Origin: Acidimicrobiales bacterium | GTDB lineage: Bacteria > Actinomycetota > Acidimicrobiia > Acidimicrobiales > Iamiaceae | Length of the DNA: 64,000 nt | Reading direction: 5' to 3' | Assembly: GCA_046594195.1 (NCBI GenBank) | Contig: JBKJPY010000030.1 | Span: 5,839 to 69,838, forward strand | Shown: positions 1 through 64,000 of the stretch, in pieces | How positions within the stretch are numbered: position 1 is the stretch's first letter | Layout of the letters: every line of letters starts with the position of its first letter | Program-made: the position numbers and the translations under genes | The notes under the pieces: generated by a model | What the model saw: the letters and a program-made list of their open reading frames with translations, nothing else | Database searches by the model: none | Told to the model about the DNA's origin: nothing

Positions 1-1
1 C

Positions 2-115
2 CGCCGGGTCGGCCGCACCGACGAGGCCGTCGACGAGTACGAGCGCGCCATCGCCCTGAGCGCAGCCAACCCCGAGCGCCGCTACCTCGAGGGCAGGCGC
101 GCTGAGCTGACCTGA
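2..115 (+). CDS. C-terminal fragment of a TPR-tailed ECF RNA polymerase sigma factor (COG4941-like); truncated by the window edge
   Basis: Frame 2 reads RRVGRTDEAVDEYERAIALSAANPERRYLEGRRAELT*, resembling the typical 'LGR.EEA...Y.RA......PERR.L..R' tail. Confidence 0.55.
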   Translation, partial: RRVGRTDEAVDEYERAIALSAANPERRYLEGRRAELT

Positions 116-125
116 AGCGACTTCG

Positions 126-266
126 TCAGCGGGGCGCAGCCTCGAACCCGTTGCGGGCGAGCATGGGGAGCAGCTCGCGGGCGCTCGCCAGGTTGAACGC
201 CTTGGCATCGTCCGGGAGGTCTTCCCACGGGACGAGCAAGGGGTTGCGCTTGCCTACAAGGTCCAA
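126..266 (-). pseudogene. RyR (ryanodine receptor) domain C-terminal fragment, about 46 aa
   Basis: Reads (TTG)LDLVGKRNPLLVPWEDLPDDAKAFNLASARELLPMLARNGFEAAPR*, resembling the RyR motif K.HP.LVP(W/Y)..LP...K. The N-terminal half of the domain is absent. Confidence 0.5.
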
Positions 267-285
267 GCCGGTGATGCCGATGAGG

Positions 286-306
286 TTCTGAGACGAAGTC
301 TCAGAA
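286..306. terminator. Perfect 9-bp stem hairpin overlapping the adh stop codon
   Basis: TTCTGAGAC-GAA-GTCTCAGAA. Confidence 0.5.
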
Positions 307-1380
307 CGTGATGACGGTACGGATGGCGTCGCCGCGCTTCATGATGTCGAAGGCGTCGTTGATCTCGTCGATCTTCATGCGGTTGGTGATCATGCCGTCG
401 AGGTTGAGCTGACCGCTCTTCCAGAGGCTGAGCAGACGGTGGAAGTCCGAGCGGACGTCGACCGAGCCGTAGTAGCTGCCCATGAAATTCTTCTCGGAGA
501 AGAAGATCTCGAACCCGTTGAACGAGACCTCCTTGTCCATGGCGCCCACGCCGATCACACAGGCGGTTCCGCCGCGGCGCACGGCGTCGTAGGCGGCGCG
601 CATGGTGACGGGAAGGCCGATGGCCTCGAAGGCGTAGTCGAAGCCGTCGCCGGTGAGCTCGGCCTGGAGGGCGGCGAGGTCGTCGGGCTTGACGCCGTGG
701 GTGGCGCCGAAGGTCTTGGCCAACTCGAGCTTGTCCTCGTTGAGGTCGACGGCGACGATGATCGACGCGCCGGCCACGTGGGCACCCTGGATGGCGGCGA
801 TGCCGACGCCGCCGCAGCCGAACACCACGACCTTGGAGCCGGGCGCGACCTTGGCAGTGTTGATGGCCGCACCGACGCCGGTGGAGACGCCGCAGCCGAT
901 GAGCGAAGCGATCTCGAACGGGATGTCGTCGTCGATCTTGACGGCGGCCTCCTGCGGGACGGTCAGGTACTCGGCGAACGTGCCGGTACCGGCCATGCCG
1001 AAGACGGGCTCGCCGTTGCGGGTGAAGCGCGGCGTGCCGGCGATGGCGAACTGGATCATCACGCACAGATGGGGCTGCTTGCGCTCCACACAGTTGTTGC
1101 ACTTGCCACAGGGGGGGCTCCAGGCCACGACCACGTGGTCGCCCTCGGCCAAGGCGGTGACGCCCTCGCCCACGGCGGAGATGATGCCGGCGCCCTCATG
1201 GCCCGGGACGAACGGCGCCGGCTGCGGGAGCGATCCCTGCATGGCGTGGAGGTCCGAGTGGCAGACGCCGGTGGCCTCGATCTTGATGGTGACCTCGCCG
1301 GGGCCGGGTGCGTCGACCTCGAGGTCGTCGATGATCTCGAGCTTCTCGTCGCCCGTGTTGTGCAGCAGCGCAGCGCGCAT
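301..1380 (-). CDS. Zn-dependent alcohol dehydrogenase (MDR family)
   Basis: GVCHSD, GHEGAG, the structural Zn motif CGKCNNC...C, and the Rossmann motif GCGGVG. Start trimmed to MRAALL. Confidence 0.93.
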   Translation of the reverse strand: MRAALLHNTGDEKLEIIDDLEVDAPGPGEVTIKIEATGVCHSDLHAMQGSLPQPAPFVPGHEGAGIISAVGEGVTALAEGDHVVVAWSPPCGKCNNCVERKQPHLCVMIQFAIAGTPRFTRNGEPVFGMAGTGTFAEYLTVPQEAAVKIDDDIPFEIASLIGCGVSTGVGAAINTAKVAPGSKVVVFGCGGVGIAAIQGAHVAGASIIVAVDLNEDKLELAKTFGATHGVKPDDLAALQAELTGDGFDYAFEAIGLPVTMRAAYDAVRRGGTACVIGVGAMDKEVSFNGFEIFFSEKNFMGSYYGSVDVRSDFHRLLSLWKSGQLNLDGMITNRMKIDEINDAFDIMKRGDAIRTVITF

Positions 1381-1431
1381 GTTCCGTGACTCCTGGTTCG
1401 TTCCCCTTGGACCTTGCGGCGCGGACCTTAG

Positions 1432-1445
1432 TAGAACGCGTTCCA
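1432..1445. promoter_or_regulatory. KstR-type operator upstream of adh
   Basis: TAGAACGCGTTCCA fits TnnAACnnGTTnnA. Confidence 0.8.
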
Positions 1446-1601
1446 TTTCTGGTCACGGGGCGCCGACGGGTCACGCCCCCAGCAGGCGGGCCCGAGGGTG
1501 GTCAGCGAGCGCCCAAGGCCGTCGACGAGCGGCTGGCGGCGAAGAAGCCCAGCTCCCGGCGATCATCGTCGTACGCTCGCGGCGATGACGGGAAGGTCGA
1601 G

Positions 1602-2771
1602 GTGAGCCGCCGCGTCCTCGCGGGACGGCTCAGCTGGTCCCGCTCGGTGGTCGTCGAGCTCGACGGGGCCGGCGACGCCATCGTCCGGTTCGCTCGCACC
1701 CGTCGCCCCTTCGAGGTCCGCCGACTCGAGGGTGCCCCGCGCCCCAACGGGTCGAATCCGAGCCGGGCGCCTGTGGCGGGGTCGGCGGTCGTGCCGGACC
1801 GGACGGCATGGCCGCAGCGCTCCGCCGACCAGGCGGCCGGTGAGCGCTGGCGGGATCGGCACCCAGCGGTCGTCACCGTGCACGTCGTGCACGCCGCCGA
1901 CCCGGACGACCATGCTTCGACGGCGGACGCCCTCGATCAGGCGGGGCTGCGCCTGGTTCCATCGGGCATGCGCCGGATGGACCTGCTCCTCCCGCCGCGG
2001 CACCCCCTGACGGCGGAGCTCGCCCTGCGCGGTTGGATCGCCGGGCGCATCGCGGATGGCGTGGTGTTCAGCCGGATTCTCCGCTATCCGTGGCGCGTTG
2101 AGTCCGACCTGGACCCACGGGCGGCTTGGGTGCTCGACCACCTGCCCACGTCGGCTCGTCGTGTGGGCCGGCGCCTCGTCACCATGCACCCCATGACCTA
2201 CCCCGAGCTGGTGCGGACCGCGGCGTGCGAGGTGGTCGAGGCGGCGCGTCAGGCTTACGCCCCGGGCCGGGCCCGATCGGCACCGACCGCGAGCGCACCC
2301 GAGGGCACGACCCCCTTCGCCGTCACCCGCTACCGGACGCTGCGCGGTGCGTTCCGCCTGATCCCGAGCGACCTTTGGGGCGCCACCTTCGTCGACATCG
2401 GCGCAGGCGACGGGAGGGTACTGCGCGAGGCGGGGTCGGCGGGGGCCGCCGCCGTCGTCGGTTGGGAGCTCGATCCGGTGCTGGCTCGCCGAGCAGCGCT
2501 CGCCGTGGCCGGATCCGGTGCCGTCTTCGCAGGCGACGCCCTCGCCCAGCCGCTGCCGACCGACGCGGGGATCGTGTTCTTGAACAACCCGTTCGGCCCG
2601 GCTTCGGTCGCCCGGCTGGCGCAGCGGGTGGCGGAATCGCTCGCCGAACGACCACGTCCGCTCTTGGTGATCTACGTCAACCCGCCCACGGTCGAGCCGC
2701 TCTTGGACGTCGGGCTCCTGCTCGTGCAGTGCGCCCCAAGCCACGCGATCTTGACGACGCGGTCGGAGTGA
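1602..2771 (+). CDS. Protein with an unknown N-terminal region and a C-terminal class I SAM-dependent methyltransferase domain; start uncertain
   Basis: FVDIGAGDGR motif I, 'GWELDP', 'GDAL', 'VFLNNPF'. The open frame begins at 1386 but that start overlaps the adh operator, so GTG 1602 was chosen. Confidence 0.6.
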   Translation: MSRRVLAGRLSWSRSVVVELDGAGDAIVRFARTRRPFEVRRLEGAPRPNGSNPSRAPVAGSAVVPDRTAWPQRSADQAAGERWRDRHPAVVTVHVVHAADPDDHASTADALDQAGLRLVPSGMRRMDLLLPPRHPLTAELALRGWIAGRIADGVVFSRILRYPWRVESDLDPRAAWVLDHLPTSARRVGRRLVTMHPMTYPELVRTAACEVVEAARQAYAPGRARSAPTASAPEGTTPFAVTRYRTLRGAFRLIPSDLWGATFVDIGAGDGRVLREAGSAGAAAVVGWELDPVLARRAALAVAGSGAVFAGDALAQPLPTDAGIVFLNNPFGPASVARLAQRVAESLAERPRPLLVIYVNPPTVEPLLDVGLLLVQCAPSHAILTTRSE

Positions 2772-2806
2772 TCCGGACCGGACACCGCAGCGTCGACGCG
2801 TCAGAA

Positions 2807-2820
2807 TAGAACGTGTTCTC
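2807..2820. promoter_or_regulatory. KstR-type operator upstream of the acyl-CoA synthetase
   Basis: TAGAACGTGTTCTC, one mismatch. A -10 TACAGT lies at 2830-2835. Confidence 0.8.
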
Positions 2821-2842
2821 GTTTTCTCCTACAGTCCCATCC

Positions 2843-4390
2843 ATGGGTGACCTTGGATTCTGGAGACTGGCTGAAGCAGACCCCGAGCGCCTCGCGCTCG
2901 TCGGGCCCGATGGCACGGAACGCACCGCAGGAGAACTGCTGGCCGCAGCCAACCGTGCGGCACACGGGTTCCGGGCCCTTGGCCTGGAGACGGGCGACAC
3001 GGTCGCGCTGCTCATGCCCAACTCGATCGAGCTCATCGAGCTGTACCTCGGTGCGATCCAGATCGGCCTCTACGTGACGCCGATCAACTGGCACCTGGTC
3101 GGGCCCGAGGTGGCGTACATCCTGGGTGACAGCGACGCCAAGGTCTTCGTCGCCCACGAGCGTCTTGCCGACGTAGCGATCGCCGCCGTCGATGAGGCCG
3201 GCTTCCCCGCCGACCGCCGCTTCGCCGTGGGCACGGTGGAGGGCTTCCGCCCCGTCGACGAGCTCACCGACGGCCAGCCCGACACCGCGCCCGAAGGACG
3301 CACCACCGGTGCGGCCATGCACTACACCTCGGGCACGACCGGACGGCCCAAGGGCGTCAAGCGCGGCCTCTTCGAGATCGACCCGTCCGACATGGGCGAG
3401 CTCATGGGCTACCTGCCGAACCTCTTCGGCATCGCTCCCCAAGACGGCCACGTCCACCTGACGGTGTCGCCGCTGTACCACACGGCCGTGCTGATGTGGA
3501 CGGGCAACGCCCTGCACTTGGGCCACACCGTCGTGCTCATGGACAAGTGGACGGCCGAGGAAACCCTCCGGCTCATCCAGGAGCGCAAGGTCACCTACAG
3601 CCACATGGTCCCGACCCAGTTCGTGCGGCTGCTCGACCTGCCCGAGGACGTGCGGGCCGGGTACGACGTCAGCTCGCTGCGCAACATGGTCCACGGGGCT
3701 GCTCCGTGCCCGCAGGAGATCAAGCGCACGATGATCGAGTGGTGGGGCGACACCATCCAGGAGTACTACGCGGCCACCGAGGGCGGCGGAACCGTGATCT
3801 CCGCCAAGGAGTGGATGGAGCGGCCCGGTTCGGTCGGGCTGGCGTGGCCGGGCAGCGAGATCCGCATCTACGACGAGGACGGCGTGCAGCAGCCCGCCGG
3901 CACCATCGGCACCGTCTACATGCAGCTCATGGCGGACTTCGAGTACAAGGGCGACACCGCCAAGACCAAGGCCAACCGCATCGAGAACTTCTTCACCGTG
4001 GGCGACCTCGGCGAGATGGACGAGGACGGCTACCTGTACCTGCGGGACCGCAAGGCCGACATGATCATCTCGGGCGGAGCCAACATCTACCCGGCCGAGA
4101 TCGAGGGCGAGCTCATCAACCACCCGGCGGTCCAGGACGTCGCCGTGTTCGGCATCCCGAACGCCGACTGGGGCGAGGAGATCAAAGCCGTGGTCGAGCT
4201 CCACGAGGGCTTCGAGCCCGGCGACGAGCTGGCCGAGGAGATCACCGCCTGGGCCGGGACCCGCATGGGCAAGTTCAAGCTGCCGAAGTCCATCGACTTC
4301 GTCGACGAGTTGCCCCGCGAGCCCAACGGGAAGCTGATCAAGCGCAAGCTGCGCGACCCGTACTGGGAAGGCATCGACCGCCAGATCTGA
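2843..4390 (+). CDS. Acyl-CoA synthetase (FadD family)
   Basis: YTSGTTGRPKG, YAATEGG, GD.G..D.DGYLYL.DR, and PREPNGKL. Confidence 0.93.
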   Translation: MGDLGFWRLAEADPERLALVGPDGTERTAGELLAAANRAAHGFRALGLETGDTVALLMPNSIELIELYLGAIQIGLYVTPINWHLVGPEVAYILGDSDAKVFVAHERLADVAIAAVDEAGFPADRRFAVGTVEGFRPVDELTDGQPDTAPEGRTTGAAMHYTSGTTGRPKGVKRGLFEIDPSDMGELMGYLPNLFGIAPQDGHVHLTVSPLYHTAVLMWTGNALHLGHTVVLMDKWTAEETLRLIQERKVTYSHMVPTQFVRLLDLPEDVRAGYDVSSLRNMVHGAAPCPQEIKRTMIEWWGDTIQEYYAATEGGGTVISAKEWMERPGSVGLAWPGSEIRIYDEDGVQQPAGTIGTVYMQLMADFEYKGDTAKTKANRIENFFTVGDLGEMDEDGYLYLRDRKADMIISGGANIYPAEIEGELINHPAVQDVAVFGIPNADWGEEIKAVVELHEGFEPGDELAEEITAWAGTRMGKFKLPKSIDFVDELPREPNGKLIKRKLRDPYWEGIDRQI

Positions 4391-4406
4391 TCGATCGGCA
4401 CCCTGT

Positions 4407-4420
4407 CTGCCCGAAGGCAG
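4407..4420 (+). terminator. Short hairpin after fadD
   Basis: CTGCC-CGAA-GGCAG. Confidence 0.3.
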
Positions 4421-4438
4421 CGGATGGCGGATTCGACG

Positions 4439-4457
4439 TTCAGCATGCCTAACATGC
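4439..4457. promoter_or_regulatory. Candidate DtxR/IdeR-type iron box overlapping the -10 (TAACAT) of the iron permease
   Basis: TTCAGCATGCCTAACATGC matches 12/19 of TWAGGTWAGSCTWACCTWA and is 12/19 identical to the site at 7166. Confidence 0.4.
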
Positions 4458-4461
4458 CTCC

Positions 4462-6105
4462 GTGACCGCCCACGCCCGATCTGCGCGCTTGTCGCGGATC
4501 GGATGGGGATCCTTCGCGGTGATCGCCGCCGCGGCCACGGTCATCCCGGTCGCGGCGGTCGTCGGCGGCGTCCTCCAGCCCAGCACCGACGTGTGGCGCG
4601 AGCAGTGGGACACCCGCCTGCCCGGCGAGATCTTGACCTCCCTCGTGCTCGTCGTCGGGGTGTGCACGGTGGCGGTCGTGCTCGGCGTCGGCCTGGCCTG
4701 GCTCGTGGGCGCCCACGACTTCCCCGGACGGGGCTTCTTCACCTGGGGGTTCGTCCTGCCGCTGGCGCTCCCGGCCTACATCCTCGGGTTCGTGGTCAGT
4801 TCGACGTTCGGGGTGGCCGGACCGATCCAGTCGTGGTGGCGCGAGGTGTTCGGCCGCGACGCCTGGTTCCCCGAGGTCCGGTCCCTGCCGATGGCGATCG
4901 CAGTCTTCTCGCTGACGCTGTACCCGTACGTGTACCTCATGGCCCGTGCCGCGTTGCGGGACCAGGCCGGTGACTCGTTCTCGGTCGCCCGGTCCCTGGG
5001 CGCCTCCACCGGCGACGCGTTCCGCTCGGTGGTCGTGCCGATGCTGCGCCCCGCCCTCGCCGCAGGGGCGGCCATCGTGGCGATGGAGACGCTGACGGAC
5101 TTCGCAACCGTGCAGTACTTCCAGGTCGACACCGTCACCGTCGGCGTCTTCCGCATCTGGCGGGGCACCTACGACCGCGATGCCGCCGCCGAGATCGCCA
5201 CCCTCGTGCTCGGGTTCGCCCTCATCGCCATCATGCTCGAGCGCGTGTTCCGAGGTCGGGCCCGGTTCGCCGAGTCCGGCGGCCATGGGGCCGGGTTCGT
5301 CCGACGCCGCCTGCGAGGCACGAAGGCGGTGATGGCCACCCTCGGTTCCAGCGTGGTCGTGCTGCTCGCCTTCGGCGCGCCCACCGCCCAGCTCGTCTCG
5401 TGGGCCTACGCGGAGCAGACGGGACCGCGCGGCACGCCACTCACCGACGAGTACCCCTCCTACTTGCGCCACAGCGTCACCTTGACCCTCTGCACCGTGG
5501 GGATCTGCCTGCTGGTCAGCGTGCTGGTGGCCAACGGCCTCCGGTTCGCGCCGAGCCGCATCGTGGCGGTGGCCAAGCGCCTCTCGACCATCGGATACGC
5601 CGTGCCGGGCGTCGTCGTGGCCATGGGCGTCATCCTCACCTTGGTGGGCCTCGACCAGTTCCTCGGACTGTTCCACCGTGGACTGCCCGGCACGGTCGCC
5701 ACCGGCTCGTTCCTCGCCCTCGTCTACGCCTACGCCGTCCGGTTCCTGGCGCCGTCGGTCACGAGCGTCGAATCCGGCCTGGACCAGGTGCCGGTCGACC
5801 TCACGTCCTCGGCGCGCTCGCTGGGCTCGCGCCCGGCGACGGTCCTGCGCCGCATCCACCTGCCCCTGTCCAAGGGGGCCATGTTGACCGCCGCGATCCT
5901 GGTCGGCGTCGACGCGCTGAAGGAGCTGCCCATCGCGCTCCTCCTGCGGCCGATCGGGTTCGACACCTTGCCGGTGTGGACCTACAACCTCGCCTCGGAG
6001 TCGCGGTTCCAGCAGGCGGCCCTCCCGGCGCTGACGATCATCGCAGCAGCCCTCATCCCGGTCGCCCTGCTGTCGCGCGGCCTCGATCGGAAGAAGTCCT
6101 CGTGA
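4462..6105 (+). CDS. fbpB: Fe3+ ABC transporter permease (FbpB/FutB type)
   Basis: Two permease repeats with EAA-like loops (ARSLGAS, ARSLGSRP) and 'YPYVYL..RA..'. Adjacent to the ATPase and the binding protein. Confidence 0.88.
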   Translation: MTAHARSARLSRIGWGSFAVIAAAATVIPVAAVVGGVLQPSTDVWREQWDTRLPGEILTSLVLVVGVCTVAVVLGVGLAWLVGAHDFPGRGFFTWGFVLPLALPAYILGFVVSSTFGVAGPIQSWWREVFGRDAWFPEVRSLPMAIAVFSLTLYPYVYLMARAALRDQAGDSFSVARSLGASTGDAFRSVVVPMLRPALAAGAAIVAMETLTDFATVQYFQVDTVTVGVFRIWRGTYDRDAAAEIATLVLGFALIAIMLERVFRGRARFAESGGHGAGFVRRRLRGTKAVMATLGSSVVVLLAFGAPTAQLVSWAYAEQTGPRGTPLTDEYPSYLRHSVTLTLCTVGICLLVSVLVANGLRFAPSRIVAVAKRLSTIGYAVPGVVVAMGVILTLVGLDQFLGLFHRGLPGTVATGSFLALVYAYAVRFLAPSVTSVESGLDQVPVDLTSSARSLGSRPATVLRRIHLPLSKGAMLTAAILVGVDALKELPIALLLRPIGFDTLPVWTYNLASESRFQQAALPALTIIAAALIPVALLSRGLDRKKSS

Positions 6106-7151
6106 GCGCGCCCCCTCCCCCGCTGCAGGTGCGCGGCGCAGCCCGGTCGTTCGGGAAGACCCGTGCCGTCGACGGGGTCGATCTGGAGCTGCACCCGGGC
6201 GAGCTGCTGGTCCTGGTGGGACCCAGCGGCTGCGGCAAGTCGACGCTCCTGCGCGCCATCGCCGGACTCGTTGCCTTGGACGAGGGGTCCATCCTCGTCG
6301 GTGGCAACACCGTCGACGACGGTCGCAACGCCACGCCGCCCGAGCACCGTCCGGTCGGCATGGTGTTCCAGGACCACTCCTTGTTCCCGCACCTCACCAT
6401 CGGCGACAACGTCGCCTTCGGGATCCGCAAGCTGCCCGCCGCCGAGCGGAAGGCACAGGTGGCCGAGCTGCTCGCGATGGTCGAGATCGAGCACCTGGCG
6501 AAGCGCTACCCCCACGAAGTCTCCGGTGGAGAGCGCCAACGGGCCTCGGTGGCTCGGGCCGTCGCGCCGCACCCCCACCTTTTGCTGCTCGACGAGCCCT
6601 TCGCCGCCCTGGACCCCAACCTGCGCGAGCAGGTGCGCACCCAGCTGGTGAACCTCCTGCGCACCACCGGGACCCCAGCGGTGTTCGTGTCGCACGACCA
6701 GGCCGAGGCCATGGCGCTCGGCGACCGGGTGGCCGTGATGCGCGCCGGAAAGCTGGAGCAGGTCGGCTCCGGACCGGACATCTACGACCGACCGGCCAAC
6801 CGGTTCGTCGCCTCGTTCATGGGCGACGCCGCCTTCCTGCCCGTCACGTCGGACGAGGGCGGCCTGCGCACCGAACTGGGCCCGATCGACGCCGCGGCCG
6901 GTGCGGGCAATGGGTCGTTGGAGGCGGTGATCCGCCCCGCTGACGTGGACCTCGTGGTCGATCCCGACGGCCCGAGCGAGATCATCCGGTCCGATTACCA
7001 AGGGCCCACCTGGACCTACGACGTGCGGCTTCCGTCCGGTGCGATCGTGCGCTCGACGCGCCCGCGGTCGCAGGCCGTCGACCACGGCACCCGGGTGCAC
7101 GCCGGCCTCGACACGACGACCCCGCCCCTGGTCCACGCAGATGGCAGCTGA
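6102..7151 (+). CDS. fbpC: Fe3+ ABC transporter ATPase
   Basis: GPSGCGKST, VSGGERQR, LLLDEP, and a C-terminal TOBE-like region. GTGA overlap with the permease stop. Confidence 0.9.
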   Translation: MSAPPPPLQVRGAARSFGKTRAVDGVDLELHPGELLVLVGPSGCGKSTLLRAIAGLVALDEGSILVGGNTVDDGRNATPPEHRPVGMVFQDHSLFPHLTIGDNVAFGIRKLPAAERKAQVAELLAMVEIEHLAKRYPHEVSGGERQRASVARAVAPHPHLLLLDEPFAALDPNLREQVRTQLVNLLRTTGTPAVFVSHDQAEAMALGDRVAVMRAGKLEQVGSGPDIYDRPANRFVASFMGDAAFLPVTSDEGGLRTELGPIDAAAGAGNGSLEAVIRPADVDLVVDPDGPSEIIRSDYQGPTWTYDVRLPSGAIVRSTRPRSQAVDHGTRVHAGLDTTTPPLVHADGS

Positions 7152-7165
7152 CTGTCGACTTCGTG

Positions 7166-7184
7166 TTAGGCGCGACTAACATCG
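7166..7184. promoter_or_regulatory. Candidate DtxR/IdeR-type iron box upstream of the Fe-binding protein
   Basis: TTAGGCGCGACTAACATCG matches 12/19 of the consensus. It overlaps a putative promoter TCGACT(7155)-16 bp-TAACAT(7177). Confidence 0.45.
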
Positions 7185-7209
7185 CCGGTGCCCGCCTGAG
7201 AGGAACCCC

Positions 7210-8247
7210 GTGACCCGCCACCTCCACTCCACCGCCGCCGCCGCCCTCGCCGTGGGGCTGCTATTCACCACCGCTTGCGCCGAATCCGACGGCGGCGCGG
7301 CAACCACCTCGGATGGCAAGGTCCTCCACGTCTACTCCGGACGCCACTACGACGTGGAGAAGGCGTTCCAGGAGTTCGAGGACGAGACCGGCACCAAGGT
7401 CGAGTTCCTCACCGGCAACGACGCGGAGCTCCGGGAGCGCATCGCGGCCGAGGGCACCGACACCGAGGCCGACGTCTACATCACCGTGGACGCCGGCAAC
7501 CTCGCCAGCGCCGCCGAGGACGGGCTGTTCCAGCCGATGGACTCGCCCACGCTCCGCAAGGTGATCCCTGCCCAGTACCGCGACCCCGACGACCTCTGGT
7601 TCGGCTTGGCCCTGCGAGCCCGGACGATCATCTACAACACCGAGGCCCTCGACCCCAACGAGGTGCCGAAGGACTACGCGGACCTGGCGAAGCCGGAGTG
7701 GAAGGGCCGGGTGTGCCTGCGGAACTCGACGAACGACTACCAGCAGTCCCTGGTAGCCAGCATGATCGCCCAAGACGGCGAGGCGAAGACGCTCGAGGTC
7801 CTCCAGGGCTGGACCCGCAACGCCGACATCTACGCCAACGACACCGAGATGATCCAGGCCATGGCCGCCGGCGCGTGCGACGTCGGCATCGCCAACCACT
7901 ACTACCTGGCTCGCGAGCTCGAGCAGGACCCAGACCTTCCCGTCGACCTCATCTGGGCCAACCAGGACGCGGGCGGCACCCACATCAACATCTCCGGCGG
8001 TGGCATCACCAAGTCCGCCAAGCATCCCGAGCTGGCCCAGGAGTTCCTGGAGTGGCTGGGCACCAAGGGCCAGAGCGTCCTGGTCGACAGCAACCACGAG
8101 TTCCCGGCCAGCACCGAAGCCACACCCGAGCCGCTCATCACCGAGGAGTTCGGCGTGGACTTCACCCGCCAACCGCTCGATGCCAAGCGGATCGGCGAAC
8201 TCAACCCCGAAGCGGTGAAGCTGATGGACCAGGCCGGGTTCGGCTGA
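7210..8247 (+). CDS. fbpA: Fe3+ ABC transporter substrate-binding lipoprotein (FbpA/FutA)
   Basis: Lipobox FTTAC, SGRHY, and the iron-ligand Tyr pair in IANHYYL. Confidence 0.9.
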   Translation: MTRHLHSTAAAALAVGLLFTTACAESDGGAATTSDGKVLHVYSGRHYDVEKAFQEFEDETGTKVEFLTGNDAELRERIAAEGTDTEADVYITVDAGNLASAAEDGLFQPMDSPTLRKVIPAQYRDPDDLWFGLALRARTIIYNTEALDPNEVPKDYADLAKPEWKGRVCLRNSTNDYQQSLVASMIAQDGEAKTLEVLQGWTRNADIYANDTEMIQAMAAGACDVGIANHYYLARELEQDPDLPVDLIWANQDAGGTHINISGGGITKSAKHPELAQEFLEWLGTKGQSVLVDSNHEFPASTEATPEPLITEEFGVDFTRQPLDAKRIGELNPEAVKLMDQAGFG

Positions 8248-8267
8248 TCCTCAGGAGTCGCACCGAG

Positions 8268-8858
8268 CTAGGAGCCGTACTGGTCGAGGACCAGGTGGGT
8301 GGCGACGTCGAGCTCGTCGGCGACCTTCTCCATGCCGGACCAGCCGTTGACCCAGCCGATGAGGGCCGAGAACCACACGTGGCCCAGCGTGCGGGTGGCG
8401 TTGACCTTGAACTCGGGGTCGAAGTCGTCGCCGAGTGCCATGGACATGATGCGGTTCATGCTGGCTGACACGTCTTCCTGGCACGCCGCCGCCCCCCGAT
8501 CGGGCGAGAGCAGGGCGGTGACGACGGCTTCGGAGAGCTTCGGCTCCTTCTCCATGGCTCGCGTCGCCCGGCGCAGCACCTCGGAGACCCGCTCGGTCGT
8601 GGTGTCTCCCTTGGGCGGCCGCTGGCCCACCCGACGCTCCAGGTCCAGCGTCCATTCGACCATGGCGGCCGCCAGCAAGTGATCCTTCGACGAGAAGTAC
8701 CGGTAGATGGTGCCGAGGGCGACCCCGGCCGACGTGGCCACGTCGCGCATCTGGACGGCGTCGTAGCCGCCGGATGCCCCTAGGTCGAGCGCAGCGCGGA
8801 TGACGCGCTCCCGACGTGCGGCTTGGCTCTTGGTCAGCGTCGTCGTGTCGGCGTCCAT
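8268..8858 (-). CDS. kstR: KstR-like TetR-family repressor of steroid catabolism
   Basis: 'SQAARRERVI.AAL.L..SGGYDAVQMRDVA..AGVALGT.YRYFSSK.HLL' closely recalls the mycobacterial KstR N-terminus. Cognate operators are present in the window. Confidence 0.82.
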   Translation of the reverse strand: MDADTTTLTKSQAARRERVIRAALDLGASGGYDAVQMRDVATSAGVALGTIYRYFSSKDHLLAAAMVEWTLDLERRVGQRPPKGDTTTERVSEVLRRATRAMEKEPKLSEAVVTALLSPDRGAAACQEDVSASMNRIMSMALGDDFDPEFKVNATRTLGHVWFSALIGWVNGWSGMEKVADELDVATHLVLDQYGS

Positions 8859-8871
8859 CTGGCCTGTCACC

Positions 8872-10101
8872 CTACGATCCGGCTCGTCCGAGATCTCGGA
8901 ACGGCGTGTCTCGGTCCGTGCGCGGCTCGTGGGGCAGGCCGAGGACGCGCTCCGCCATGATGTTTCGCTGCACCTCGTTTGATCCACCGGCGATGCGGAT
9001 GGCGGGAGCGAACAGGAACCGGACCTGCCACTCGGTACCGGCCGGGGCGTCGTCCTCCAACAGCTGGCCCTCGGGTCCCAGCACCTCGAGCGAGGTGTTG
9101 CCCAGCCGGCGCAGGTACTCCGCCGCGAACAGCTTCATGACCGACGTCTCGGGGCCGGGCGGCACGCCCTTGGAGAGCGCAGTCTGCAGGCGGTACCCGT
9201 GGAATCGCTGGATCTGCTGGCGGATCCAGCAGTCGACGAGGTGCTGGCGGATGACCGGATCCTCGGCCGTGCCCCGCTTCCGAGCCAGCTCGATCAGCGC
9301 CATCGTGTCGCTGCTCTTGTTGGCGCCGGCGATCAGGCCCCGCTCGTTGGAGAGGGTGGTGATGGCGCAGCCCCAGCCGCCGTTGACATCACCCAAGACG
9401 TTGGCAGCCGGGATGCGGACCTCGTCCATGAACACCTCGGAGAAGTGCTCCGACCCGGTCATCTGCTTGAGGGGGCGGATGTCGAAGCCCGACGTCTTCA
9501 TGTCCACCAGGAAGTAGGTGATGCCCTTGTGCTTGGGCGCATCGGGATCGGTACGGGCGAGCAGGATGCCCCAGTCGCTGTCGGCCGCGCCCGAGGTCCA
9601 CACCTTCTGACCGGTGACGACGAACTCCTCGCCGTCGCGCACCGCTCGGGTCGAGATGTTGGCCAGGTCCGACCCGGCGTCGGGCTCGCTGAAGAGCTGG
9701 CACCAGACCTCGTCGCCACGAAGCATCGGGAGCAGGTACCGCTTCTTCTGCTCGTCCGTGCCGTGGCGCAAGATCGTCGGTCCGGCCATGCCGATGCCCA
9801 CGGCGTAGTTGTTGACGGTGACACCGAACTGGCTGGCCTCTTGGCCCCAGATCGTGTTCTGCATGGCGGTCCCGCCGCGGCCGCCGAACTCCTTCGGCCA
9901 CGTGATGCCAGCCCAGCCGTGCTCGACGAGCAGTTCCTGCCACTTCTTCACCCGGCGGTGGAACTCCTCCTCGCTCATGGTCTTCTCGAGGAAGCCGGTG
10001 GAGAAGTCATCGGGGCCGCCCTTGGCCGGGGCGTGGGCCACCAGCCACTCCCGCACCTCGGTCCGGAAGGCGGCCTCTTCTGGCGTGTCATCGAAGTCCA
10101 C
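8872..10101 (-). CDS. Acyl-CoA dehydrogenase, catalytic alpha-type (FadE) subunit
   Basis: WCQLFSEPDAGSDLA, GQKVWTS, TLSNER, and GGSNEVQRNIMAERVLGLP. Start is GTG 10101 (VDFDDTPEE). Confidence 0.92.
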   Translation of the reverse strand: MDFDDTPEEAAFRTEVREWLVAHAPAKGGPDDFSTGFLEKTMSEEEFHRRVKKWQELLVEHGWAGITWPKEFGGRGGTAMQNTIWGQEASQFGVTVNNYAVGIGMAGPTILRHGTDEQKKRYLLPMLRGDEVWCQLFSEPDAGSDLANISTRAVRDGEEFVVTGQKVWTSGAADSDWGILLARTDPDAPKHKGITYFLVDMKTSGFDIRPLKQMTGSEHFSEVFMDEVRIPAANVLGDVNGGWGCAITTLSNERGLIAGANKSSDTMALIELARKRGTAEDPVIRQHLVDCWIRQQIQRFHGYRLQTALSKGVPPGPETSVMKLFAAEYLRRLGNTSLEVLGPEGQLLEDDAPAGTEWQVRFLFAPAIRIAGGSNEVQRNIMAERVLGLPHEPRTDRDTPFRDLGRAGS

Positions 10102-10112
10102 GGTCGTCAGAC

Positions 10113-10126
10113 TAGAACACGTTCTC
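10113..10126. promoter_or_regulatory. KstR-type operator between divergent fadE-kstR and WS/DGAT
   Basis: TAGAACACGTTCTC. It overlaps the minus-strand -10 TAGTCT (10109-10114). Confidence 0.85.
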
Positions 10127-10197
10127 GTTCGGACCCCCGACGACGGGAGGAACGCAAGCTGGCAGAATGCCCGCGGGACCACGAGTGGGAGCTGCGA

Positions 10198-11700
10198 ATG
10201 GAACGTCTGACGGGGCTGGATGCAGCCTTCTTGTACCTGGAGAACCCCACCAACCACATGCACGTGGCGATGACCATGGTGCTCGATCCGTCCTCGGTGC
10301 CCGGCGGCTACACGTTCGAGAACCTCAAGCAGTTCATCGCCAACCGGGTGCACCTGGTTCCGCCGTTCACCCGCCGGCTCATCGAGGTCCCGCTCAACCT
10401 GGCGCACCCGGTGTGGGTCGAGGACCCCGACTTCGACATCGACTTCCACATCCGCCGCATCGGCTGCCCCTCGCCTGGCGGGCGCCGCGAGCTGGGCGAG
10501 ATGGCCGGCCAGATCGCCAGCACCCCCATCGACCGGTCGCGGCCCCTCTGGGAACTGTGGGTGATCGAGGGCCTCAAGCAGGATCGCATCGGCGTCGTCA
10601 CCAAGGTCCACCACGCGGCCATCGACGGCAGCTCCGGCGCCGACCTCATGGTCCACCTGTTCGACCTCGAGCCGGCACCCGCCGACCCGCCCCAGCTCAC
10701 CGAACGGACCTCCGAGCACATCCCCAACGACATGGAACTGCTCGGCCACGCCGCCGCGTCACGGTTCCGCAAGCTGGTTGCGCTGCCCAAGCTCCTGGGC
10801 GAGACCGTGGGCGCGGTCAACCGGGTCGCCGCCGGCCGTCGTGATCCCGACAAGCGGGTCGGCGCCGCACCGCTCACCGCGCCGCGCACCTCGTGGAACG
10901 GCAGCCTCTCCCCGATGCGCTCGGTGGGCTTCGCCCGCGTGACGCTCGACGAGGTCAAGGCCCTCAAGGACGCCTTCGGCTGCACGGTGAACGACGTCGT
11001 GCTCGGCCTGTGCGCTGGCACCCTGCGCTCCTACATGCTGGCCAACGAGGACGTGCCTGACACCCCGCTGGTGGCCGCCTGCCCCGTGTCGGTGCGAGCC
11101 GGCGATGACAGCGCGCCGGGCAACAAGGTCTCCGCCATGTTCGCCACGCTCGACACCCAACTCGAGGACCCGACGGAACGCATCCGAGCCATTCAGGCCT
11201 GCACGGTCGGAGCCAAGGAGGAGCATAAGGCCGTGGGTGCCGACATGCTCCAGAACTGGGCCGAGTACGCCGCTCCGAACACGTTCAACCTGGCCTCTCG
11301 GCTGTACTCCAGTTGGGGCCTCGCCGACAGCCACCGCCCGATCCACAACGTGATCATCTCGAACGTCCCCGGCCCCAACTTCCCGCTGTACTACGCCGGC
11401 GCCGAGATGGTCGCGGCGTACCCCATGGGTCCCGTCATGGAGGGCGTGGGCTTGAACATCACGGTGATGAGCTATCGGGGCTCGGTCGACTTCGGCTTCA
11501 TGGTCGACCGGGAGTTGGTGCCCGACGTCTGGGAGATGGCGGATCGAGTCAAGCCGGCCCTCGAAGAACTGCAGGCGGCGGCCGGCCTCTTGACGGCGAG
11601 CGCATCGAAGACGGAGGTCGCCGCGGTCCGTGCCAACGCCGATGCACCCACCGACAGCCCGCCTGCCAACGTCGCTCCCATGCGAGCCGATCTGACCTGA
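10198..11700 (+). CDS. Wax ester/triacylglycerol synthase (WS/DGAT) O-acyltransferase
   Basis: MERLTGLDAAFLYLE, the catalytic motif KVHHAAIDG, and ISNVPGP. Confidence 0.93.
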   Translation: MERLTGLDAAFLYLENPTNHMHVAMTMVLDPSSVPGGYTFENLKQFIANRVHLVPPFTRRLIEVPLNLAHPVWVEDPDFDIDFHIRRIGCPSPGGRRELGEMAGQIASTPIDRSRPLWELWVIEGLKQDRIGVVTKVHHAAIDGSSGADLMVHLFDLEPAPADPPQLTERTSEHIPNDMELLGHAAASRFRKLVALPKLLGETVGAVNRVAAGRRDPDKRVGAAPLTAPRTSWNGSLSPMRSVGFARVTLDEVKALKDAFGCTVNDVVLGLCAGTLRSYMLANEDVPDTPLVAACPVSVRAGDDSAPGNKVSAMFATLDTQLEDPTERIRAIQACTVGAKEEHKAVGADMLQNWAEYAAPNTFNLASRLYSSWGLADSHRPIHNVIISNVPGPNFPLYYAGAEMVAAYPMGPVMEGVGLNITVMSYRGSVDFGFMVDRELVPDVWEMADRVKPALEELQAAAGLLTASASKTEVAAVRANADAPTDSPPANVAPMRADLT

Positions 11701-11717
11701 CGGACCGTCAGGAAGAC

Positions 11718-11731
11718 GAGAACGTGTTCTC
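11718..11731. promoter_or_regulatory. KstR-type operator upstream of fadD19
   Basis: GAGAACGTGTTCTC, a symmetric variant. Confidence 0.75.
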
Positions 11732-11754
11732 GTTCGGGTGGTAGAACCTCACCC

Positions 11755-13398
11755 ATGGGGTTCAACATCGCTGATCTGTTCGAGCGCGCCGTCGACGCCG
11801 TTCCCGACCGCATGGCGCTCGTGTGCGGCGACCGCCGCCTCACCTACCGCCAGATGGACGACGAGGCCAACCAGCTCGCCAACCACCTGCTCAGCGAGGA
11901 CTTCGGTCACGGCGACCACATCGGGATCTACGGCCAGAACACGGCCGAGTGGCTCATCGCCATGGTCGCCATCTTCAAGATCCGCGCCGTGCCGATCAAC
12001 ATCAACTTCCGCTACGTCGAGGACGAGCTGGCCTACCTCTTCGACAACGCCGACCTGGTCGCGCTGGTGCACGATCGCGAGTACATCCCCCGCATCGCGG
12101 CGGTCACCGCCAAGGTCCCCGGGCTGCGGCACTTCGTCATGATCGACGACGACAGCGGCGATGCCGATCCCGCCACCATCGGGGCCATCTCCTGGGCCGA
12201 CGCCATCACCGATGCCTCGACCGACCGCCCGGTGCTCCCCCGCACCGACGACGACCACTACGTCATCTACACGGGCGGCACCACGGGGATGCCCAAGGGC
12301 GTCGTCTGGCGCCACGAAGACGTGTTCTACGCACTGGGCGGAGGCGTCGACGCCTACACCAACGAGCGCATCACCCACGGCCAGCAGCTCGCCGAGAAGG
12401 CCGCCGCCACCGAGACGCCGATGGTCAGCCTGAACATCCCGCCGCTCATGCACGGCGCAGCGCAATGGGGTGCCCTGCGCTTCCTCTTCGAGGGTGGCAC
12501 CGTCGTGTTCGTGCCCCGCTTCAGCGCCGAGGCGGTGTGGTCGCTCGTCGAGTCCGAGGGGGTGAACACGATGATGATCACCGGCGACGCCATGGCCCGG
12601 CCGCTCATCGAGACCCTCCAGGAAGACCCGAACCGCTGGGACCTTTCCTCGCTGTTCGTGACCTCGTCGAGCGCCGTGGTCTTCTCCCCGTCGCTCAAGG
12701 AGGCCATGCTCGAGCTGCTACCGAACATCATGGTCATCGACGCCATCGGCTCCTCGGAGAGCGGCATGAACGGCATGGTCATCCAGACCAAGGGCCAGAC
12801 CGCCAACCACGGAGGTGGCGGCCCCACCGTGAAGGCCGGGCGCGATGCCGTCGTGCTCGACGACGACCTGAAGCCGTTGCCTCCGGGCACCGGGGTGATC
12901 GGGAAGCTCGCCCGAGGCGGCAACATCCCGATCGGCTACTACAAGGACCCGGTCAAGACCGCGGCGACCTTCGTGCACGCGCCCGACGGGACCCGGTACG
13001 TGGTCGCCGGCGACTTCGCCCTCCACGAGGAGGACGGCACCATCACGCTCCTCGGACGTGGCTCGGTGTGCATCAACTCCGGCGGCGAGAAGATCTTCCC
13101 CGAGGAGGTCGAGTCGGTCCTCAAGGACCACCCGGAGGTGTACGACGTGCTGGTCGTCGGGGTACCCGACGACCGCTGGGGTCAGGCCGTGTGCGCCGTG
13201 GTCCAGCCCCGCCACCCCGCCGCGCCGCCGACGCTCGCCGACCTCGATGCGCACTCCCGCACCCACCTGGCTGCGTACAAGACGCCCCGCCACCTCGTGA
13301 TCGTCGACGAGATCCGCCGCTCCCCCAGCGGCAAGCCGGACTACCCCTGGGCCACCGCGCTCGCCCAAGAAGCGCTCGCGGCCACCACCGACGCCTGA
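11755..13398 (+). CDS. fadD19: Steroid side-chain acyl-CoA synthetase, FadD19-like
   Basis: FNIADLFERAVDAVPDR, NINFRYVEDEL.YLFDN, YTGGTTGMPKG, and RSPSGKPDY recall FadD19. Confidence 0.85.
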   Translation: MGFNIADLFERAVDAVPDRMALVCGDRRLTYRQMDDEANQLANHLLSEDFGHGDHIGIYGQNTAEWLIAMVAIFKIRAVPININFRYVEDELAYLFDNADLVALVHDREYIPRIAAVTAKVPGLRHFVMIDDDSGDADPATIGAISWADAITDASTDRPVLPRTDDDHYVIYTGGTTGMPKGVVWRHEDVFYALGGGVDAYTNERITHGQQLAEKAAATETPMVSLNIPPLMHGAAQWGALRFLFEGGTVVFVPRFSAEAVWSLVESEGVNTMMITGDAMARPLIETLQEDPNRWDLSSLFVTSSSAVVFSPSLKEAMLELLPNIMVIDAIGSSESGMNGMVIQTKGQTANHGGGGPTVKAGRDAVVLDDDLKPLPPGTGVIGKLARGGNIPIGYYKDPVKTAATFVHAPDGTRYVVAGDFALHEEDGTITLLGRGSVCINSGGEKIFPEEVESVLKDHPEVYDVLVVGVPDDRWGQAVCAVVQPRHPAAPPTLADLDAHSRTHLAAYKTPRHLVIVDEIRRSPSGKPDYPWATALAQEALAATTDA

Positions 13399-13408
13399 GC
13401 CGGAAGGC

Positions 13409-14215
13409 TCACCGCTCCGCTGCGGCCAGGGCGGCCTGGCGCTCGGCTTCGAACCCCTCGTTCAGCCACCGGCCCCTCGGGTCTGCGGCCGCTGGTGCCC
13501 GTGAGCCCGGCCGGACCAGCACCGACACGCAGTCGATGGCGGTGCGCGCGGTCGCCCACCGCAACAGCTCCTGGGAGGTGCAGACCAGGCCGTGGCGCTC
13601 GGCCAGCCGAGCGACGAGGTCGGCATCCACGCTGGGGTCGCGCCAGTGCACCTCTCGCTCGATCACCCCGGACCGCGCGAGGGCCCGGTGCAGCGGGCCG
13701 ATGCGCCGCAGCACGGCCGAACGATCCAGGCGGGAGGCAGCCAGGTTCGAGTGGTGGATCCACGCCACGCCATCGTCGGTGAGGACCCGGGCGAGCTCGG
13801 CGACGTAGCCGCCGATCGCCTCGGCATCGGCGTGCACGACCGAGTCGAAGCTGAAGACCAGGTCCACCGAACGGTCGTCGATGGTCGGCAGCGTCCGGCC
13901 GTCGCAGATCCCGGGCCGGACGGCCTCGACGTCGGCGAACCGGGCCTCACACGCTGCGACGCACTCGGGGGCGAGGTCCACGGCGACGACTTCCTGCGAC
14001 CACTCGGCGAGGAACTGCGTCCACCGCCCGTGCCCGCACCCGATCTCGACGATCCGGGCGTAGGGCGGCGTTCCCGCCGCCGCCTCCAGCCGAGGCGCGA
14101 TCCACGACGACCACTGCGAGGCCGGCCCGCCCCACCCGGTGGACCACTCGTCGCCGTTGCGGTCCCACCGCTCCGGGCGACCCCAGACCTCGCGGTTGTC
14201 GTCGATCGACGGCAC
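13409..14215 (-). CDS. Class I SAM-dependent methyltransferase
   Basis: IVEIGCGHGRWT, VDLA, CDG, and VDLVFSFDSVVH. GTG start lies 1 bp after the echA19 stop. Confidence 0.8.
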   Translation of the reverse strand: MPSIDDNREVWGRPERWDRNGDEWSTGWGGPASQWSSWIAPRLEAAAGTPPYARIVEIGCGHGRWTQFLAEWSQEVVAVDLAPECVAACEARFADVEAVRPGICDGRTLPTIDDRSVDLVFSFDSVVHADAEAIGGYVAELARVLTDDGVAWIHHSNLAASRLDRSAVLRRIGPLHRALARSGVIEREVHWRDPSVDADLVARLAERHGLVCTSQELLRWATARTAIDCVSVLVRPGSRAPAAADPRGRWLNEGFEAERQAALAAAER

Positions 14216-14216
14216 G

Positions 14217-15026
14217 TCAGGTACCGGTGAAGTTCGGCTTGCGCTTCTCCTTGAAGGCTCGGGGCCCTTCCTTGGCATCGTTGGTGTTGAAGATGATCGG
14301 TTCGCCGATGGTGAGTTCGTGAGCCAGGCCGTCGGCCTCGCTCATCGCCGCGGTCTCCCGCATGGACCTCAGCACCGCGGCCACGGCGAGGGGGCCGTTC
14401 TCGGCGATCTGATCGGCAAGCTCACGGGCCTTGGTGAGCGCCTGGCCATCGGGGACGACGTGGCCGATGAGACCGATGTCCTTCGCCTCCTGGGCAGAGA
14501 TCAGGCGTCCGGTGAGGAGCAGGTCGGCGGCAACGGTGAACGGGATCTGGCGCTGGAGCCGCACGGTAGAACCGCCGAGGGGGAACAGCCCGCGACGGAC
14601 CTCGGCGATGCCCAGCTGGGCCGATTCGCCAGCCACGCGGATCTCCGTGGCCTGGAGGATCTCGGTCCCGCCGGCCACGCAGTAGCCCTCGACGGCGGCG
14701 ACGATCGGCTTGTTGGGGCGACCGTGGCGCAGGAGGGCCTTCCAGTGGAGGTCTGGGTCCTCGGCCATGCGCGCCATCTCCTCATCGGAGAAGCCCGCTG
14801 CGAGGGCCTTCAGATCCATGCCCGAGCAGAAGTCCCCACCGGCGCCGGTCAGGATGCCGACCCGCAGTTCTGGGTCCTCGTCGAGCATCTTCCAGGCGTC
14901 GGCGACACCGACCAGCATGGTGGGGCTGAAGGCGTTCTTGGCCGCCGGACGGTTGAGGGTGACGGTGAGGACGTGGCCGTCCCGCTCGGCGATGAAGTGC
15001 GGCTCTTCAGCAATGACGTCTGACAT
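14217..15026 (-). CDS. echA19: Enoyl-CoA hydratase, EchA19-like
   Basis: FCSGMDLKA, AGGTEILQ.T.IRVAGESA, GGS.VRL.RQIP.T.A.DLLLTGR, and DAKEGPRAF.EKR. Confidence 0.88.
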   Translation of the reverse strand: MSDVIAEEPHFIAERDGHVLTVTLNRPAAKNAFSPTMLVGVADAWKMLDEDPELRVGILTGAGGDFCSGMDLKALAAGFSDEEMARMAEDPDLHWKALLRHGRPNKPIVAAVEGYCVAGGTEILQATEIRVAGESAQLGIAEVRRGLFPLGGSTVRLQRQIPFTVAADLLLTGRLISAQEAKDIGLIGHVVPDGQALTKARELADQIAENGPLAVAAVLRSMRETAAMSEADGLAHELTIGEPIIFNTNDAKEGPRAFKEKRKPNFTGT

Positions 15027-15036
15027 CCGCTCAGAC

Positions 15037-15050
15037 TAGAACACGTTCTA
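15037..15050. promoter_or_regulatory. KstR-type operator upstream of echA19
   Basis: TAGAACACGTTCTA, a perfect consensus match 10 bp from the ATG. It overlaps the -10 TAGTCT. Confidence 0.9.
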
Positions 15051-15251
15051 CTTTGCGGCCATCTGGCCACGACCGCGAGGTGCGGTGCGACCCATCGGTC
15101 TGTGGCCCCGACACCGAGTCCGGGCCACGATCTTGGTCCCGACCGACGGGCGCCCACCGGCGCCCACCCGGGTCCTCCGACGGCGCCTGGCGCCCATAGT
15201 CCCGGCGACCGAGGTCTCGGCGCCGCCTGTTCCCATCGCGGAGGTTCTCGC

Positions 15252-15860
15252 ATGCCACTGTCCCTGTTCCCCTTGCCCGCGCGCTTCATGCGGGGCCACG
15301 GCTCGCTCCTGCTGGCCATCGCCGTCACTGCGCTGGCCGCCGTCGGCGCCACCGCCTGCGATCCGCTCCCGCCCGTCCCGCCCGGCGGGGTCGCCGCCGA
15401 CTGCCGGGATGTCACCTGGGGCTCGGGCTCCAAGCACGCCGAGCGGATGTCTCCCGCCGAGATCGTGCGGGTCCGGGCCGGGTCGCACCGCTGCTTCGAC
15501 CGCATGGTGGTCGACCTGCGCTCGGCCCCCGCTGCGGGTTGGCGGGTCCGCTACCACGAGGTGGCGCGCGAGGGGGTCGGCACGCCGGTACCGCTGCGAG
15601 GCAACGCCGACCTCGAGGTCGTCGCCCTGGCGCCGGCCTACAGCCCGAGCGGCAGCTCCGTGTTCCATCCGGACAACCCCGCCGAGCTGGCCAACGTGGC
15701 CGGCTTCCGCACGTTCCGCCAGATCGCCTACGCCGGCACGTTCGAAGGGCAGACGACCTTCGGGGTCGGCGTGCGCACCCGCCTCCCCTTCCGCGTCTTC
15801 GCCGTCTCCGGCCCCAACGGCGTGAAGCTCGTCGTCGACGTGGCCCACCGCTGGCCGTGA
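15252..15860 (+). CDS. AMIN-like domain lipoprotein
   Basis: Lipobox GATAC, 'VRAGSHRCFDRMVVDL', and 'FEGQTTFGVGVR.RLPFRVF...KLVVDVAH'. Start is 15252 or 15288. Confidence 0.75.
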   Translation: MPLSLFPLPARFMRGHGSLLLAIAVTALAAVGATACDPLPPVPPGGVAADCRDVTWGSGSKHAERMSPAEIVRVRAGSHRCFDRMVVDLRSAPAAGWRVRYHEVAREGVGTPVPLRGNADLEVVALAPAYSPSGSSVFHPDNPAELANVAGFRTFRQIAYAGTFEGQTTFGVGVRTRLPFRVFAVSGPNGVKLVVDVAHRWP

Positions 15861-15966
15861 CCTCGCCCCTTGCGTGCGCCAGATCTGTGCCGCTCTGGAG
15901 GTAGCGGTGGGCTGCGACGTCTGATCAACAGCCGCACTCGCGCTCAGATGTGGGACCGTTGCCGAC

Positions 15967-16527
15967 ATGAGCCGACTCCCCAACCTCGACCCCGACGACC
16001 TCTCCGAGTCGCAGCAACGGCTCTATGCCTCGCTGCAGAATCGCCCTGAGGTCCAGGCACATGGCCTCGTCGGGCCGTTCGCCGTCTGGATGCACGCACC
16101 TGACCTCGGGGCACCGATGGCTGACCTCGGGGCCGGGATCCGCTTCCAGGCTTCGCTGCCCGCCAGCGCCACCGAGGTGGCGATCTGCACCACCGGTGCC
16201 TTCTACGGAGCCAGCTTCGAATTCGCCGCCCATCGTCCCCTTGCCCTCCGAGCGGGCGTCGACGAGGCCGCCCTCGACCGGCTCGCCGCAGGCGAGACCC
16301 CGGGCTTCGAGGGCGATGAGGCCGCCGCGTACGCGGTGGCGACCGAACTCCTCCAGGAGCACACCATCGGCGCCGCAACCTACGCAGATGCGGTCGAGCG
16401 CTTCGGCGTGCAGGGCGTGGTCGAGCTGGTGACGACGGTCGGGTACTACGGCCTCAACGCGCTGCTGCTCCACGCCTTCGAGATCCCCCTAGCCCCCGGC
16501 ATGGAGGATCCGCTCGCCGGGCGGTGA
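15967..16527 (+). CDS. Carboxymuconolactone decarboxylase/AhpD-like protein
   Basis: GPFAVWMHAP, EVAI..G....FEFAAH...A..AG, and GVVELV..VGYY. Confidence 0.8.
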   Translation: MSRLPNLDPDDLSESQQRLYASLQNRPEVQAHGLVGPFAVWMHAPDLGAPMADLGAGIRFQASLPASATEVAICTTGAFYGASFEFAAHRPLALRAGVDEAALDRLAAGETPGFEGDEAAAYAVATELLQEHTIGAATYADAVERFGVQGVVELVTTVGYYGLNALLLHAFEIPLAPGMEDPLAGR

Positions 16528-16532
16528 CCCGG

Positions 16533-16922
16533 CTACTTGTCGAGCTTGGCCTCGATACGGGCGAGGGCCTCGACGATGCGATCGGTCTGGGTCTGCTGTT
16601 CGACCACCATGCGAGCGAGCCAGAAGCGCAGCAGGCGGGCCAGCGAGAAGCGGATGAACAGGCCCACGCCGATGACCGCCAGGCCCAGGCCCAAGATGCC
16701 GCCCGAGATCAGCATCGGGACCTGGTCGGCCACGTACTTGGAACCCGACGAGGTCCAGTAGGCGGCGAGGATCAGGACCACGCCGACGATCGGGAGGATC
16801 AGGCCCAGCTTGAGCAGCAGCCGCTCGGCATCGGCCGAGGGTTCAGGGACGTGCAGGTCCTCGACGCCCAGTTCCAGGCGGTCGGCGGCGCTGGGCGCGT
16901 GGGTGGCGGTGGGATCGGTCAT
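16533..16922 (-). CDS. Small two-TM membrane protein, last gene of the Liv-type ABC operon
   Basis: ATG overlaps the livF stop. Two hydrophobic helices and 'FLRFWLAR..EQQ.QTDR'. Confidence 0.7.
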   Translation of the reverse strand: MTDPTATHAPSAADRLELGVEDLHVPEPSADAERLLLKLGLILPIVGVVLILAAYWTSSGSKYVADQVPMLISGGILGLGLAVIGVGLFIRFSLARLLRFWLARMVVEQQTQTDRIVEALARIEAKLDK

Positions 16923-17635
16923 GTGGGTGCTCCGAGGTAGGCGGCCGAGAGCTCGGCCTCGAGGTCTGCGGGTGGGCCGGCGGCGACGACGGTTCCGTGC
17001 TGCATGATCACGGCGTGGTCGGCGACGCCGAGGACGGTGCGGGCGAACTGCTCGACCACCAGGATCGACACCCCTTCGGTGGCGATGCCGGCGACGATCT
17101 CGTAGAGCTCGGCGACGATGAGCGGCGCCAGACCCATCGAGAGCTCGTCGATGATGAGCAGCCCCGGATCGGTGGCCAAGCCGCGCGCCATGGCGAGCAT
17201 CTGCTGCTCGCCACCCGACAACGTGCCGGCGACCTGGCCGATGCGCTCGCCGAGGCGGGGGAAGCGCGCCACCGCGGATTCGATGATCTGGTCGGCCGGG
17301 AGCCCGCGGTAGCTGGCCATGACCAGGTTCTCTCGAACGGTGAGGCTGCGGAACACGCCCCGACCCTCGGGGATGGTGCAGAGCCCGAGGCGGGCGAGCT
17401 CGTCGGGCTTGACGCCGTTCACGTGGCGGCCGCCGACGTGCACGCATCCGGACGATGCCGGGTGCTGGCCGGTGGCGACGAGCAGCGTGGTGGTCTTCCC
17501 CGCTCCGTTCGGTCCGAGCAGGGCCACCACCTGGCCGCGCGGCACCACCAGGTCGATCCCATGGAGCACCTCGATGCGGCCGTAGGTGGCACGGACGTCG
17601 CGAAGCTCGAGCAGCGGCGCGCCGATGGCGGTCAT
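16919..17635 (-). CDS. livF: HAAT ABC transporter ATPase (LivF type)
   Basis: GPNGAGKTT, LSGGEQQM, and IIDELSMGLAP. Confidence 0.9.
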   Translation of the reverse strand: MTAIGAPLLELRDVRATYGRIEVLHGIDLVVPRGQVVALLGPNGAGKTTTLLVATGQHPASSGCVHVGGRHVNGVKPDELARLGLCTIPEGRGVFRSLTVRENLVMASYRGLPADQIIESAVARFPRLGERIGQVAGTLSGGEQQMLAMARGLATDPGLLIIDELSMGLAPLIVAELYEIVAGIATEGVSILVVEQFARTVLGVADHAVIMQHGTVVAAGPPADLEAELSAAYLGAPT

Positions 17636-18360
17636 CCGGGTGCCCCCGGGTCCTGACCGAGGTACGCGTCGATGACCTCGGGGTTCTTCTGCACCTCGAT
17701 GGGCGATCCCGACGCGAGGACTTCGCCGAAGTTGAGCACGGTGATCTGGGCGCAGAGACGCATCACGAGCGGGACGTCGTGCTCCACGAGCAAGATGCCG
17801 AGCCCGTCACCCGTGAGGTCGATCAGGATCTCGGCGAAGCGGTCGGTCTCCTGCTCGTCGAGACCCGAGGCCGGCTCGTCGAGGAGCAGCACCCGGGGGT
17901 CGCATGCGAGGGCCCGCGCCAGCTCGACCAGGCGGGCGGAGCCGGTGGACAACGAATCAGCACGCTGCTGGGCGACGGCGGCGAGACCCACGCGCTCGAG
18001 CAGCTGATCGGTGACGACCTGGGGATCGGACCCGGCCTGCTTTCGCAGCTCGGCCGCCGTGAGCACGTTGTCGCGGACCGTCAGCGAGCCGAACAGCTCC
18101 AAGCGCTGGAAGGTCCGGGCGATGCCGCCGCGAGCCCGCTGATGGGCCGACATCGACGTGATGTCGTCGCCGTCGAGCACGACACGTCCACGGGTGGGTG
18201 CCTGGAGGCCGGTGATCACGTTGAACGTCGTGGTCTTGCCGGCGCCGTTCGGCCCGATGAGGCCGGTGATCTGGCCGGCATCGACCGACAGGCTGACGTC
18301 GTTGACGGCCAGGTGCCCGCCGAAGCGGACGGCGATCTCACGCGTCTCGAGGATCGGCAT
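17632..18360 (-). CDS. livG: HAAT ABC transporter ATPase (LivG type)
   Basis: GPNGAGKTT, LSTGSARL, LLLDEPASG, and VEHD. Confidence 0.9.
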   Translation of the reverse strand: MPILETREIAVRFGGHLAVNDVSLSVDAGQITGLIGPNGAGKTTTFNVITGLQAPTRGRVVLDGDDITSMSAHQRARGGIARTFQRLELFGSLTVRDNVLTAAELRKQAGSDPQVVTDQLLERVGLAAVAQQRADSLSTGSARLVELARALACDPRVLLLDEPASGLDEQETDRFAEILIDLTGDGLGILLVEHDVPLVMRLCAQITVLNFGEVLASGSPIEVQKNPEVIDAYLGQDPGAPG

Positions 18361-20455
18361 GGCACCTCCCCCAGCTCAGGCCCAGCTCGGCATCGATGGC
18401 CGCCCGCTCGTCGTCGGACAGGGAGCCGCCACCGGCGAGGACGAGCTCGGGGACGATCGCAGGTGGGGCGGGCGCCAGCAGCTCGACGGCCCGGTTGCGG
18501 TCGGCATTGGGCGTCGTGGCGTGGCGCTTCGCCCAGGCAGCGCGCACCTTGTCGGCGGTCTGGGCGATGGCGCCGTCGGGGTTGGCGGCCAGGCTGATGC
18601 CGGCCAGACCGGGAAGGACCGTCATGAGGTTCTGGAGGGCCGGATAGGTCTCGCCGATCAGCGGGAACACCGAGTAGAGGATCGCCCCCAGGAGGACACC
18701 GGCGACGGCTGCGATCCCGCCGACCACGGCCATCAGCGCGAGCGGTAGACCGGGGAGTGCACCTTGGAGCAAGGCGAACTGCTCGGTGCCGACCTTGCCG
18801 CGCCACCCTCCCAGCAGGGCACCGCCCAACCCGGCGATGGCCGCCGACAGGCCGAAGACCTGAAGCTTGAGTCGGGTGAGGTCCAAGCCCAGGGTGGCGC
18901 AGGCAGCCGGACTGTCCTTCATGGCCTGCAGCCGGCGGCCGAACGGGCCACGCCGGAGGACCGTGACGAGCAGGCCCAACAGCGCGAACACGACGGCCAT
19001 GAGCACCAGGTTCGCCCGGTTGCTGCTCGTGTCGATCGGACCGAGGTGGAGCCGCTCGTAGGTGGCGTCGCCCTGGTTGAACACGGGCACCCCGGCGAAG
19101 ACCGCCTTCTCGCAGAACAGGGCGAACGCCATCGTGGACAAGGCGAGGTAGAGGCCCTTCAGGCGCAGCGACGGCAAGGCGACGAGCGCGCCGACCACGG
19201 CGCAGACCGCGACCACCAGGACCAGGGCGAGCGGGTTGCCGTCGCTCCCCCACTGGTACATGACCAGTGCGCCGATCCCGGCGAAGGCCAGCGGCGCCAG
19301 CGAGATCTGCCCGCCGTAGCCCATGAGCGGCACCAGCGACAGGGCGACGATGCCGAGCGCCAGGCCGTACCCGACCGAGTCCAGGGCCTTGCCGTCGAGC
19401 AGCGACGGGATGGCGAAGGCGGCGACGATCAAGGCTCCGGACGCGAGGTACACAGAGCGCATCGACGGGTTCGGGACCCGGCTGCGGTCCGGCTGGCGGT
19501 GGAACAGCGATGCCTTCTCCTGCGGAAGCACCAGCAGGGCGATGAACAACATGATGACCGGGACGGTCTCGACGTTGATCCAGCCCGCCAGGGTGTGCAG
19601 GAGCCCGGCGACGCGCTCGGGAATCCAACCGGGCTCGGTGCCGGGTGCCATCCAGGCGTTGATGTCGGTCGAGTACCGCGAAGCGGCTTCGCGGAGCAGG
19701 CCGAGGATCACCGCACCCACCACGGTGAGCGGCAGGCTCCGCAGCCGGCCGACGACGGCGGCGGCGTAGGCGTTGATCACGAGCAGGGTCAGCGTGGTCT
19801 GGTCGAGGGTGAGGATCGGGGCGATGAGCACGCCGGCGACCGCGGCGAGCGTGCAGCCCACGGCCCACGACAGCGACGAGATCCGGTCGGGCGAGACGCC
19901 GTTGAGGCCGGCGAGCTCACGGCTGTCGACGACGGCCCGCATGGCCACGCCCACCCGTGTCCGGTACAGCAAGATCCGGAGGAAGACGGCGACCAGGATG
20001 GCGGCGACGAACACCACGATCTGGTGGTAGTCGACCCCGACCCCGAGGATCTTCACCACGTCGCCTTCGAAGAACCGGGGCAGGTTGCGGGACTCGGCCG
20101 GCGACCACACGACGGTGGCCAGCTGGATCAGCGCGACGAGGAGACCGATGGGCACCACGATGCGAGTGATCGGCGACGCGTCGTGGAGGCGCCGCATCAG
20201 CACCCGGTCGATCACGAACCCGAACGCCGGTGCGAACACGCCGAGGGTCAGCACCAGCGAGAGCCAGACCGGCAGACCCCACGCGTCGGGCGAGCTCAGT
20301 TGCCAGTAGACGAACGCCGCCCACATCGCCACCGCCCCATGGGCGAAGTTGAAGATTCCCGACGTCTGGTACGTGACCACGAGACCACTGGCGGCCACCG
20401 CGTAGATGGCCGCGCTCGCCAGCCCGAAGACCAGCAGGGCACCCAGCTCGTTCAT
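18338..20455 (-). CDS. Fused LivH-LivM type ABC permease
   Basis: SGIFNFAHGA, 'G.AMRAV..S..LA.L.G', GYGGQISL, and 'GR.L.A.KDS..A.A.LG'. Confidence 0.88.
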   Translation of the reverse strand: MNELGALLVFGLASAAIYAVAASGLVVTYQTSGIFNFAHGAVAMWAAFVYWQLSSPDAWGLPVWLSLVLTLGVFAPAFGFVIDRVLMRRLHDASPITRIVVPIGLLVALIQLATVVWSPAESRNLPRFFEGDVVKILGVGVDYHQIVVFVAAILVAVFLRILLYRTRVGVAMRAVVDSRELAGLNGVSPDRISSLSWAVGCTLAAVAGVLIAPILTLDQTTLTLLVINAYAAAVVGRLRSLPLTVVGAVILGLLREAASRYSTDINAWMAPGTEPGWIPERVAGLLHTLAGWINVETVPVIMLFIALLVLPQEKASLFHRQPDRSRVPNPSMRSVYLASGALIVAAFAIPSLLDGKALDSVGYGLALGIVALSLVPLMGYGGQISLAPLAFAGIGALVMYQWGSDGNPLALVLVVAVCAVVGALVALPSLRLKGLYLALSTMAFALFCEKAVFAGVPVFNQGDATYERLHLGPIDTSSNRANLVLMAVVFALLGLLVTVLRRGPFGRRLQAMKDSPAACATLGLDLTRLKLQVFGLSAAIAGLGGALLGGWRGKVGTEQFALLQGALPGLPLALMAVVGGIAAVAGVLLGAILYSVFPLIGETYPALQNLMTVLPGLAGISLAANPDGAIAQTADKVRAAWAKRHATTPNADRNRAVELLAPAPPAIVPELVLAGGGSLSDDERAAIDAELGLSWGRCHADPRDA

Positions 20456-20489
20456 CGCGTTGCGCTGCCGTGCGCGCGGAGCGCAGGCA

Positions 20490-21908
20490 TCAGCTCGACT
20501 TCAGCTTGGCGCCGCCGCCGAAGTCGTCTTCGAGGTCGTAGCGGTAGGAGTCGTCGCAGTCGAAGGTGGCGGCCTTCTTCGGCCAGAGGCGCTCGAACTT
20601 CCCGCCCTTGACCTCCATGTACATGAAGCAGCTGGAGCTCTTGTTCGCCCCGGGGTCGGCCAGGAAGTGCAGGCCGCCGCCGTCCCACGTGTGGATGGTC
20701 TTGAGCTCCTCGAGCAGCTTCGGACGGGTGAGGTCGTTGCCCAGTGCCTTGGCGGCGGTCGAGAAGAGCAGGCCTGCGGAGAACGCCTGGACGCCGAGGG
20801 ACGTGGGTTCCACCTTGGTGCCGAGCTTGTCGTAGGCGTCCAGGTACGCCTGGAGGGCCGGCGAGTCGTCGACCTCCTCGAACGGGACCGTGTTGAGCTG
20901 GACGATCGCACCCTCAGAGCCCGGCTCGGCGAGCAGATCCGGGTCGTAGTACTGCTGACCGAGGTCGATCACCTCGGGCTCGAAGCCCTGGGTCTTCATG
21001 TCCCGCAGGAGCTTGGCCGTCTCCGAGGTGGCCGACACCATGGTCACCCACTCGACGCCCTTGGCCTTCATCTCGGAGGCCTCGGTCGCGTAGCTCTCCT
21101 GGATGACGCCGGTGGTCTTGTCGTAGACGAAGTCGTACCCCTGCGCCTCGTACCCCTTCTTGATGCGCTCGGCCTGGACGGTGGCGGTCTCGATGGACGA
21201 GGCCAAGATGGCGGCCTTCTTCACGGCCTTCGGGTGTTCCTGCTTGACCCACTCGGCGCCGCCGATCGGGTAGAAGTTCGACGGGTTGGGAAGCGGGGCG
21301 ACGACGTTGTCACTGAGGCCCTTGGCCGCCGTCGCCGTGTAGGCGGGCACTTCGACGAGGCCGCAGTCGACCATCAGCTGGGCACCCTGGTTGTCGGTCA
21401 CCGAGCCGGAGCCCACGATGGCGAGCACGCCGGCGTTGCAGGCCTCTTTGGTGGCCTCCAGGTGGCTGAACAGCTTGGAGTCGATCTTGGTCAGCTCGAG
21501 CTTGCGGCCGTTGATGCCGCCGAAGCCGTTGCACCAGTCGACATACGCCTGCATCGACTCCTCGATGCTGGCCGTCGGCACCTTCACCTGGCCGGCCTTG
21601 TCCGAGATCACGGCAATCTTGATGGTGTCGGCCGTGACACCCTCGACCGCTTCGGTCGGCTGTGTCGGGGCTTGCTCACCCTTGCCGCAGGGTACGGCGA
21701 GGGTCCCGATCCTGGGTCCGCCCTCTCCGTCGGAGATGCCGGCACTGCCGGTTCCTCCAGCGCCACCAGCCCCATCGGTGCTCGCCGACGGACCCGACGC
21801 GCTTGCCGTCCCGCCCCCCGTCGCCAGCTCGTCATCGGACAACCGGCTGCCGCACGCCGTCGCCACGAGGGCAAAGGCGCAGCAGAGGGCAGCGACACGG
21901 ATCTTCAC
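20490..21908 (-). CDS. ABC transporter substrate-binding lipoprotein (periplasmic binding protein type 1)
   Basis: GTG start with RBS AAGGGGA, lipobox VATAC, a Gly-rich linker, and 'GVTADTIKIAV..D...CN..GGINGRKLEL'. Confidence 0.85.
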   Translation of the reverse strand: MKIRVAALCCAFALVATACGSRLSDDELATGGGTASASGPSASTDGAGGAGGTGSAGISDGEGGPRIGTLAVPCGKGEQAPTQPTEAVEGVTADTIKIAVISDKAGQVKVPTASIEESMQAYVDWCNGFGGINGRKLELTKIDSKLFSHLEATKEACNAGVLAIVGSGSVTDNQGAQLMVDCGLVEVPAYTATAAKGLSDNVVAPLPNPSNFYPIGGAEWVKQEHPKAVKKAAILASSIETATVQAERIKKGYEAQGYDFVYDKTTGVIQESYATEASEMKAKGVEWVTMVSATSETAKLLRDMKTQGFEPEVIDLGQQYYDPDLLAEPGSEGAIVQLNTVPFEEVDDSPALQAYLDAYDKLGTKVEPTSLGVQAFSAGLLFSTAAKALGNDLTRPKLLEELKTIHTWDGGGLHFLADPGANKSSSCFMYMEVKGGKFERLWPKKAATFDCDDSYRYDLEDDFGGGAKLKSS

Positions 21909-21963
21909 AAGCAGGTCCCCTTCAAGTGCTCGGCCAAGGAATGTAGCGCGGGCGCGATGGCGC

Positions 21964-21982
21964 ACCTGACGCCCCGTCAGGT
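21964..21982. terminator. Hairpin between fadE27 and the binding-protein gene
   Basis: ACCTGAC-GCCCC-GTCAGGT. A possible minus-strand -10 TACATT lies at 21940-21945. Confidence 0.35.
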
Positions 21983-21990
21983 CTTGGCGG

Positions 21991-23112
21991 TCACCCTGCA
22001 GCGAGCAGTGCGCCGAGGCGCCGGAGGTGGGTGGTCCCGCCTCCCAGGGAGAGCTCCAGGTGCTTCGCCCACCGGAACGTGCGGTGCACCGGGTAGTCGG
22101 TATCGACGCCGATCCCGCCGTGGAGGTGCTGTGCCGCGTGGACGACGCGGTGCGCGCCGTCGGCCGCCCAGAACTTGGCGATGGCCAGTTCCTCGGCCGC
22201 CGGGAGTCCCTCGCCCAGCCGCCACGCGGCCTGGTACGCCGTGAGGCGGACCGCCTCGGTGTCGATGTAGGCGTCGGCCGCACGGTGGGCGACGGCCTGG
22301 AAGGTGGCGATCGGCGTGTCGAACTGCTTGCGCTCGCTCGTGTAGGTCGCCGTGATGCGGAGCGCGGCCTCGCAGACGCCGGCCACGACGGCGCAGGTGG
22401 CCGCAACGGCACGATCCGCGATCCATTCGGTGACCGCAGCGCCCCCGTCGACCGCGCCGACGACGTCGGCGGCGCTAACGGCAACCCCATCGAAGGTGAA
22501 CGTCGTGAGCGGCTCCAGGTTCGGGCCGTGGTTGACCTCGGCGGAGACGCCAGCGGCGGTCGGATCGACCAGGAAGACCGTGGACGTGCCGTCACCGGTG
22601 CGAGCGGGCACCAGGACCCGAGCGGCATGGACGGCGCCGGGGACCAGGTGCTTGGTCCCGCTGATGGTCCACCCGTCGCCGGAGGCCGTTGCGGTGGTGG
22701 TCGGAACCTCGGGCGGCAGGCCATCGGCGCCTTCGGAGAGCGCGGCGGTCAAGATCACCGAGCCGTCGATCACCCCCGGGAGCCAGGAAGCCTGCTGATC
22801 GGCCGAGCCGAACTCGGCGAGGGGCAGTGCACCGAGGACGAGGGTCGACAGCACCGGAAGGGGTGCCACGGCGCGGCCCACCTGTTCGAGGACGAGCGCC
22901 AGCTCGAAGAAGCCGAAGCCGCCGCCGCCGTGCGCCTCGGGCAGCGAGAGGCCCAGGAGGTCTGCCTTGGCCAGCTCGGCCCACGTGTCGGCGGCGAACC
23001 AGTCGTCGCCGGCCTCGATGTCGCGGAGCCGCTCCGCCGGGAGCTGCTCGCCCAGGATCCGGGCGGCGAGGTCGCGCAGGGAGGTCTGCTCGTCTGAGAG
23101 TGCGAAGTCCAT
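21991..23112 (-). CDS. fadE27: Acyl-CoA dehydrogenase beta subunit, FadE27/ChsE5-like
   Basis: RKQFDTPIATFQAV.HR.AD.YID and AQHLHGGIGVD.DYP.HR. Lies directly downstream of fadE26. Confidence 0.82.
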   Translation of the reverse strand: MDFALSDEQTSLRDLAARILGEQLPAERLRDIEAGDDWFAADTWAELAKADLLGLSLPEAHGGGGFGFFELALVLEQVGRAVAPLPVLSTLVLGALPLAEFGSADQQASWLPGVIDGSVILTAALSEGADGLPPEVPTTTATASGDGWTISGTKHLVPGAVHAARVLVPARTGDGTSTVFLVDPTAAGVSAEVNHGPNLEPLTTFTFDGVAVSAADVVGAVDGGAAVTEWIADRAVAATCAVVAGVCEAALRITATYTSERKQFDTPIATFQAVAHRAADAYIDTEAVRLTAYQAAWRLGEGLPAAEELAIAKFWAADGAHRVVHAAQHLHGGIGVDTDYPVHRTFRWAKHLELSLGGGTTHLRRLGALLAAG

Positions 23113-23122
23113 GAGGTGTCTC

Positions 23123-24304
23123 CTACATCCGTGGCATGCGGGGCATGCCCAAGCCGAACATGGCGATGAGGTCGCGCTGGATCTCGTTCACGCCTCCGCC
23201 GAAGGTCAAGATCAGCGAGCCCTGGGCGCCCCGGTTGATGCGCGAGGCCAGCACCGCCGCTGGTGAGTCGGTCGTGAGGTTCGCTGCCTGGCCGAGGATC
23301 TCGCCGAGCAACTGGTAGGCGTCGGTGAAGAACTCCGTGCCGAAGACCTTGATGGAGCTGGCGTCGGCCGGGTTGACCTGCTCGCCGGCCGCCTCCAGGG
23401 CCGCCACCTTCCAGTTCAGGAGCGTCAGGAACTCGATCCCGGAACGGACCCGAGCCAGATTGAGCTGCACCCACTCCTGGTCGATCACCCGCCGACCGTC
23501 GGGCAGGGTCGTCTCCCGTGCCCAGGCAAGGGTGTCCTCGTAGGTGCGCTCGATCATCCCCGGCGGGGCGAGGCCAACCCGTTCGTAGTTGAGCTGGTTG
23601 ATGATGAGGCCCCAGCCGCCGTGGAGCTCGCCCAAGATGGCGGAGTCCGGCACCTTCACGTCGTCGTAGTACGTGTGGAACGTGCTGGCGTTCACCATCG
23701 TGTGGATCTTCGTGTACGAGTACCCGGGATCGGTGGTGGGCACGAGGAACATCGTGATGCCCTTGTGCTTGGGGGCATCGGGATCGGTGCGCGCCGCAAG
23801 CCAGATGTAGTCGGCGTAGCTCGCCAGCGACGTGTAGGTCTTCTGTCCGTTGATCACCCATTCATCGCCGTCCTTGACGGCCTTCGTGGTGAGCGACGCC
23901 AGGTCGGTGCCGGCCCCGGGCTCGGTGTAGCCGATGGAGAAGTGGAGCTCGCCGGCGAGGATCTTCGGGAGGAAGAAGTCCTTCTGCTCCTGCGTGCCGA
24001 ACTGCATGATCGTCATGGCGACGGTGTTGACCGACAGGAAGGGCGTCGGGGCACCGGCTCGCCAGGACTCGTTCATGAAGATGAACTGCTCGACCGGCCC
24101 GAAGCCACGGCCTCCGTACTCCTCGGGCCAGCCCACGCCGAGCCAGCGGTCGCGGCCCATCTGCCGGACGGCATCGAGGCACGCCGGGCTTCCGGTCTCC
24201 CCCGCCGCGGTCGCAGCGATGACCTCCGGGGTCATGAGGTCGGCGAAGTAAGTGCGCAACTCCTTGCGGAGGGCTTCCTGCTCGGGCGTGAACGCAATCT
24301 GCAC
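23123..24304 (-). CDS. fadE26: Acyl-CoA dehydrogenase alpha subunit, FadE26/ChsE4-like
   Basis: I.FTPEQE.LR.ELR.YF..LMTPE, LHFSIGYTEPGAGTDLA, QLNYERV, EWVQLNLARV, and LILTFGGG.NE.QRD. Confidence 0.88.
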   Translation of the reverse strand: MQIAFTPEQEALRKELRTYFADLMTPEVIAATAAGETGSPACLDAVRQMGRDRWLGVGWPEEYGGRGFGPVEQFIFMNESWRAGAPTPFLSVNTVAMTIMQFGTQEQKDFFLPKILAGELHFSIGYTEPGAGTDLASLTTKAVKDGDEWVINGQKTYTSLASYADYIWLAARTDPDAPKHKGITMFLVPTTDPGYSYTKIHTMVNASTFHTYYDDVKVPDSAILGELHGGWGLIINQLNYERVGLAPPGMIERTYEDTLAWARETTLPDGRRVIDQEWVQLNLARVRSGIEFLTLLNWKVAALEAAGEQVNPADASSIKVFGTEFFTDAYQLLGEILGQAANLTTDSPAAVLASRINRGAQGSLILTFGGGVNEIQRDLIAMFGLGMPRMPRM

Positions 24305-24330
24305 GGGAACTCCTGACGGTCCATCAGAAC

Positions 24331-24344
24331 TAGAACACGTTCTA
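24331..24344. promoter_or_regulatory. KstR-type operator upstream of fadE26
   Basis: TAGAACACGTTCTA, a perfect consensus match. Confidence 0.9.
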
Positions 24345-24411
24345 GCAGAAGGCTCGTCAGCGGTCCCTGGTCGGCGGCCCGACCGCCCGCTCCCCCGCCT
24401 AAGATTCGTCG

Positions 24412-25548
24412 ATGCGGGAATCGGTCATTCGCGCGTCCAACCCGGAGGCGGACGAACACGGGATCACGTGGACTGGGTCGTTCACCCCACCCGGCGACGA
24501 ACCCGCGGTGACCACCTTCCGGTTCGGATCACCCACCGGCGGGGGTCCTCCGCCATCTGCTCGCCCATTCGTGCTGGCGTTCCTGCCGGCGGCGATGCGG
24601 GTGGGCGCACCCGTCCGCATCGACGGGCCGATCGATGGCACCACCCTCGCCAGCCTGTTGGAGTGGCAAGAGGCGATGGCCGCTTGGCACCCCGGCGAGT
24701 TCCAGGTCGTTTCGCTTCGGGCCGACGCCGGCACGACGCCGAGCGTCGCCGCCCCATCGGACGCACCCAGGGGTGCGGTCTCAGCCTTCTCCGGTGGGGT
24801 CGACAGCTGCTTCACCGCGGTTCGGCATCGACCGGGCGCAGCGATCGATGCCGAACGGGACCCGCAGCGGCGGACCGAGGTTCGCGCCGGACTCTTCGTG
24901 CACGGCTTCGACATCGCCCGAGACGACGAGGACACCTACCTGGCCGCCCGCACCCGGGTCTCGGGGATCCTCGAGGGCCTCGCCATCGAGCCGATGTGGC
25001 TCCAGACCGACATCCGAGCCCTCGAGCGACGGTGGCCCCTGGACTGGGAAACCACGAGCCACGGCATCTGGCTCGCCGCTGCACTGGCGTGCGTGGAGCA
25101 CTGGTTCGACCTGGCGATCATCCCCTCCACCTTCAGCTACCCCGTGCTCGAGCTCCCATGGGGGTCCAACCCGATCACCGATCCGCTGCTCGGCTCGGAC
25201 CGGGTGCCGATGTGGCACGACGGGGCCGCCTTCAACAAGGCCGCCAAGGTCCGGGCGCTCGCCGGCCACCGGTCCGTCGAGGCGGGCCTCCGGGTGTGCT
25301 GGTCCGGCGACCGGCTCGACCGGAACTGCGGACGTTGCATGAAGTGCGTCGCCACGCAGGTCTGCTTCTGGATGTATGGCGTCGATGAGCCGGCATGCTT
25401 CGACGCAGGGGCGACCGTGGCCGACCTCGCGAAGCTCCGCGTCCGCAAGCCCTACCAGCGTCCGATCCTCGATCAGATCCGCCGCGCCGCCCTCGATGCT
25501 GGTCGTCCCGACATCGCTGACGCGTGCGCCCAGGTCGTGGCCCGATGA
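24412..25548 (+). CDS. QueC-like PP-loop ATPase-fold protein of unknown function
   Basis: PP-loop AFSGGVDS and C-x9-CxxCxxC (RVCW...NCGRCMKC). -10 TAAGAT lies 6 nt before the ATG. Confidence 0.7.
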   Translation: MRESVIRASNPEADEHGITWTGSFTPPGDEPAVTTFRFGSPTGGGPPPSARPFVLAFLPAAMRVGAPVRIDGPIDGTTLASLLEWQEAMAAWHPGEFQVVSLRADAGTTPSVAAPSDAPRGAVSAFSGGVDSCFTAVRHRPGAAIDAERDPQRRTEVRAGLFVHGFDIARDDEDTYLAARTRVSGILEGLAIEPMWLQTDIRALERRWPLDWETTSHGIWLAAALACVEHWFDLAIIPSTFSYPVLELPWGSNPITDPLLGSDRVPMWHDGAAFNKAAKVRALAGHRSVEAGLRVCWSGDRLDRNCGRCMKCVATQVCFWMYGVDEPACFDAGATVADLAKLRVRKPYQRPILDQIRRAALDAGRPDIADACAQVVAR

Positions 25549-25946
25549 CCGGTTCGGCCGATCCGTGGCTCGAGCGGTTCGCCGCGCTCGTGCGCGCTCG
25601 GGACGTGAGCGGCGCACTCCTCTTGTTCTCGCCCGACGTCGCTGCGTTCGGCACGAGGGTCAACGTGGCGTTCGGGCTCGACGAACTGTTGTCCCAGCAG
25701 TGGGAGCCCATCTGGACGTCCACCCGTGACTTCGACTTCGACACGGGCGGCCGCTGGGAGCAGCGGGCCGGCGACGGGGACCTCCTGGTGGTGGCGTGCA
25801 CCTGGATGTCGCAGGGATTCGACGACGACGCCACCCCGTTTCCCCGCCGGGGCCGCGCCACCGTCGCCCTGGCGCGCTCATCGCAGAACGACACCGGGTG
25901 GGTGGCGGTTCACACCCACTTCAGCGAGTCGCCGACCGCCTGGTGA
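25545..25946 (+). CDS. SnoaL/NTF2-like fold protein
   Basis: ATGA overlap with the previous gene. 'RDV..AL.LF.PDV..FGT', 'GRAT..L', and 'W..VH.HFS'. Confidence 0.72.
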   Translation: MTGSADPWLERFAALVRARDVSGALLLFSPDVAAFGTRVNVAFGLDELLSQQWEPIWTSTRDFDFDTGGRWEQRAGDGDLLVVACTWMSQGFDDDATPFPRRGRATVALARSSQNDTGWVAVHTHFSESPTAW

Positions 25947-25978
25947 CGCGCGCGGCGGCCGTCGCTACCCTGACCGCC

Positions 25979-26572
25979 ATGGCCGCCGCAGTGTCTTTCC
26001 CGATCACGTTCGACGACGATGCCAACGAGCTGCTGGCGCACGATCCGCTGGCCCTCCTGTTCGGGATGCTGCTGGACCAGCAGGTGCCGATGACGTGGGC
26101 GTTCAAGTCGCCCATCGTGCTGAAGGAGCGATTCGGCGACCGCTGGTCCCCCGCCGGGATCGCCGAGCTGTCCGAGGAGGCCGTTGTGGAGCTCTTCTGC
26201 GAGAAACCGGCGGTGCACCGGTATCCGGCGGCGATGGCCCGGCGGGCACACGGCATCGCGCAGGTGATCGTCGACGAGTACGACGGGGACACCGCTTCGA
26301 TCTGGACCACAGCCAAGTCCGGCGAGACCCTCTACAAGAGGGTCTCGAACCTGCCCGGCTTCGCCACCGAGAAGAGCCAGATCTTTGTGGCCCTCCTCGC
26401 CAAGCGCTTCGACGTGAAGCCCCGAGGCTGGAAGGCCGCCGCCGGCGCCTTCAGCGACAACCAGCCAAGGTCAGCGGCCGACGTCGACTCCCTCCCCAAG
26501 CTCCGCGAAGTCCAGGCGTGGAAGAAGGCCCAGAAGGCCGCCAAGAAGTCCAAGTCCGAGTTCTCGATGTAG
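25979..26572 (+). CDS. HhH-GPD-type base excision repair family protein (actinobacterial)
   Basis: DPLALLFGMLLDQQVPM.WAF, PAVHRYP.AMA.R, LPGF..EK.QIF.ALLAK, and RS.ADVD. Confidence 0.88.
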   Translation: MAAAVSFPITFDDDANELLAHDPLALLFGMLLDQQVPMTWAFKSPIVLKERFGDRWSPAGIAELSEEAVVELFCEKPAVHRYPAAMARRAHGIAQVIVDEYDGDTASIWTTAKSGETLYKRVSNLPGFATEKSQIFVALLAKRFDVKPRGWKAAAGAFSDNQPRSAADVDSLPKLREVQAWKKAQKAAKKSKSEFSM

Positions 26573-26794
26573 CCCGGGCTTCCGGCGCCCCTGGTCTTCG
26601 TCGTCGCATGGCTTCACCCGGCCGGGTGGGCCGTTACCCAACCGTGACCTTGGCGCATGGACTTCGTCACGCCGGGCTCTCACCTGCACGCCGAGGGCGT
26701 GGCGCATGCAACCGGCACGCCGCGTCTAGCGGCTGACCACGCCGGGTAGCGGTCCCTGGGTCCAACGAGGGACCCACGAGAAGGGAGCGAACCA

Positions 26795-27277
26795 ATGAGC
26801 CAGCCCGTGGATTCCGCAGGACGACCGATCGTCGCCGAACAGGTCGAGACCCGACCAGCCGCCGCCTCCGCCGGGTTGCGCGTCTTCCAGATCGCCTCCG
26901 CCATCGCGGGCGGGGTCTTGTTCGTCTTCGGCCTCATGGCGATCTTCAAGGTCGACTTCGACGCCGACGTCCTCGACACCTCCGCCTCCGTCGCCGGCTA
27001 CGGGTTCTCCGCGGTCGCCGCCATCGCCGCCATCTTGTTGGGCGGCGCCACCTTGGTGTCGACGCTGGCCGACCAAGACCGCGGCTCCTCGGCGTTCGTC
27101 GGGCTCATCACCATCGCCCTCGGCATCGCGGCGCTGGTCGTCGAAGGCCAGTCAGAGTCGGATCTGCAGGTGGACAACCGCTCTGCGGCGCTGTTCATCA
27201 CCCTCGGCGCCGTGGTGTTCGTCTGCTCGCTCGTGCCCTGGTGGTCGCGGCGACGGGTCACCACCGTCGTTCGCTGA
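26795..27277 (+). CDS. Hypothetical membrane protein (about four TM helices)
   Basis: Strong RBS (AAGGGAG), ATG start, and hydrophobic segments. Confidence 0.7.
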   Translation: MSQPVDSAGRPIVAEQVETRPAAASAGLRVFQIASAIAGGVLFVFGLMAIFKVDFDADVLDTSASVAGYGFSAVAAIAAILLGGATLVSTLADQDRGSSAFVGLITIALGIAALVVEGQSESDLQVDNRSAALFITLGAVVFVCSLVPWWSRRRVTTVVR

Positions 27278-27352
27278 CCCCAGCCGGGGTCAGCGAACTC
27301 AGCGTCTTCGGTCCTTTGCCTGTGGTTCGCGCTGGCCGAGCCAGGCCCGAAG

Positions 27353-27368
27353 TTGACCGGTCGGTCAA
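27353..27368. promoter_or_regulatory. Palindromic operator candidate upstream of the P450
   Basis: TTGACC-GGTC-GGTCAA. Confidence 0.55.
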
Positions 27369-27438
27369 GTTGGTCCTCGGGAACGCGTTACCGTCTCGGA
27401 CGGCCACGACCCACCCCTGGGCCGACGAAGGGAACGCC

Positions 27439-28725
27439 ATGAGCACCGGAGAACTGACCATCGGCAACGCCGAGTTCTGGCGCCGGCCCTTGCAGGAACG
27501 GATGGACGACTTCGCCGCCATGCGGGCCGAGTCGCCCTTCACCCGGTCGACGATCCCGAACCTCATGACCAACGAGGTGGACGAGTTCTTCGCCGTTACG
27601 GCCTACGCGGAACTGGTCGAGATCAGCCGCCACCCCCAGGACTTCTGCTCGGGCAAGGGCTCGGTGAACATCTCCGACATGCCGACCGAGGCGCTCGAGT
27701 TCTTCGGCTCATTCATCGCCATGGATGATCCGAAGCACGCCCGCCAGCGCGCCATCGTGGCCCGGTCGTTCACGCCGCGGAAGCTCCAGGGCGTCCTTGA
27801 CTCGGTCGAGACGATCTGCACCGAGGTCATCGACGACATGTGCGAACAGGGCGAGGTCGACCTGGTCGAGGCCCTCTCCCAGCCGTTCCCGCTCTTGGTC
27901 ATCTGCGACATGATGGGCATCCCGCGTAGCGAGTTCGACACCGTCTTGCGGGCCACGAACGTCATCCTCGGCGGTGGCGACCTCGAGATGATGGGCCTCT
28001 CCGGGGACACCGTGGACCCGAACGCGCTCATGGGTGCCTTCTTCAACGCCGGCGTGGAACTGATCGGCCTGATGAACGAGCTGGCAGAGTTCCGGCGCAA
28101 GAACCCCACCGATGACCTGACCTCGGCCTTGGTCCACAACGACCTCGGCGAGGACATGCTCACTCCGGAGGAGATCGGGCCGTTCTTCATCCTGCTCGCC
28201 GTCGCCGGCAACGACACGACCCGCACGGCGCTGAGCCACGGCATGCACCTGCTCTCGCAGAACCCCGACCAGCGCGCGATCTGGCAGGACGACCTCGACG
28301 GCGTCACGCCGACTGCCGTCGACGAGATCGTGCGGGTCGCCTCGCCGGTCACCTTCATGCGCCGCACGGTCACCCACGACCTCACCCTGTCGGGCCACGA
28401 CTTCAAGACGGACGACAAGCTCATCCTCTTCTACGGCGCAGCGAACCGCGACCCGCTCGTGTTCGAGGATCCCGACCGCTTCGATGTCCGCCGTGACCCC
28501 AACCCCCACGTGGGCTTCGGCGGCCCAGGCCCCCACTTCTGCCTCGGCGCCCACCTCGCCCGCCGGGAGCTGTCCGTCGCGTTCCGTCAGCTCCTCACCC
28601 GGCTCCCCGACATCGAGCTGACCGGCGAGCCCGTCCTGCTCAATGCCCTCGGGGTCCCGCTCGTGGGCGGCATCAAGCACCTCCCGGTGCGCTTCACCCC
28701 CACTGCCCGGGTCGGCGCTGCCTGA
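27439..28725 (+). CDS. Cytochrome P450, CYP124-like (methyl-branched lipid/steroid omega-hydroxylase family)
   Basis: FGS.IAMDDPKH.R.R.IV.R.FTP, FFILL.VAGNDTTR, EIVR.ASPV..MRRT, and the heme motif GFGGPGPHFCLG. Confidence 0.92.
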   Translation: MSTGELTIGNAEFWRRPLQERMDDFAAMRAESPFTRSTIPNLMTNEVDEFFAVTAYAELVEISRHPQDFCSGKGSVNISDMPTEALEFFGSFIAMDDPKHARQRAIVARSFTPRKLQGVLDSVETICTEVIDDMCEQGEVDLVEALSQPFPLLVICDMMGIPRSEFDTVLRATNVILGGGDLEMMGLSGDTVDPNALMGAFFNAGVELIGLMNELAEFRRKNPTDDLTSALVHNDLGEDMLTPEEIGPFFILLAVAGNDTTRTALSHGMHLLSQNPDQRAIWQDDLDGVTPTAVDEIVRVASPVTFMRRTVTHDLTLSGHDFKTDDKLILFYGAANRDPLVFEDPDRFDVRRDPNPHVGFGGPGPHFCLGAHLARRELSVAFRQLLTRLPDIELTGEPVLLNALGVPLVGGIKHLPVRFTPTARVGAA

Positions 28726-28785
28726 TCTGACCCCCGGCTGGAGCGACCGAGTGTCCCGGCCGTCGAGAACGGGTAGCCATGGGTC

Positions 28786-29622
28786 ATGGCCGACCGCTCG
28801 TCCCAGACCGTCCTCACCACCGGCGCCAACTCCGGCATCGGACTGGCCACCGTGCTGGAGGTGGCCCGGCGGGGCTTCCACTCCGTGGGCTCGGTGCGCT
28901 CCGACGCCAAGGCTGCAGTCGTCGATGCGGCGGCGCGGGATGCCGGAGTGGAGGTGGAGACCGTGCTGCTCGACGTCACCGACCCCGTCGCCTGCGAGCG
29001 GGTGATCGACGGGCTGCCTCCGCTCTTCGGCCTCGTGAACAACGCCGGCTACGCCCTGACCGGGGCGATCGAGGACGTGGGGGACGACGAGGCCCGCCAG
29101 TTGTTCGAGACGATGGTCCACGCACCGATGCGCCTCGCTCGCCTTGCCCTGCCTGGCCTGCGGGAGCACGGCGGGGGCCGGATCGTCAACGTCTCGTCCA
29201 TCGCCGGGCTCACCACTGCGCCGTTCGCCGGCCACTACACGGGGGCCAAGCACGCCCTCGAGGCGCTCTCGGATGCCCTGCGGATGGAGGTCGCCGGGGA
29301 CGGGGTGCGGGTCGTGCTCATCGAGCCCGGCGGGTTCAAGACGGGCATCTGGGAGGAGTTCGAGCGCGACATCGACCGACGAGAGGTCGAGGGCACCCGC
29401 CACGGCGACTCGTATCGCCGCTCGCTCCAGGCCCAGCGGCTCATGGAGCCCATCATGGGGAGCCCCGAGAGCTGCGCCAAGGTGATCGCCGGGGCGCTCA
29501 CGACCTCGGTTCCCCGGGCTCGCTACCTCGTCGGCATCGACGCCCAGGCGATCCTGTTGGCCCAACGTCTGACGCCCGCCTTCGTCAAAGATCGCGTGGT
29601 GCGCTTCACGCTGGGTCTGTAG
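28786..29622 (+). CDS. Short-chain dehydrogenase/reductase
   Basis: TGANSGIG, NNAG, NVSS, and YTGAK. Confidence 0.92.
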   Translation: MADRSSQTVLTTGANSGIGLATVLEVARRGFHSVGSVRSDAKAAVVDAAARDAGVEVETVLLDVTDPVACERVIDGLPPLFGLVNNAGYALTGAIEDVGDDEARQLFETMVHAPMRLARLALPGLREHGGGRIVNVSSIAGLTTAPFAGHYTGAKHALEALSDALRMEVAGDGVRVVLIEPGGFKTGIWEEFERDIDRREVEGTRHGDSYRRSLQAQRLMEPIMGSPESCAKVIAGALTTSVPRARYLVGIDAQAILLAQRLTPAFVKDRVVRFTLGL

Positions 29623-29634
29623 CACCTGCCCCGA

Positions 29635-30480
29635 TCAGGCCTTGCGAACGAGCTCCACGCTGACCTCGAGCTCCTGGTCGGCGCGACCGGCATAGATGCC
29701 CCGGAAGGGGGCCACATCGTGGTAGTCCCGGCCGGCGGCGACGCGGATGTGGCGCTCCTCGACCGGGTTCAGGCTGGTGGGGTCCAGTGGCCAGACCGTG
29801 CCCGTGAACGCCGCGACCCACGCGTGGCTCTCCCCGATGATGGCCTCGTCGATGGCCGCCTTCGGGTTGGGGTGCAGGTAGCCCGAGACGTACCACGAGG
29901 GGATGCCCATCGCCCGCAGCAGTGCGAGCGACACGTGGGCGAAGTCCTGGCAGACGCCGGACCCCGCGACGAGGACCTCGGGGGTCGTCGTGCGCACGCC
30001 CGTGCTGCCCTTCCGGTACTCCAGCCGCTCGTGGACCCACGCGACTGCGGCCTGCGCGGCGGCTGCAGGCGTGTCGTGCGCGGCGGCCAGGCCGGCAGCC
30101 ACCTCGGCCAGCTCGCCGTCCCACGTGACGGTGTCGGTGGGGACCAGCAGCTCCTCGAACTGGTCGCGGATGTCCGGATCGGCGAGTTCGGCCCACGAGG
30201 CGTCGCCGACCTGGGCCAGCTCGGTGGCCGTCTCCACCGTCGCCCGACCGATGACCGTCAGCGCCTGGTGCGGCACCTGCACGTCGAAGTGGTGAACCAC
30301 CGAGCCCCAGTAGTCGACGTGGCGGACGACCCGGGTGGACGGCTCCACCTCGACCCGGCTCGCCAGCACCGCCTGGTGCCGGTCGCTGCGGGGCTCGAGC
30401 CGCGCTTCGTTGTAGGACTGCGCCACGGGAGCGGAGTACCGGTACTTCGTCGTGTGCGTCACCTGCAGCCGCCACGTCAT
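29635..30480 (-). CDS. Transglutaminase-like protein with N-terminal domain
   Basis: V.HTT.Y.Y, the catalytic Cys in GVCQDFAH, SHAW, DPT, and GRDY.DV.P. Confidence 0.92.
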   Translation of the reverse strand: MTWRLQVTHTTKYRYSAPVAQSYNEARLEPRSDRHQAVLASRVEVEPSTRVVRHVDYWGSVVHHFDVQVPHQALTVIGRATVETATELAQVGDASWAELADPDIRDQFEELLVPTDTVTWDGELAEVAAGLAAAHDTPAAAAQAAVAWVHERLEYRKGSTGVRTTTPEVLVAGSGVCQDFAHVSLALLRAMGIPSWYVSGYLHPNPKAAIDEAIIGESHAWVAAFTGTVWPLDPTSLNPVEERHIRVAAGRDYHDVAPFRGIYAGRADQELEVSVELVRKA

Positions 30481-30482
30481 CG

Positions 30483-30678
30483 GATCATCCTCATGCTGGC
30501 GATCATCCTCATGCCGGGCGGTCCACGTTCCACTTCGTCGCCGTGCGTGCGCACGCCGTCGACCACGTTCCCGACGCGACACGGCTGTACGGCCCCGTGC
30601 TGGTTGCGAGTGGAACGTGGCCCGCCTGATGTGTGGGGTTCGCTTTCATCCTCATGCCGGGCGGTCCACGTTCCACTC
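30483..30678. repeat. Complex direct, inverted and tandem repeat structure between alpha-E and the transglutaminase
   Basis: 32-bp direct repeat (30503-30534 = 30646-30677), an inverted copy 30608-30626 (18/19), and a tandem GATCATCCTCATGC at 30483 and 30501. Confidence 0.85.
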
Positions 30679-31626
30679 GATGAACGCGGCGCGCTGGAAG
30701 TAACGCTGGGTGACGAGCTCGCTGGCGTGGGCGCAGGCGGCCTGGAGGCGCATGACCGTGCCGTTCAGGTCGGCGGCGAGGGCGGCCGGTTCCGTGTAGG
30801 CCAGCTCGCTTCGGATGCGCCCGACCTCTCGGGCCGCCGCGCTGGTGCGGGGTTGGGCCTGGCGGCGACCGCTGGGGCCCGTGGACCCGTCGACCTGCTC
30901 CAGGCACATCTCGGCTTGGGCGAGGGCGTAGTTGACCGACCGGGGGAAGTCCGGGTCGAGCAACAAGATGCTGAGGGCCTTGGCTTGGTCGATGTCGCCC
31001 CCGTAGGTGCGCAAGAAGGCGTCGTTGGCCCCGCACGACACCAGCACGCCGCTCCAGCGAGACGCATCGGCGGTTGCCGGCACCGCTCCGAGCAGCCGGG
31101 CGGTCATGTCGACCCGCTCGAGACACCGCCCGATGGTGAGAAACCGCCAGCCGTCGTCGTGCAGCAGCACCGTGTCGGTCAGACCGCCGACGAGCGCGAC
31201 GCGGTCGCGCACCCACTGGAACAGCAGGTGTGGACCGAGGGTCCGAGCGGCTCGCACGTGGTTGTCGAGCTCGTGGTAGGTCCGGTTGAGCGATTCCCAG
31301 ACCTCGGTGGCCAAGATCTCGCGCAGGCCGCGGGCGTTCTCGCGAGCCAGGCGCAGCGATCCCACGACCGAACTGGGGTTGTCGGCGTCGTAGGCCAGCA
31401 TCTCGGTCGCCTGCCAGAGATCGATGGGTCCATCGGTCGAGTCGCCGATGCGGGCCAGCTCGGACGGATCCAGGCCCATGGCCGCAAGGAGCGACGCCCC
31501 CACGCGATCGTCGTTGACCTGCACCACCATGCGGTGGACGTACACGTCCAGCAGGCGGGCGGTGTCATCGGCCCGCTCGAGGTAGCGGCCCATCCAGTAC
31601 AGGGCTTCGGCGATGCGGCTCAGCAT
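30652..31626 (-). CDS. Alpha-E domain protein (DUF403)
   Basis: MLSRIAE.LYWMGRYLERAD.TARLLD, RENAR..RE....EVWE.LN, GR.LER.DMTAR, and FPRSV. Confidence 0.92.
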   Translation of the reverse strand: MLSRIAEALYWMGRYLERADDTARLLDVYVHRMVVQVNDDRVGASLLAAMGLDPSELARIGDSTDGPIDLWQATEMLAYDADNPSSVVGSLRLARENARGLREILATEVWESLNRTYHELDNHVRAARTLGPHLLFQWVRDRVALVGGLTDTVLLHDDGWRFLTIGRCLERVDMTARLLGAVPATADASRWSGVLVSCGANDAFLRTYGGDIDQAKALSILLLDPDFPRSVNYALAQAEMCLEQVDGSTGPSGRRQAQPRTSAAAREVGRIRSELAYTEPAALAADLNGTVMRLQAACAHASELVTQRYFQRAAFIEWNVDRPA

Positions 31627-33236
31627 GGGAATCCGTCCTCCGGCTCGTCCACCCTCGACACGGCTTGCTGCTGCTGCAACTGCTGCTGGTGGTGGCGCTC
31701 GTGGTCATCGGCTGGGCCGAACTGCAGCGGGACCGGCACCGACGGCCGCGCCGCCATGGGCACCGGCGCCGGGAGGTCCAGGCCGAAATCGGCATCGGCG
31801 TCGGCGAGCACCCAGGTGTCCTTGGACCCACCGCCCTGGCTGGAGTTCACCACGAGGCTGTTCTCGGTGAGCGCCACCCGGGTGAGGCCGCCGGGCAGGA
31901 CCCAGACCTTCTCGCCGTCGTTCACCGCGAACGGCCGCAGGTCGAGGTGCCGGGGCCGCAGGCGTCCATCGACGAGGGTGGGTCCCGTCGACAGCGACAC
32001 CACCGGCTGCGCGATGTAGCCGCGAGGGTCGGCGAGCACGTTCTGGCGGCAGCTCTCGATCTCCTCGTCGGAGGCGTCGGGGCCGAAGACCAGGCCGTAG
32101 CCACCGGATGCGTCGACGGGCTTGACGACCATCTGGTCGATGCGGTCGAGCACGAACGCTCGCTGGTCCTCGTCCTCGAGGCGGTACGTTTCAACGTTGC
32201 GCAGCAGCGGCGGTTCGCCCAGGTAGTACTCGATGAGCTCGGGCACGTAGGTGTACGTGAGCTTGTCGTCGGCGACGCCGTTGCCCACCGCGTTGGCGAT
32301 GGTCAGGTTGCCCGCACGAGCGGAGTGGACCAGCCCGGCGCAGCCGAGCACCGAGTCGGGACGGAACTGGACCGGATCGAGGAACTCGTCGTCGATGCGG
32401 CGATAGATCACGTCGACGCGCTCGTCGCCGGTGGTGGTGCGCACGTACGTGACGTCGTCGCGGCAGACGAGGTCGCGGCCTTCGACCAGGTCCACGCCCA
32501 TGAGCCGGGCGAGCAGCGCGTGCTCGAAGTAGGCCGAGTTGTGCACGCCCGGCGTCAGTACCACGATGCGAGGATCGGCCGCTCGGACGGGTGCCGTGGA
32601 GCGCAGGCCCCGGAGCAGGTGACGTGGGTAGTCGTCGACCGGCGCGACGGCATGCATGCCGAAGAGGTCCGGAAACACCCGAGCCATGACCCGGCGGTTC
32701 TCCATCACGTAGGACACGCCGGACGGACTCCGCAGGTTGTCCTCCAGCACCCGGAACTCGCCGTGGTCGTCGCGGATCACGTCGACGCCGGACACGTGGA
32801 TGCGCACGCCGCCAGCGGGTTCCATGCCGTGGACCTGGCGGTGGAAGTGGGGCGATGAGTGCACCAACTTGCGGGGAACGACCTTGTCGGCGAACACCTC
32901 GCCGGGCCCGTACACGTCGGCGAGGAACGCCTCGAGCGCCCGCACCCGCTGGCGGATGCCGGCCTCGAGGCGCCGCCACTCGTCCGCTGACAGCACCCGC
33001 GGGACGAGGTCGAGTGGGAAGGGCCGCTCCTGGCCCGACAGCGCGAAGGTGACGCCGCGGTCCCGGTAGGCCCGGCTGAGGCCGTCGGCACGCACCGCCA
33101 AGTCGGCGGTCGACTGGGGCTCCAGAGTCTCGTGGACGCCCCGATAGGTGTCGCGGACGCGTCCGTACCGGTCGAACATCTCGTCGTACGTGCGCCGGAT
33201 CGAACCTGCGTCGTAATCGTCGAAGAGGTCGCTCAC
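31620..33236 (-). CDS. Circularly permuted type 2 ATP-grasp protein
   Basis: RPFPLDLVPR, VLEDNLR.PSGVSY..ENR, TPG.HNSAYFEH, IYRRIDD.FLDP, and VVNSSQGGGSKDTWV. Confidence 0.93.
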   Translation of the reverse strand: MSDLFDDYDAGSIRRTYDEMFDRYGRVRDTYRGVHETLEPQSTADLAVRADGLSRAYRDRGVTFALSGQERPFPLDLVPRVLSADEWRRLEAGIRQRVRALEAFLADVYGPGEVFADKVVPRKLVHSSPHFHRQVHGMEPAGGVRIHVSGVDVIRDDHGEFRVLEDNLRSPSGVSYVMENRRVMARVFPDLFGMHAVAPVDDYPRHLLRGLRSTAPVRAADPRIVVLTPGVHNSAYFEHALLARLMGVDLVEGRDLVCRDDVTYVRTTTGDERVDVIYRRIDDEFLDPVQFRPDSVLGCAGLVHSARAGNLTIANAVGNGVADDKLTYTYVPELIEYYLGEPPLLRNVETYRLEDEDQRAFVLDRIDQMVVKPVDASGGYGLVFGPDASDEEIESCRQNVLADPRGYIAQPVVSLSTGPTLVDGRLRPRHLDLRPFAVNDGEKVWVLPGGLTRVALTENSLVVNSSQGGGSKDTWVLADADADFGLDLPAPVPMAARPSVPVPLQFGPADDHERHHQQQLQQQQAVSRVDEPEDGFPC

Positions 33237-33328
33237 GTGGCCGAGCCTGGCCGCGAAGCGTTTCCCGATCGTGTGGTCATGGTGAACGGTACGTGAACCA
33301 GCCGACGGCTGTCACCAGCCGTCGGGAA

Positions 33329-33790
33329 TCAACCGGCGACCGGCTCCATCCGCACGTCACGGGCCATGCGGCGAGCGGTGAGGCCCCCGAAGACAGCCAT
33401 CCACAGGAGCACCCCGTAGACGACGTAGCTCGGGAGCTGGCCGGCGGACCGCAGGACGTAGAGGTACGGCGCCAAGAACGACACGAGGACCATCCCGATC
33501 CACGGCATGGCCTGGCGCAGGGGTCGGGTCTCGTCGCGCAGGAGCTTGACGCCCATGGCCTGGCCGACGCCGTAGAACGGTGCCGTGCCGACGTCGAGCA
33601 CGAGGAACCACCAGGGGTTGATGCCGTGCTCGCCGAGCATCGGCCACACCACGATGGCCCGAGCGACGCACAGGACCACCACGGTCAGGGTCCACATCTG
33701 GCCCAAGGTCCCGAGATCACGGAGCTCCGACAACCAGCCGGGGCATTCTTCGCTGTCGATGGCGACGGCGGGCTCGTAGATGTCGGTCAC
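33329..33790 (-). CDS. Hypothetical membrane protein
   Basis: GTG start, about four hydrophobic helices, and coding-like codon usage. Confidence 0.6.
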   Translation of the reverse strand: MTDIYEPAVAIDSEECPGWLSELRDLGTLGQMWTLTVVVLCVARAIVVWPMLGEHGINPWWFLVLDVGTAPFYGVGQAMGVKLLRDETRPLRQAMPWIGMVLVSFLAPYLYVLRSAGQLPSYVVYGVLLWMAVFGGLTARRMARDVRMEPVAG

Positions 33791-33897
33791 GCGTGCTCCA
33801 GGTCGGGGTGAAGGACCGACGTTACCCCGGCCACTGACAAAGGTATCGGCACCCCCCGCTCGACCTTGAATCCTGTTGTTCGCTCTCTGCGCTGGAC

Positions 33898-34650
33898 TCA
33901 CCGCGACCGGTGGCGTTCGCGGTCGAGCCAGCCCAACAGGATGGCGACCGCACGAGGGTCGTTGCGCAGGTCGTGGGCGGCGCCGCTGATGATGCGCAGC
34001 TCGGCCTCCCCGTGCCCGTCGCCGAGGACCCGCGCGTCGAACAACGGAACCGACTCGTCTTCGGAGCCGTGCAGGACGAGCAGGGGGCGGGGTGCGACGT
34101 CGGCGGCGTCGTCGGTCGGCTTGATCTCGTGCAGGCCTCGAGCCCAGCTGTCGATCGAGGGCGGGAAGTCTGCGTGGTGGATGGCCCCGATGTCCCGGGC
34201 GTGCTGGAGGAGCCGCCGGGGGTGGCTGGCCCAGTCGCGGAAGTCGGCGGGTGCGCCGAGGGCGGCAACCCCGCACACCTCGGGTCGGCGAGCAGCCCCG
34301 GCGATGCAGAGCGCACCGCCCGTGCCGAAGCCCGCGAGCCACACCCCCCGGGTGTCCCCCATGGAGAGGAGGTGGTCGACCACGGCCAGGACGTCGTCGA
34401 GCCAGCCCCCGAGCGAGAAGTCACCGGTGGAGGCGCCGCAACCCCGGAACGCGAACGTGACCACCCGCCAGCCCTCGTTGGCGATGCGGTCCGCCAGCTC
34501 CGGGTAGGACCGGTTGGTGTCGGCGGCGCCGAGTGCGGACGACGGATAGCCGTGGCACAGCACGAGCGTCGGTGGCGACGCGTCGGCCACGGGTGGGTTC
34601 GCCAGGTACGCAGCCAGCCGCGCGGCTCCGGAGAGGACCTCGAGCTCCAC
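33898..34650 (-). CDS. Alpha/beta hydrolase-fold protein lacking the canonical nucleophile Ser
   Basis: LCHGYP, FAFRGCGAS.G, nucleophile elbow LAGFGTGG, LHGSEDESVP, and GAAH. Confidence 0.8.
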   Translation of the reverse strand: MELEVLSGAARLAAYLANPPVADASPPTLVLCHGYPSSALGAADTNRSYPELADRIANEGWRVVTFAFRGCGASTGDFSLGGWLDDVLAVVDHLLSMGDTRGVWLAGFGTGGALCIAGAARRPEVCGVAALGAPADFRDWASHPRRLLQHARDIGAIHHADFPPSIDSWARGLHEIKPTDDAADVAPRPLLVLHGSEDESVPLFDARVLGDGHGEAELRIISGAAHDLRNDPRAVAILLGWLDRERHRSR

Positions 34651-34685
34651 CGATCAGCGCCGTTCGCCGACCAGGGGCGTGGCGC

Positions 34686-34898
34686 TCACTCGGCGGCGTC
34701 GGGGGCGATCGCGGTGGCGTGGGGCTTGTAGCCGCGGTTCGCCGCCTCGACCAGGGTGTCGGGTCCGAAGGCCAGGTAGGTCCCCGCCTGCATCAGCTCG
34801 TCGATGAGCTCGGCCGGAGCAGTGTCCAGGTCGTAGACCACCTGCGACCGCTTGTCACCGACGTACTGGAAGTGTTCGAACTTGGTAGGGCGGGCCAT
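34686..34898 (-). CDS. Small hypothetical protein (70 aa)
   Basis: MARPTKFEHFQYVGDKRSQVVYDLD...PDTLVEAANRGY. -10 TACCGT lies 7 nt upstream. Confidence 0.7.
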   Translation of the reverse strand: MARPTKFEHFQYVGDKRSQVVYDLDTAPAELIDELMQAGTYLAFGPDTLVEAANRGYKPHATAIAPDAAE

Positions 34899-34938
34899 GG
34901 CGCCAACGGTACGCGACGCCGACCGACGGCGGGAACTG

Positions 34939-35373
34939 CTACTCGTCGGCCTCGGGACCGATGGCGCCGATGGCCTCGAGGTAGGCGAGGCGCGCATCGA
35001 GCACTGCAACGATGTCCCCGTCGGCGAGATCGCGGCCCGACCCGTCGGCGAGGTCCAAGATCCGCGCCACGGCGGCATCCTCGTCCACGATCTGGCGCTG
35101 CTCCTCGAGCTCGGCAGCAACCTCCACGAGCTGTTCCGCCGTCGCGTCCTCGATCAGGTCCGCATCGGCGAGCAGGATCCAGCGGACGTCGTCGTGGGAG
35201 ATCCGGGCCTGGGTCTCGGCAGGCAGCCGGTCAGCGATGAAGTCGATGGCCTCGGTCATGTCGAACACGGCCGGTCGGACCACGTCGGACAGCCGGGCCG
35301 TCTCCCGCCCCAGCACGACGAGGCCGATGACCACCACGATCAGCAGGCCCAGGGGGAGGAAGATCCACGTCAC
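34939..35373 (-). CDS. Hypothetical protein with N-terminal membrane anchor
   Basis: GTG start 6 nt after -10 TACGGT, an N-terminal TM helix, and an acidic soluble domain. Confidence 0.72.
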   Translation of the reverse strand: MTWIFLPLGLLIVVVIGLVVLGRETARLSDVVRPAVFDMTEAIDFIADRLPAETQARISHDDVRWILLADADLIEDATAEQLVEVAAELEEQRQIVDEDAAVARILDLADGSGRDLADGDIVAVLDARLAYLEAIGAIGPEADE

Positions 35374-35404
35374 GGTCGCACCGTAGCCGTGGCTCCGCCC
35401 GGTA

Positions 35405-36781
35405 CTACTCCGTCAGCGCCGCCTCGGACTGGGCGATGAGCTGCACGGACGGGTCGGCGAAGCCCTCGCCCCGAGCCCGGCGCTGGAGGGCGTACTCCAC
35501 CATGGACGTGTAGATCAGCATGACCTTCGGGCCGTACGTCGGGTCCGTGGCCCACACCGTGGTGAGATCGCCCCAGGTCTTGCAGCATCCGGCCGGGCCG
35601 CGGAGGCGCTTGTCCACCAGCGGGTTGGCGTACTTCGGCTGCTTGACGGCGTATCCCTTGAGCAGCTGGATCTGGGCCCGCACGCCGGCGCGGGGCGATG
35701 GGAAGATGAACCCGAGCGGCGCGTTGTCGTAGTGGCCGATGCCGGAGAAGTTGTTGGCGACGACGCTGTCGGTGTTGGCAAACCCCCCGGTCTCGAGCAC
35801 CGCCTGGGCGAAGGCGATGTCGCCACGGATCCCCTCGGCCCGGCCGTCCTGGATGAACCAGGTGGCGTAGTCGATGATCGGGGTCATGGTGCGCGGCCGG
35901 TAGGGACCCGATTCGAACCAGCCGGCGAGGTCCTCGGCGTTGAGGCGCGGCGTCCCGATCAGGGAGACCCCCTCGGGCACCGGTTGGATCCCGAGGCTCG
36001 CGGCCGAGCGCAGGGCGGCATCGGCGGCTGCGGCTTGCCCTTCGGCTTCGAGGTGGGTCTGCTCGGCTTCGGCGCGCTTGCGAGTCAGATCTGCGGCGAC
36101 GGCCATCACCCGCACCGCCTTGTCCTTCGCCGCGGCCACGACCACCCGGATCGCCTTCAGCTTGCGACGTACGGCGGTGAGGTCGGTGCGTGCCTGCTCG
36201 GTCACGTCCTTCTGCCGGTCGAGCACCTGGTCGAACATGATCTGGCGTCCAGCAGCTGGATCGCTGGTGTCGCCCTCGACGTACGCCCGGTAGTCATCGA
36301 CGTTCGACTCCCCACCCGTCACGTAGGCGCGGACGGTGAGGTCCGAGAGCCGGCGCCGCTCCTTGGACAGCTCGGCGATGGCGGCGGTGCGCACCTTGAT
36401 GGCGGCGGCTTCCTTCCTCTGCGCCGCCTGGAGCGCCAATGCGGCGTCGAGGGCGGCGACGTTGGCCGCATCGGACCGCGAGGTGGCGTCGAGCCGCTCG
36501 AGCGCCAGCTCGGCGGCCCGGGCGTGCGCGTCGACCACGGCCTGGAACGGATCATCGGCCGAGGGCGGCTGGTCCTCGGGGGCCAAGGCGAGCGTGTCGT
36601 CGCGAGCCTCGACGGCCGCCGCGTGCTCGGCCTTGGTCTTGGGGCGATCGAGGTCCTCGTTCCACTGGGCGGCGGCGGGACTCCCGATGAGGCCGAGGAC
36701 GACCGCGCTGGTCGCGACGAGCAGGACGGCGCGACGAGGTGCTCGCCTCGCGGGCGACGGAAGGCAGGGCGCGGGGTACAT
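35405..36781 (-). CDS. Secreted coiled-coil plus glucosaminidase-domain (GH73-like) cell-wall hydrolase; start uncertain
   Basis: Signal peptide, an Ala-rich coiled coil, GIRGDIAFAQAVLETG.F, NNFSGIG, F.S...GVRAQIQLLK.YA, and WATDP.YG. Confidence 0.82.
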   Translation of the reverse strand: MYPAPCLPSPARRAPRRAVLLVATSAVVLGLIGSPAAAQWNEDLDRPKTKAEHAAAVEARDDTLALAPEDQPPSADDPFQAVVDAHARAAELALERLDATSRSDAANVAALDAALALQAAQRKEAAAIKVRTAAIAELSKERRRLSDLTVRAYVTGGESNVDDYRAYVEGDTSDPAAGRQIMFDQVLDRQKDVTEQARTDLTAVRRKLKAIRVVVAAAKDKAVRVMAVAADLTRKRAEAEQTHLEAEGQAAAADAALRSAASLGIQPVPEGVSLIGTPRLNAEDLAGWFESGPYRPRTMTPIIDYATWFIQDGRAEGIRGDIAFAQAVLETGGFANTDSVVANNFSGIGHYDNAPLGFIFPSPRAGVRAQIQLLKGYAVKQPKYANPLVDKRLRGPAGCCKTWGDLTTVWATDPTYGPKVMLIYTSMVEYALQRRARGEGFADPSVQLIAQSEAALTE

Positions 36782-36905
36782 CGCTGGTGCTATCGGCAAC
36801 GTGGTCGACTTCGTGAAGGAGACGGCTTCGCCGGAGGGAAGGAGCCGACCAACGTTACGGGCTCGTGACGCCGACGTCACCCCGCTCCAGGCCCGGGCGC
36901 GCCAC

Positions 36906-36927
36906 GGCCCGCCCCGAGGGGCGGGCC
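36906..36927. terminator. GC-rich hairpin downstream of the acyl-CoA dehydrogenase
   Basis: GGCCCGCCCC-GA-GGGGCGGGCC. Confidence 0.6.
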
Positions 36928-36951
36928 ATGCCGGCGTGCGGTGCGGATCGA

Positions 36952-38067
36952 TCAGATGCCGATGCGCTGGGCGAGCAGCTCGCGGTGGTAGGTCGGGTCA
37001 CCGAACAGCAGCTCGGAGGACTTGGCCCGCTTGAAGTACAGGTGGGCCGGGTGCTCCCAGGTGAAGCCAATGCCGCCGTGGATCTGGATGTTCTCGGCTG
37101 CGGCGTGGAAGTACGCCTCCGAGCAGTAGGCCTTGGCGAGCGAGGCCACCGAGGGCAGCTCGTCGTTCAGTTCCGACGCCGCCCAACCGGCGTAGTAGGC
37201 GGCCGACTTGGCCGACTCGACCTCCAGCAGCATGTCGGCGCACTTGTGCTTGATGGCCTGGAACGAGCCGATCGGGCGTCCGAACTGGACGCGGTCCTTG
37301 GCGTACTGGACGGCCATGTCGAGGCACGCCTGGGCGCCGCCGACCTGCTCGGCGGCGAGCGCCACCGCGGCGAGGTCGAGCACCCGCTCCAGGGTGGCCC
37401 AGCCTTCGCCATCGGTACCGATCAAGCGTCCGGCGGCGTCGTTGAGCTCGACCTTCGCCTGCTTGCGAGTCTGGTCCATGGTCGACAGCGCGGTGCGCGT
37501 GACACCGGCACCGTCGCCGTCGACGGCAAAGAGGCTCACGCCGGCATCGGTGCGGGCGGCGACGATCAGCAGCGAGGCGGTGTGGCCGTCGAGCACGTAC
37601 ATCTTCGTGCCGTTGACCTTCCACGTGTCGCCGTCGGCGGTGGCCGTGGCGGTGATGCCGGCCTCGTCCCACCGGCCGTTCTCCTCGGTGAACGCGAGGG
37701 TGGCGATGGTCTCGCCGGTGGCGATGCCCGGGAGCAGGTCCGCCTTGGCCTGGTCGTCACCCGAGTGGATGAGCGTGTTGGCGGCGAGCACGACCGAGGA
37801 GAAGAACGGGGCGCACAGCAGCGAGCGGCCCATCTCCTCGAGGATCACGACGAGCTCGATGTAGCCGTAGCCCGAGCCGCCGTACTCCTCGGGGATCACC
37901 AAGCCCTGCAGGCCGAGTTGCTCGCCCATCTGGGACCACACGGCGGCGTCGTAGCCGGCCTCGGTGTCCATCTGCTCGCGCACGGCTGCCTCGGAGGACT
38001 TGGCCTCGAGGAACGCACGGACGGTCTTGCGGAGCTCTTCCTGCTCCTCGTTGAACGCGAAGTTCAC
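36952..38067 (-). CDS. Acyl-CoA dehydrogenase, beta-type subunit
   Basis: VNFAFNEEQEELR, DRVQFGRPIGSFQAIKHKCADM, and ENIQIHGGIGFTWEH.AHLYFKRA. Confidence 0.92.
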   Translation of the reverse strand: MNFAFNEEQEELRKTVRAFLEAKSSEAAVREQMDTEAGYDAAVWSQMGEQLGLQGLVIPEEYGGSGYGYIELVVILEEMGRSLLCAPFFSSVVLAANTLIHSGDDQAKADLLPGIATGETIATLAFTEENGRWDEAGITATATADGDTWKVNGTKMYVLDGHTASLLIVAARTDAGVSLFAVDGDGAGVTRTALSTMDQTRKQAKVELNDAAGRLIGTDGEGWATLERVLDLAAVALAAEQVGGAQACLDMAVQYAKDRVQFGRPIGSFQAIKHKCADMLLEVESAKSAAYYAGWAASELNDELPSVASLAKAYCSEAYFHAAAENIQIHGGIGFTWEHPAHLYFKRAKSSELLFGDPTYHRELLAQRIGI

Positions 38068-38142
38068 GGTGGTCCCCTTGGGTCGGGAGTTGATCGGTCC
38101 GGACACCTTGGCGCACCGCGAACCGTCGCGGCTCGGACGGAT

Positions 38143-38160
38143 GCGTACACGTGTGTACGC
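38143..38160. promoter_or_regulatory. Palindromic operator of the vapBC operon
   Basis: GCGTACAC-GT-GTGTACGC overlaps the -10 TACGCT (38156-38161), 6 nt before the ATG. Confidence 0.7.
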
Positions 38161-38167
38161 TGACAGG

Positions 38168-38461
38168 ATGACCGATGACGAGAGCCGACTGGGGATCCGG
38201 GAGCTGCGCGGGCGTCTGGCGTCGCTCGTGCGCCGTGCCGGGTCCGGGGAGCGCATCGTGATCACCGTCGCCGGACGACCCGTCGCCCAGCTCGGCCCGG
38301 TCGAACCAGCGGACACTCGCGTGACGATCGACGACCTGGCGGCCCGCGGCCTGCTCGAGCCGGCGCGTCGCGGTGACCGCCCGGCGGATCCCGACACCCG
38401 CGTCGACAACTGGACGGGCGGACGCTTGGACCGGGCGCTGCGCGAGGTGCGTGGCGCATGA
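38168..38461 (+). CDS. vapB: Type II antitoxin, Phd/YefM family
   Basis: LGIRELRGRLASLVRRAGSGERIVITVAGRPVAQLGP. ATGA overlap with the PIN gene. Confidence 0.88.
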   Translation: MTDDESRLGIRELRGRLASLVRRAGSGERIVITVAGRPVAQLGPVEPADTRVTIDDLAARGLLEPARRGDRPADPDTRVDNWTGGRLDRALREVRGA

Positions 38462-38862
38462 CGCTTGCGCTGGACACCTCGGCCCTGCTCGGGCGGTACC
38501 TGTCCGGGCCGCACCGCGCCGTGGTGCTCGACGCCATGGCGGCCGACCCGGTGTGGTGCGCCTCCGCCCTCGCCCAGGCCGAGGCGCTCGGCATGGTCGA
38601 CCGGGTGTGCGACGTCCCCACCGACGGAGACCGCGTTCGGCGCGCCCTGCGCGACGACTGGGAGCGCATCCACGTCGTCCCCGTCGACCAGCGCTGCCTC
38701 GACCGTGCCGCGGAGCTCACCCGCGAGCAGCCCCTGCGAACCGTCGATGCCCTCCACCTCGCCGCCGCCGACCGGCTCCCCCGCCCCACCACCTTCCTCA
38801 CCTTCGACCCGCGCCAGATCCCCGTCGCCCTCGCCCTCGGGTTCGACGTGATCTCGTCCTGA
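38458..38862 (+). CDS. vapC: Type II toxin, PIN-domain VapC
   Basis: LDTSAL, AEAL, LRTVDALHLAAA, and FLTFD; the acidic residues are retained. Confidence 0.88.
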   Translation: MTLALDTSALLGRYLSGPHRAVVLDAMAADPVWCASALAQAEALGMVDRVCDVPTDGDRVRRALRDDWERIHVVPVDQRCLDRAAELTREQPLRTVDALHLAAADRLPRPTTFLTFDPRQIPVALALGFDVISS

Positions 38863-38964
38863 CGTTGGCATCAGCGAACTGATCCGTTCGGACCATTTCC
38901 CCAGGTCGACTCATCGGACCAGCCATGAGTCCGATGGATACATCGCAACCTGACATTGCACCCT

Positions 38965-39000
38965 CTGCCCCGGCCGCCCGGTCGGGGCAGTAGCTCTTTT
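38965..39000 (+). terminator. Hairpin with T-tail downstream of vapC
   Basis: CTGCCCCG...CGGGGCAG followed by TAGCTCTTTT. Confidence 0.5.
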
Positions 39001-39109
39001 GTGGCTCGCTCCGCTTCGCCTTCTCCTCACTCGCTTCGCTCCGTTCGTCGAGCTCCGCTCGAACCGCGAACCCCGCCACCCTCGTCGGTCCGCACGGCAG
39101 ACTGGGGGC

Positions 39110-39721
39110 ATGGACACGTTGATCTGGTCGGATGCCGATGCTGAAATCCACATGGTCGTGGTGGGTTCGTTCGAGAACAACGTCTACGTGCTGCGGTGCA
39201 AGGAGACCGGCGACGCCGTGCTGCTCGACGCCGCCAACGAGCACGACCGCCTCCTTGACCTGTGCCGGGCACTGAACGTGAAGGAGGTGCTCGAGACCCA
39301 CGGGCACTGGGACCACATCCAGGCCGTGCCGCAACTGCGCGACGCCGGCTATTCCGTGCATGTGACCGCCGAGGACGCCGGCATGCTGCCGAGCTACGAC
39401 GAGATCCTCGCCGACGACGACGTGCTGTCGGTGGGCCGGCTCCGCCTCCACACGATGCTCACGCCCGGCCACACGCCCGGTTCGATGTGCTTCAAGCTGG
39501 TGGACAAGCCGGTCGTGTTCAGCGGCGACACGCTCTTCCCCGGCGGAGTCGGCAACGCCACGTTCGAGGGCGGCGACTTCGACACGCTCATCCACTCCGT
39601 CGAGGACCGGCTGTTCCGGCCACTGGCGGCCGACACCCTCGTGCTCCCCGGCCACGGCGACTCGACGACCATCGGTACCGAGTCACCGCACCTGCAGGAG
39701 TGGGTCGACCGCGGCTGGTGA
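39110..39721 (+). CDS. MBL-fold metallo-hydrolase (glyoxalase II-like)
   Basis: THGHWDH, TPGHTPGS, FSGDTLF, and PGHG. Confidence 0.92.
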   Translation: MDTLIWSDADAEIHMVVVGSFENNVYVLRCKETGDAVLLDAANEHDRLLDLCRALNVKEVLETHGHWDHIQAVPQLRDAGYSVHVTAEDAGMLPSYDEILADDDVLSVGRLRLHTMLTPGHTPGSMCFKLVDKPVVFSGDTLFPGGVGNATFEGGDFDTLIHSVEDRLFRPLAADTLVLPGHGDSTTIGTESPHLQEWVDRGW

Positions 39722-39775
39722 CCCCATCGGGCCTCCGGCGCTGGATCCGACGTCGACCGTGGGACCATCGAGGCC

Positions 39776-40201
39776 ATGACCGACGCCGACGTTCCGCAAC
39801 CCACCGAGGTGAAGCCGACGCCGGCGGAGCTGCGCCCGATCGACGACCGGCCGGTGCATACGGCCGACCTGCCCGACACGCCCACGCGCGACCGCTCCAT
39901 CCCGGCGACGGCGTGGATCGAAGCACCGCACGAGCTCCGGACGCTCGCCGACGACCTGCCGGCGCCGACCACCGGGAGCGACGCCCGCTACCTGCGGCGC
40001 ATCGGCCCCTGGCTGCTCTGGCGAGCCGGGCCCGCGAAGGGGGCCGACAGCCGCTACTGGGTGTGCCTCGCCGCTGACCTGGAGACGCAGTTCACCTTCG
40101 ACCTGTTTCCCGACGGCACCGGGGCCGGCCGCGGCCCGACGCAGGACCACGTCCGGTTCCGGACCTGGAAGGAAGACCTCCGCGATCACGCCGAGGGGTG
40201 A
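39776..40201 (+). CDS. Hypothetical protein
   Basis: 141-aa ORF with coding-like composition. No family recognised. Confidence 0.65.
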   Translation: MTDADVPQPTEVKPTPAELRPIDDRPVHTADLPDTPTRDRSIPATAWIEAPHELRTLADDLPAPTTGSDARYLRRIGPWLLWRAGPAKGADSRYWVCLAADLETQFTFDLFPDGTGAGRGPTQDHVRFRTWKEDLRDHAEG

Positions 40202-40226
40202 CCCTGGACGTCCGGGCGGGTGAGGG

Positions 40227-40844
40227 CTACGACCTCTCTTGGCTGGCCGGTTCGGCGAGGCGACGAAAGCATGCCGGGTCGACCGGCGCCATCGAGGCCG
40301 CCCGTCGCGCCGAGCGGAGAAGACGGCCGTGGAGCTGGTGGTGATCGATGCGGAAGACGTAGCTGTCCCAGGACCGCGCCCGGTGCCACTCGCTCTCGAT
40401 CCGGTGCACCTCGGGTCGGAGCCGCTTCAGGAGCATGTTCAGCACGGGCGCCTGGTACTCCGTCGTATGGAGGTAGATGGCGCAGAGCCCTCGTTCCAGC
40501 GCACCGCACACGACGCCGAGGGCACCAGCCGTGACGAGGACGCCCGACGACCCCGGCTCGGCCACCACCGCCAGTTCCGCCGTGGCTTCGTCCGGCCGGT
40601 ACCGGTCCAGCGTCACCGCGCCACGGACGCTACCGTGCGAGTCGACGACGGCACAGGCCATCCAGCACCCGACCGACGCGGTGGCGAACTCGTTCGGCAC
40701 GGGCGAGAGCCCCTTGAACCGCCAGTCGTCGAAGCGATCTGTCCCCGTCTCCAAGCGGTAGAGCTCGTCGAGGTGGTGCAGATCCAGGGGGACGACGACG
40801 CCCAGCGACCCCGGCGCGCTCGAGGGCACCGAAGCAGCCGTCAT
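40227..40844 (-). CDS. Divergent RimJ/RimL-like GNAT-fold protein
   Basis: ATGA overlap with the upstream GNAT. 'WRFKGLSP', 'AELAV', and C-terminal 'RARSWDSYVF'. Confidence 0.6.
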   Translation of the reverse strand: MTAASVPSSAPGSLGVVVPLDLHHLDELYRLETGTDRFDDWRFKGLSPVPNEFATASVGCWMACAVVDSHGSVRGAVTLDRYRPDEATAELAVVAEPGSSGVLVTAGALGVVCGALERGLCAIYLHTTEYQAPVLNMLLKRLRPEVHRIESEWHRARSWDSYVFRIDHHQLHGRLLRSARRAASMAPVDPACFRRLAEPASQERS

Positions 40845-41326
40845 GTGCCATGACCCAACCGGCCGAAGGCGTGCACGTCCCAGCTCCGCCCGCGCCGGAA
40901 GACGTAGTCCGTGAGCGTGCCCTCCGGTTCGAAGTGGCTCGAGACGACCTCGTAGTCCACCCCGACCAGGTACGCCGGGAGCAAGAAGCCGACGCGGTGC
41001 AGGCCGAGGGTGTGGAACGCGTGGTCGAGCGATGCCTTCGTCAGGCCCTCTGCGACGAGCGGGTCCGCCACGGACAGGCGCCAGAACTCGAATCGAGCCG
41101 CACGGTTCCGGAAATCGATGTCCACCAGCCGGCCCACCCCAGCGAGCGCGGCGCCGTCGACCCCGACGAACTGGGTGGATCCGCCCCGCCACAACAGGCG
41201 GTCGAAGTCCTGGAGCGACCAGTTCGTCGCCAGGTCGTCGTGGAGGTCAGCGCCGTGCTGCTGGCGCCGATAGGCCTCCCAGACGAAGGTCGTGTCCGAA
41301 GGCTGCAGCGGTCGGACGGTGGTCAG
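40841..41326 (-). CDS. RimJ/RimL-like GNAT-fold protein with probable CTG start
   Basis: VRPLQPSD, 'LLWRGGSTQF', 'DIDFRNRAARF', 'AFHTLGLHRV', and 'EGTL.DYVFRRGRSWD'. No in-frame ATG/GTG nearby; CTGA overlaps the upstream stop. Confidence 0.68.
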   Translation of the reverse strand: MTTVRPLQPSDTTFVWEAYRRQQHGADLHDDLATNWSLQDFDRLLWRGGSTQFVGVDGAALAGVGRLVDIDFRNRAARFEFWRLSVADPLVAEGLTKASLDHAFHTLGLHRVGFLLPAYLVGVDYEVVSSHFEPEGTLTDYVFRRGRSWDVHAFGRLGHGT

Positions 41327-41907
41327 CAGGAGTAGTGGACCTCGTCCACCAGCTGTGCGTAGGTGAAGTCCACACCGGTCTGCCAGCAGTGCTTGTAGGC
41401 GTTGCCGGTGCGGTACATGCGGATGCTGACCTTGAGGTGGTACCAGTCGTGCAGCGACGTGTTCTGGCCGATCAGCTGGCTGCTGTACGAGCCGTCGGCG
41501 TCGGCGTGCACGGACCCCGTGCCCTTGTAGTTCGACGGCGGCGAATACCCCGTGAGCGAGTCGCACAGCGTCTCGTTGATCGTCCAGTTCCAGTAGCACT
41601 GCCGGTTGAGGACCTGCACCCCGTTGATCTCGTCGTGGCAGCCGTTCACGCCGTCGGTGTAGGCGCGTGTGGTCAACCTCGTCTCGCCCTGGGTGTAGAG
41701 GTTGTGGGGGAAGCCCCAGCTGAGCGCCGTCGTCTTGCCGGTGAAGGTGCCGGAGCACGTGCTGGCGGAGGCCGGCGTCGCCGTGCCGATCGCCCCCGCC
41801 GCGGCCAGGAGCCCACCGAGGAGCGAGCTCGAGGCGATCAGTGCCCCTGCTCGCCGCCGAGGAGACGGCATGGTCGACGGGGATGCTGCCGTGCGAGGCT
41901 CAGTCAC
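41323..41907 (-). CDS. Secreted Cys-containing hypothetical protein (194 aa)
   Basis: RBS AAGGAGG before GTG 41907, a signal peptide ending ATPASA, and a mature part rich in T/N/Y/W with 6 Cys. Confidence 0.75.
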   Translation of the reverse strand: MTEPRTAASPSTMPSPRRRAGALIASSSLLGGLLAAAGAIGTATPASASTCSGTFTGKTTALSWGFPHNLYTQGETRLTTRAYTDGVNGCHDEINGVQVLNRQCYWNWTINETLCDSLTGYSPPSNYKGTGSVHADADGSYSSQLIGQNTSLHDWYHLKVSIRMYRTGNAYKHCWQTGVDFTYAQLVDEVHYSC

Positions 41908-42337
41908 CGGACCCCTCCTTGGCATCGAGGTGCGCCACCATGTCGCACGCGTCCTCGTCGAGCGAGATGCTCGCCCCCTGGTTCGGCCCGCCTGAGTCGA
42001 GGCGAGCGACCCCGTAGGACTCAGCCGCGTCGTTGCAGGTCCCGTCAGCGTTCCGCCCGAGGTGGTCGACGACCGCACCATCCTCGAGCGGATCGGGTTG
42101 GATCTTCCCGTCGATCGTGGCGTGGAGGAGACCGTCCTCGAGCTCGGCGGGGGGCAGCCCGTCGTCCGATCCGGGATCTTCCGAACCGGGATCACCGACG
42201 AGCGGCTGGCTCGTGTCCGTCCTCACCCCGGTCGTCGGGTTGTCCGCTGACGCGGCCATCCCCACGCCGAGCGCTGCACAGCCCGCCGCGGCGAGCCACG
42301 CCGCCCCGACCAGAACCGACCTTCTCCGAAGCTTCAT
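41900..42337 (-). CDS. Secreted acidic hypothetical protein (145 aa)
   Basis: MKLRRRSVLVGAAWLAAAGCAALGVGMAASA signal, an Asp/Gly-rich mature part, and a Cys pair. Confidence 0.7.
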   Translation of the reverse strand: MKLRRRSVLVGAAWLAAAGCAALGVGMAASADNPTTGVRTDTSQPLVGDPGSEDPGSDDGLPPAELEDGLLHATIDGKIQPDPLEDGAVVDHLGRNADGTCNDAAESYGVARLDSGGPNQGASISLDEDACDMVAHLDAKEGSGD

Positions 42338-42410
42338 CGTCCATCCGATCCCTAGGTTCCATTGACGCCCTGGGGTGGGTGGTCAGCAGCGGCCGACGGC
42401 GATGGGCTAC

Positions 42411-42444
42411 GACGGATCGTATAGTGACGATTCGTCGCAGGCAA
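42411..42444 (-). promoter_or_regulatory. SigA-type promoter with overlapping palindrome for the four-gene operon
   Basis: Minus strand TTGCCT(42444-42439)-17 bp-TACGAT(42421-42416). Imperfect palindrome GACGGATCGT-N6-ACGATTCGTC at 42411-42436. Confidence 0.55.
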
Positions 42445-42479
42445 GGACTTCTTCGAACATGGGAGCGAGGGAGGCGCGG

Positions 42480-42512
42480 CGAGGGAGACTCGGCCAACGC
42501 CGGCCTCCCTCG
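42480..42512. terminator. Hairpin downstream of msrAB
   Basis: CGAGGGAG...CTCCCTCG with an inner CGGC/GCCG stem. Confidence 0.5.
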
Positions 42513-42518
42513 TCGGGG

Positions 42519-43694
42519 TCAGGACGCTGGGGCAGGATCCTGGTCGAGGTCGAGGGCACAGCTGTTCATGCAGAACCGGAGGCCTCCCTGGTCGCGAGGC
42601 CCGTCGGGGAAGACGTGGCCGAGGTGGCTGTGGCAGCGGCCGCAGCGAACCTCGGTGCGGGTCATCCCGTGCGAGTGGTCCTCGATGAGCTCGATCGCGG
42701 TGGGCGACACCGCCTCGGTGAAGCTCGGCCAGCCGCTCCCAGAGTGGAACTTGGTGTCGCTCGTGTAGAGCGGGTTGCCGCAGGCCATGCAGCGGTAGAG
42801 CCCCGGCTCCTCGATGTCGGTGTACGCACCGGCGAACGCCCGCTCGGTGCCGGCCTCGCGCAGCACCTGGTACTGAGCGGGGGTGAGCCGCTGCTTCCAC
42901 TCGTCATCGGACTCGGGGAGCGGCTTGAGCTTCACGTCGTTCGTGGGATTCGTTTCGGTCACGGGGGCCTCCTCATCGGTGGCGGCAGGGGCGGCGTCGG
43001 CCACCTTGGATGCGGCGTCGGCGTCGAGGTCGACGCCGAGGTCGGCGAGCGGGCCAGGGAGCTGGCACACGACACCGGTTCCCGACAGGCCGCAGTAGCC
43101 GCCCGGATTCTTGTGCAGGTACTGCTGGTGGTACTCCTCGGCATAGAAGAACTCGCCCGCCGGCGCCAGCTCGGTGGCGATGGGCCGCTTCCCGGCATCA
43201 GCCAGCGCCGTGCCGAACACCTCGAACGCCGAGGTGGCTTCGGTCAGTTGCTCGTCGGTGGTCACGTAGACCGCAGAGCGGTACTGGGTGCCCTGGTCGT
43301 TGCCCTGACCGTTGACCTGGGTGGGGTCGTGCTCGGTGAAGAACACCTCGAGCAGGCGCCGGTACGAGAGCTGCTCGGGGTCGTAGACCAAGAGGACGGC
43401 CTCGGTGTGGCCGGTGCGGCCGGTGCAGGTCTCGTTGTAGGTCGGGTTCTTGGTGAAGCCGCCGGCGTAGCCGACGGCGGTGGCGAACACGCCGGGAAGC
43501 CGCCAGAAGATGCGCTCCGCACCCCAGAAGCAGCCCATTGCGAACACGGCAACCTCGTGGCCCTCGGGCCACGGCGGCACGATCGAGTTGCCGTTGATCG
43601 CGTGGACGCCGCTGATGTCGAAGGTGGGCTCGTCGTGGCCCGGCAGCGCCGTCTCGGCGGTGACCATCTCGGGCTTGCTACGGCTGAACAGCAT
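42519..43694 (-). CDS. msrAB: Bifunctional peptide methionine sulfoxide reductase MsrA-MsrB
   Basis: MsrA: GCFWGAE, GHTEAV, DPTQ...QG.D.GTQYRS, AEEYHQQY. MsrB: GTERAF, GWPSF, RTEV.C..C.SHLGHVF.DGP, RFCMNS. Confidence 0.95.
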   Translation of the reverse strand: MLFSRSKPEMVTAETALPGHDEPTFDISGVHAINGNSIVPPWPEGHEVAVFAMGCFWGAERIFWRLPGVFATAVGYAGGFTKNPTYNETCTGRTGHTEAVLLVYDPEQLSYRRLLEVFFTEHDPTQVNGQGNDQGTQYRSAVYVTTDEQLTEATSAFEVFGTALADAGKRPIATELAPAGEFFYAEEYHQQYLHKNPGGYCGLSGTGVVCQLPGPLADLGVDLDADAASKVADAAPAATDEEAPVTETNPTNDVKLKPLPESDDEWKQRLTPAQYQVLREAGTERAFAGAYTDIEEPGLYRCMACGNPLYTSDTKFHSGSGWPSFTEAVSPTAIELIEDHSHGMTRTEVRCGRCHSHLGHVFPDGPRDQGGLRFCMNSCALDLDQDPAPAS

Positions 43695-43872
43695 TTCGGT
43701 ACCTCCTGGGCACCTCAGGTAACGCCTTCGTGGCGTCTCGGACAGACCCATCAACAGCGTGGCGGGTCCGTTTGGTCCCGTTCACCACGGAAGTTCTCCG
43801 AAGCCGTCGGGGGTGGCGGATTTCTCCCCTCGGCATTACCACTATCGCCGTAGGACTAATACACTGAGGCCT

Positions 43873-44637
<765 letters not shown>

Positions 44638-44647
44638 TGAGCGCGCC

Positions 44648-45904
44648 ATGACCGCCCCCGCCACCATCGAGTCCTTCGACGTCGCCAAGGTCAAAGCCGA
44701 CTTCCCCCTCCTCCAGCAGGCGGTCAAGGGCCGCCCGATCCGGTTCCTCGACTCGGCCGCTTCGTCGCAGAAGCCACAGGTCGTCATCGACGCGATGACC
44801 ACCTACTACGAGACCATCAATGCCAACGTCCACCGCGGCGTCTACGCCATCGCCGAGGCCGCCACCAACGCCCTCGAAGCGTCGCGCATCCGCGTCGGGC
44901 AGTTCATCGGGGCGCCCAACCCCGAGACCGAGATCATCTTCACCAAGAACGCAACGGAGTCGCTGAACCTCGTCGCCCAGTCGTGGGGACGGGCCAACCT
45001 CGGCCCCGGCGACGCCGTGCTGCTCACCCAGCTCGAGCACCACGCCAACATCGTCCCGTGGTTCCAGCTCCAGGCGGAGAAGGGCTTCGAGATCCGCTGG
45101 ATCCCGCTCACCAGCGACGCCCAGCTGGACCTCACCGACCTCGACACCTTGCTCGACGGGGTCAAGATCCTGGCGCTCACCGCCATGTCGAACGTGACCG
45201 GCACGCTCACCCCGATCGAGGAGCTCACCCGCCGGGCGCACGCCGCTGGCGCACTGGTGTGCCTCGACGCCTGCCAGTTCGTCCCGCACCTGGCCACGGA
45301 CCTCGCCCAGTTGGATGTCGACTTCGCGGTCTTCTCCGGCCACAAGATGCTCGGGCCCACCGGCATCGGCGTGCTGTGGGGCCGCGAGGAGCTGCTCGAC
45401 GCCATGCCCCCCTTCCTGGGCGGCGGCGGGATGATCCTCAACGTGACGCTCGAGGGGTTCGTCCCCGCCGCGCTGCCGGCCAAGTTCGAGGCCGGCACCC
45501 CGCCGATCGCCGAGATCATCGGCCTCCACGCCGCCGTCGACTACCTCGACGCCCTCGGCATGGAGGCCGTGCGCGAGCACGAGGTCTCGATCACCGCCTA
45601 CGCCCTGCGCAGCCTCCACGAGCGCTTCGGCGACGCCCTCACCATCCACGGCCCCGCCGAGCCCGCCATGCGCGGCGGCGTCTTGTCGATGGCCATGGAC
45701 GGCATCCACCCGCACGACCTGGCCCAGGTGCTCGACGAGCACGCCGTGTGCGTCCGCCCGGGCCACCACTGCGCCAAGCCGCTGATGAAGGTGCTCGGCG
45801 TCGGGGCCACCGCCCGGGCCTCGTTCTACGTCTACAACGACACCGACGACGTCGATGCGTTGGCCGATGCCCTGGCCGACGCGCAAAGCTTCTTCTCGTA
45901 CTGA
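44648..45904 (+). CDS. sufS: Cysteine desulfurase SufS
   Basis: LDSAASSQKP, NVHRG, EHHAN, FSGHKMLGPTG, and VRPGHHCA.P. Confidence 0.95.
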   Translation: MTAPATIESFDVAKVKADFPLLQQAVKGRPIRFLDSAASSQKPQVVIDAMTTYYETINANVHRGVYAIAEAATNALEASRIRVGQFIGAPNPETEIIFTKNATESLNLVAQSWGRANLGPGDAVLLTQLEHHANIVPWFQLQAEKGFEIRWIPLTSDAQLDLTDLDTLLDGVKILALTAMSNVTGTLTPIEELTRRAHAAGALVCLDACQFVPHLATDLAQLDVDFAVFSGHKMLGPTGIGVLWGREELLDAMPPFLGGGGMILNVTLEGFVPAALPAKFEAGTPPIAEIIGLHAAVDYLDALGMEAVREHEVSITAYALRSLHERFGDALTIHGPAEPAMRGGVLSMAMDGIHPHDLAQVLDEHAVCVRPGHHCAKPLMKVLGVGATARASFYVYNDTDDVDALADALADAQSFFSY

Positions 45905-45925
45905 CCTGACCCCGGAAGGCCGACC

Positions 45926-46417
45926 ATGCCAGGACTCGAGGATCTCTACCGCGAGATCATCCTCGACCACTACCGCAACCCCCGGAACCGGGGCGAGCTG
46001 GACGCGCCTCCCGCCACGCGCACCGAGGGCTTCAACCCCCTGTGCGGCGATGAGATCGTCGTCTACCTGGACCTCGACGACGCCGGCGTGGTCGAAGACA
46101 TCCGCATCGGCGGCACCGGCTGCTCCATCAGCCAGTCGTCCGCTTCGATGATGTCGGCCGCGGTGAAGGGCAAGACCATCGCGGAGATCGAGGCGCTCAC
46201 CCACGCCTTCAAGGCGATGATGAGCATCCACGAGTCCTCGCTCGACGCCGATGGCGAGTCCGGCGAGGACCTCCCCGACGAGTTGCCCAAGGGTGTCAAG
46301 CTCGGCGACCTCGAAGCCCTGCGCGGCGTCGTGAAGTTCCCCGTCCGCATCAAGTGCGCCACGCTCGCCTGGAACACCCTCGCCGAAGGCATCGGCCAAA
46401 CCACCGCCAAGGCTTGA
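45926..46417 (+). CDS. sufU: SUF scaffold/sulfur acceptor SufU
   Basis: LYREIILDHY.NP, NPLCGD, GCSIS.SSASMM, and P.RIKCATL.W. Confidence 0.95.
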   Translation: MPGLEDLYREIILDHYRNPRNRGELDAPPATRTEGFNPLCGDEIVVYLDLDDAGVVEDIRIGGTGCSISQSSASMMSAAVKGKTIAEIEALTHAFKAMMSIHESSLDADGESGEDLPDELPKGVKLGDLEALRGVVKFPVRIKCATLAWNTLAEGIGQTTAKA

Positions 46418-46472
46418 CGAGTGCGTCCCTGAGCTGGACTTTATTCCCCCACCCCCAACAAAGTTGATGGTG

Positions 46473-46499
46473 GGAATAGCAGGTTCGCCCGTAGGGTTG
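46473..46499 (+). promoter_or_regulatory. SigR/SigH-type promoter of lon
   Basis: GGAAT-N18-GTTG. The -35 lies inside a hairpin spanning 46442-46478. Confidence 0.65.
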
Positions 46500-46531
46500 T
46501 CTGGGTCCCGCAAGACCCCGAGGAGCCCCTC

Positions 46532-49018
46532 ATGGCTGACACCACCCAACCCTCGACTGAGCTGCTGACGCTGCCCGTCCTCCCCCTGCCCAACGGCGTC
46601 GTGCTGCCCGGGATGGTGCTCACCATCGCCCTCGAGTCCGATGAGGCCAGGGCCGCGGTCGAGGCGACCGGCGACGACAACCGGCTACTGCTGGTGCCCC
46701 GACTCGACGGCCGCCACGCCGTCGTCGGCACCATCGCCACGATCGAATCCACCGGCGCCCTCCCCTCCGGCGTGCCGGCCCTCGTGGTCCGCGCCCACGA
46801 GCGGGCGCTGCTGCGCACCGGCGTCGCCGGCACCGGCACCGTCCTGTGGCTCCAGGCCGAACCCGTGCACCCCGAGACCACCGACGAAGCCAGGGAGCTG
46901 GCGTTGGAGCTGCGTGCCGGCTTCCGTGAGCTGTTCGAGGAGATGGGCGGCCGCCGTCTGGCCGAGGTCCTCCGCGGCCTCGACGAACCCGACGCCCTAG
47001 CCGACGCCGCCGGCTGGTGGCCCGACCTGTCGCTCGAGCGCAAGATCGAGCTGCTGGAGACGGTCGACGTCACCGAGCGGGTCCGCCGCGTCCTCGCCTG
47101 GGTCAAGGAGGCCCTGGCCGAACACGCCATGCAGGAGAAGATCCGCACCGAGGTGAGCGACGGGCTGGAGAAGAACCAGCGCGAGTTCATCCTCCGCCAG
47201 CAGCTGTCCGCCATCCGCAAGGAGCTGGGCGAACTGGACGACGATGGTGGCGAAGCGGCCGACTCCCCCGCCGCCTACCGCGAGAAGCTGGCCGACCGGG
47301 ACCTGCCGGCCGACGTCCGCACCGCAGCCGAGCGCGAAGTCGAGAAGCTCGAGCGCAGCTCGGAGCAGTCGCCCGAGCGCGGCTGGATCGTCACCTGGCT
47401 CGACACCGTCCTCGAACTGCCGTGGGGCGAGCACTCCACCGACAACCTCGAGCTGGCCAACGCCCGCGCCGTCCTCGACGCCGACCACACCGGCCTCGAA
47501 GAGGTCAAGGACCGCATCGTCGAGGAGCTCGCCGTGCGCAAGCTCCGCGCCGAGCGTGCCACGGAGGCCGCAGCCGAAGCCGAGCTGGTCGCCCTGCAGG
47601 ACGCCGCTGCGGCCAAGGTGCTCTCCGGCGAGGACGGCGACTCGGCCGACGGCGAGCCGGACGCCTCCGAACCCGAGCTGCCCAAGCCGGTTCGTCAGGG
47701 CACCATCCTCACCCTCGTCGGGCCTCCCGGCGTCGGCAAGACATCGCTCGGCGAGTCCATCGCCCGGGCCCTCGGCCGGTCCTTCGTGCGGGTCGCTCTC
47801 GGCGGCGTGCGCGATGAAGCCGAGATCCGTGGACACCGCCGCACCTACGTCGGCGCCCGCCCCGGACGCTTGGTCCGGGCCATGACCGAGGCCAAGACCA
47901 TGAACCCCGTGGTCCTGCTCGACGAGATCGACAAGGTCGGCAACGACTGGCGTGGAGACCCATCGGCCGCCTTGCTCGAGGTCCTCGACCCCGCGCAGAA
48001 CCACAGCTTCCGGGACCACTACCTGGAGGTCGACCTCGACCTGTCCGACGTGATCTTCATCGCGACGGCCAACCAGCTCGACACCATCGCGGGCCCGCTG
48101 CTGGACCGCATGGAGATCGTCAGCCTCGACGGCTACACCGAAGACGAGAAGGTCGCCATCGCCCGTGACCACCTGCTGGCCCGCCAGTTGGAGCGCGCCG
48201 GCATCAAGGCCGACGAGGTCACCATCACCGAGCCGGCGCTGCGGCGCATCGTCCGGGCCCACACCCGTGAGGCCGGCGTCCGCTCGCTCGAGCGGGCGCT
48301 CGCCAAGGTCCTGCGCAAGGTGGCCGCGAAGGTCGCCGAGCGCACCGGCGAGCCCGTCGTCGTCGACGAGGCAGAGGTGGCCGAGCTCCTCGGCCGCGAC
48401 CGCTTCCACGACACCGACATCGCCGACCGCACCTCCGTGCCCGGCGTGGTCACCGGCCTGGCCGTCACCGGCGCCGGCGGCGACGTCTTGTTCGTCGAGG
48501 CCACCGCGCTTCCGGCAGACCAGGGCGACGCCGAGAAGTCGGACTTGCTGGTCACCGGCCAGCTCGGCGACGTCATGAAGGAGTCGGCCCGCATCGCCCT
48601 CTCCTACGTCCGGGCCAACAGCGAATCGCTGGGCATCCCGGCCGGCGCCGATCGTCGGGCCGTGCACGTGCACTTCCCTGCTGGCGCCACCCCCAAGGAC
48701 GGGCCGTCGGCCGGCATCGCGATGAGCACCGCGCTGGTCAGCCTGTTCACGGGCCGGCCGGTCAAGAGCACGGTGGCGATGACGGGCGAGGTGACCCTCC
48801 AGGGCCACGTCCTGCCCATCGGCGGGGTCAAGCAGAAGGTGATGGCGGCCCACCGGGTCGGCATCCGGGAGGTCATCCTCCCGCTGCGCAACGAGGCCGA
48901 CATCGATGACGTGCCCGAGGCCATCCGAGACGACCTGACGATCCACTTCGCCAGGACCGTCGACGAGGTCATCGGCTGGGCCCTCGAGCCCGAGACGGCC
49001 AAGGCCGACGCCGCCTGA
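46532..49018 (+). CDS. lon: ATP-dependent protease La
   Basis: GPPGVGKTS, GHRRTYVGA.PG, LLDEIDK, the catalytic Ser in PKDGPSAG, and PIGGVKQK. Confidence 0.97.
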   Translation: MADTTQPSTELLTLPVLPLPNGVVLPGMVLTIALESDEARAAVEATGDDNRLLLVPRLDGRHAVVGTIATIESTGALPSGVPALVVRAHERALLRTGVAGTGTVLWLQAEPVHPETTDEARELALELRAGFRELFEEMGGRRLAEVLRGLDEPDALADAAGWWPDLSLERKIELLETVDVTERVRRVLAWVKEALAEHAMQEKIRTEVSDGLEKNQREFILRQQLSAIRKELGELDDDGGEAADSPAAYREKLADRDLPADVRTAAEREVEKLERSSEQSPERGWIVTWLDTVLELPWGEHSTDNLELANARAVLDADHTGLEEVKDRIVEELAVRKLRAERATEAAAEAELVALQDAAAAKVLSGEDGDSADGEPDASEPELPKPVRQGTILTLVGPPGVGKTSLGESIARALGRSFVRVALGGVRDEAEIRGHRRTYVGARPGRLVRAMTEAKTMNPVVLLDEIDKVGNDWRGDPSAALLEVLDPAQNHSFRDHYLEVDLDLSDVIFIATANQLDTIAGPLLDRMEIVSLDGYTEDEKVAIARDHLLARQLERAGIKADEVTITEPALRRIVRAHTREAGVRSLERALAKVLRKVAAKVAERTGEPVVVDEAEVAELLGRDRFHDTDIADRTSVPGVVTGLAVTGAGGDVLFVEATALPADQGDAEKSDLLVTGQLGDVMKESARIALSYVRANSESLGIPAGADRRAVHVHFPAGATPKDGPSAGIAMSTALVSLFTGRPVKSTVAMTGEVTLQGHVLPIGGVKQKVMAAHRVGIREVILPLRNEADIDDVPEAIRDDLTIHFARTVDEVIGWALEPETAKADAA

Positions 49019-49036
49019 TCGGGCCGATCCACGCGA

Positions 49037-49079
49037 ATCGGGTCACCTGAGCACCGCCACGGTGCCCCGGTGACCCGAT
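49037..49079. terminator. Long hairpin between convergent lon and arsC (bidirectional terminator candidate)
   Basis: ATCGGGTCACC...GGTGACCCGAT with an inner GCACC/GGTGC stem. Confidence 0.65.
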
Positions 49080-49086
49080 GGCGCGT

Positions 49087-49443
49087 TCAGTCCTGGAGGA
49101 AGGCGGCGACGCGGTCCTTGGGGCGGCCGATGATGGCGGCGTCGCCCTTCACGAGCACGGGGCGCTGCATGAGGCGCGGGTACTGGTCGAGCAGTTCGGC
49201 GACGGCCTTCGGATCGGTGTAGTCGCCCTCGATCAACCCCTGATCCTTGAAGAAGGAGTCCTTGCGGACGAGGTCCGCCGGCGGATCCTCGAGCTTGTCG
49301 ATGAGGTCCAGCAGCTCTTCGGCCGACAGCGGCGTCTTGATGTACTGGACGACATCGGCATCGATACCGGCGGCGTTCACCTCGTCGAGCGCATGCCGAG
49401 ACGTCGAGCAGTTCGGGTTGTGGAACAGGGTCACATCAGCCAT
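49087..49443 (-). CDS. ArsC-family (glutaredoxin-type) arsenate reductase-like protein
   Basis: FHNPNCSTSR, Y...P.S.EEL, LVRK, and P.LMQRPV..G..A.IGRP. Confidence 0.88.
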   Translation of the reverse strand: MADVTLFHNPNCSTSRHALDEVNAAGIDADVVQYIKTPLSAEELLDLIDKLEDPPADLVRKDSFFKDQGLIEGDYTDPKAVAELLDQYPRLMQRPVLVKGDAAIIGRPKDRVAAFLQD

Positions 49444-49473
49444 GGCCCGACCCTACCGACCGGTCGCCGACCG

Positions 49474-51165
49474 TCAGCCGCCGGGGCTGGGGTAGCTGGG
49501 TGGGACGGCATCGGCGGGGAGCTCGTCGTACATGGCGACGGCGCCCTTCTCGTCGAACACGTTGGCCGGGGTCTTGGGCATCTCGCCGGGCAGGTACCGC
49601 TTGCCGCCGTCGGCGGACATCATCATCCCCGTGCCCTGCTTCCCCTGCTCGTCGGGTCCCTCGAGGTCCGCGTTCCACCAGATGACCTGCATGTCGTCGA
49701 CGGCGTTGTAGTCGGTCGCACGAAACAGGCCGTGATCGCCCCACGACAGGCGCGGGTTGGTGGGCTTGCCGCCGCTCGGTGGGTAGGCGAAGAGTCCGTC
49801 GCGGAACGTCTCCGGCGTGAGCTTCGGCCCGGCCTGGTGGATGCCGGCCATCAGGATGCGGATCGGCTCGTTAATGACCCCCACCGTCTTCTTGGCGGCA
49901 GGCGCCCCGCCGTAGAACCACTGGTAGATCCGCCACGCCTCGCTCTGGTCTTGGGGCAACCGGGCCCCCAGGCTCGACACCCCGAACGCATGGGCCCACT
50001 GCCGCTGGTCGTAGAGGCGACCGAAGACCGTGGTGTCGGTGAGGACCGTCCCGGTGATGATCCACTCGGGGAAGTAGTTCTGGTCGGTCGCCGCCTTCGT
50101 CAGGTAGATCGGCATGATCGGGTCCCCGAGGAACACGACCGAGGTGACCTTGGCCTTCTTGAGCTGGTCGACCAGCACCCGCGCCTTCTCCGGCAGATCC
50201 GCGATGACCAGCTGGTACGTCAGGTTCACCGCCTGCTTGTAGCCGCGGCTGGCACCCTCCTGCGCGACCATGTCCTCGACCGCACCGAACACGGGTGGGT
50301 CCTGCTCGAAGTGCACGACGCCGAAGTTCCGCTTCTTGGACCGGATCTGCGGGCTGCCCGCGAACTCGGCCTTCTTGCCGAGCAGCCGCTCGATGATGAA
50401 GTCACCCACGTTCAACAAGAACTGCTCCGGGGTCTGCGCGTTGCCCCACAGGTACGGCGCATTCTTCTGGAGCGCCGAGTCCGGAAGCGCCAGGCCGCAC
50501 CCGACGCAGATCACCCCGCGCCGCGCCAGTTCCTCGGCGTACGCGCCCTCCTGAGCCGGGCCCCCGATCGAGGCGAACGCCTTGATCTCCTCGGCCACCT
50601 TCACCGCGTCGGCGCGGGCCGACGTCTCATCGGAGCCGGTGCCCTTCATCCGCACGACCTTGATCGTGCGGCCCCAGGTCTCATAGGTCTTGGCGAACAT
50701 CTCGAGGATCTTGTTGCTGGTGTCGGCGGAGTCCTCGGGAGAGTCGAGCTGGGCATTGAGGCTGGCCGCCAGATCATCGGCGGCGGCCACGTACGCCACG
50801 ACCGTGATCTCGGTGTCGGTCACGCCCTGGCCGCTGGCGGTGCGCTTCACGTCGGGGCGAGCGGCGACGCACGGCGGCGCGTACAGCGAGGGCACCTTGA
50901 TTCGTCCGGTGACCGGGTCGCAGGCGTCGCCGAAGTCGTACTGCTCGAGGTCCCCATTCTTCTTCGCGTCCTGGTAGTAGACGGGTAGCTGGGAGTTGGC
51001 CGACCCCGTCGTGCTCGGGGTGCCGGCCCCGCCGGACGTCACCTCCTCGGTGCCGGTGGACGAGATCCACGCCACCGCGCCGAGGGCGATCAGGATCACG
51101 GCGAGCGGCCCGAACCGGGCCACGATCGACGAACGAGGTGGTGGCGTGGCGGTGCGTGGGGTCAT
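49474..51165 (-). CDS. ABC-type substrate-binding protein (type 1 PBP) with N-terminal membrane anchor
   Basis: TM anchor, 'CDP...PPC', 'GVTDTEITV', and ETWGR.IK. ATGA overlap with the MFS-ABC fusion. Confidence 0.8.
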   Translation of the reverse strand: MTPRTATPPPRSSIVARFGPLAVILIALGAVAWISSTGTEEVTSGGAGTPSTTGSANSQLPVYYQDAKKNGDLEQYDFGDACDPVTGRIKVPSLYAPPCVAARPDVKRTASGQGVTDTEITVVAYVAAADDLAASLNAQLDSPEDSADTSNKILEMFAKTYETWGRTIKVVRMKGTGSDETSARADAVKVAEEIKAFASIGGPAQEGAYAEELARRGVICVGCGLALPDSALQKNAPYLWGNAQTPEQFLLNVGDFIIERLLGKKAEFAGSPQIRSKKRNFGVVHFEQDPPVFGAVEDMVAQEGASRGYKQAVNLTYQLVIADLPEKARVLVDQLKKAKVTSVVFLGDPIMPIYLTKAATDQNYFPEWIITGTVLTDTTVFGRLYDQRQWAHAFGVSSLGARLPQDQSEAWRIYQWFYGGAPAAKKTVGVINEPIRILMAGIHQAGPKLTPETFRDGLFAYPPSGGKPTNPRLSWGDHGLFRATDYNAVDDMQVIWWNADLEGPDEQGKQGTGMMMSADGGKRYLPGEMPKTPANVFDEKGAVAMYDELPADAVPPSYPSPGG

Positions 51166-54152
51166 GGGACCTCCGTGGGAGCAGCGGGTCCCTCATCGGG
51201 CCCCGAGCGGGTGAGAACGGCGCGATCGCCGCCCAGGTAGGACGCGACGACCTCGGGATGAGCGAGCACCGCGCCGGGCTCGCCGACGATCACCACCCGC
51301 CCTTGGTCGAGGGCGACGAGGCGATCGGAGATGCCGGCGATGAGGCTCATGTCGTGCTCGATGACGATCAGGCTGGCATCGAGCGCATCGCGGATCCGCA
51401 GCAAGAGCGGCGCCAGCGCCTCCGCCTCGCGCTGGGCGATGCCGGACGACGGCTCGTCGAGGAGCACCACCGACGGCTCGTGCGCCAGGACGCAGCCGAT
51501 GTCGACCACCCGGCGCGACCCGGTGGACAGCTCGCCGATGAACTTGGAGCGGAACGCCCCGAGGCCGAGCAGGTCGATGAGCTCGTCCACTCGATGGCGG
51601 GCAGCCGCCTCGCTCTCGACGAACGGGGGCAGACGCAGTGCGGCGTTGAACGGGTCGCGGACGTCGAGCCATCGCTCGAGGGCGACGAGCAGCGTCTCCT
51701 CCACGGTTAACGACGGGAAGAGCCGGGAATCCTGGAAGCTGCGCCCCAGGCCGAGCGCTGCTCGGCGGCTGGGGCGGGCATCGGTGAGATCGACGTCTCC
51801 GAGGCGGATGCGGCCGGCATCGGGCCGGGTGAACCCCGAAATCAGGTCGAGCAGCGTCGTCTTGCCGGCGCCGTTGGGTCCGATGAGGCCGACGACCTCA
51901 CGCGGGGCAACGGTGAACGAAACCTCGTCGACGGCGCGGATGCCACCGAAGGCCACGGACAGCTCCTCGAGGGCGAGGCCCGGACCGGCGGCCCCGTCAG
52001 CCGAAGCCGGCACCGGTTCCGACCGCACCGACACCGTCGGCGCGTCGCCGGCCAGCCCCGACGCGGCGCCCTGGAAGAACACCGAGCGGAGGACGTCGGG
52101 CCGGTCCAGCAGGTCCGCAGTGGGGCCGTGAAAGCGGATCTCACCCTTCTCCATGAAGTACGCGGTGTCGGCCACGGTCAGGGCCACGTTCACCGACTGC
52201 TCGACCAGGATGATCGTGGTCCCCCGGTCCCGCAGGTCCCGCACCACACCGAGCAGTTGCTCCACCACCACCGGAGCCAGCCCCAGCGACAGCTCGTCGA
52301 TCATCAGCAGCTTCGGCCGGTTCAGGAACGCCATGGCCAGCGCCAGCATCTGCTGCTGGCCGCCGGACAGGTCGGCGGCGGCATCGTCGGCCCGGCTCAC
52401 CAGCACCGGAAACAGGGCCAGCGCCTCGTCGACGCGCGAGGCGCGCAGGGCGGGGTCGTGGCGCAGCATCCAGCCGGCCGCACGGAGGTTCTCCGCCACG
52501 GTGAGCGACGGGAAGACGCCCTGCCCGCCCGGGACCTGGGCGATGCCGAGCGGAGCGATCTCCTCGGGCGGGGCATGGGTGATGTCGCGCCCGTCGAAGA
52601 CGATGGCACCGCGGTCGGCGGGCGCCACGCCGGAGATGGCCTTGAGCAACGTCGACTTGCCGGCACCGTTGGTGCCGAGCAGGGCGATGATCTCGCCCTC
52701 GGACACATCGATGTCGATCCCGAAGAGCACCCGCACGTCGCCGTAGGCCACCTGCACGTTGCGGACGCTGAGCAGCGGCAGCTTGCCGGCGGCGCGGTCC
52801 TGGAGCATCTGCGCCCGGGTGGCGGCGCCGGTCCAGACCTGGGCGATGTCGTCGTCGATCACCTTGCCGACCGAGGCGATGACGAGGCCGCCGATGAAGA
52901 ACACCGGGACCATGACCACCATCCCCCAGCGGAACCCGTGGTGGTCGCCGATCCAGCCGATGAGCGGGAGGACCAGGAGCCCAGGCAGCACCCACAGGGC
53001 GCCGATGGAAAAGCCCATCGACCGCGCCCTCGGCGGGATGGCCAGCGAGAGCGACGACAGCACGCCGGGGCCGACCACCACGAGCGCGGCCGAGATGATG
53101 CAGTTGGCGACCACCGCGACCAGCACGTTCGGGGCGGCGGCGAACACGAGCGCCATCACGCAGGCAACGCCGGCGGCCGCGCCCAGCACGCCGAAGATCT
53201 TCGACGCTCCGTTGGTCAGCGCTCGGCTGGTGAGCCGAGCACCGATGACGACGCCGCCCAGCTCGACGATCTGCACCGGGATCAGCGCCCACGCCCGTTC
53301 CCACGCATCGAGGCCGAACACCTCTTCGTACATGAGCGACGCAAGCGAGATGAACCCGATGATCGACGCAGCGAGGAACGGCAGCGCGATGAAGATGCGC
53401 CGGAGGCTGCGGATGGTCCACACCATGCGGAGCGACTCGGCGAAAGAGGGCGGCAGCTCGTCGGTCTCCGTGTCGATGCCGAGATCGGCGGCCTCCCGCT
53501 CGAAGTGGCCGCGGCCCGGATCGCGCAGCCGCAGTGCGAGCACCACGAGGATGATCGTGGGGAAGGCGAAGACGATGAACGGCGCCCGCCAGGTGAACAG
53601 GGCGGCCAGCCCGGCGCCGATGAGGAACCCGAAGATCTGACCGACGCTGTTCGCCGCCCGGTGGATCGAGTACACCCGGGGGCGCGAACGAATCGGGTAG
53701 TAGTCGGCCAGGAGGCTGTTGTGGGTGGGAAACACCACGCCCTGGCCGACGGCCGCGCCCGAACGGGCGAGCACCAGCATCCACACGGTGAATGCCAGGC
53801 CGGTGGTCAAGGAGAAGAACGCCCAGACGACCGCCCCGATGAGGGCGATGGCGACGCGGTTGCGGCGATCGGCGAAGTGGGCGATCGGCACGGTCAGCAG
53901 CAGGGCCGCCGCACCCGCGAGGGTGACCACCGCGAGGATGCCGGTGTTGGTGAGCCCGAGGGAATCCCGGATGTCGGGTAGCAGCACCAGGTAGGCCGCC
54001 CGGTCGAGCTCGTCGGTCATGTTGAGCCCGAACAGGATGAGCAGCGGGTACCACCCCGCCTTGCCGAGCCACTCGGGGCGCCACCGCGACGCAGCCGGCG
54101 CCGGCTCGGACGCCCCTGGCGGCGTGGCCTCGGGAACCGCGGTGGTCGTCAT
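51162..54152 (-). CDS. Fusion: spinster-like MFS transporter + LivF-type ATPase + LivG-type ATPase (996 aa)
   Basis: MFS motifs ELDR..LPDI, FADRRNR, LLADYYP..SR.R. NBD1: GTNGAGKST, LSGGQQQM, MIDE. NBD2: GPNGAGKTT, LSTGSRR, LLDE. One uninterrupted frame. Confidence 0.9.
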   Translation of the reverse strand: MTTTAVPEATPPGASEPAPAASRWRPEWLGKAGWYPLLILFGLNMTDELDRAAYLVLLPDIRDSLGLTNTGILAVVTLAGAAALLLTVPIAHFADRRNRVAIALIGAVVWAFFSLTTGLAFTVWMLVLARSGAAVGQGVVFPTHNSLLADYYPIRSRPRVYSIHRAANSVGQIFGFLIGAGLAALFTWRAPFIVFAFPTIILVVLALRLRDPGRGHFEREAADLGIDTETDELPPSFAESLRMVWTIRSLRRIFIALPFLAASIIGFISLASLMYEEVFGLDAWERAWALIPVQIVELGGVVIGARLTSRALTNGASKIFGVLGAAAGVACVMALVFAAAPNVLVAVVANCIISAALVVVGPGVLSSLSLAIPPRARSMGFSIGALWVLPGLLVLPLIGWIGDHHGFRWGMVVMVPVFFIGGLVIASVGKVIDDDIAQVWTGAATRAQMLQDRAAGKLPLLSVRNVQVAYGDVRVLFGIDIDVSEGEIIALLGTNGAGKSTLLKAISGVAPADRGAIVFDGRDITHAPPEEIAPLGIAQVPGGQGVFPSLTVAENLRAAGWMLRHDPALRASRVDEALALFPVLVSRADDAAADLSGGQQQMLALAMAFLNRPKLLMIDELSLGLAPVVVEQLLGVVRDLRDRGTTIILVEQSVNVALTVADTAYFMEKGEIRFHGPTADLLDRPDVLRSVFFQGAASGLAGDAPTVSVRSEPVPASADGAAGPGLALEELSVAFGGIRAVDEVSFTVAPREVVGLIGPNGAGKTTLLDLISGFTRPDAGRIRLGDVDLTDARPSRRAALGLGRSFQDSRLFPSLTVEETLLVALERWLDVRDPFNAALRLPPFVESEAAARHRVDELIDLLGLGAFRSKFIGELSTGSRRVVDIGCVLAHEPSVVLLDEPSSGIAQREAEALAPLLLRIRDALDASLIVIEHDMSLIAGISDRLVALDQGRVVIVGEPGAVLAHPEVVASYLGGDRAVLTRSGPDEGPAAPTEVP

Positions 54153-56293
54153 CGTGGCGACCCCACCGGCTCATCGGCTGCGGCGCCGTCAAGGCCCTGC
54201 GGCCGGTCCGGCAGTGCCACCTTGATGGCCTCCGGCGCTTCGTCGCCCGCAGTGTCGGCAAGGAGGCTGGCGACCACGATCCCCCTGCGGGCGGCAAGGC
54301 GGCGCAGCAGCGCGTCGCGACCCCGGTACACGAGGTTGCCGAGGCCGCCAGGGAGGATCATCAAGACGAGCAGCACCCCGACCGCAGACGGCAGCAAGTT
54401 CCACGGCGCCGGCAGGAACCACTTGCCGCCGTTGAGGTAGAGCGCTCCGAAGACGGCGCCGGCCAGCGAGCCCAGACCGCCCACCACAGCTGCGGTGAAG
54501 ATCCCGAGGCTCTCCGACGCAACGAACGGGCCCTCGTCGTAGCCCCGGTTCACGTGGACCAGCAAGCACCCGGCCACCGCCGCCAAGAAGCCAGACAGCG
54601 CGAACGCGGTGAGCTTCGCCCGCACCACGGGGATGGAGTACGCCGCTGCGCCCCGCTCGTTGTCGCGCACGGCGATGAGCGCCCGTCCGGTGCGACTGCG
54701 CCGGATGCCGGCCACCGCGAGGAAGGCCAGGACGACCACGCCCAGGACCAGCTCGTACATGGCCGCCTCGCTGGACAGGTCCACGTGGCGGAACAGCGGC
54801 CGTGCCCCCACCGCCTCCTTCGGGATCCAGTCCTGCTCCTTGCGGTTCAGTAGGAAGTTGCTGCACGCGAGCGAGAACGTGAGCGTGGTGACCGCGAGGT
54901 ACAAGCCGGGTTGTCGCAGCGCTGGCAGCCCGACGATCACCGCGACCACCGCACCCGCGGCGCCGGCCGCGAGCAGGGCCACGACGATGTCGACCTTCCA
55001 CGTCACCGTGGCCACTGCACCCACCGCCGCACCCACGGCCACGAACGCCATCTGGCCGAGCGACACCTGACCCGCCCACCCTGTCAGGACCACGATCGAC
55101 AGGGCGATCAGGGCGTAGACGGCGACGGTCGAGGCCTTGAGCTCCTGGCTGGGCTGCAGCACGAGCGGCAGCGCCGCCGCGACGGCGACCAGCACGATCG
55201 GGATCAGCACCCGCAACCACCGCACGAGGGGCAGGCGACGGAGCTCGGCCGGGACGGGGCGGACCTCGTCGGCGGCGTGAAGGGTGACCCCGTCGACATC
55301 CTGACGGCGAGTTGACACCCGACGAAGGGCCAGCACGACGAGGAGCACGACGGCGAGCACGAGGTAGATCCGGGCCACGTCGCTCGGGTACTTGGCCGAG
55401 ACGCCCTGGTCGAGGATCCGCAGCGCGATCGCCGATGCCGCGACCGCAGCCAGGTTGTCCAGCCGACCGATGAGCAGCGCCGAGAGGGCGAAGACCAGGG
55501 CGCCGGCACTCAGCGCGCCCGCACCGCTGTAGCCGAACATCGACACCTGGAGGAACAGACCGGCGAACGACAGCGCCGCCGCCAGGCCCCACACGAGGGT
55601 CTGCAGCCTGCGGACCGGAATGCCGAGCAGCGCCGCCCGGTCGGTGCGGTCTGCGCTTGCCCGCAGCGCGACGCCCACGTCGGTGCCACGCAGGAACAGG
55701 ACCAGGCCGAGCAGGACCAGCGGCGCCACGATCATGGCGAGGATCTCGCTCCCCCGGAAGATCTGGGTCCCGATCTCGAGCTGGGCATGGAACGGCTGCG
55801 GGAGCCGACCCCGCAGGAAGACCTCCCGCTTGTCCTCGGGCCACATCCGAGGGATGAGGAGGCTGCACACGATGAGGAGCTGGGACAGGCCGATGGTGGC
55901 GACCGTCAACAGGAGCCGCGGCGAGCGGAAGAAGCGCCGGACGATCGCCAGTTCGACCACGACGCCGAGCAGGATCGATGCCGCCAGACCGAGGACCAGG
56001 CCGAGCAGGTACGGCAGGCCCGAGGCCAAGATGAGCCCGGCCGCCAGGGTGACCGGCACCGTCCCGAGGTCCGCCTGGGCGAAGTTCAAGATGCGGTTCG
56101 ACCGGTAGATCAGCGCCAGGCCGAGGGCCACGAGCGCCGTGAGCATGCCGACGACGACGCCGAGCACCCACGTTCCCCGTCCGATCGGGAACACGAGGAG
56201 CTGGAGGGCGATGATGCCGATGGCGGGGATGAAGGGCCCAAGCGGGCGCAGCACGTCCGGCAGCTGGAGATCAAGGTCGCGGCGACGACTCAT
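54149..56293 (-). CDS. Fused LivH-LivM type ABC permease
   Basis: SNRILNFAQA, 'GVALRASA....AALLGIP', GWAGQVSLGQ, and 'GRALIAVRDNE..A'. Confidence 0.88.
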   Translation of the reverse strand: MSRRRDLDLQLPDVLRPLGPFIPAIGIIALQLLVFPIGRGTWVLGVVVGMLTALVALGLALIYRSNRILNFAQADLGTVPVTLAAGLILASGLPYLLGLVLGLAASILLGVVVELAIVRRFFRSPRLLLTVATIGLSQLLIVCSLLIPRMWPEDKREVFLRGRLPQPFHAQLEIGTQIFRGSEILAMIVAPLVLLGLVLFLRGTDVGVALRASADRTDRAALLGIPVRRLQTLVWGLAAALSFAGLFLQVSMFGYSGAGALSAGALVFALSALLIGRLDNLAAVAASAIALRILDQGVSAKYPSDVARIYLVLAVVLLVVLALRRVSTRRQDVDGVTLHAADEVRPVPAELRRLPLVRWLRVLIPIVLVAVAAALPLVLQPSQELKASTVAVYALIALSIVVLTGWAGQVSLGQMAFVAVGAAVGAVATVTWKVDIVVALLAAGAAGAVVAVIVGLPALRQPGLYLAVTTLTFSLACSNFLLNRKEQDWIPKEAVGARPLFRHVDLSSEAAMYELVLGVVVLAFLAVAGIRRSRTGRALIAVRDNERGAAAYSIPVVRAKLTAFALSGFLAAVAGCLLVHVNRGYDEGPFVASESLGIFTAAVVGGLGSLAGAVFGALYLNGGKWFLPAPWNLLPSAVGVLLVLMILPGGLGNLVYRGRDALLRRLAARRGIVVASLLADTAGDEAPEAIKVALPDRPQGLDGAAADEPVGSPR

Positions 56294-56399
56294 GAGCAGC
56301 AGACGACTCCCCTGTACAGACGTTCTGATGGTGCTGACACCGAGCGACCCCTGCCCGGAAACTTCGTGCACCCTAGCTGCAAGTTGTTGGGCGCGTTCG

Positions 56400-56684
56400 T
56401 CAAACCCCGGTCGCCGCAGCGCAGGCATCGATGGCCGCTGCGAGGCGCGTGTCGCGGGTTGTGAGCCGATCCACGTCGTGGCTGGTCAGCTCGATCACCA
56501 CGCGGTTCCAGGAGTTCGACCAGTCCGGGTGGTGGTTCATCCGCTCGGCTTCCACGGCGACGCTAGTCATGAACGCCCACGCCCCGGCGAAGTCGCGGAA
56601 GACGAACTCCTTTCGCAGGACGTGACCGACGACGGCCCATCCCTCCGGCACGTCGAAGCTGGGATCCGGTTCCCGATCGCTCAT
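56400..56684 (-). CDS. phhB: Pterin-4-alpha-carbinolamine dehydratase
   Basis: LRKEF.F.DF..A..FM..VA..AE..NHHPDW.N.WN.V...LTSHD. Confidence 0.9.
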   Translation of the reverse strand: MSDREPDPSFDVPEGWAVVGHVLRKEFVFRDFAGAWAFMTSVAVEAERMNHHPDWSNSWNRVVIELTSHDVDRLTTRDTRLAAAIDACAAATGV

Positions 56685-56686
56685 CG

Positions 56687-58690
56687 TCAACCTCCTGCCC
56701 ACGTGGGGACGACCTCGGCGAGTTCCTGCGCGCTCAGCACGCGCAGTTCGAACACATCATCCTCGTTCACGATGTCGGCGGGAAGGGCAGCCTGCAACTC
56801 GGCGACTTGATCCGGGTCGAACTCAGGTGACTCGTAGTACCCGTCGGCGAGCAGGCCGAGGAACGCCTGGTCCGTGAGTACCGCCTCCGGTTCGGTCCCG
56901 ATCGCGGCCATCACGCCCCGCACGTAGTCGCGCACCTCAGGCGCATACCGGGCCGCGAGCAACGGCTCGGCCCGATCGCTCGGGGACGCGGGCGCCGAGC
57001 GCGCCGCTTCGGCCAGCGGCTCCACCAGGGGCCGCAGGTCCTCGTTCATGTCGACGCGTGCGATCGTGCGGCCCGGTCCATCGGGGACGTCGCCGCGCCC
57101 CGAGACGAGCACCATCACCAGGTCCCCGGGGTCGTCGCCGGGCTCCAGCACCCGCTTGGCCCCCCACGCTGGCACCCGCTGCTCGGGCAGCACCGTGGGG
57201 TGGCCGTTCGCTTCCAACTGCAGCGCGACCGCCGACCCCGCGGCCAGCACCGCCGACCGACCGCGCAGGACGATCGTCACCCGCTCCGCTCCTGTCCGAT
57301 CCGCCTCGGCGACGGCCGCATCGCTCATCGTCCGCATCGCGTCGAAGCCCGCCTGGTCGCGCCGTTCGTCGTCGAAGCCGGCGGTGGCGACGGCGCCGAT
57401 CGCCGGGATCACCATGAGCACCACGGCGAGTGCCGGAGCGAGGCGGGGCAGCGCGGCCGGCACGCGCCGGTCGCGACGAGCGAGCAGGGCTCGCGCTGCC
57501 GAGGCGCCCGCCCAACCGAGGGCTATCCACGACAGCCAGGCCACGACGAAGGCCCACCGGTAGAAGTTGACCCGGAAGGCCTCGACCGAATCCGGCACGG
57601 CGCTGCCGTTGGAGGTGCCGGCAGCCGCCAGCACCAGGGCCGTGAGGGCGAGCAGGGAGAGGGTGCGGCGACGCGTCCACATGACGACGACGGTGGCCAC
57701 CAGGGCGGCATAGCTCGCGACGGCGGTGACCACCTCGAGCGCGGACAGCGGGCCGTTGAAGAAGGTGTCGCCGCGCAGGTCCGATCGGAGCAGCAGCGGC
57801 GGGAACCCCACGGCACGGATCGCCTGACGCAGCGCCGGCACCCAGCCCAGCGGCACGGTGTCGGAGGTGCGCGCGTAGTGGATGATCGCCGAGAGGTTGC
57901 CGTCATCGCCCGTGACCTGCTGCCACAGGACCGGAGCCCACAGGACGAGCACGACACCCACGGCTCCCAGCGCCCACGGCCAGAGGCGCGGGCCGCTGGT
58001 CTGACTGCGACGGCGCCGCACGAGGGACCGCGCGACCGCGGCGGCAACCGCGAGGGCGATGAGCCCACCCGCCGGCAGGGCGATCGCCAGGTGCTGCTGC
58101 ACGACCCACGAGGCAAACACCGCACCGAGGGGCAGGAGCCGGATGTCGCCGTCGGCCACCGCCCAGGCCAGCGCCGCGAGGGCCAGCAGCGCCATCGCCC
58201 CGGCATTGGAGGAGATGGGGTCGCTCAAGATCGCAGTCCCCTCGCTCCACAGGACGCCGGCCATCAACACCATCGCCCAGCCGGCGACGGTGGGCCCGGC
58301 ACGGCGCAGCACCACCCAGGCGGCCACGAGCACCCCGGCGAGGTTGAACGCCAGCGCGCCGACGATCATCCCGACGGCCGGACCGAGGACCCGCAGCGGG
58401 ATGGCCAGCCAGTAGAACTCGATCGGCCCCGGATGCGCGGTGCCCGCCTCGGGGCCGTAGAGGTGGCTCGTGCTCGGCTGGCCGACCAGAGGACGTTCGG
58501 CGGTGAACACGTCGTGGGCTCGCAGCCCGATGAGGGCGTCGTCGCCACTTGGGATCCACTGCACATGGATGGCCCGCACCGCGCTGGCACCAAAGGGCAC
58601 GAGCACGAGCACCACCATCGCCGCGGCCACCAGCGCCTGGCGACGGGACAGGTCTCGCAGCCGGTGCACGGGCGCGAAGCCTACGGCCAC
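56687..58690 (-). CDS. Multi-TM protein, possibly a GT-C (ArnT/PMT-like) glycosyltransferase
   Basis: An acidic pair in the first loop (SGDDALI), HPGP..FYWLA, many TM helices, and a C-terminal soluble domain. Confidence 0.5.
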   Translation of the reverse strand: MAVGFAPVHRLRDLSRRQALVAAAMVVLVLVPFGASAVRAIHVQWIPSGDDALIGLRAHDVFTAERPLVGQPSTSHLYGPEAGTAHPGPIEFYWLAIPLRVLGPAVGMIVGALAFNLAGVLVAAWVVLRRAGPTVAGWAMVLMAGVLWSEGTAILSDPISSNAGAMALLALAALAWAVADGDIRLLPLGAVFASWVVQQHLAIALPAGGLIALAVAAAVARSLVRRRRSQTSGPRLWPWALGAVGVVLVLWAPVLWQQVTGDDGNLSAIIHYARTSDTVPLGWVPALRQAIRAVGFPPLLLRSDLRGDTFFNGPLSALEVVTAVASYAALVATVVVMWTRRRTLSLLALTALVLAAAGTSNGSAVPDSVEAFRVNFYRWAFVVAWLSWIALGWAGASAARALLARRDRRVPAALPRLAPALAVVLMVIPAIGAVATAGFDDERRDQAGFDAMRTMSDAAVAEADRTGAERVTIVLRGRSAVLAAGSAVALQLEANGHPTVLPEQRVPAWGAKRVLEPGDDPGDLVMVLVSGRGDVPDGPGRTIARVDMNEDLRPLVEPLAEAARSAPASPSDRAEPLLAARYAPEVRDYVRGVMAAIGTEPEAVLTDQAFLGLLADGYYESPEFDPDQVAELQAALPADIVNEDDVFELRVLSAQELAEVVPTWAGG

Positions 58691-58703
58691 CCCGGGACGG
58701 TGA

Positions 58704-59507
58704 TCAGCCGGCGAACGGATCAGCGAAGGGGTCGGCCAACGGATCCGCCGTCGCGGGGACCGACGGCTCGTCCTCGCCCGCCGGCAGGTACGCCGCGTAG
58801 CCGTCGGTCTCGAGCTCGTCGGCCAGCTCCGGACCGCCGGTCTTCACGATCCGGCCCTTGGCCAAGATGTGGACCACATCAGGCTTCAGCTCGCGCAGCA
58901 GGCGCGTGTAGTGCGTGATGGCGAGCACGCCGAGGCCGTCCTCCGTGGTGGCCTGCTCGACCCGTCGGGAGCAGGCCCGCAGCGCGTCGACGTCCAGGCC
59001 CGAGTCGAGCTCGTCGAGGATGGCGATCTTGGGTGCCAGCACGCCCAGCTGGAGGGTCTCGTTGCGCTTCTTCTCGCCGCCGGACAGGTCCACGTTGAGG
59101 TCCCGGCCGAGGAAGCGCTCGGCGAACCCGATGCGCTCGGCTTCGGCGACCATCGTGGTGCGGAGCCCGTCGGTGCTCCGGCCGCCGGCGGTGAACGACG
59201 CCGAGAGCACGGCTTCGACCGACACGCCAGGGACCTCGGTCGGGTACTGCAGGGCGAGGAAGAGCCCGGCCTGGGCTCGCTCCCAGGTGTCCATCGCCAA
59301 CACGTCGACCCCGTCGAGCGTGACCGAACCGCCGGTCACCTCGTAGCCGGGGCGGCCGAGGATCACGTGCGACAGCGTGGACTTGCCCGATCCGTTCGGA
59401 CCCATGACGGCGTGCACCTCGCCCGAGCGGACGACGAGGTCGATCCCCAGGAGGATCTCCTTGCCGTCGACCCCGGCACGCAGGCCTTCGATCACCAGTT
59501 CAGACAT
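58704..59507 (-). CDS. sufC: Fe-S assembly ATPase SufC (copy 2)
   Basis: MGPNGSGKST, FLALQYP, LSGGEKKRNE, LDELDSGLD.DAL, and THY.R. Confidence 0.93.
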   Translation of the reverse strand: MSELVIEGLRAGVDGKEILLGIDLVVRSGEVHAVMGPNGSGKSTLSHVILGRPGYEVTGGSVTLDGVDVLAMDTWERAQAGLFLALQYPTEVPGVSVEAVLSASFTAGGRSTDGLRTTMVAEAERIGFAERFLGRDLNVDLSGGEKKRNETLQLGVLAPKIAILDELDSGLDVDALRACSRRVEQATTEDGLGVLAITHYTRLLRELKPDVVHILAKGRIVKTGGPELADELETDGYAAYLPAGEDEPSVPATADPLADPFADPFAG

Positions 59508-59839
59508 CAGGAGGTCCCTTCGGCGTCATCGATCTCGACGAAGACCTCGCCGGCGTCCACCCATGCCCGGTACACCGGCACCGGCCGGGTGGCGGGGAAC
59601 ACGTCGGGCTCACCGGTCTCGAGCGAGAACGAGCTGCCGTGCTTCCAGCACTCGATGTGGCACGTCTCGGCGTCGACCTCGCCCTCGGACAAGGAGATGT
59701 CCTGGTGGGTGCAGGTGTCGCCGATGACGTAGACCGATCCGTCGATGCGGATGACCGCGAGCCGGTGGCCGCGGACGTCGAAGCGCTGGGCCTCGCCGTC
59801 CACGAGCACCTCGAGGGGGGCGATCGGGTGGACGCTCAT
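59507..59839 (-). CDS. Rieske-type ferredoxin
   Basis: CTH...ECWKHG (CxH/CxxH). Overlaps the sufD stop and the sufC start. Confidence 0.92.
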   Translation of the reverse strand: MSVHPIAPLEVLVDGEAQRFDVRGHRLAVIRIDGSVYVIGDTCTHQDISLSEGEVDAETCHIECWKHGSSFSLETGEPDVFPATRPVPVYRAWVDAGEVFVEIDDAEGTS

Positions 59840-61083
59840 CGCAGGTCCTCCGCCACGCGGTCGAGCTTCTCGGAGATGCGCTGGCCGACCTCGGCCACCA
59901 GGGCGTCGCCGGGAAGCTGACGGACGACCTCGTCGAAGAAGCCGGCGACGATCAGCCGGTCCGCGATGGTGGGCGGGACGCCGCGGCTCTCCAGGTAGAA
60001 GCGCTGCTCCGGATCGACCGGGCCGACGGTGGAAGCGTGGCTGCAGCGCACGTCGTTGGTCTCGATCTCCAGGTTGGGGACCGACTCGGCCCAGGCGTCG
60101 TCGGAGAGCTTGACGTTGCGGTTGGTCTGGAAGGCGTTGGTGCCCCGGGCGTCCTTGCTCACCTTGATGAGGCCCGTGTACACCGACCGGCTGCGCCCGC
60201 CGACCGCACCCTTGAAGAGCAGGTTGGAGGTGGTGTCGGGCGCATCGTGGTGCTGGAACGTCCGGAAGTCGAGGGTCTGGTCGCCGTCGCCGAAGTAGGC
60301 GGCGAGCAGGTCCCCGGTGCCGCCGCGGCCCGAGAGGCGGCAGTCGGTGCGCACCCGGGCGTAGGCGCCGCCTAGGCCGATGAGCCCGACGCGCAGGTGC
60401 GCCTCCTGCCCGACGTCGGCAACGAGGGACCCGAGCTGCCAGGCCGACGAGCCGAGCTGCTGGATGGCGACGAAGTCCAGCCGGCCTCCCCGCTCCACCC
60501 GCAGCTCGGTGAGCGGGACGGAGAGCAGATCGTCGTCGGTGGAGGTGGTGCGGTCGATGACGGCGGCCGATGCGCCTGCGCCCACGAGGACGACGAGCCG
60601 GGGGAACCCGGCTGCGCCGGAACCGGCGAGGTGGGTCCCCACCACGAGCGGTTCGGTCAGTTGTACGCCCCGGGGCACGGTGACGACCACCGGATCGGCG
60701 CTGAAGGCGTCGTTGAGGGCGCCGAACACGTCGGGGCCGCCCTCGGAGACCGATCCGATGCCGGTGGTGTCGTCGGTCAGGTCCGCGGCCCGACGGACCG
60801 AAACGCCCTTGGTCGCCCACTCCTCCGGGATGGAGAGGTCGACCGTAACGGCATCGACGGTGGGCGTGAAGGATTCCAGGTCCAGTTCGGCGATCCGGCT
60901 GTAGCGCCAGACCTCCTCCTGGGCGCTCGGCAGCGTCGACGCGGCGAACCCATCGGCGGCGGCGGCTCGACGACCCTGCAGCCACTCCGGTCCGGCCAGC
61001 GCCGTGGCCGCATCAACAGTGAAAGCGCTCAGGGGAACGGGCCTTTGCTCGAAGGAGGACGAGGGTAGAACGCAGGGGCTCAC
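59836..61083 (-). CDS. sufD: Fe-S assembly protein SufD; start uncertain (possibly CTG 61032)
   Basis: EEVWRYS, FRTFQHH.AP.T.S..LFKG, AFQTNRN..LS, P.LEIE..DV.CSHASTVG, and FYL.SRG. Confidence 0.92.
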   Translation of the reverse strand: MSPCVLPSSSFEQRPVPLSAFTVDAATALAGPEWLQGRRAAAADGFAASTLPSAQEEVWRYSRIAELDLESFTPTVDAVTVDLSIPEEWATKGVSVRRAADLTDDTTGIGSVSEGGPDVFGALNDAFSADPVVVTVPRGVQLTEPLVVGTHLAGSGAAGFPRLVVLVGAGASAAVIDRTTSTDDDLLSVPLTELRVERGGRLDFVAIQQLGSSAWQLGSLVADVGQEAHLRVGLIGLGGAYARVRTDCRLSGRGGTGDLLAAYFGDGDQTLDFRTFQHHDAPDTTSNLLFKGAVGGRSRSVYTGLIKVSKDARGTNAFQTNRNVKLSDDAWAESVPNLEIETNDVRCSHASTVGPVDPEQRFYLESRGVPPTIADRLIVAGFFDEVVRQLPGDALVAEVGQRISEKLDRVAEDLR

Positions 61084-61153
61084 CGCCCCGACGACCAGCG
61101 GTCCATCCTACTGGCGCGCCCCCGACGGCCACCACCCCTGGCAGACTGCTCCC

Positions 61154-61531
61154 ATGCCGATGCGGGAAGAATGCAAGTTCTTCGAGTCCCGGACTTACGC
61201 CAACGGCGAGACGGTCCGGAAGTGCGACCTCGACCTCGCGCCCGAGGCTCCATGGCGCTGCCCCGATGACTGCAAGGGCTACCAGCGCCGGCTCGCCGAC
61301 GTGAACTGGCAGCACGGGACGTTGGTCACCCCCGCCACGCCGCCGGAACCGCCGGGGCTCGACGAGCGCGGCGATGAGATCGCGGCCCTCCTCGACGAGG
61401 CGGAGGACATCATCAACGCTGCGGGGCCGAGGATCATGGCGGAGGTCGAGGCCGAGCAGGGCCGCAGCGCATCGACCGGCATCACCGGCAAGATCGGCCG
61501 GCTCTTCCGCCGAAGGCCCAAGGGCAGCTGA
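61154..61531 (+). CDS. Small four-Cys hypothetical protein
   Basis: MPMREECKFFESRTY...RKCDLDLAPEAPWRCPDDC.., giving C-x16-C-x11-C-x3-C. Confidence 0.78.
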   Translation: MPMREECKFFESRTYANGETVRKCDLDLAPEAPWRCPDDCKGYQRRLADVNWQHGTLVTPATPPEPPGLDERGDEIAALLDEAEDIINAAGPRIMAEVEAEQGRSASTGITGKIGRLFRRRPKGS

Positions 61532-61590
61532 CCTTCCCTGACGTGCGGGTTTGGCCCTGGGTCACCTCCGCTCCGTAGCCTCGGGCGGGC

Positions 61591-62514
61591 GTGAACTCCG
61601 CCCTGTACGAGACCTTCACCCGTGACGAGTGGCGCGCACGCCGAGCGGCCACGCCGCTGACCCTCGACGCCAACGACCTCGACGAGCTGCGCGGCCTCAA
61701 CGAGGCGCTCGACCTCGACGAAGTGGAGTCGGTCTACCTGCCCCTGTCCCGGCTGGTGAACCTGCACGTCGCCGCCGTGCGCGGCCGCCAGGATGCCACC
61801 CAGGTCTTCCTCGACCGGACCCAGGACCGGGTCCCCTACGTCATCGGCGTCGCCGGCAGCGTCGCCGTCGGCAAGAGCACCACGGCCCGCGTGCTGCGCG
61901 CCCTGCTCGCCCGCTGGCCCGACCACCCCCGCGTCGACCTGGTCACCACCGACGGCTTCCTCTACCCCAACGCCGAACTCGAGAAGCGGGGGCTGCTCGG
62001 CCGCAAGGGGTTCCCCGAAAGCTACGACGTCCGCCGCCTGCTCGGATTCCTCCGGGGCGTCAAGTCTGGCGAGGACGACATGCGAGCGCCGACGTACTCG
62101 CACCTGACCTACGACGTGCTCCCACCCGAGCACGACATCGTGGTCCGTACCCCCGACATCCTCATCGTGGAGGGCCTCAACGTGCTCCAGGTGAGCCGCG
62201 GCACCACCACCTTCGTCTCGGACTTCTTCGACCTCTCCATCTACGTCGATGCCGATGTCGAGGACGTGCGGCGCTGGTACATCGAGCGCTTCCACACGCT
62301 GCGGCGCACGGTCTTTACCCGGCCTGACTCGTACTTCCAGCGCTACGCCGAGCTGTCCGAGGACGAGGCCACCGAGACCGCCCGCCAGATCTGGAAGGAC
62401 ATCAACGAGCGGAACCTCGTCGCCAACATCGAGCCGACCCGCGACCGTGCCGACGTCATCCTCCGCAAGGCTGCCGACCACCACGTCGACGAAGTGCGCC
62501 TCCGCCGCATCTGA
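61591..62514 (+). CDS. coaA: Type I pantothenate kinase
   Basis: [38 protein letters not shown], and DFFD.SIYVDA. Confidence 0.97.
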
Positions 62515-62570
62515 CCGGCGTCGCTGCTCATCCCCTGCAGGGCCACCTCTGCCCTGGTATCCATGCCCCC

Positions 62571-63356
62571 ATGGCGAGCATCGAAGACACCGGCCCCATC
62601 GGCACCGTCGGCGCATGCTGGCGCTACCCGGTGAAGTCGCTCCAGGGGGCGACCGCCGACCGGCTGGTGGTCGACCCTTCCGGCGTGGTCGGCGACCGCT
62701 CCCACGCGGTCATCGACCCGGCACGTGGACACCTCCTGTCGGCGAAGCGGGTGTCAGCGCTGCTCGATGGGTTCGCGACAGACGAACGCATCACCTTCCC
62801 CGATGGCCAGGTGCTGCGGTTCGACGATCCCGCGATCGACGAGGTCCTCTCGGCGTGGCTGGGCCGGACCGTCCACCTCGCCGAAGAGGAAGAGGCGGGC
62901 GAGCGGTCCTACGAGATGACGTTCGACCCGCCGAACGACGATGCCGAGTACTACGAGATCCCCGCGCCCGCCGGAACCTTCTTGGATCTGGCGCCGCTGC
63001 ACGTGATCACGACCGCCACGCTTGCCGGCTGCGCGGCCGCCCGGCCCGACCTGGACTGGGACGTCCGCCGGTTCCGACCCAACCTCGTCCTCGATGTGGA
63101 CATCGAGCCGTTCGGCGAACAGGCGTGGGTCGGCCGGCAGGTGGCGATCGGCGACGTGGTCCTCACGGTCGACAGCCCGACCGTCCGCTGCGCCATGCCC
63201 CTGCGGGCCCAGCCGGGCGGCCTGGACCGGGAGCCCGCGCTGTTCCAGGCCATGAGCGACCTGAACGAGGCCTTCCCGAACCACCTCGGCCTCTACTGCT
63301 CCGTCACCGAACCCGGCACGGTGGCCGTGGGCGACCCGGTGAGCCTGATCAGCTGA
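62571..63356 (+). CDS. MOSC domain protein
   Basis: WRYPVKSL.G, GDR, RRFRPN, RC, and G.Y..V..PG.V..GD. Confidence 0.9.
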   Translation: MASIEDTGPIGTVGACWRYPVKSLQGATADRLVVDPSGVVGDRSHAVIDPARGHLLSAKRVSALLDGFATDERITFPDGQVLRFDDPAIDEVLSAWLGRTVHLAEEEEAGERSYEMTFDPPNDDAEYYEIPAPAGTFLDLAPLHVITTATLAGCAAARPDLDWDVRRFRPNLVLDVDIEPFGEQAWVGRQVAIGDVVLTVDSPTVRCAMPLRAQPGGLDREPALFQAMSDLNEAFPNHLGLYCSVTEPGTVAVGDPVSLIS

Positions 63357-63362
63357 CCAAGG

Positions 63363-64000
63363 TCAGCCGACCGAGCCCTCCATCTGGAGCTCGATGAGGC
63401 GGGACCACTCGACGGCGTACTCCATCGGGAGGGTCTTGGTGACCGGCTCGATGAAGCCGTTGACGACCATGCCCATGGCTTGGTCCTCGGACAGGCCGCG
63501 GCTCATCAGGTAGAAGAGCTGCTCGTCGGCGACCTTCGAGACGGTGGCCTCGTGGCCGATGACGGCATCTCGGGCGCCGACCTCCATGTAGGGGTAGGTG
63601 TCCGAGACCGACTCGTCATCGAGGATCAGCGCGTCGCACTGCACGTGGCTCTTGCAGCCGTAGGCATCGTCCTCGACCCGGATGAGGCCGCGGTACGAGG
63701 TGCGGCCGCCGTCCTTGGAGATGGACTTCGACACGATCTTGGAGGTGGTCTCCGGTGCGGCGTGGACCATCTTGGAGCCGGTGTCTTGGTGCTGGCCGGC
63801 GCCGGCGTAGGCGACGGAGAGGACCTCGCCCGAGGCCTTGGGCCCGACGAGCCACACGGCCGGGTACTTCATGGTGAGGCGGCTACCGATGTTGCCGTCG
63901 ATCCACTCCATGTGGCCCTCGGCTTCGACCCGCGCCCGCTTGGTGACGAGGTTGAAGACGTTGTTCGACCAGTTCTGGATGGTCGTGTAGGTCACCCGCG
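63363..64000 (-). CDS. sufB: Fe-S assembly protein SufB (3' part; 5' end outside the window)
   Basis: [43 protein letters not shown], and EYA.E..RLIEL.MEGSVG. Confidence 0.97.

Follow-up and report, generated by a model that had tools for sequence, protein, structure and literature searches.

The Liv-type ABC transporter encoded next to chsE4 and chsE5 in an Aquihabitans-like soil member of the Acidimicrobiia (genome 97% complete) is best explained as a five-gene importer of a hydrophobic carboxylic acid, placed in a context of lipid β-oxidation and controlled by KstR and by a second putative operator, the palindrome P2. We hold this explanation with a little more confidence than doubt. To judge from gene context, the imported compound is probably a carboxylic acid that is hydrophobic or methyl-branched. 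Members of the Acidimicrobiia occur in large numbers in soil, fresh water, and the sea, and little work has been done on them. To our knowledge, what is understood of how actinobacteria take up sterols and bulky lipids comes almost solely from Mce systems. Acidimicrobiia retain the KstR regulon and ChsE4–ChsE5, mostly without Mce, and consistently paired with a Liv-type importer.

A Liv-Type Transporter Conserved Beside chsE4–chsE5

Gene calls and Pfam searches on the window (the whole stretch of 64,000 nucleotides that was analyzed) identified a set of seven minus-strand genes, all of them at the positions given in an earlier note on this DNA:

23123–24304, minus strand: chsE4 (fadE26-like), predicted α subunit of an α2β2 acyl-CoA dehydrogenase, 393 aa; all three acyl-CoA dehydrogenase (ACAD) Pfam domains
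21991–23112, minus strand: chsE5 (fadE27-like), predicted β subunit, 373 aa; ACAD Pfam match
20490–21908, minus strand: substrate-binding lipoprotein (SBP), 472 aa; Peripla_BP_6, type I PBP fold
18338–20455, minus strand: fused LivH–LivM permease, 705 aa; two BPD_transp_2 stretches
17632–18360, minus strand: LivG-type ATPase, 242 aa; ABC_tran and BCA_ABC_TP_C tail
16919–17635, minus strand: LivF-type ATPase, 238 aa; ABC_tran
16533–16922, minus strand: two-TM protein, 129 aa; conserved, without a Pfam match

The start codon of chsE4 is GTG. By their coordinates, the genes for LivHM and LivG overlap by 23 nt, those for LivG and LivF by 4 nt, and those for LivF and the small protein by 4 nt (ATGA). 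All components that define the HAAT family (TC 3.A.1.4, Liv type) are present, namely an SBP with the Peripla_BP_6/LivJ fold, two BPD_transp_2 domains, a LivG protein with the BCA_ABC_TP_C tail, and LivF, and the fused form of LivHM is kept in related loci. The classification in the earlier note as a real Liv/HAAT importer, kept beside chsE4–chsE5 behind a KstR box, was confirmed.

Among proteins of known structure, ChsE4 is closest to 4X28_A from an M. tuberculosis acyl-CoA dehydrogenase complex (E 6e-139, 467 bits), a chain that we take to be FadE26, and then to Tcur3483 of T. curvata. The best solved relatives of ChsE5 are 6WY8_A (Tcur3481; E 3e-80, 273 bits) and 4X28_D (E 2e-61, 212 bits). 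Other ACADs score ~126–133 bits, far below the matches of ChsE4 and ChsE5 to the 4X28 and 6WY8 chains. The locus hence contains adjacent α and β ACAD genes whose products are closest to the solved FadE26–FadE27 enzyme, and ChsE4–ChsE5 is predicted to be an α2β2 acyl-CoA dehydrogenase for bulky substrates.

The association of these genes with the transporter was assessed on a tree of SBPs. Nineteen of the 23 fadE-linked SBPs fall within one well-supported clade of 25 rows (100/99), and those outside the main clade are L033/L038/L039 and L055. Linkage to fadE genes is clustered on the tree, requiring 6 changes compared to 19.9 expected, a value as low as which was reached in 0 of 500 shuffles. 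It holds across a deep SBP clade, down to ~41% SBP identity. Judged from these comparisons, the pairing of chsE4–chsE5 with the SBP clade is old and conserved across the Acidimicrobiia.

The KstR Box and the Putative Regulatory Sites of the Locus

Four candidate regulatory features were located, two upstream of chsE4 and two between chsE5 and the SBP gene:

24329–24344, minus strand: putative KstR operator CTAGAACGTGTTCTAG, with the core TAGAACNNGTTCTA at 24331–24344, upstream of chsE4
24312–24328, minus strand: putative P2 operator TCTGATGGACCGTCAGG, directly after the KstR box and ending 7 nt before the chsE4 GTG
21965–21981, minus strand: putative P2 operator CCTGACGGGGCGTCAGG in the chsE5–SBP spacer, described as a hairpin (21964–21982) in the earlier note
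21940–21945, minus strand: −10-like hexamer TACATT, 19 nt downstream of P2 and 31 nt upstream of the SBP GTG

The box upstream of chsE4 is a perfect match to the KstR operator motif TnnAACnnGTTnnA, as the earlier note had claimed, and its position in the promoter of this unit is kept in loci L007–L015. Genome-wide, 4 perfect and 11 one-mismatch sites were found, compared to 0 for six composition-matched permuted palindromes. Six of the KstR sites fall inside the window, which also holds, at about 8268–8850, the sole KstR-like TetR gene of the genome. Genes at KstR boxes encode FadD19-like, EchA19-like, KshA-family Rieske, and Rv3520c-family proteins. As a separate observation, the window further encodes a FadD19-like ligase, EchA19, a CYP124/125-like P450, and KstR, with KstR boxes.

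The chsE5–SBP spacer contains P2 and no KstR box, so that membership of the transporter in the KstR regulon depends on read-through. The arrangement of genes and sites suggests that chsE4–chsE5 would be co-transcribed with the transporter, and that the KstR box and P2 would function as operators. No RNA run contained this organism. One small run labeled "RNA?" includes contigs of a relative that is ~90% identical, one of which covers both chsE5 and the SBP gene; the run type was guessed, and neither strand nor expression can be read from its contigs.

Mce Systems and the Steroid Pathway

Mce4 is the cholesterol importer of Mycobacterium and Rhodococcus, and in mycobacteria it is encoded beside fadE26–fadE27 under the control of KstR. 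The Liv-type importer described here takes the corresponding functional place in the gene cluster, whereas Mce4, built from six MlaD-domain proteins, two YrbE permeases, and MceG, has an unrelated architecture. The locus encodes no component of that kind. A search of the window for the MlaD/Mce domain (PF02470) returned no match. The statement in the earlier note that mce genes are absent is therefore true for the window but does not extend to the genome, whose only mce operon comprises six genes on contig C19. Comparison of this operon with the PDB, aimed at distinguishing Mce1-like from Mce4-like proteins, gave best matches that reach only 60 bits. Eight of ten relatives with the transporter operon have no MlaD/Mce domain, these being mostly MAGs of uncertain completeness, and the Mce operons of the lineage that were scanned have neither KstR nor P2 sites.

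One reading of these data, proposed in the earlier note, is that the transporter is a dedicated sterol or steroid-acid importer that takes the place of Mce4 in Acidimicrobiia and feeds cholesterol-derived or bile-acid-like substrates to ChsE4–ChsE5. The KstR-linked position on which that proposal was built has held up, in that a perfect KstR box precedes the operon, the ChsE4–ChsE5 orthologues closely match the M. tuberculosis enzyme, the genes listed above lie at KstR boxes, and Mce is missing from most relatives or, where it exists, is not preceded by a KstR box. Nevertheless, we consider a steroid importer rather unlikely. The best match in the genome to an HsaC-type extradiol dioxygenase (TIGR03213) scored 20 bits, and the best to IpdE2 (NF050027) 165 bits compared to a cut-off of 450. 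With HsaC and IpdE2 lacking, the genome has no canonical steroid-ring pathway, and the gene complement of a canonical 9,10-seco steroid degrader (HsaC, IpdE1/E2) was not found. The neighboring P450 resembles the methyl-branched-lipid hydroxylase CYP124 more than it does CYP125, the putative promoter of the transporter itself has P2 rather than a KstR box, and one Mce operon is, after all, present in the genome.

HsaC-like genes in five relatives were considered as candidates for a true HsaC. The one examined, from Aquihabitans G128, was rejected: it scores 172 compared to a cut-off of 450 and lies among Mrp antiporter genes, and neither of the regions scanned contains a KstR box. Literature searches for a connection of KstR or steroid degradation with Liv-type transporters, or for steroid degradation in Acidimicrobiia, found nothing relevant.

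The Binding Protein and Its Ligand Class

The SBP gene starts with GTG, and the protein has a signal peptide, an invariant lipobox cysteine (Cys19), a Gly/Ser-rich linker, and six further invariant cysteines. It matches Pfam PF13458 (E 3.8e-33), and its homologues were found in Acidimicrobiia only. An AF2 model (pLDDT 85.7) matched LivJ-type structures with a probability of 1.00. Among the fold matches listed, the top query TM-score (0.64) belongs to 4N03 from T. curvata, a "fatty acid ABC transporter SBP" by the depositors' title alone, which is also the best PDB sequence match, albeit a weak one (E 2.6e-7). Both proteins are of actinobacterial origin and have a type I PBP fold, but their identity is only ~20%. 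A literature search on 4N03 found nothing relevant. In the Foldseek comparison, binders of amino acids, aromatic acids, urea, and fatty acids ranked nearly equal.

The domain content also fits an ordinary importer of branched-chain or hydrophobic amino acids, the function assigned by automatic annotation, in which case the adjacency of chsE4–chsE5 would reflect β-oxidation-like enzymes shared with the breakdown of amino-acid skeletons or would be meaningless. This explanation, which we regard as unlikely, draws on the complete HAAT domain set including the BCA_ABC_TP_C tail, on the Leu/Ile/Val binders among the top fold matches, and on paralogous modules of the same architecture in unrelated contexts. 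Co-regulation is compatible with an amino-acid substrate, because β-oxidation-type enzymes also serve branched-chain amino-acid catabolism. The amino-acid explanation is at odds with the linkage to chsE4–chsE5, which persists across a deep clade of divergent SBPs and recurs outside that clade, and with an operator common to genes for acyl-CoA ligases, ACADs, enoyl-CoA hydratases (ECHs), and thiolases. In comparison with E. coli LivJ/K-HMGF, the HAAT prototype, the system has the same domain families, order of functions, and SBP fold, but it differs in SBP sequence (~16% identity), the fused permease, the lipid anchor of the SBP, the two-TM protein, and a lipid-catabolism context with its operators.

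A closer parallel for an acid-binding system comes from R. palustris. Its pimFABCDE operon encodes PimC and PimD, the large and small subunits of an acyl-CoA dehydrogenase that is presumably of the same type as FadE26/27, and ACADs of the present genome match the pimC_large and pimD_small models. The Liv-type SBPs RPA3723 and RPA3724, whose genes adjoin pimFABCDE, bind fatty and dicarboxylic acids, and the HAAT family includes binders of aromatic, fatty, and dicarboxylic acids (PMC3223731). Liv-type acid binders beside an operon for an α/β acyl-CoA dehydrogenase are thus already known in R. palustris (PMC3223731). Both systems place a Liv-type transporter beside a β-oxidation operon. The R. 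palustris system belongs to a proteobacterium, has periplasmic SBPs, and is regulated differently, whereas the one described here has the lipoprotein SBP of a monoderm actinobacterium, a fused permease, a two-TM gene coupled to livF, and KstR and P2 sites.

P2, a Putative Operator of Lipid-Catabolism Genes

P2 is a 17-bp palindrome with the sequence TCTGACG-N3-CGTCAGA. The genome contains 10 perfect, 16 one-mismatch, and 22 two-mismatch sites, compared to 0, 0–3, and 0–11 for controls, and P2 was found in ten of ten relatives with 0 control matches. The tandem of KstR box and P2 is kept in the window and in L007, L008, L009, L010, L013, and L015. The window and 11 related loci all have P2 in the chsE5–SBP spacer, the remainder of which diverges. 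A TAnnnT box at a distance of 18–19 nt from P2 is kept in L007, L008, L010, L013, L014, L017, and L022. A scan for the sigma-70 consensus gave no match at the TACATT site, which is a predicted promoter element on the strength of its conserved spacing.

Genes behind P2 sites encode acyl-CoA dehydrogenases, enoyl-CoA hydratases, a thiolase, an acyl-CoA ligase, an SDR, and a ChsH2-type OB protein. GAPDH and transketolase genes are likewise preceded by P2, which indicates a regulon broader than lipid catabolism. In the second module of the genome that includes the small protein (C29), a P2-like site is located ~65–200 bp upstream of the SBP gene, the distance varying with the start codon assumed. 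None of the genes adjoining P2 sites is an obvious candidate for an autoregulated transcription factor, and the genome encodes a single KstR-like TetR protein.

The earlier note had cautioned that a hairpin and an internal −10 element could uncouple the transporter from KstR. A separate, conserved regulatory site with a −10-like box does precede the transporter, but the palindrome is not a terminator. A scan at 21964–21982 returned no terminator-like sites, a U-tract is lacking, and the chsE5–SBP spacer has the same fold energy as its shuffles (z = 0.02). Conservation of the arms at the sequence level points instead to an operator. Because P2 and the −10-like box are conserved and P2 precedes β-oxidation genes, the transporter is most likely under its own promoter, which would answer to a second regulator of lipid catabolism. 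That P2 would instead act in RNA, as a 5′-UTR hairpin or attenuator uncoupling the transporter from chsE4–chsE5, is very improbable: a 7-bp stem with a 3-nt loop could form, many sites lie merely 15–60 nt ahead of start codons, and the right arm at chsE4 overlaps the AGGAG ribosome-binding site, but the arm sequence is itself conserved beyond pairing while the loop is free, U-tract and excess folding over shuffles are absent, the distance to the −10-like box is fixed, and sites in divergent intergenic regions serve both strands, as is typical of a dimeric repressor site.

A Model for Uptake of Hydrophobic Carboxylic Acids

Based on the genomic data, a simple model for the hydrophobic-acid importer can be proposed. 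The membrane-anchored SBP, the fused LivHM permease, LivG, LivF, and a lineage-specific two-TM accessory protein would together take up an extracellular hydrophobic carboxylic acid, such as a long-chain, methyl-branched or isoprenoid, or possibly a sterol-side-chain acid. The imported acid would be activated by the neighboring KstR-controlled FadD19-like acyl-CoA ligases, and the resulting acyl-CoA dehydrogenated by ChsE4–ChsE5. Two promoters would drive expression, one upstream of chsE4 with the tandem of KstR box and P2, and an internal one before the SBP gene with P2 alone. P2 would be the operator of a further regulator whose sites precede β-oxidation genes genome-wide. In a stronger version, to which we give little credence, the importer would serve the Acidimicrobiia, a group largely without Mce, as their uptake route for sterol-side-chain acids, isoprenoid acids, or sterols themselves. 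It would work with five components, the two-TM protein being an obligatory new subunit of an ABC importer, and KstR would act jointly with a new global lipid-catabolism repressor that recognizes P2.

Should the SBP bind such lipids, the system would establish a second and simpler class of bulky-lipid importers, and the widespread annotation as a "branched-chain amino acid transporter" would be corrected. It would also provide a tractable soluble protein for ligand screening. A by-product of the analysis is a strongly enriched palindromic, putative operator marking a lipid-catabolism regulon.

A Small Membrane Protein Apparently Coupled to LivF

The ATG of the two-TM gene overlaps the LivF stop codon (ATGA). 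The protein, modeled by AF2 with a pLDDT of 85, consists of an N-terminal helix, TM1, a short loop, and a long helix that comprises TM2 and a basic cytoplasmic extension with the motif R-F/Y-S-L-x-R-x-L-R-F-W-L. A fold search of the PDB yielded nothing below E = 1. Profile searches with the family retrieved 1,670 cluster representatives, all from Acidimicrobiia, all "hypothetical," and none with a Pfam family.

LivF is followed by this gene in ~50 related loci, some of them paralogous modules that lack fadE genes. The idea in the earlier note that the protein is an unrecognized accessory subunit gains from its conservation and apparent translational coupling to LivF, but the gene is not specific to this operon, since paralogous modules in unrelated contexts carry it as well. 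From this pattern we infer that the two-TM protein may be a lineage-specific accessory subunit, previously undescribed. More generally, the analysis yields a conserved family of small membrane proteins tied to one HAAT subfamily.

Organization and conservation of the locus

The gene content and KstR box ascribed to this locus in the earlier note, with a Liv-type (HAAT) importer following a pair of acyl-CoA dehydrogenase genes, were borne out by gene calls, domain assignments, and a motif scan. The genes overlap by 23 nt at the LivHM/LivG junction and by 4 nt at both the LivG/LivF and LivF/small-protein junctions.

Genes, in transcription order, and putative operator sites in the window (P2, the 17-bp palindrome TCTGACG-N3-CGTCAGA)
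23123-24304, minus: gene 1, chsE4/fadE26-like
21991-23112, minus: gene 2, chsE5/fadE27-like
20490-21908, minus: gene 3, Peripla_BP_6 binding protein
18338-20455, minus: gene 4, 705-aa permease with two BPD_transp_2 stretches (fused LivHM)
17632-18360, minus: gene 5, LivG
16919-17635, minus: gene 6, LivF
16533-16922, minus: gene 7, two-TM small protein, 129 aa
24329-24344: KstR box CTAGAACGTGTTCTAG, upstream of chsE4
10113: KstR box, between a PimC-like acyl-CoA dehydrogenase gene (~8872-10086, minus) and a divergent wax-ester synthase/DGAT gene (~10207-11700, plus)
24312-24328: P2, between the KstR box and the chsE4 start
21965-21981: P2, in the chsE5-binding protein spacer
11696-11712: P2, before a FadD19-like gene

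The assembly comprises 3.86 Mb at 70% G+C and is 97% complete. The nearest named relatives of the binding protein come from Aquihabitans (Iamiaceae, Acidimicrobiia), and all 467 named significant homologues belong to Acidimicrobiia or unclassified Actinomycetota MAGs. DNA sequencing runs containing operon sequence were soil metagenomes. In one small 2016 run labelled 'RNA?' (X21), contigs of a ~90% identical relative cover the whole operon (16400-24500); a single contig spans chsE5 and the binding-protein gene, with 79 other letters as the spacer.

Scanning one genome per species yielded 79 loci, all in Acidimicrobiia-type genomes. By tblastn with the seven proteins, the binding protein, fused LivHM, LivG, LivF, and the small protein form a conserved module. 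The same five-gene module also occurs in many paralogous loci without fadE genes, where alpha/beta hydrolases, extra binding proteins, or histidine kinases are encoded upstream. chsE4-chsE5 lie directly 5' of the binding-protein gene in all orthologous loci with enough sequence (L007-L015, L017) and likewise in distant loci (L021-L025, L027, L028, L030, L033, L038, L039, L055). In a maximum-likelihood tree of 76 binding proteins, 19 of the 23 fadE-linked members fall within a single 25-row clade (support 100/99), with L033/L038/L039 and L055 outside it. The linkage label changes 6 times on this tree against 19.9 expected, and none of 500 shuffles gave so low a value. By this clustering, chsE4-chsE5 and the binding protein have long been associated and have stayed so, an argument for a functional link.

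The best solved relatives of the two dehydrogenases are both chains of Mycobacterium tuberculosis 4X28, the FadE26-FadE27/ChsE4-ChsE5 complex, and the Thermomonospora curvata Tcur3483/Tcur3481 pair (467 and 273 bits, versus ~126-133 bits for the remaining acyl-CoA dehydrogenases). Farther along the window, transglutaminase-like, Alpha-E domain, and circularly permuted ATP-grasp proteins form a conserved three-gene set on the minus strand (29635-33236) that is unrelated to the importer.

Two predicted operators

The KstR motif occurs in 4 perfect and 11 one-mismatch copies genome-wide, 6 of them in the window, whereas six composition-matched permuted palindromes gave 0. The only KstR-like TetR gene of the genome also lies in the window (~8268-8850), following the PimC-like gene. 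The box at 10113 separates divergent genes, so that lipid storage and lipid catabolism would share one common operator. Judged by homology, the genes at KstR boxes are of side-chain or lipid type, encoding a FadD19-like ligase (733 bits to PRK07798), EchA19, a wax-ester synthase, an Rv3520c-family F420 oxidoreductase, a fused acyl-CoA dehydrogenase, and a KshA-family Rieske protein. The fused enzyme (765 aa; contig C14, 57523-59820, minus) joins a beta-like (IpdE2/PimD-like) half to an alpha-like (PimC-like) half, and a KstR box lies directly upstream. On contig C18 (3359-6537), two boxes flank the Rieske oxygenase gene (154 bits to 4QDC, a 3-ketosteroid 9alpha-hydroxylase oxygenase), an amidohydrolase-like gene, and the F420 oxidoreductase gene.

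The earlier note had read the spacer palindrome as a hairpin that, with a possible -10 element, might uncouple the transporter from KstR. The palindrome and a -10-like element withstood comparison: P2 is conserved within an otherwise unconserved spacer, both in the window and in 11 related loci, with a TAnnnT box 18-19 nt downstream of it (2-3 nt for the Iamia group). A terminator was ruled out, as the spacer contains no U-tract or terminator-like site and shows no excess folding energy. Genome-wide, P2 has 10 perfect, 16 one-mismatch, and 22 two-mismatch copies (permuted controls: 0, 0-3, and 0-11), and perfect copies occur in all 10 relatives (1-12 each; control matches, 0). It precedes genes for acyl-CoA dehydrogenases, enoyl-CoA hydratases, a thiolase, an acyl-CoA ligase, an SDR, and a ChsH2-type OB-fold protein, and others whose sequences read as methylmalonyl-CoA mutase, GAPDH, and transketolase. 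The simplest reading is that P2 is the operator of a second lipid-catabolism regulator, which looks like a global regulator in Acidimicrobiia. The spacer copy would give the transporter its own controlled promoter, and the chsE4 promoter would integrate KstR and P2 inputs. This tandem is kept across the Aquihabitans clade; distant loci carry P2 alone or KstR alone. The genome's second module with the small protein (contig C29) also has a P2-like site 5' of its binding-protein gene, at ~65-200 bp according to which start is taken.

Divergent from chsE4, the plus strand (24412-25946) encodes a 378-aa protein without Pfam or NCBIfam match and a SnoaL-like protein, perhaps co-regulated with chsE4 because the common intergenic region holds both sites.

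Substrate of the importer

The functional assignments made here are drawn from sequence and comparative genomics. On balance, the system probably imports a hydrophobic or methyl-branched carboxylic acid, which would feed KstR/P2-controlled beta-oxidation.

The earlier note had proposed a candidate steroid/lipid importer. Searches of the genome found no HsaC/BphC-type dioxygenase (best 20 bits) and no IpdE2 orthologue (best 165 bits; cut-off 450), indicating that the canonical steroid-nucleus pathway is missing; the KshA-family gene is present without HsaC. An HsaC-like gene in Aquihabitans G128 was rejected, scoring 172 against the cut-off of 450 and lying among Mrp antiporter genes with no KstR box nearby. 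KstR, with 15 good boxes, appears to control side-chain/lipid beta-oxidation genes here, with the steroid-ring pathway absent. The P450 gene at 27241-28725 (plus), which lacks its own KstR box, most resembles CYP124 (331 bits), a methyl-branched-lipid omega-hydroxylase, followed by the CYP125 type (~304 bits to reconstructed ancestors, 225-242 to natural ones). Given the missing ring pathway, the side-chain/lipid KstR genes, and the CYP124-like P450, a sterol may be the substrate but is not the best supported one; a hydrophobic acid, either bulky or methyl-branched, is the better fit, and a dedicated sterol or steroid-acid importer is unlikely.

The suggestion that the importer takes the place of Mce stood in part. 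The genome does contain a single mce operon (contig C19; six MlaD proteins, two YrbE, an Mkl-like ATPase), too divergent for a Mce1-like or Mce4-like call, at which the motif scan found neither a KstR box nor a P2 site. MlaD domains occur in only 2 of 10 relatives carrying the chsE4-chsE5-liv operon, mostly MAGs of uncertain completeness, and the mce operons of those two likewise lack both motifs. These observations support the Liv-type system, rather than Mce, as the importer tied to the KstR regulon.

The signal peptide of the binding protein ends at invariant Cys19, and the protein also contains a low-complexity linker and six further invariant cysteines, a pattern that fits a lipid-anchored extracytoplasmic protein. 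Its AlphaFold2 model (pLDDT 85.7) adopts the LivJ fold, for which Foldseek ranked amino-acid, aromatic-acid, and fatty-acid binders alike. The top query TM-score among the matches listed (0.64) belongs to 4N03, 'Fatty acid ABC transporter substrate-binding protein from T. curvata', also the best PDB sequence match (E 2.6e-7), a hint of a fatty-acid-type ligand. Linkage of a HAAT importer to an alpha/beta acyl-CoA dehydrogenase operon is already known. The direct precedent is Rhodopseudomonas palustris, where Liv-type binding proteins stand beside pimFABCDE, an operon that presumably includes the two-subunit PimC/PimD acyl-CoA dehydrogenase. The ligands of the adjoining proteins, RPA3723/3724, are fatty and dicarboxylic acids, and most R. 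palustris proteins labelled branched-chain amino-acid binders failed to bind Leu, Ile, or Val (PMC3223731). An ordinary amino-acid importer is quite improbable.

The genome also encodes an orphan binding-protein paralogue (64% identical; contig C95, 110517-111923, minus) that lacks its own permease and is divergent from a 770-aa protein resembling an arylsulfatase in sequence; the paralogue may serve the same transporter as a second binding protein.

The small two-TM protein

Relative to known systems, the new features would be the two-TM partner and control by two operators. The small protein follows LivF by 0-130 nt in ~50 loci. In an alignment of 30 members, an amphipathic stretch at the N terminus is followed by two TM helices with a short connecting loop, and the basic motif R-F/Y-S-L-x-R-x-L-R-F-W-L-x-R is conserved where the chain leaves the membrane. 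The AlphaFold2 model (pLDDT 85) comprises a helix (12-22), TM1 (30-58), and a single long helix (64-128), for which a fold search found no structural match. A profile search recovered 1,670 cluster representatives at E ≤ 0.001, of which 505 reach E ≤ 1e-10; every member with a name is a 'hypothetical protein' entry from Acidimicrobiia without a Pfam family. The protein is not confined to the lipid-linked operon and is best described as a putative lineage-wide accessory component of this HAAT subfamily.

Follow-up and report, generated by a model that had tools for sequence, protein, structure and literature searches.

Four ORFs occupied the minus strand of the window (the whole 64-kb stretch of DNA that was analysed) from 42337 down to 40227, and all of their junctions overlapped. 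Gene 1 (g1, 41900–42337) had an ATG start and encoded 145 aa, g2 (41323–41907) had a GTG start and encoded 194 aa, g3 (40841–41326) gave 161 aa when read from a CTG overlapping the g2 stop, and g4 (40227–40844) encoded 205 aa. The g1/g2 junction was an 8-nt overlap with an AAGGAGG Shine-Dalgarno sequence before the g2 GTG, the g2/g3 junction was CTGA, and the g3/g4 junction was ATGA. The four overlapping genes described in an earlier note on this DNA were confirmed at these coordinates.

The g2/g3 junction in the window contained no ATG, GTG, or TTG. In orthologous loci (given here by L numbers) it read TTGA (L001), GTGA (L022 and L015), or TGATG (L028); CTGA was observed in L002, and CTGA with a GTG 9 nt downstream in L007. 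The N-terminal ‘RPLxPxD’ of g3 was in frame and conserved in all orthologues compared for the start codon. The orthologue comparison therefore supports a coupled CTG start of g3, non-canonical though it is. The P0004 gene call is a shortened 117-aa form of g3 and does not use the CTG start.

A SigA-like promoter, TTGCCT-N17-TACGAT, was located upstream of g1 at 42416–42444 on the minus strand. In a regex scan of both strands of the whole window, it was the single match to TTGNNN-N16-18-TANNNT. It agreed with the E. coli consensus at 8 of 12 positions, which is why it fell below the threshold of a strict sigma-70 scan. A clean SigA promoter with an overlapping palindrome had been described in the earlier note, and both the promoter match and the overlapping repeat were found. 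In the relatives the −10 TACGAT was invariant, and the −35 was TTGCCT or TTGCAC. The inverted repeat CGACGAATCGT-N6-ACGATCCGTCG (42410–42437, 11-nt arms with one mismatch) overlapped the spacer and the −10, and is a putative operator. Repeats as good as this one number about 0.15 per 200 nt of the window, so the repeat, taken alone, is only mildly unusual. Its core, ATCGT-N6-ACGAT, was conserved in L001, L003, and L007, and its outer right arm less so. A hairpin with perfect 10-nt arms (42466–42512, minus strand) lies just downstream of msrAB, a neighbour identified by its PMSR and SelR domains, and probably marks where transcription is separated, ahead of the operon promoter. As this hairpin has no T-tract, we only infer a terminator function. 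An Rfam scan of 39500–43000 gave nothing relevant and the window had no tRNA genes, so no riboswitch or integration-site signal was detected.

The signal peptides of g1 and g2 were called by inspection. In g1, a signal peptide ending ASA/D was followed by an acidic Pro/Gly/Asp linker of ~40 aa and a domain of ~75 aa that holds the two conserved Cys. Mature g1 showed a pI of 4.05 and two conserved Cys, in agreement with the secreted, acidic, two-cysteine protein proposed earlier. Residues G69, D76, P83-L84, D86-G87, C101, Y108-G109, D127, and C131 were common to L001, L007, L018, and L022. The TAT-signal match of g1 was weak (E = 0.063), and L022 g1 had RSR and not RR. A lipoprotein assignment through AAGC was rejected, because neither L018 nor L022 has the Cys and the box departs from the canonical form.

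Mature g2 (~145 aa, 16.3 kDa) contained six Cys, with Cys near both mature termini. Its computed composition (T 12.4%, Y 7.6%, N 6.2%, W 3.4%, A 4.1%) bore out the earlier description of a secreted T/N/Y/W-rich protein with six Cys. The motifs KTTA, TDG, CH(D/E)EI(N/D)G, CY(W/F)N, PPxxYK, and DE(V/I)H were invariant. Two of the four Lys in the mature protein, K58 and K128, were also invariant. All g2 homologues showed a twin Arg, a long n-region (16–25 aa), and a weakly hydrophobic h-region. The genome is 70% GC, and its basic positions are by default filled with Arg; this inflates Arg usage and makes a twin Arg a weak Tat indicator.

An all-beta structure is predicted for g2. Its AlphaFold model, built on a five-sequence alignment, had a pLDDT of 42 and gave no Foldseek match at E ≤ 1e-3 (TM < 0.26); it was therefore discarded as fold evidence. 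The g2 profile returned only signal-peptide noise from PDB sequences. Neither g1 nor g2 matched a Pfam, NCBIfam, or PDB sequence family, and the earlier note had likewise recognised no family for them. Five g2 family members gave nothing relevant in Pfam at E ≤ 5 and no carbohydrate-binding module (CBM), so g2 showed no sequence match to a known structural or carbohydrate-binding family, a possibility that note had set against its own reading. g2 also matched none of the curated hydrolase families by sequence. Only three g2 relatives were present among 1.84 billion cluster representatives, and tblastn of g2 and g3 against plasmids found nothing. Judged by these searches, g1 and g2 are two orphan protein families with almost no public relatives.

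The g3 profile matched SpeG structures with E = 8.5e-8 over residues 50–158. Single-sequence matches of g3 were weak (Acetyltransf_3 E = 0.07, PseH 0.007); on Acetyltransf_3 it scored 14.2 bits against the Pfam cut-off of 25.4, and g4 had no Pfam match. The AlphaFold model of g4 (pLDDT 71.6, pTM 0.73) showed the order beta1-alpha1-alpha2-beta2-beta3-beta4-alpha3-beta5-alpha4-beta6-beta7 plus an extra C-terminal helix. Foldseek gave 281 PDB matches for this model at E ≤ 1e-3, with SpeG as the best (E = 5e-8) and a TMq of 0.60 to M. smegmatis RimJ, and a g4-plus-paralogue profile matched SpeG with E = 4e-4. From the profile match for g3 and the predicted model for g4, both have a SpeG/RimJ/RimL-type GNAT fold and are presumed to be cytoplasmic.

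Compared directly, g3 and g4 gave no significant match (BLASTP E = 0.003, C-terminus only; hhalign E = 0.055, probability ~1%). One 212-aa paralogue, however, was matched by both profiles (g3 3e-10, g4 7e-14), and this bridge together with the common SpeG-like fold identifies g3 and g4 as paralogues. The two aligned colinearly, 18 columns being invariant, and kept the GNAT core, beta4-alpha3-beta5 included; both carried a shared motif, RGRSWD in g3 and RARSWD in g4. The SpeG profile, Foldseek, and the bridging paralogue hence agree with the earlier assignment of two divergent paralogous RimJ/L-like GNATs sharing R(G/A)RSWD.

The acetyl-CoA site of both proteins was atypical. An atypical P-loop is found in the active acetyl-CoA enzymes AAC(2′)-Ic and PseH and equally in GNAT domains without activity, for instance the central one of Eis; the GNAT P-loop consensus, Gln/Arg-x-x-Gly-x-Gly/Ala, lies between beta4 and alpha3 (for the consensus and the two active enzymes, PMC4964394). 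SpeG QGKGFA aligned to D-P-L-(gap)-V-A in g3, with a one-residue deletion, and to S-G-V-L-V-T in g4, so that the consensus was missing in both; the third paralogue likewise lacked it. In place of the catalytic Tyr of SpeG, g3 has Val and g4 has Met. The P-loops make an acetyl-CoA role for g3 and g4 less likely, though loops of this kind do exist in active GNATs, and they leave ‘acyltransferase’ a tentative label. With SpeG/RimJ/RimL (Acetyltransf_3), which gave the best profile and structure matches, g3 and g4 have in common the fold, the strand order, and the C-terminal ‘EG.....(R)GR.WD’ beta6-beta7 motif. These enzymes act as dimers or larger oligomers. Unlike them, g3 and g4 lie under the Pfam gathering threshold, lack the P-loop consensus and the catalytic Tyr, and are differentiated from each other, always paired, and tied to exported proteins. 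In Pfam and NCBIfam neither protein matched FemAB. g1–g4 and their relatives gave nothing above threshold in Pfam, NCBIfam, or PADLOC, and a metagenome scan with the g4 profile returned only four close relatives.

The four-gene operon is rare, and every occurrence so far is in Acidimicrobiales-like actinobacteria of soil or wastewater. At g2 identities of 88%, 75%, and ~45%, lineages still had all four genes side by side, with differing flanking genes. The conserved neighbourhood of two secreted proteins and two GNATs anticipated earlier was accordingly present to ~45% g2 identity. The start/stop overlaps at g1/g2 and g2/g3 were kept over the same range; the g3/g4 junction was ATGA in the window versus a 20–32-nt overlap in L022. 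Every g3/g4 homologue with its upstream flank on the contig was preceded by g1- and g2-like genes, so GNAT homologues without secreted partners, which would have spoken against the earlier reading, did not appear in this set. The short contigs L011, L014, and L027 end before g1, or before g1 and g2. Judging from gene order and overlaps, the four genes are a co-inherited, translationally coupled module.

In the 39%-identity lineage (L018), g1- and g2-like genes were kept with a 4-nt gap between them, and a 146-nt gap after g2 preceded one larger GNAT-containing gene. The C-terminal half of this larger protein (L018/L020) clearly belonged to the family, with E = 1.4e-13 in the joint-profile search. 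Its N-terminal half showed no significant g3 likeness (E = 0.03–0.1), so a g3–g4 fusion is a weak lead. An AMP-binding enzyme gene was found downstream in this lineage. We read the N-terminal segment of a 196-aa protein, also downstream of the L018 GNAT gene, as possibly carrier-protein-like; Pfam gave no carrier-protein support and the phosphopantetheine-attachment Ser is missing.

In close relatives, dN/dS was 0.15–0.47 across the four genes (g1 ~0.21, g2 0.15–0.26), and identity to L001 was 88% for g2 versus 66% for g3 and 71% for g4. All four genes are real and under purifying selection, and g2 is the most conserved, contrary to the ‘variable’ gene 2 that the earlier note had proposed to look for. 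In the L003–L006 population g2 carried a 124-bp frameshifting deletion, with g1, g3, and g4 intact. P0003 was identical in strains with and without this deletion, which is therefore too recent to prove retention of g3/g4 by selection. GC and GC3 of the operon genes were those of the neighbouring genes and the host, and horizontal transfer was rejected on compositional grounds.

The third paralogue of the relatives follows another exported pair, a 244-aa acidic lipoprotein and a 182-aa Cys-rich protein. The latter contained an HEVGHTSSVGH motif (HExxH) and matched no peptidase family. Neither protein showed similarity to g1 or g2, so this pair was rejected as g1/g2 homologues and the parallel between the two modules is architectural only.

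We tentatively propose that the operon encodes an exported effector and an acidic partner, with a dedicated GNAT heterodimer modifying them before export. The effector would be g2, a small disulfide-rich beta protein exported by a long twin-arginine-type signal peptide. g1 would be co-exported as its acidic partner, at a fixed ratio through translational coupling, and would most likely inhibit g2, confer immunity to it, or act as its chaperone. g3 and g4 would be two differentiated GNAT-fold subunits, probably of a RimL-like heterodimer, that act jointly in the cytoplasm on the g1/g2 pair ahead of export. Their most likely action would be acyl transfer onto a conserved Lys of g2 or g1, as HlyC does for RTX toxin, either with an acyl donor other than acetyl-CoA or with acetyl-CoA bound differently. 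Transcription would start from a strong SigA-type promoter dedicated to the operon, and a repressor bound to the overlapping inverted repeat would control it. Co-inheritance, purifying selection, the GNAT fold, paralogy, the atypical donor site, and the recurring partnership with exported proteins support modification. K58 and K128 of g2 are possible modification sites, and its twin Arg, n-region, and h-region would fit Tat export of a protein folded, and hence modifiable, in the cytoplasm. Against Tat export, the six Cys of g2 favour extracellular oxidative folding; against the acyl-donor argument, active and inactive GNATs alike can have atypical P-loops.

In the HlyC/CyaC/ApxIC system, a dedicated cytoplasmic acyltransferase encoded in the same operon as the exported protein modifies internal lysines before export; the toxin-activating acyltransferase ApxIC is GNAT-like, lacks CoA-binding elements, and uses acyl-ACP (PMC8339906). 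The present operon likewise places GNAT-like proteins without CoA elements beside exported proteins, the likeness being one of logic only. Unlike in that system, g3 and g4 showed no sequence match to the HlyC family with its conserved catalytic His/Ser, g1 and g2 had no RTX repeats, and type I secretion genes were absent; the signal peptides are of a cleavable Sec/Tat type, there are two GNAT genes and not one, and g1 is an extra exported partner. A wider version of the proposal, in which P-loop-less GNAT heterodimers acylate Sec/Tat-exported proteins as a Gram-positive counterpart of RTX activation, each paralogue with its own effector–partner pair, is speculative and on balance improbable.

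Producer self-protection is nearly as likely as pre-export modification. By the logic of lysostaphin and Lif, g2 would be an exported antibacterial or cell-wall-active effector, and g3/g4 would guard the producer from inside, modifying an envelope precursor or other target, or neutralising effector not yet exported. Lif is the lysostaphin immunity factor (PMC4034026), FemX and Lif contain two GNAT domains, and FemABX domains lack a CoA site (PMC4964394). The lysostaphin/Lif and zoocin A/Zif pairs thus set an exported effector beside a cytoplasmic two-GNAT-domain transferase that alters the producer's cell-wall precursors, and the two GNAT halves here, possibly fused in L018, recall those two domains. 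The neighbourhood in relatives points the same way. Between msrAB and a 141-aa gene, their variable islet encodes a VanY-type lipoprotein, an immunity-type protein of the SUKH/SMI1 kind, a protein with an OmdA/YdeI domain, and a further secreted protein in which an HExxH motif occurs. The OmdA gene comes immediately after g4 in L001, L003, and L007 and shares an overlap with it in L027, and the divergent neighbour in L022 is an M23 peptidase. These suggestive neighbours lie in relatives, however, and not in this window. The gene order, effector before GNATs, is like that of toxin and immunity genes, and g2 is frameshifted in L003–L006 with the other genes intact, although this deletion is, as noted, too recent to count as selective retention. 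g3 and g4 are separate genes whose nearest families are SpeG and RimJ/L and not FemAB, and g2, unlike lysostaphin, matches by sequence neither the M23 peptidases nor any recognisable hydrolase or toxin family. In polymorphic toxin–immunity cassettes a fast-diversifying toxin co-varies with its immunity gene; here g2 evolves slower than g3/g4 and is the most conserved. The microcin C self-immunity of MccE/RimL also places a RimL-type GNAT in an antimicrobial locus, where it detoxifies the product by amine acetylation. MccE-type and other producer GNAT resistance enzymes have a functional acetyl-CoA site and small-molecule substrates, and unlike MccE loci this operon has no biosynthetic genes, its partners being exported proteins of 11 and 16 kDa.

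A non-antagonistic envelope module is rather unlikely. Here g2 would be a secreted beta-sandwich protein with a binding or structural role, for example on carbohydrate or cell wall, g1 its partner, and the GNATs modifiers of an envelope amine or metabolite in the same process. The T/S/N/Y/W/G-rich, Ala-poor, predicted all-beta g2 with Cys near both termini resembles actinobacterial carbohydrate-binding modules, a likeness that is not a match, since no CBM or other family was found at E ≤ 5 in any member. Strong purifying selection on g2 and the host-like GC and GC3, with no sign of recent transfer, fit such a role, but the extreme rarity, patchiness, and variable islet would be unusual for a housekeeping envelope function. 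Less probable again, g3 and g4 may be pseudoenzymes that transfer no acyl group and are dedicated to chaperoning or proofreading a g1/g2 complex in the cytoplasm ahead of its Tat export, on the model of the REMP chaperones of Tat-exported redox enzymes. Loss of the P-loop consensus and the SpeG catalytic Tyr in both proteins, the conserved twin Arg and long n-region of g2, and the strict coupling to exported genes agree with this; the conserved GNAT core including beta4-alpha3-beta5 fits catalysis instead, assignment to Tat is insecure at high GC and for a protein with six Cys, and no class of GNAT-fold chaperones is known. It is very improbable that the exported pair and the GNAT pair share no more than a transcript, with unrelated functions. 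The two pairs stay neighbours to 39% g2 identity, and in full overlapping order to ~45%, in differing contexts, and in relatives a GNAT-like paralogue is once more found next to exported proteins.

The g1 and g2 families are orphan, yet even deeply diverged lineages keep them with an atypical GNAT-fold pair. Modification of an exported protein by this pair, the reading that we prefer, would mean a new kind of acylation of proteins before export in actinobacteria; protection of the producer would mean a new immunity mechanism of enzyme type, with g2 a new antibacterial protein of soil and wastewater Acidimicrobiales. The practical weight of either is limited by the rarity of the module and by uncultured hosts without an experimental handle. 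In both cases the system is compact, with four genes. RNA-library contigs of 96–98% identity spanned 42035–42352, in the g1 region.

It is established that genes 1-4 constitute a translationally coupled, co-inherited unit, which encodes two exported orphan proteins (genes 1 and 2) and two differentiated GNAT-fold proteins of the SpeG/RimJ/L type whose donor loops deviate from the consensus (genes 3 and 4). The earlier note had described a four-gene operon, and this was confirmed, with the ORFs spanning 42337-40227 on the minus strand. Gene 1 (41900-42337, minus strand, 145 aa) starts with ATG. Gene 2 (41323-41907, minus strand, 194 aa) starts with a GTG preceded by AAGGAGG and overlaps the end of gene 1 by 8 nt. 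Gene 3 (40841-41326, minus strand) would encode 161 aa from a start at the CTG overlapping the gene 2 stop (CTGA), and gene 4 (40227-40844, minus strand, 205 aa) shares an ATGA overlap with gene 3. No canonical start codon was found at the junction of genes 2 and 3 in the window. At this junction, orthologues on related contigs showed TTGA (L001), GTGA (L022, L015) and TGATG (L028); CTGA recurs independently in L002, and L007 has CTGA plus a GTG 9 nt downstream. The N-terminal RPLxPxD of gene 3 is in frame and conserved in all compared orthologues. Based on the junction comparison and this motif, a coupled CTG start (41324-41326) or re-initiation appears to be the best reading for gene 3; the automatic gene call P0004 shortens it to 117 aa. 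The dN/dS values against close relatives were 0.21 for gene 1, 0.15-0.26 for gene 2, 0.27-0.47 for gene 3, and 0.24-0.38 for gene 4. GC and GC3 of the operon genes match those of the neighbouring genes, and the GC content of the window is 69.7%.

Inside the 180-nt gap upstream of gene 1, a pattern scan detected TTGCCT-N17-TACGAT at 42444-42416 on the minus strand. It did not reach a strict E. coli-type promoter threshold, and a consensus scan omitted it. The relaxed actinobacterial promoter pattern TTGNNN-N16-18-TANNNT has its sole match in the entire 64 kb, counting both strands, upstream of gene 1; either the operon promoter is unusually consensus-like, or housekeeping promoters use a different consensus. 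Overlapping the spacer and the -10 hexamer is an inverted repeat (42437-42410) whose 11-nt arms contain a single mismatch; the window has about 0.15 repeats of such quality per 200 nt. The -10 hexamer and the core of the repeat are conserved among relatives. The operon is probably insulated by a hairpin with perfect 10-nt arms (42466-42512) that lies after msrAB, the gene upstream. An Rfam scan of the operon region detected neither a riboswitch nor any other family. Contigs from two RNA libraries (wastewater and biofilm) matched 42035-42352, which covers gene 1 and 15 nt of leader, at 96-98% identity, which weakly indicates transcription in relatives.

By inspection, both gene 1 and gene 2 products carry N-terminal signal peptides. 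That of gene 1 runs MKLRRRSVLV...MAASA ahead of DNP. The 49-aa signal peptide of gene 2 has a 16-aa n-region, RRR, and a weakly hydrophobic Ala/Gly/Ser h-region, and ends in PASA ahead of ST. Mature gene 1 product (11.5 kDa, pI 4.05) consists of an acidic Pro/Gly/Asp linker and a domain of about 75 aa with two conserved Cys. Mature gene 2 product (16.3 kDa) has a high content of Thr, Ser, Tyr, Asn, and Trp, an Ala content of 4%, and six Cys, some near both mature termini. Neither Pfam nor NCBIfam gave a family for gene 1 or gene 2, even at E<=5 across every family member, and no match was obtained among PDB sequences. For gene 2, a word search of 5.8 billion sequences gave two matches, and HMMER, run exhaustively on 1.84 billion cluster representatives, gave three, namely P0002, P0007, and P0008 with 76%, 46%, and 39% identity, respectively. 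Among 185,579 species-representative genomes it was found at one locus, in an Acidimicrobiales MAG. Judged from these searches, both proteins lie outside every described family, and gene 2 is close to an orphan. Its invariant positions include KTTA, TDG, CH(D/E)EI(N/D)G, CY(W/F)N, PPxxYK, and DE(V/I)H. An AlphaFold model from five sequences gave an all-beta prediction at pLDDT 42, and Foldseek returned nothing usable with it.

Single-sequence scans showed weak matches of gene 3 to Acetyltransf_3 (E=0.07) and PseH (0.007), and no family match for gene 4. A profile of gene 3 orthologues matched SpeG structures at E=8.5e-8; the profile of gene 4 and its relatives matched SpeG (E=4e-4) as well as RimL (0.027). 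The AlphaFold model of gene 4 (pLDDT 71.6, pTM 0.73) had its elements in the canonical GNAT order, with an additional helix at the C-terminus, and Foldseek related it to SpeG (E=5e-8, TM 0.56-0.70) and to M. smegmatis RimJ (TMq 0.60). These profiles and the model place both proteins, by predicted fold, in the GNAT superfamily, nearest to SpeG, RimJ, and RimL. Direct comparisons of gene 3 with gene 4 were not significant alone. The local profiles of both matched one and the same 212-aa GNAT-like paralogue in the relatives, at 3e-10 and 7e-14, and genes 3 and 4 align colinearly, sharing 18 invariant columns. They are thus divergent paralogues, in agreement with the earlier note. Opposite the SpeG CoA P-loop QGKGFA, gene 3 has DPL-VA, which is one residue shorter, and gene 4 has SGVLVT; the SpeG catalytic Tyr aligns to Val and Met, respectively. 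Both proteins fall below Pfam thresholds and depart from the P-loop consensus Gln/Arg-x-x-Gly-x-Gly/Ala (PMC4964394), and neither is a member of the FemAB or HlyC families. Atypical P-loops are known from active GNATs, inactive GNAT domains, and GNAT-like enzymes with other donors (PMC4964394, PMC8339906), so both catalysis and its donor are putative for genes 3 and 4.

The comparison of loci shows that the four genes form a module. All four are present in the close relatives L001, L002, and L007-L014, with 75-93% gene 2 identity. In the group with about 45% identity, the complete set is found in L022, an Acidimicrobiales MAG, and L015, a short contig, carries the 3' end of gene 1, gene 2, and a partial gene 3 before it ends; the junctions in this group are GTGA and GTGA, and genes 3 and 4 overlap by 20-32 nt in L022. 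In the 39% identity group (L018-L021), a gene 1-like (31% identity, E about 7e-7) and a gene 2-like gene are followed by one protein of 327-406 aa, whose C-terminal half is a clear domain of the gene 3/gene 4 family (joint profile E=1.4e-13) and whose N-terminal half is weakly gene 3-like (E=0.03-0.1). The flanks of the module differ from group to group: msrAB and the conserved 141-aa gene in the window, an M23 peptidase and an MDMPI_N protein in L022, and an upstream nitroreductase and a downstream AMP-binding enzyme in L018. The relatives came from soil, wastewater, activated sludge, bioreactor, and sediment metagenomes. In L018 (5018-7787), which represents the most distant lineage, a 196-aa ORF overlaps the GNAT-containing gene and is followed by a small lipoprotein and the AMP-binding enzyme; by our own reading, which has no Pfam support, its N-terminal part may be a carrier-protein-like helix bundle without the attachment Ser.

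Compared with the window, relatives have about 3.5 kb of extra DNA between gene 4 and the 141-aa gene. In several lineages an OmdA/YdeI-domain gene (DUF8412/OmdA; L027:704-1273, L001:3006-3578, L007:2221-2823) lies directly 3' of gene 4, with a 4-nt overlap in L027; it seems often to form a fifth gene of the operon, one that the window lacks. In one lineage this islet has the gene for an acidic 244-aa lipoprotein, then, after a 3-nt gap, that for an exported, Cys-rich protein of 182 aa, and then that for the 212-aa paralogue (L008:3478-5644, also L003 and L005-L007; the window has none of these between 40201 and 40227). The 182-aa protein has a metzincin-like motif, HEVGHTSSVGH, and gave no family match. 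This second set of an exported pair and a GNAT-like protein parallels genes 1-4 in architecture, not in sequence. In another lineage (L001:3729-5327), an immunity-type SUKH_6/SMI1_KNR4 protein (E=3e-5) is encoded in the islet together with a DUF7716 protein and a lipoprotein that is a VanY-type D-Ala-D-Ala carboxypeptidase. These differing contents mark the interval from msrAB to the 141-aa gene as a variable hotspot. Four independent assemblies from one study and one population (L003-L006) have a 124-bp frameshifting deletion in gene 2 (L003:855-1000, corresponding to about 41650-41775 in the window), so that gene 2 ends just after the signal peptide, with genes 1, 3, and 4 intact. Gene 2 is intact in L007 sister contigs of the same study, and the deletion is too recent to inform on selection.

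The earlier note had suggested a secreted toxin or bacteriocin with chaperone and immunity or maturation enzymes, or an acylated signalling protein. This interpretation is supported in part: the divergent paralogous GNATs and the orphan exported pair were borne out, and the effector and accessory roles are inferred. Gene 2 would be the effector, gene 1 its acidic partner (an inhibitor, immunity protein, or chaperone), and genes 3 and 4 would jointly serve the exported pair from within the cytoplasm. Known systems with an exported effector and a dedicated cytoplasmic GNAT-type accessory resemble genes 1-4 in logic only. We tentatively rank first a modification of the exported protein before export, with HlyC-like logic. 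It is favoured by the absence of CoA elements in genes 3 and 4, which parallels the toxin-activating acyltransferase ApxIC (PMC8339906), by two invariant Lys in gene 2, K58 and K128, which would be the leading candidate sites, by signal features compatible with Tat, and by the repeated association of a GNAT with an exported pair.

Self-protection of the producer, with Lif/FemABX or MccE-like logic, is a possible reading that we placed second; the cell-wall and immunity-type islet neighbours, the gene order, and a two-domain analogy (PMC4034026, PMC4964394) argue for it. That the module serves a non-antagonistic envelope function is rather doubtful, a role of the GNAT-fold proteins as pseudoenzyme chaperones is unlikely, and mere coincidental co-transcription is very improbable. 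The module is rare and conserved.

In the window, the 141-aa gene (39776-40201, plus strand) has 87-93% identity in relatives and no family assignment; it converges on gene 4, and the two stop codons are 25 nt apart. A PIN-domain (VapC-type) ORF at 38458-38862 on the plus strand (Pfam PIN, E=4e-11) is flanked by the genes for an acyl-CoA dehydrogenase and a metallo-beta-lactamase-fold protein.

Follow-up and report, generated by a model that had tools for sequence, protein, structure and literature searches.

A Spinster-like MFS domain fused to both ATPases of a Liv-type ABC importer in a conserved actinobacterial operon

Introduction

The two largest superfamilies of transporters are those of the ABC transporters and the MFS carriers, which textbooks divide by mechanism: the former are driven by ATP and the latter by gradients. 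In the stretch of DNA analyzed here (64,000 nucleotides of an Acidimicrobiales contig; hereafter, the window), one open reading frame joins an MFS domain to two ABC ATPase domains (NBDs), within an operon that also encodes a permease and a binding protein. The locus raises the question of whether this fusion is real, whether both of its halves are functional, and what a carrier may do on the ATPases of an importer.

A conserved single-ORF fusion in a three-gene operon

Three ATGA-coupled genes lie on the minus strand, to which all coordinates below refer: a fused LivH+LivM permease (54149..56293, 714 aa from M46, in an ORF of 759 aa that is open to 56428), the fusion protein composed of MFS, LivF-type NBD and LivG-type NBD (51162..54152, 996 aa), and a divergent type I (LivJ-like) substrate-binding protein (SBP; 49474..51165, 563 aa). 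The permease stop overlaps the fusion start at 54149..54152 (...CCA CGA TGA / ATG ACG), and the fusion stop overlaps the SBP start at 51162..51165 (...CCA TGA / ATG ACC), so that both couplings claimed by a previous reading of the DNA from its letters (the sequence-only reading) are present. The uninterrupted 996-aa ORF of that reading was recovered as well, and Pfam assigns to it MFS_1 (aa 43-384, E 1.5e-39) and two ABC_tran domains (E 7e-61), with a weak match to BCA_ABC_TP_C at aa 957-976.

Because the window DNA comes from a metagenome, and because long spurious ORFs are common at its GC content of ~70% (a 617-aa antisense ORF is one of them), the joining of an MFS gene to livF/livG could be an artefact of frameshift, misassembly or read-through. 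The sequence-only reading had named 52000-52900 as the interval in need of read support; Logan contigs of a soil metagenome, probably from the window's own sample, cover 51855-54106 with 0 differences and 0 gaps, and span both inter-domain junctions without indel. Stronger evidence comes from other genomes, where the single ORF is retained. Full-length homologues of the fusion number more than 120, at 59-92% identity, and species-representative genomes contain at least 538 related stretches, the best 80 loci of which were examined. These are all species-level Acidimicrobiia loci, and every complete one among them consists of the permease, a single-ORF MFS-NBD1-NBD2 fusion and the SBP, and in each locus that includes the upstream flank of the fusion, the permease is found there. 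The same operon is found in the complete isolate genomes of Iamia majanohamensis and Aquihabitans sp. G128. With the connector sequence also conserved, we ruled the artefact out, and its probability is practically nil.

A second subfamily, with 31% identity in the MFS domain, has an equal gene set, arranged as SBP-permease-fusion, and is found in MAGs of Mycobacteriales, Frankiales and Jatrophihabitantaceae. Among distant relatives, there are split forms, in which MFS-NBD1 is accompanied by NBD2 as a separate gene, and free-standing MFS homologues (~40% identity) without Liv genes nearby, which are found in efflux-like or lipid-like contexts; one free-standing MFS relative is directly followed by an SBP homologue gene. 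The sequence-only reading had counted separate encoding in relatives as evidence against the fusion; this applies only to the distant relatives, all close ones having the single ORF, and by sequence comparison the distribution reads as a Rosetta-stone pattern rather than a refutation. These comparisons show that the three-gene system of Actinomycetota is real and anciently conserved. Full-text literature searches for a characterized example or a description of the MFS–NBD–NBD architecture found none, as the sequence-only reading had supposed, although public databases already list proteins built in this way under the generic names 'MFS transporter' and 'branched-chain amino acid transport system ATP-binding protein'.

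A complete Liv-type importer

The permease carries two BPD_transp_2 domains (PF02653, E 5.9e-51), a LivH-like half at ~55334-56167 and a LivM-like half at ~54320-55195, and is therefore a fused LivHM permease as previously read. NCBIfam places UrtB/LivH-like sequence at aa 88-365 and UrtC/LivM-like sequence at aa 412-703, both far under the equivalog cut-offs, and a search for a solved structure of similar sequence found none.

NBD1 is of the LivF/UrtE type (aa 459-691, 52080..52778), with the motifs GTNGAGKST, LSGGQQQ, LLMIDE and VEQS, and NBD2 is of the LivG/UrtD type (aa 726-975, 51228..51977), with GPNGAGKTT, LSTGSRR, VLLDEP and IEHD. These assignments agree with NCBIfam, in which NBD1 (461-690) is nearest to UrtE/LivF and NBD2 (726-975) to UrtD/LivG; the best PDB sequence match of NBD1 is 1ji0 (E 3e-55). 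Walker A, Q-loop, Walker B and switch residues of the NBDs are invariant in 42 homologues. Thus, of the motifs that had been called intact, Walker A and B stand, whereas the signature of NBD2, LSTGSRR, is a conserved LivG-type variant of the canonical LSGGQ.

For the SBP, no Pfam match of its own was found, and many of its homologues carry PF13458. Its AF2 model (pLDDT 86) matches type I/LivJ-like binding proteins in Foldseek (E~1e-14), the top matches being R. palustris aromatic-acid SBPs, the fatty-acid SBP 4n03 and LIVBP, at an identity of 12-15%, from which the ligand class is not safely inferable. The protein is ~150-200 aa longer than LivJ and has a variable linker, extra N- and C-terminal elements, and an N-terminal hydrophobic helix (aa 14-34, nt 51064-51126) without a lipobox Cys, in which G19 and P20 are invariant and which is accompanied by a conserved cytoplasmic tail. 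This helix could either stay uncleaved and act as an anchor, or be a Sec signal peptide (a site between AVA and W is possible). The 'membrane-anchored binding protein' of the sequence-only reading is accordingly a binding protein, by its fold and its homologues, that is likely anchored, with the Sec signal peptide as the alternative.

These components correspond to those of LivJ/K-LivHMGF and UrtABCDE (HAAT, TC 3.A.1.4): two BPD_transp_2 domains, LivG- and LivF-type NBDs with catalytic motifs, and a type I (Peripla_BP_6-fold) SBP, in one operon. The system is thus a HAAT member and a complete Liv-type importer, to which the MFS domain is an addition, as had been proposed. It differs from Liv and Urt in that one fused protein contains both permeases, and a single chain carries the ATPases in the order F-then-G behind a 12-TM MFS. 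It does not belong to the LivHMGF or UrtBCDE equivalogs by the NCBIfam cut-offs, since scores fall below them for LivG (294<362), LivF (266<441), LivH (39<379), LivM (53<366), UrtB (68<250), UrtC (64<296) and UrtD (300.8<304.1); UrtE exceeds its cut-off (312.5 against 285.8), but this score sums two NBD stretches and is no evidence of membership. Tandem NBDs in one polypeptide of an actinobacterial importer are also seen in M. tuberculosis OppD/DppD, which Foldseek ranks first against the fusion model, although these belong to the Opp/Dpp family and bear Fe-S/C-terminal extensions instead of a membrane domain.

A Spinster-like MFS domain

The MFS domain occupies aa 35-430 (52863..54050). The AF2 model of the fusion (pLDDT 80) has 12 TM helices in this range with motif A between TM2 and TM3, and together with the MFS_1 match indicates the 12-TM MFS fold with cytoplasmic termini that is expected of Spinster transporters (TC 2.A.1.49). 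Members of this family (HnSpns 6E8J, MsSpns, SPNS1, SPNS2) are the best PDB sequence matches: HnSpns 6e8j ranks first (E 1.4e-14 with the single sequence, 1.3e-26 with a profile) and SPNS1 second in the profile search, while EfpA, QacA, EmrB and NorA match more weakly and the Rv1410 homologue 8pnl is also among the profile matches. The Spns match is strongest over the N-terminal half. The description as a full spinster-like MFS therefore holds.

The window MFS has in common with Spns the Asp-Arg pair of TM1, the charge relay of motif A, the Arg of TM4, and the motifs 'S-x-x-x-DYYP' and 'REPxRG'. In HnSpns, roles have been assigned to TM1 Asp41/Arg42, TM4 Arg122 and the Asp87-Arg91-Asp142 relay (PMC9440201). 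The equivalents here are D50 (42/42 homologues) and R51 (35/42), R130 (42/42), and D95/R99/D150 (42/42), respectively. Conservation of the MFS domain comes close to that of the NBDs, with a mean pairwise identity of 62-66% compared with 72-77%, whereas the linker between the NBDs has 29%. Conservation thus shows the MFS domain to be under purifying selection, with Spns/MFS conformational-switch residues kept, and on these sequence grounds the domain appears functional.

In contrast to Spns, the protonation master switch in TM4, Glu129 of HnSpns, was not found. The corresponding position 137 is Gln in 32, Asn in 5, Lys in 4 and Leu in 1 of the 42 close homologues, and in a broad set including free-standing forms it is R/K/Q/S and never acidic. 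The domain may therefore work unlike characterized Spns proteins, and because the free-standing relatives also have no Glu, this is not a loss specific to the fusion. At the place of motif C of DHA-type drug:H+ antiporters (GxxxGPxxGG, TM5), the clade consensus is GxxxGPLxAG, and the window sequence is GQIFGFLIGAG, with Phe for Pro.

Connection between the carrier and the ATPases

Between TM12 and the first strand of NBD1 lies a connector (aa 431-458, VIDDDIAQVWTGAATRAQMLQDRAAGKL; 52779..52862), which in the AF2 model forms an unbroken helix over 432-454. Its length is identical in all 42 sequences, and D435 and the Walker A residue K499 lie 64 residues apart in 119/119 sequences of subfamily A, with a spacing of 64-69 residues in subfamily B. 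The Ala/Gly/Pro-rich segment between NBD1 and NBD2 (aa 692-725, 51978..52079), on the other hand, is predicted to be flexible (pLDDT <50) and varies from 24 to 85 residues among homologues. From sequence and model, the MFS–NBD1 connection looks rigid. Its fixed length could also stem from packing constraints without functional coupling.

This difference bears on an explanation by co-localisation only, namely that a Spns-type exporter or importer that works autonomously, driven by protons or a gradient, was fused for co-expression, 1:1 stoichiometry or co-targeting, without conformational cross-talk. Import of a metabolite together with export of its by-product is an example of such co-targeting. 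The free-standing homologues that work without Liv genes nearby, the existence of split forms and the intact MFS switch motifs agree with it. However, simple tethering does not predict a conserved helix of fixed length beside a freely varying linker, nor that the partner of the MFS is always a LivF-type NBD, MFS-NBD1-only forms included, nor that operon composition is kept across two deep subfamilies; we regard co-localisation without cross-talk as rather unlikely.

A rigid link to an NBD is also what an allosteric regulator needs. The C-terminal domains of MalK, MetN and ModC and the SBP-like domain of NrtC modulate the ATPase on the same chain. Similarly, in CmpABCD an extra SBP-like domain on the NBD chain (CmpC) modulates the ATPase (PMC13287603). 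The MFS might perform no net transport, and act as a transceptor through which a ligand or the proton-motive force gates the ATPase, or provide a scaffold or platform for the docking of LivHM and of the SBP helix, whose invariant G19-P20 and conserved cytoplasmic tail suggest a specific intramembrane partner; a Glu129 position that is never acidic in the clade fits such a role. Yet the known regulatory domains are soluble and C-terminal, whereas the extra domain here is a complete N-terminal 12-TM transporter, Glu is equally missing from the free-standing relatives, and the entire domain is conserved, including cavity-lining residues of TM1 and TM4. A regulatory or structural role of this kind is unlikely.

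Possible mechanisms and substrate

The reading that we tentatively favor, as a possibility rather than an expectation, is that of a working Spns-type pathway conformationally coupled to the SBP-dependent importer, probably for a hydrophobic or amphipathic substrate. The MFS would then be a working second translocation pathway and not a dead anchor, and the rigid connector would link the switching of the MFS between its inward and outward states to the opening and closing of the NBD dimer, so that one ATP-driven cycle might gate two pathways reciprocally. Through the first, LivHM would take up the compound delivered by the SBP; through the second, the Spns-type domain would export, flip or extract from the membrane an amphipathic compound that is the same or linked to it in metabolism. 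Against coupling counts the attachment of a single NBD to the C-domain half of the MFS only, a geometry poorly suited to driving a rocker switch. The rigid connector, the Spns relay residues and the missing Glu129 switch constrain the mechanisms proposed in the sequence-only reading (coupled import and export, flipping, channelling or regulation) and do not decide between them.

It is distinctly unlikely that the connector passes ATP-driven NBD closure into the MFS, or that the SBP hands its ligand to it, making an MFS fold powered or gated by ATP hydrolysis; if true, the protein would be a genuine primary/secondary transport hybrid with two translocation pathways on one motor. To our knowledge, such a mechanism is undescribed for either superfamily. 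The explanation as an ATP-powered MFS, in which NBD dimerisation drives the rocker switch via the connector, or the SBP feeds the MFS, would turn the MFS into a primary-active pathway and leave LivHM mainly as an NBD-coupling stator. It draws on the rigid connector of fixed length, the missing canonical proton switch, and the one locus that encodes an MFS relative and an SBP homologue side by side without a fused NBD. We know of no precedent for it, however, and with only the MFS C-domain attached, and to one NBD, and LivHM complete and conserved, so that the ABC pathway is presumably used, this explanation is very improbable.

Returning to coupled transport, the substrate by analogy probably has a hydrophobic or amphipathic character (fatty-acyl, aromatic-acid or lysolipid-like) rather than being a branched-chain amino acid. 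This is hinted at by the nearest folds of the SBP, which bind aromatic acids or fatty acids, by Spns and EfpA relatives, which move lysolipids or lipophilic drugs, by the SBP homologue directly after a free-standing MFS relative, and by a fatty-acid desaturase gene located divergently upstream in 16/81 loci of several families. The desaturase is absent at the window's own locus, and its synteny could be inherited gene order. The genes flanking the operon within the window (Lon, ArsC-family, Suf, pterin dehydratase) are housekeeping genes and offer no substrate clue. A functional analogy is provided by mycobacterial Rv1410 (P55)-LprG, in which an MFS protein and an extracytoplasmic ligand-binding protein from one operon act jointly on lipids (PMC10576003, PMC6519032); the analogy is functional only, as that system has no ABC component, and LprG is a lipoprotein of another fold.

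Significance

In this family, a complete ABC importer and a complete MFS are joined by what appears to be a rigid connector, the two ATP sites and the switch residues of the MFS are intact, and selection has maintained the arrangement in hundreds of species of actinobacteria. A large protein family now labeled 'MFS transporter' or 'branched-chain amino acid ATP-binding protein' is thereby flagged as mislabeled. If the two halves communicate, they would offer a natural system for ATPase gating of an alternating-access carrier, a model for coordinating uptake with efflux or flipping of one metabolite, and a physiological context for the poorly understood bacterial Spinster relatives. If they are independent, the Rosetta-stone link would still assign both transporters to a shared pathway.

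The fusion gene and its operon

The operon consists of three co-directional ORFs on the minus strand, encoding the permease (54149..56428, 759 aa), the MFS-NBD1-NBD2 fusion (51162..54152, 996 aa) and the LivJ-like binding protein, SBP (49474..51165, 563 aa). When the junctions were read straight from the DNA, an ATGA stop/start overlap was found at both, as is usual for translationally coupled subunits, and a permease start at M46 (56293) removes the overlap with the upstream pterin-dehydratase gene. In the fusion, Pfam recognised MFS_1 (aa 43-384, E = 1.5e-39) as well as two ABC_tran domains, and in the permease it recognised two BPD_transp_2 domains. The ORF calls, the DNA and the domain search therefore bear out what the sequence-only reading had proposed, namely three coupled co-directional genes, an MFS and two ATPases on one ORF, and a fused LivHM permease upstream. 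Spurious antisense ORFs of considerable length occur in the window, whose G+C content is about 70%, and so homology rather than ORF length was used to establish the reading frame. One such antisense ORF, of 617 aa (52128-53981, plus strand), lies opposite the fusion gene; such ORFs are common in DNA of 70% G+C, and it is no gene.

In a search of 5.8 billion proteins, more than 120 full-length homologues of the fusion were found (approximately 970-1060 aa, 59-92% identity), all of them with PF07690 and PF00005. They include proteins of Aquihabitans daechungensis (91%), Aquihabitans sp. G128 (74%) and Iamia majanohamensis (66%), and many further homologues come from Ilumatobacteraceae and Microthrixaceae MAGs. 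These matches assign the window to an Aquihabitans-like bacterium within the Acidimicrobiia. The complete I. majanohamensis chromosome holds the same three genes in the same order, with different flanks. When one genome per species was scanned with an MFS-only alignment as query, at least 538 related stretches were found. The best 80 loci all belong to Acidimicrobiia and, according to ORF and domain parsing, have the permease, a stop-free MFS-NBD1-NBD2 ORF and the SBP in this order wherever the contig spans all three genes, the sole exceptions being three loci in long-read MAGs that are plainly frameshifted. One soil metagenome run contains the window completely, and public-run contigs over 51855-54106, including both domain junctions, show neither a difference nor a gap. 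An origin of the fusion from an assembly artefact or a frameshift is excluded by the full-length homologues, the I. majanohamensis operon, the 80 loci and the gap-free contigs; the fusion is genuine, and its uninterrupted ORF recurs in other genomes. Apparent joints in the read layout, considered as deletions, proved to be cross-matches of ABC paralogues at the Walker motifs. Strain variation in public soil-metagenome contigs was seen at 51189-51201, where a 1-nt deletion is compensated by a 1-nt insertion (near 51193-51197) and accompanied by substitutions; it falls in the C-terminal tail of the fusion, which is disordered, and the frame is undisturbed elsewhere.

Distribution and variant architectures

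When the MFS domain alone was compared with 1.84 billion cluster representatives, 274 were obtained at E < 1e-30, and domain parsing divided them into three architectures: MFS-NBD1-NBD2 (about 940-1034 aa, with MFS identity as low as 31%), MFS-NBD1 only (about 675-755 aa) and free-standing MFS (about 420-500 aa). Two divergent triple fusions (P0355 and P0298) are found in operons of the order SBP-permease-fusion. P0355 has more than 100 full-length relatives, including those in MAGs named Mycobacteriales, Jatrophihabitantaceae, Frankiales/Frankiaceae and Acidimicrobiales, indicating that the architecture is present in at least two classes of Actinomycetota. Two paralogous systems occur together in an Acidimicrobiales MAG (JBFJNI01), one with the triple fusion (L037) and one (L087:556-6337) composed of a permease, a 711-aa MFS-NBD1 protein and a separate gene for a LivG-type NBD2 (495 aa) that ends in a low-complexity tail rich in lysine and alanine; an SBP gene is absent from the latter locus. 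In every fused form, the partner of the MFS is the LivF-type NBD.

Free-standing relatives of about 40% identity occur in non-Liv gene contexts, among them those with MarR/TetR and an ABC exporter, a patatin-like lipase, or an Atu/acyl-CoA-carboxylase cluster. The only MFS and SBP pair seen without a fused ATPase is at L082:2625-5490, where an unfused MFS relative of 490 aa (43-45% identity) is followed 8 nt downstream by an SBP homologue and is preceded by the tail of a LivG-type gene (2.3 kb away), an HTH regulator and a weak match to LNS2 (lipin-like phosphatase). Two kinds of entry were set aside. P0252, a 496-aa candidate for a free-standing MFS, proved to be a truncated fusion whose tail is chimeric (...GRASCRERV), by its appearance an assembly chimera, and so protein lengths in the representative library need care. 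Apparent permease-MFS fusions (P0305, P0307 and others) seem to be frameshifted gene calls or fragments and were left out.

The MFS domain

The AF2 model of the fusion (pLDDT 80, pTM 0.66) shows 12 TM helices at aa 35-430. With this predicted topology, both ends of the MFS, and with them the NBDs, would lie on the cytoplasmic side. By sequence, the closest solved relative is the Hyphomonas Spinster homologue HnSpns (6E8J, E = 1.4e-14, or 1.3e-26 with the family profile), followed by SPNS1, EfpA, QacA, EmrB and SPNS2. The key residues of HnSpns are Asp41, Arg42, Arg122, the motif-A relay Asp87/Arg91/Asp142, and Glu129, the "master protonation switch" (Dastvan et al., PMC9440201). Among 42 close homologues of the fusion, the counterparts D50 and R130 (Asp41 and Arg122) are kept in all and R51 (Arg42) in 35, and the relay D95/R99/D150 is kept in all 42 and is invariant in the broad set as well. 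Glu129 is replaced by Q137 (codon 52741-52743); this position is Q, N, K or L in close homologues and R, K, Q or S in the broader set, and an acidic residue does not occur there anywhere in the clade, free-standing members included. A further acidic residue, D47 in TM1, is invariant. Judged by overall similarity and most signature residues, the extra domain belongs to the Spinster (Spns) branch of the MFS without its main proton switch, and the label "Spinster-like" is justified, except for Glu129 as one defining functional residue.

The absence of this switch fits slightly better with an MFS that acts as a non-transporting sensor or scaffold, which we consider unlikely, and also with an MFS that is powered by ATP or fed by the SBP, which would be categorically new if real and which we regard as highly improbable. 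However, since Glu129 is also missing from free-standing relatives, its absence does not discriminate among the readings. A degenerate MFS serving only as a membrane anchor is unlikely as well, because the mean pairwise identity of the MFS halves (62-66%) is close to that of the NBDs (72-77%; 29% for the inter-NBD linker) and the switch residues kept in the family are invariant, arguing against decay.

The connector and the ATPases

In the AF2 model, an unbroken helix (432-454) leads from the MFS directly to the first β-strand of NBD1 at aa 459. The segment from TM12 to NBD1 is conserved in sequence and equal in length in 42 of 42 sequences, and the invariant D435 lies 64 residues from the Walker A lysine in all 119 members of the window's subfamily and 64-69 residues from it in 120 members of the divergent one. 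The link between MFS and ATPase is thus of fixed length and is predicted to be helical. The linker between NBD1 and NBD2 is Ala/Gly/Pro-rich, ranges from 24 to 85 residues among homologues and is predicted to be disordered. That MFS and importer are merely co-localised, with no coupling between them, we judge rather unlikely.

According to NCBIfam, NBD1 (aa 461-690) is nearest to UrtE/LivF and NBD2 (aa 726-975) to UrtD/LivG. No variation is seen in the Walker A, Q-loop, signature, Walker B or switch motifs of either NBD; NBD1 carries LSGGQ together with the VEQ switch typical of LivF, and NBD2 has the conserved signature variant LSTGSRR with IEHD. The earlier description of intact motifs therefore holds for Walker A and B and needs amendment for the NBD2 signature. 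Both ATP sites appear to be catalytic. M. tuberculosis DppD/OppD are similar to the tandem-NBD part, and 1JI0 is similar to NBD1. A Foldseek search with the whole fusion model gave only NBD-driven matches (OppD/DppD, EttA, P-gp) and none spanning MFS and NBD.

Binding protein, permease and gene neighbourhood

The SBP of the window has no Pfam match, and many of its homologues carry PF13458. Its model (pLDDT 86) matches LivJ-type proteins (E of about 1e-14, 12-15% identity), the top fold matches being aromatic-acid binders of R. palustris, followed by the actinobacterial fatty-acid binder 4N03, LIVBP and UrtA; the SBP is about 150-200 aa longer than these and has four invariant cysteines (C82, C99, C220 and C223). 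It had been described as membrane-anchored, and an N-terminal hydrophobic helix is indeed present, with an invariant G19-P20, a conserved cytoplasmic tail and a variable linker after it; there is no lipobox, and the helix may either anchor the protein permanently or be removed as a signal peptide. The permease has no solved structure with sequence similarity. By its architecture the system qualifies as an ABC importer of the HAAT family and would work like one. A urea (Urt) or Leu/Ile/Val (Liv) transporter was rejected, since no Liv or Urt equivalog cut-off of NCBIfam is reached in a meaningful way and the SBP shares no more than 12-15% identity with any solved SBP.

The flanks of the operon (45926-49018 and 58704-61083) are of housekeeping character, with NifU/IscU-like, Lon protease and Suf cluster genes (SufC, Rieske ferredoxin, SufD/B), and the neighbour genes in the window give no clue to the substrate. 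The SufC gene explains an additional NBD match upstream of the operon in close relatives. Between sufC and the pterin-4a-carbinolamine dehydratase gene (56400-56702) lies a gene for a 667-aa polytopic membrane protein (56687-58690, minus strand) that has no Pfam match and overlaps the dehydratase gene by 16 nt. Downstream of the SBP gene by 30 nt and on the same strand, an ArsC/Spx-family gene (49087-49443) may be co-transcribed with the operon; in other genomes it is outside the conserved module. None of the RNA runs holds the fusion gene. The only recurrent conserved neighbour across 81 loci is a fatty-acid desaturase gene, which in 16 of them lies immediately upstream of LivHM and is divergent from it (L001 (4434-5624), L005, L013-L015, L018, L021, L022, L024, L026, L027, L029, L038, L043, L044 and L080; Iamiaceae, Microthrixaceae and Acidimicrobiaceae). 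This gene, which is absent from the window, possibly reflects a lipid link or inherited synteny and is a weak hint to the substrate. Together with the fold neighbours of the SBP and the lipophilic substrates of the Spns and EfpA relatives, it hints at an amphipathic class of substrate.

A proposed model for the system and its relation to known transporters

The operon encodes a complete Liv-type importer, dependent on an SBP, whose LivF-type ATPase bears an intact, selected Spns-type MFS. We tentatively favor, as a possibility somewhat short of even, a reading in which the MFS works as a second pathway and the connector couples its alternating access to the opening and closing of the NBDs. The ATP cycle would open and close the NBDs, the connector would transmit this movement to the MFS, and LivHM-mediated uptake would be gated reciprocally with passage through the MFS. 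The MFS would act on an amphipathic compound, either the same one or a linked one, which could be exported, flipped or extracted from the membrane. That a categorically new mechanism underlies the system is considered very unlikely.

Known systems offer partial analogies. Rv1410-LprG combines an MFS with an extracytoplasmic lipid-binding protein (PMC10576003) but does not unite MFS and ABC ATPase, and OppD/DppD have tandem NBDs, and importer ATPases such as those of CmpABCD carry regulatory domains (PMC13287603), in neither case with an MFS joined. Full-text literature searches, with PMC3924187 inspected, found no account of an MFS-ABC(Liv) fusion, in agreement with the earlier statement that no characterised example was known, although a curated TCDB or InterPro entry may exist; databases name these proteins only generically. 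The architecture is real, ancient and widespread, and is surprising to transport specialists; isolates exist, and mutational tests of a possible communication between MFS and ABC are clear-cut.
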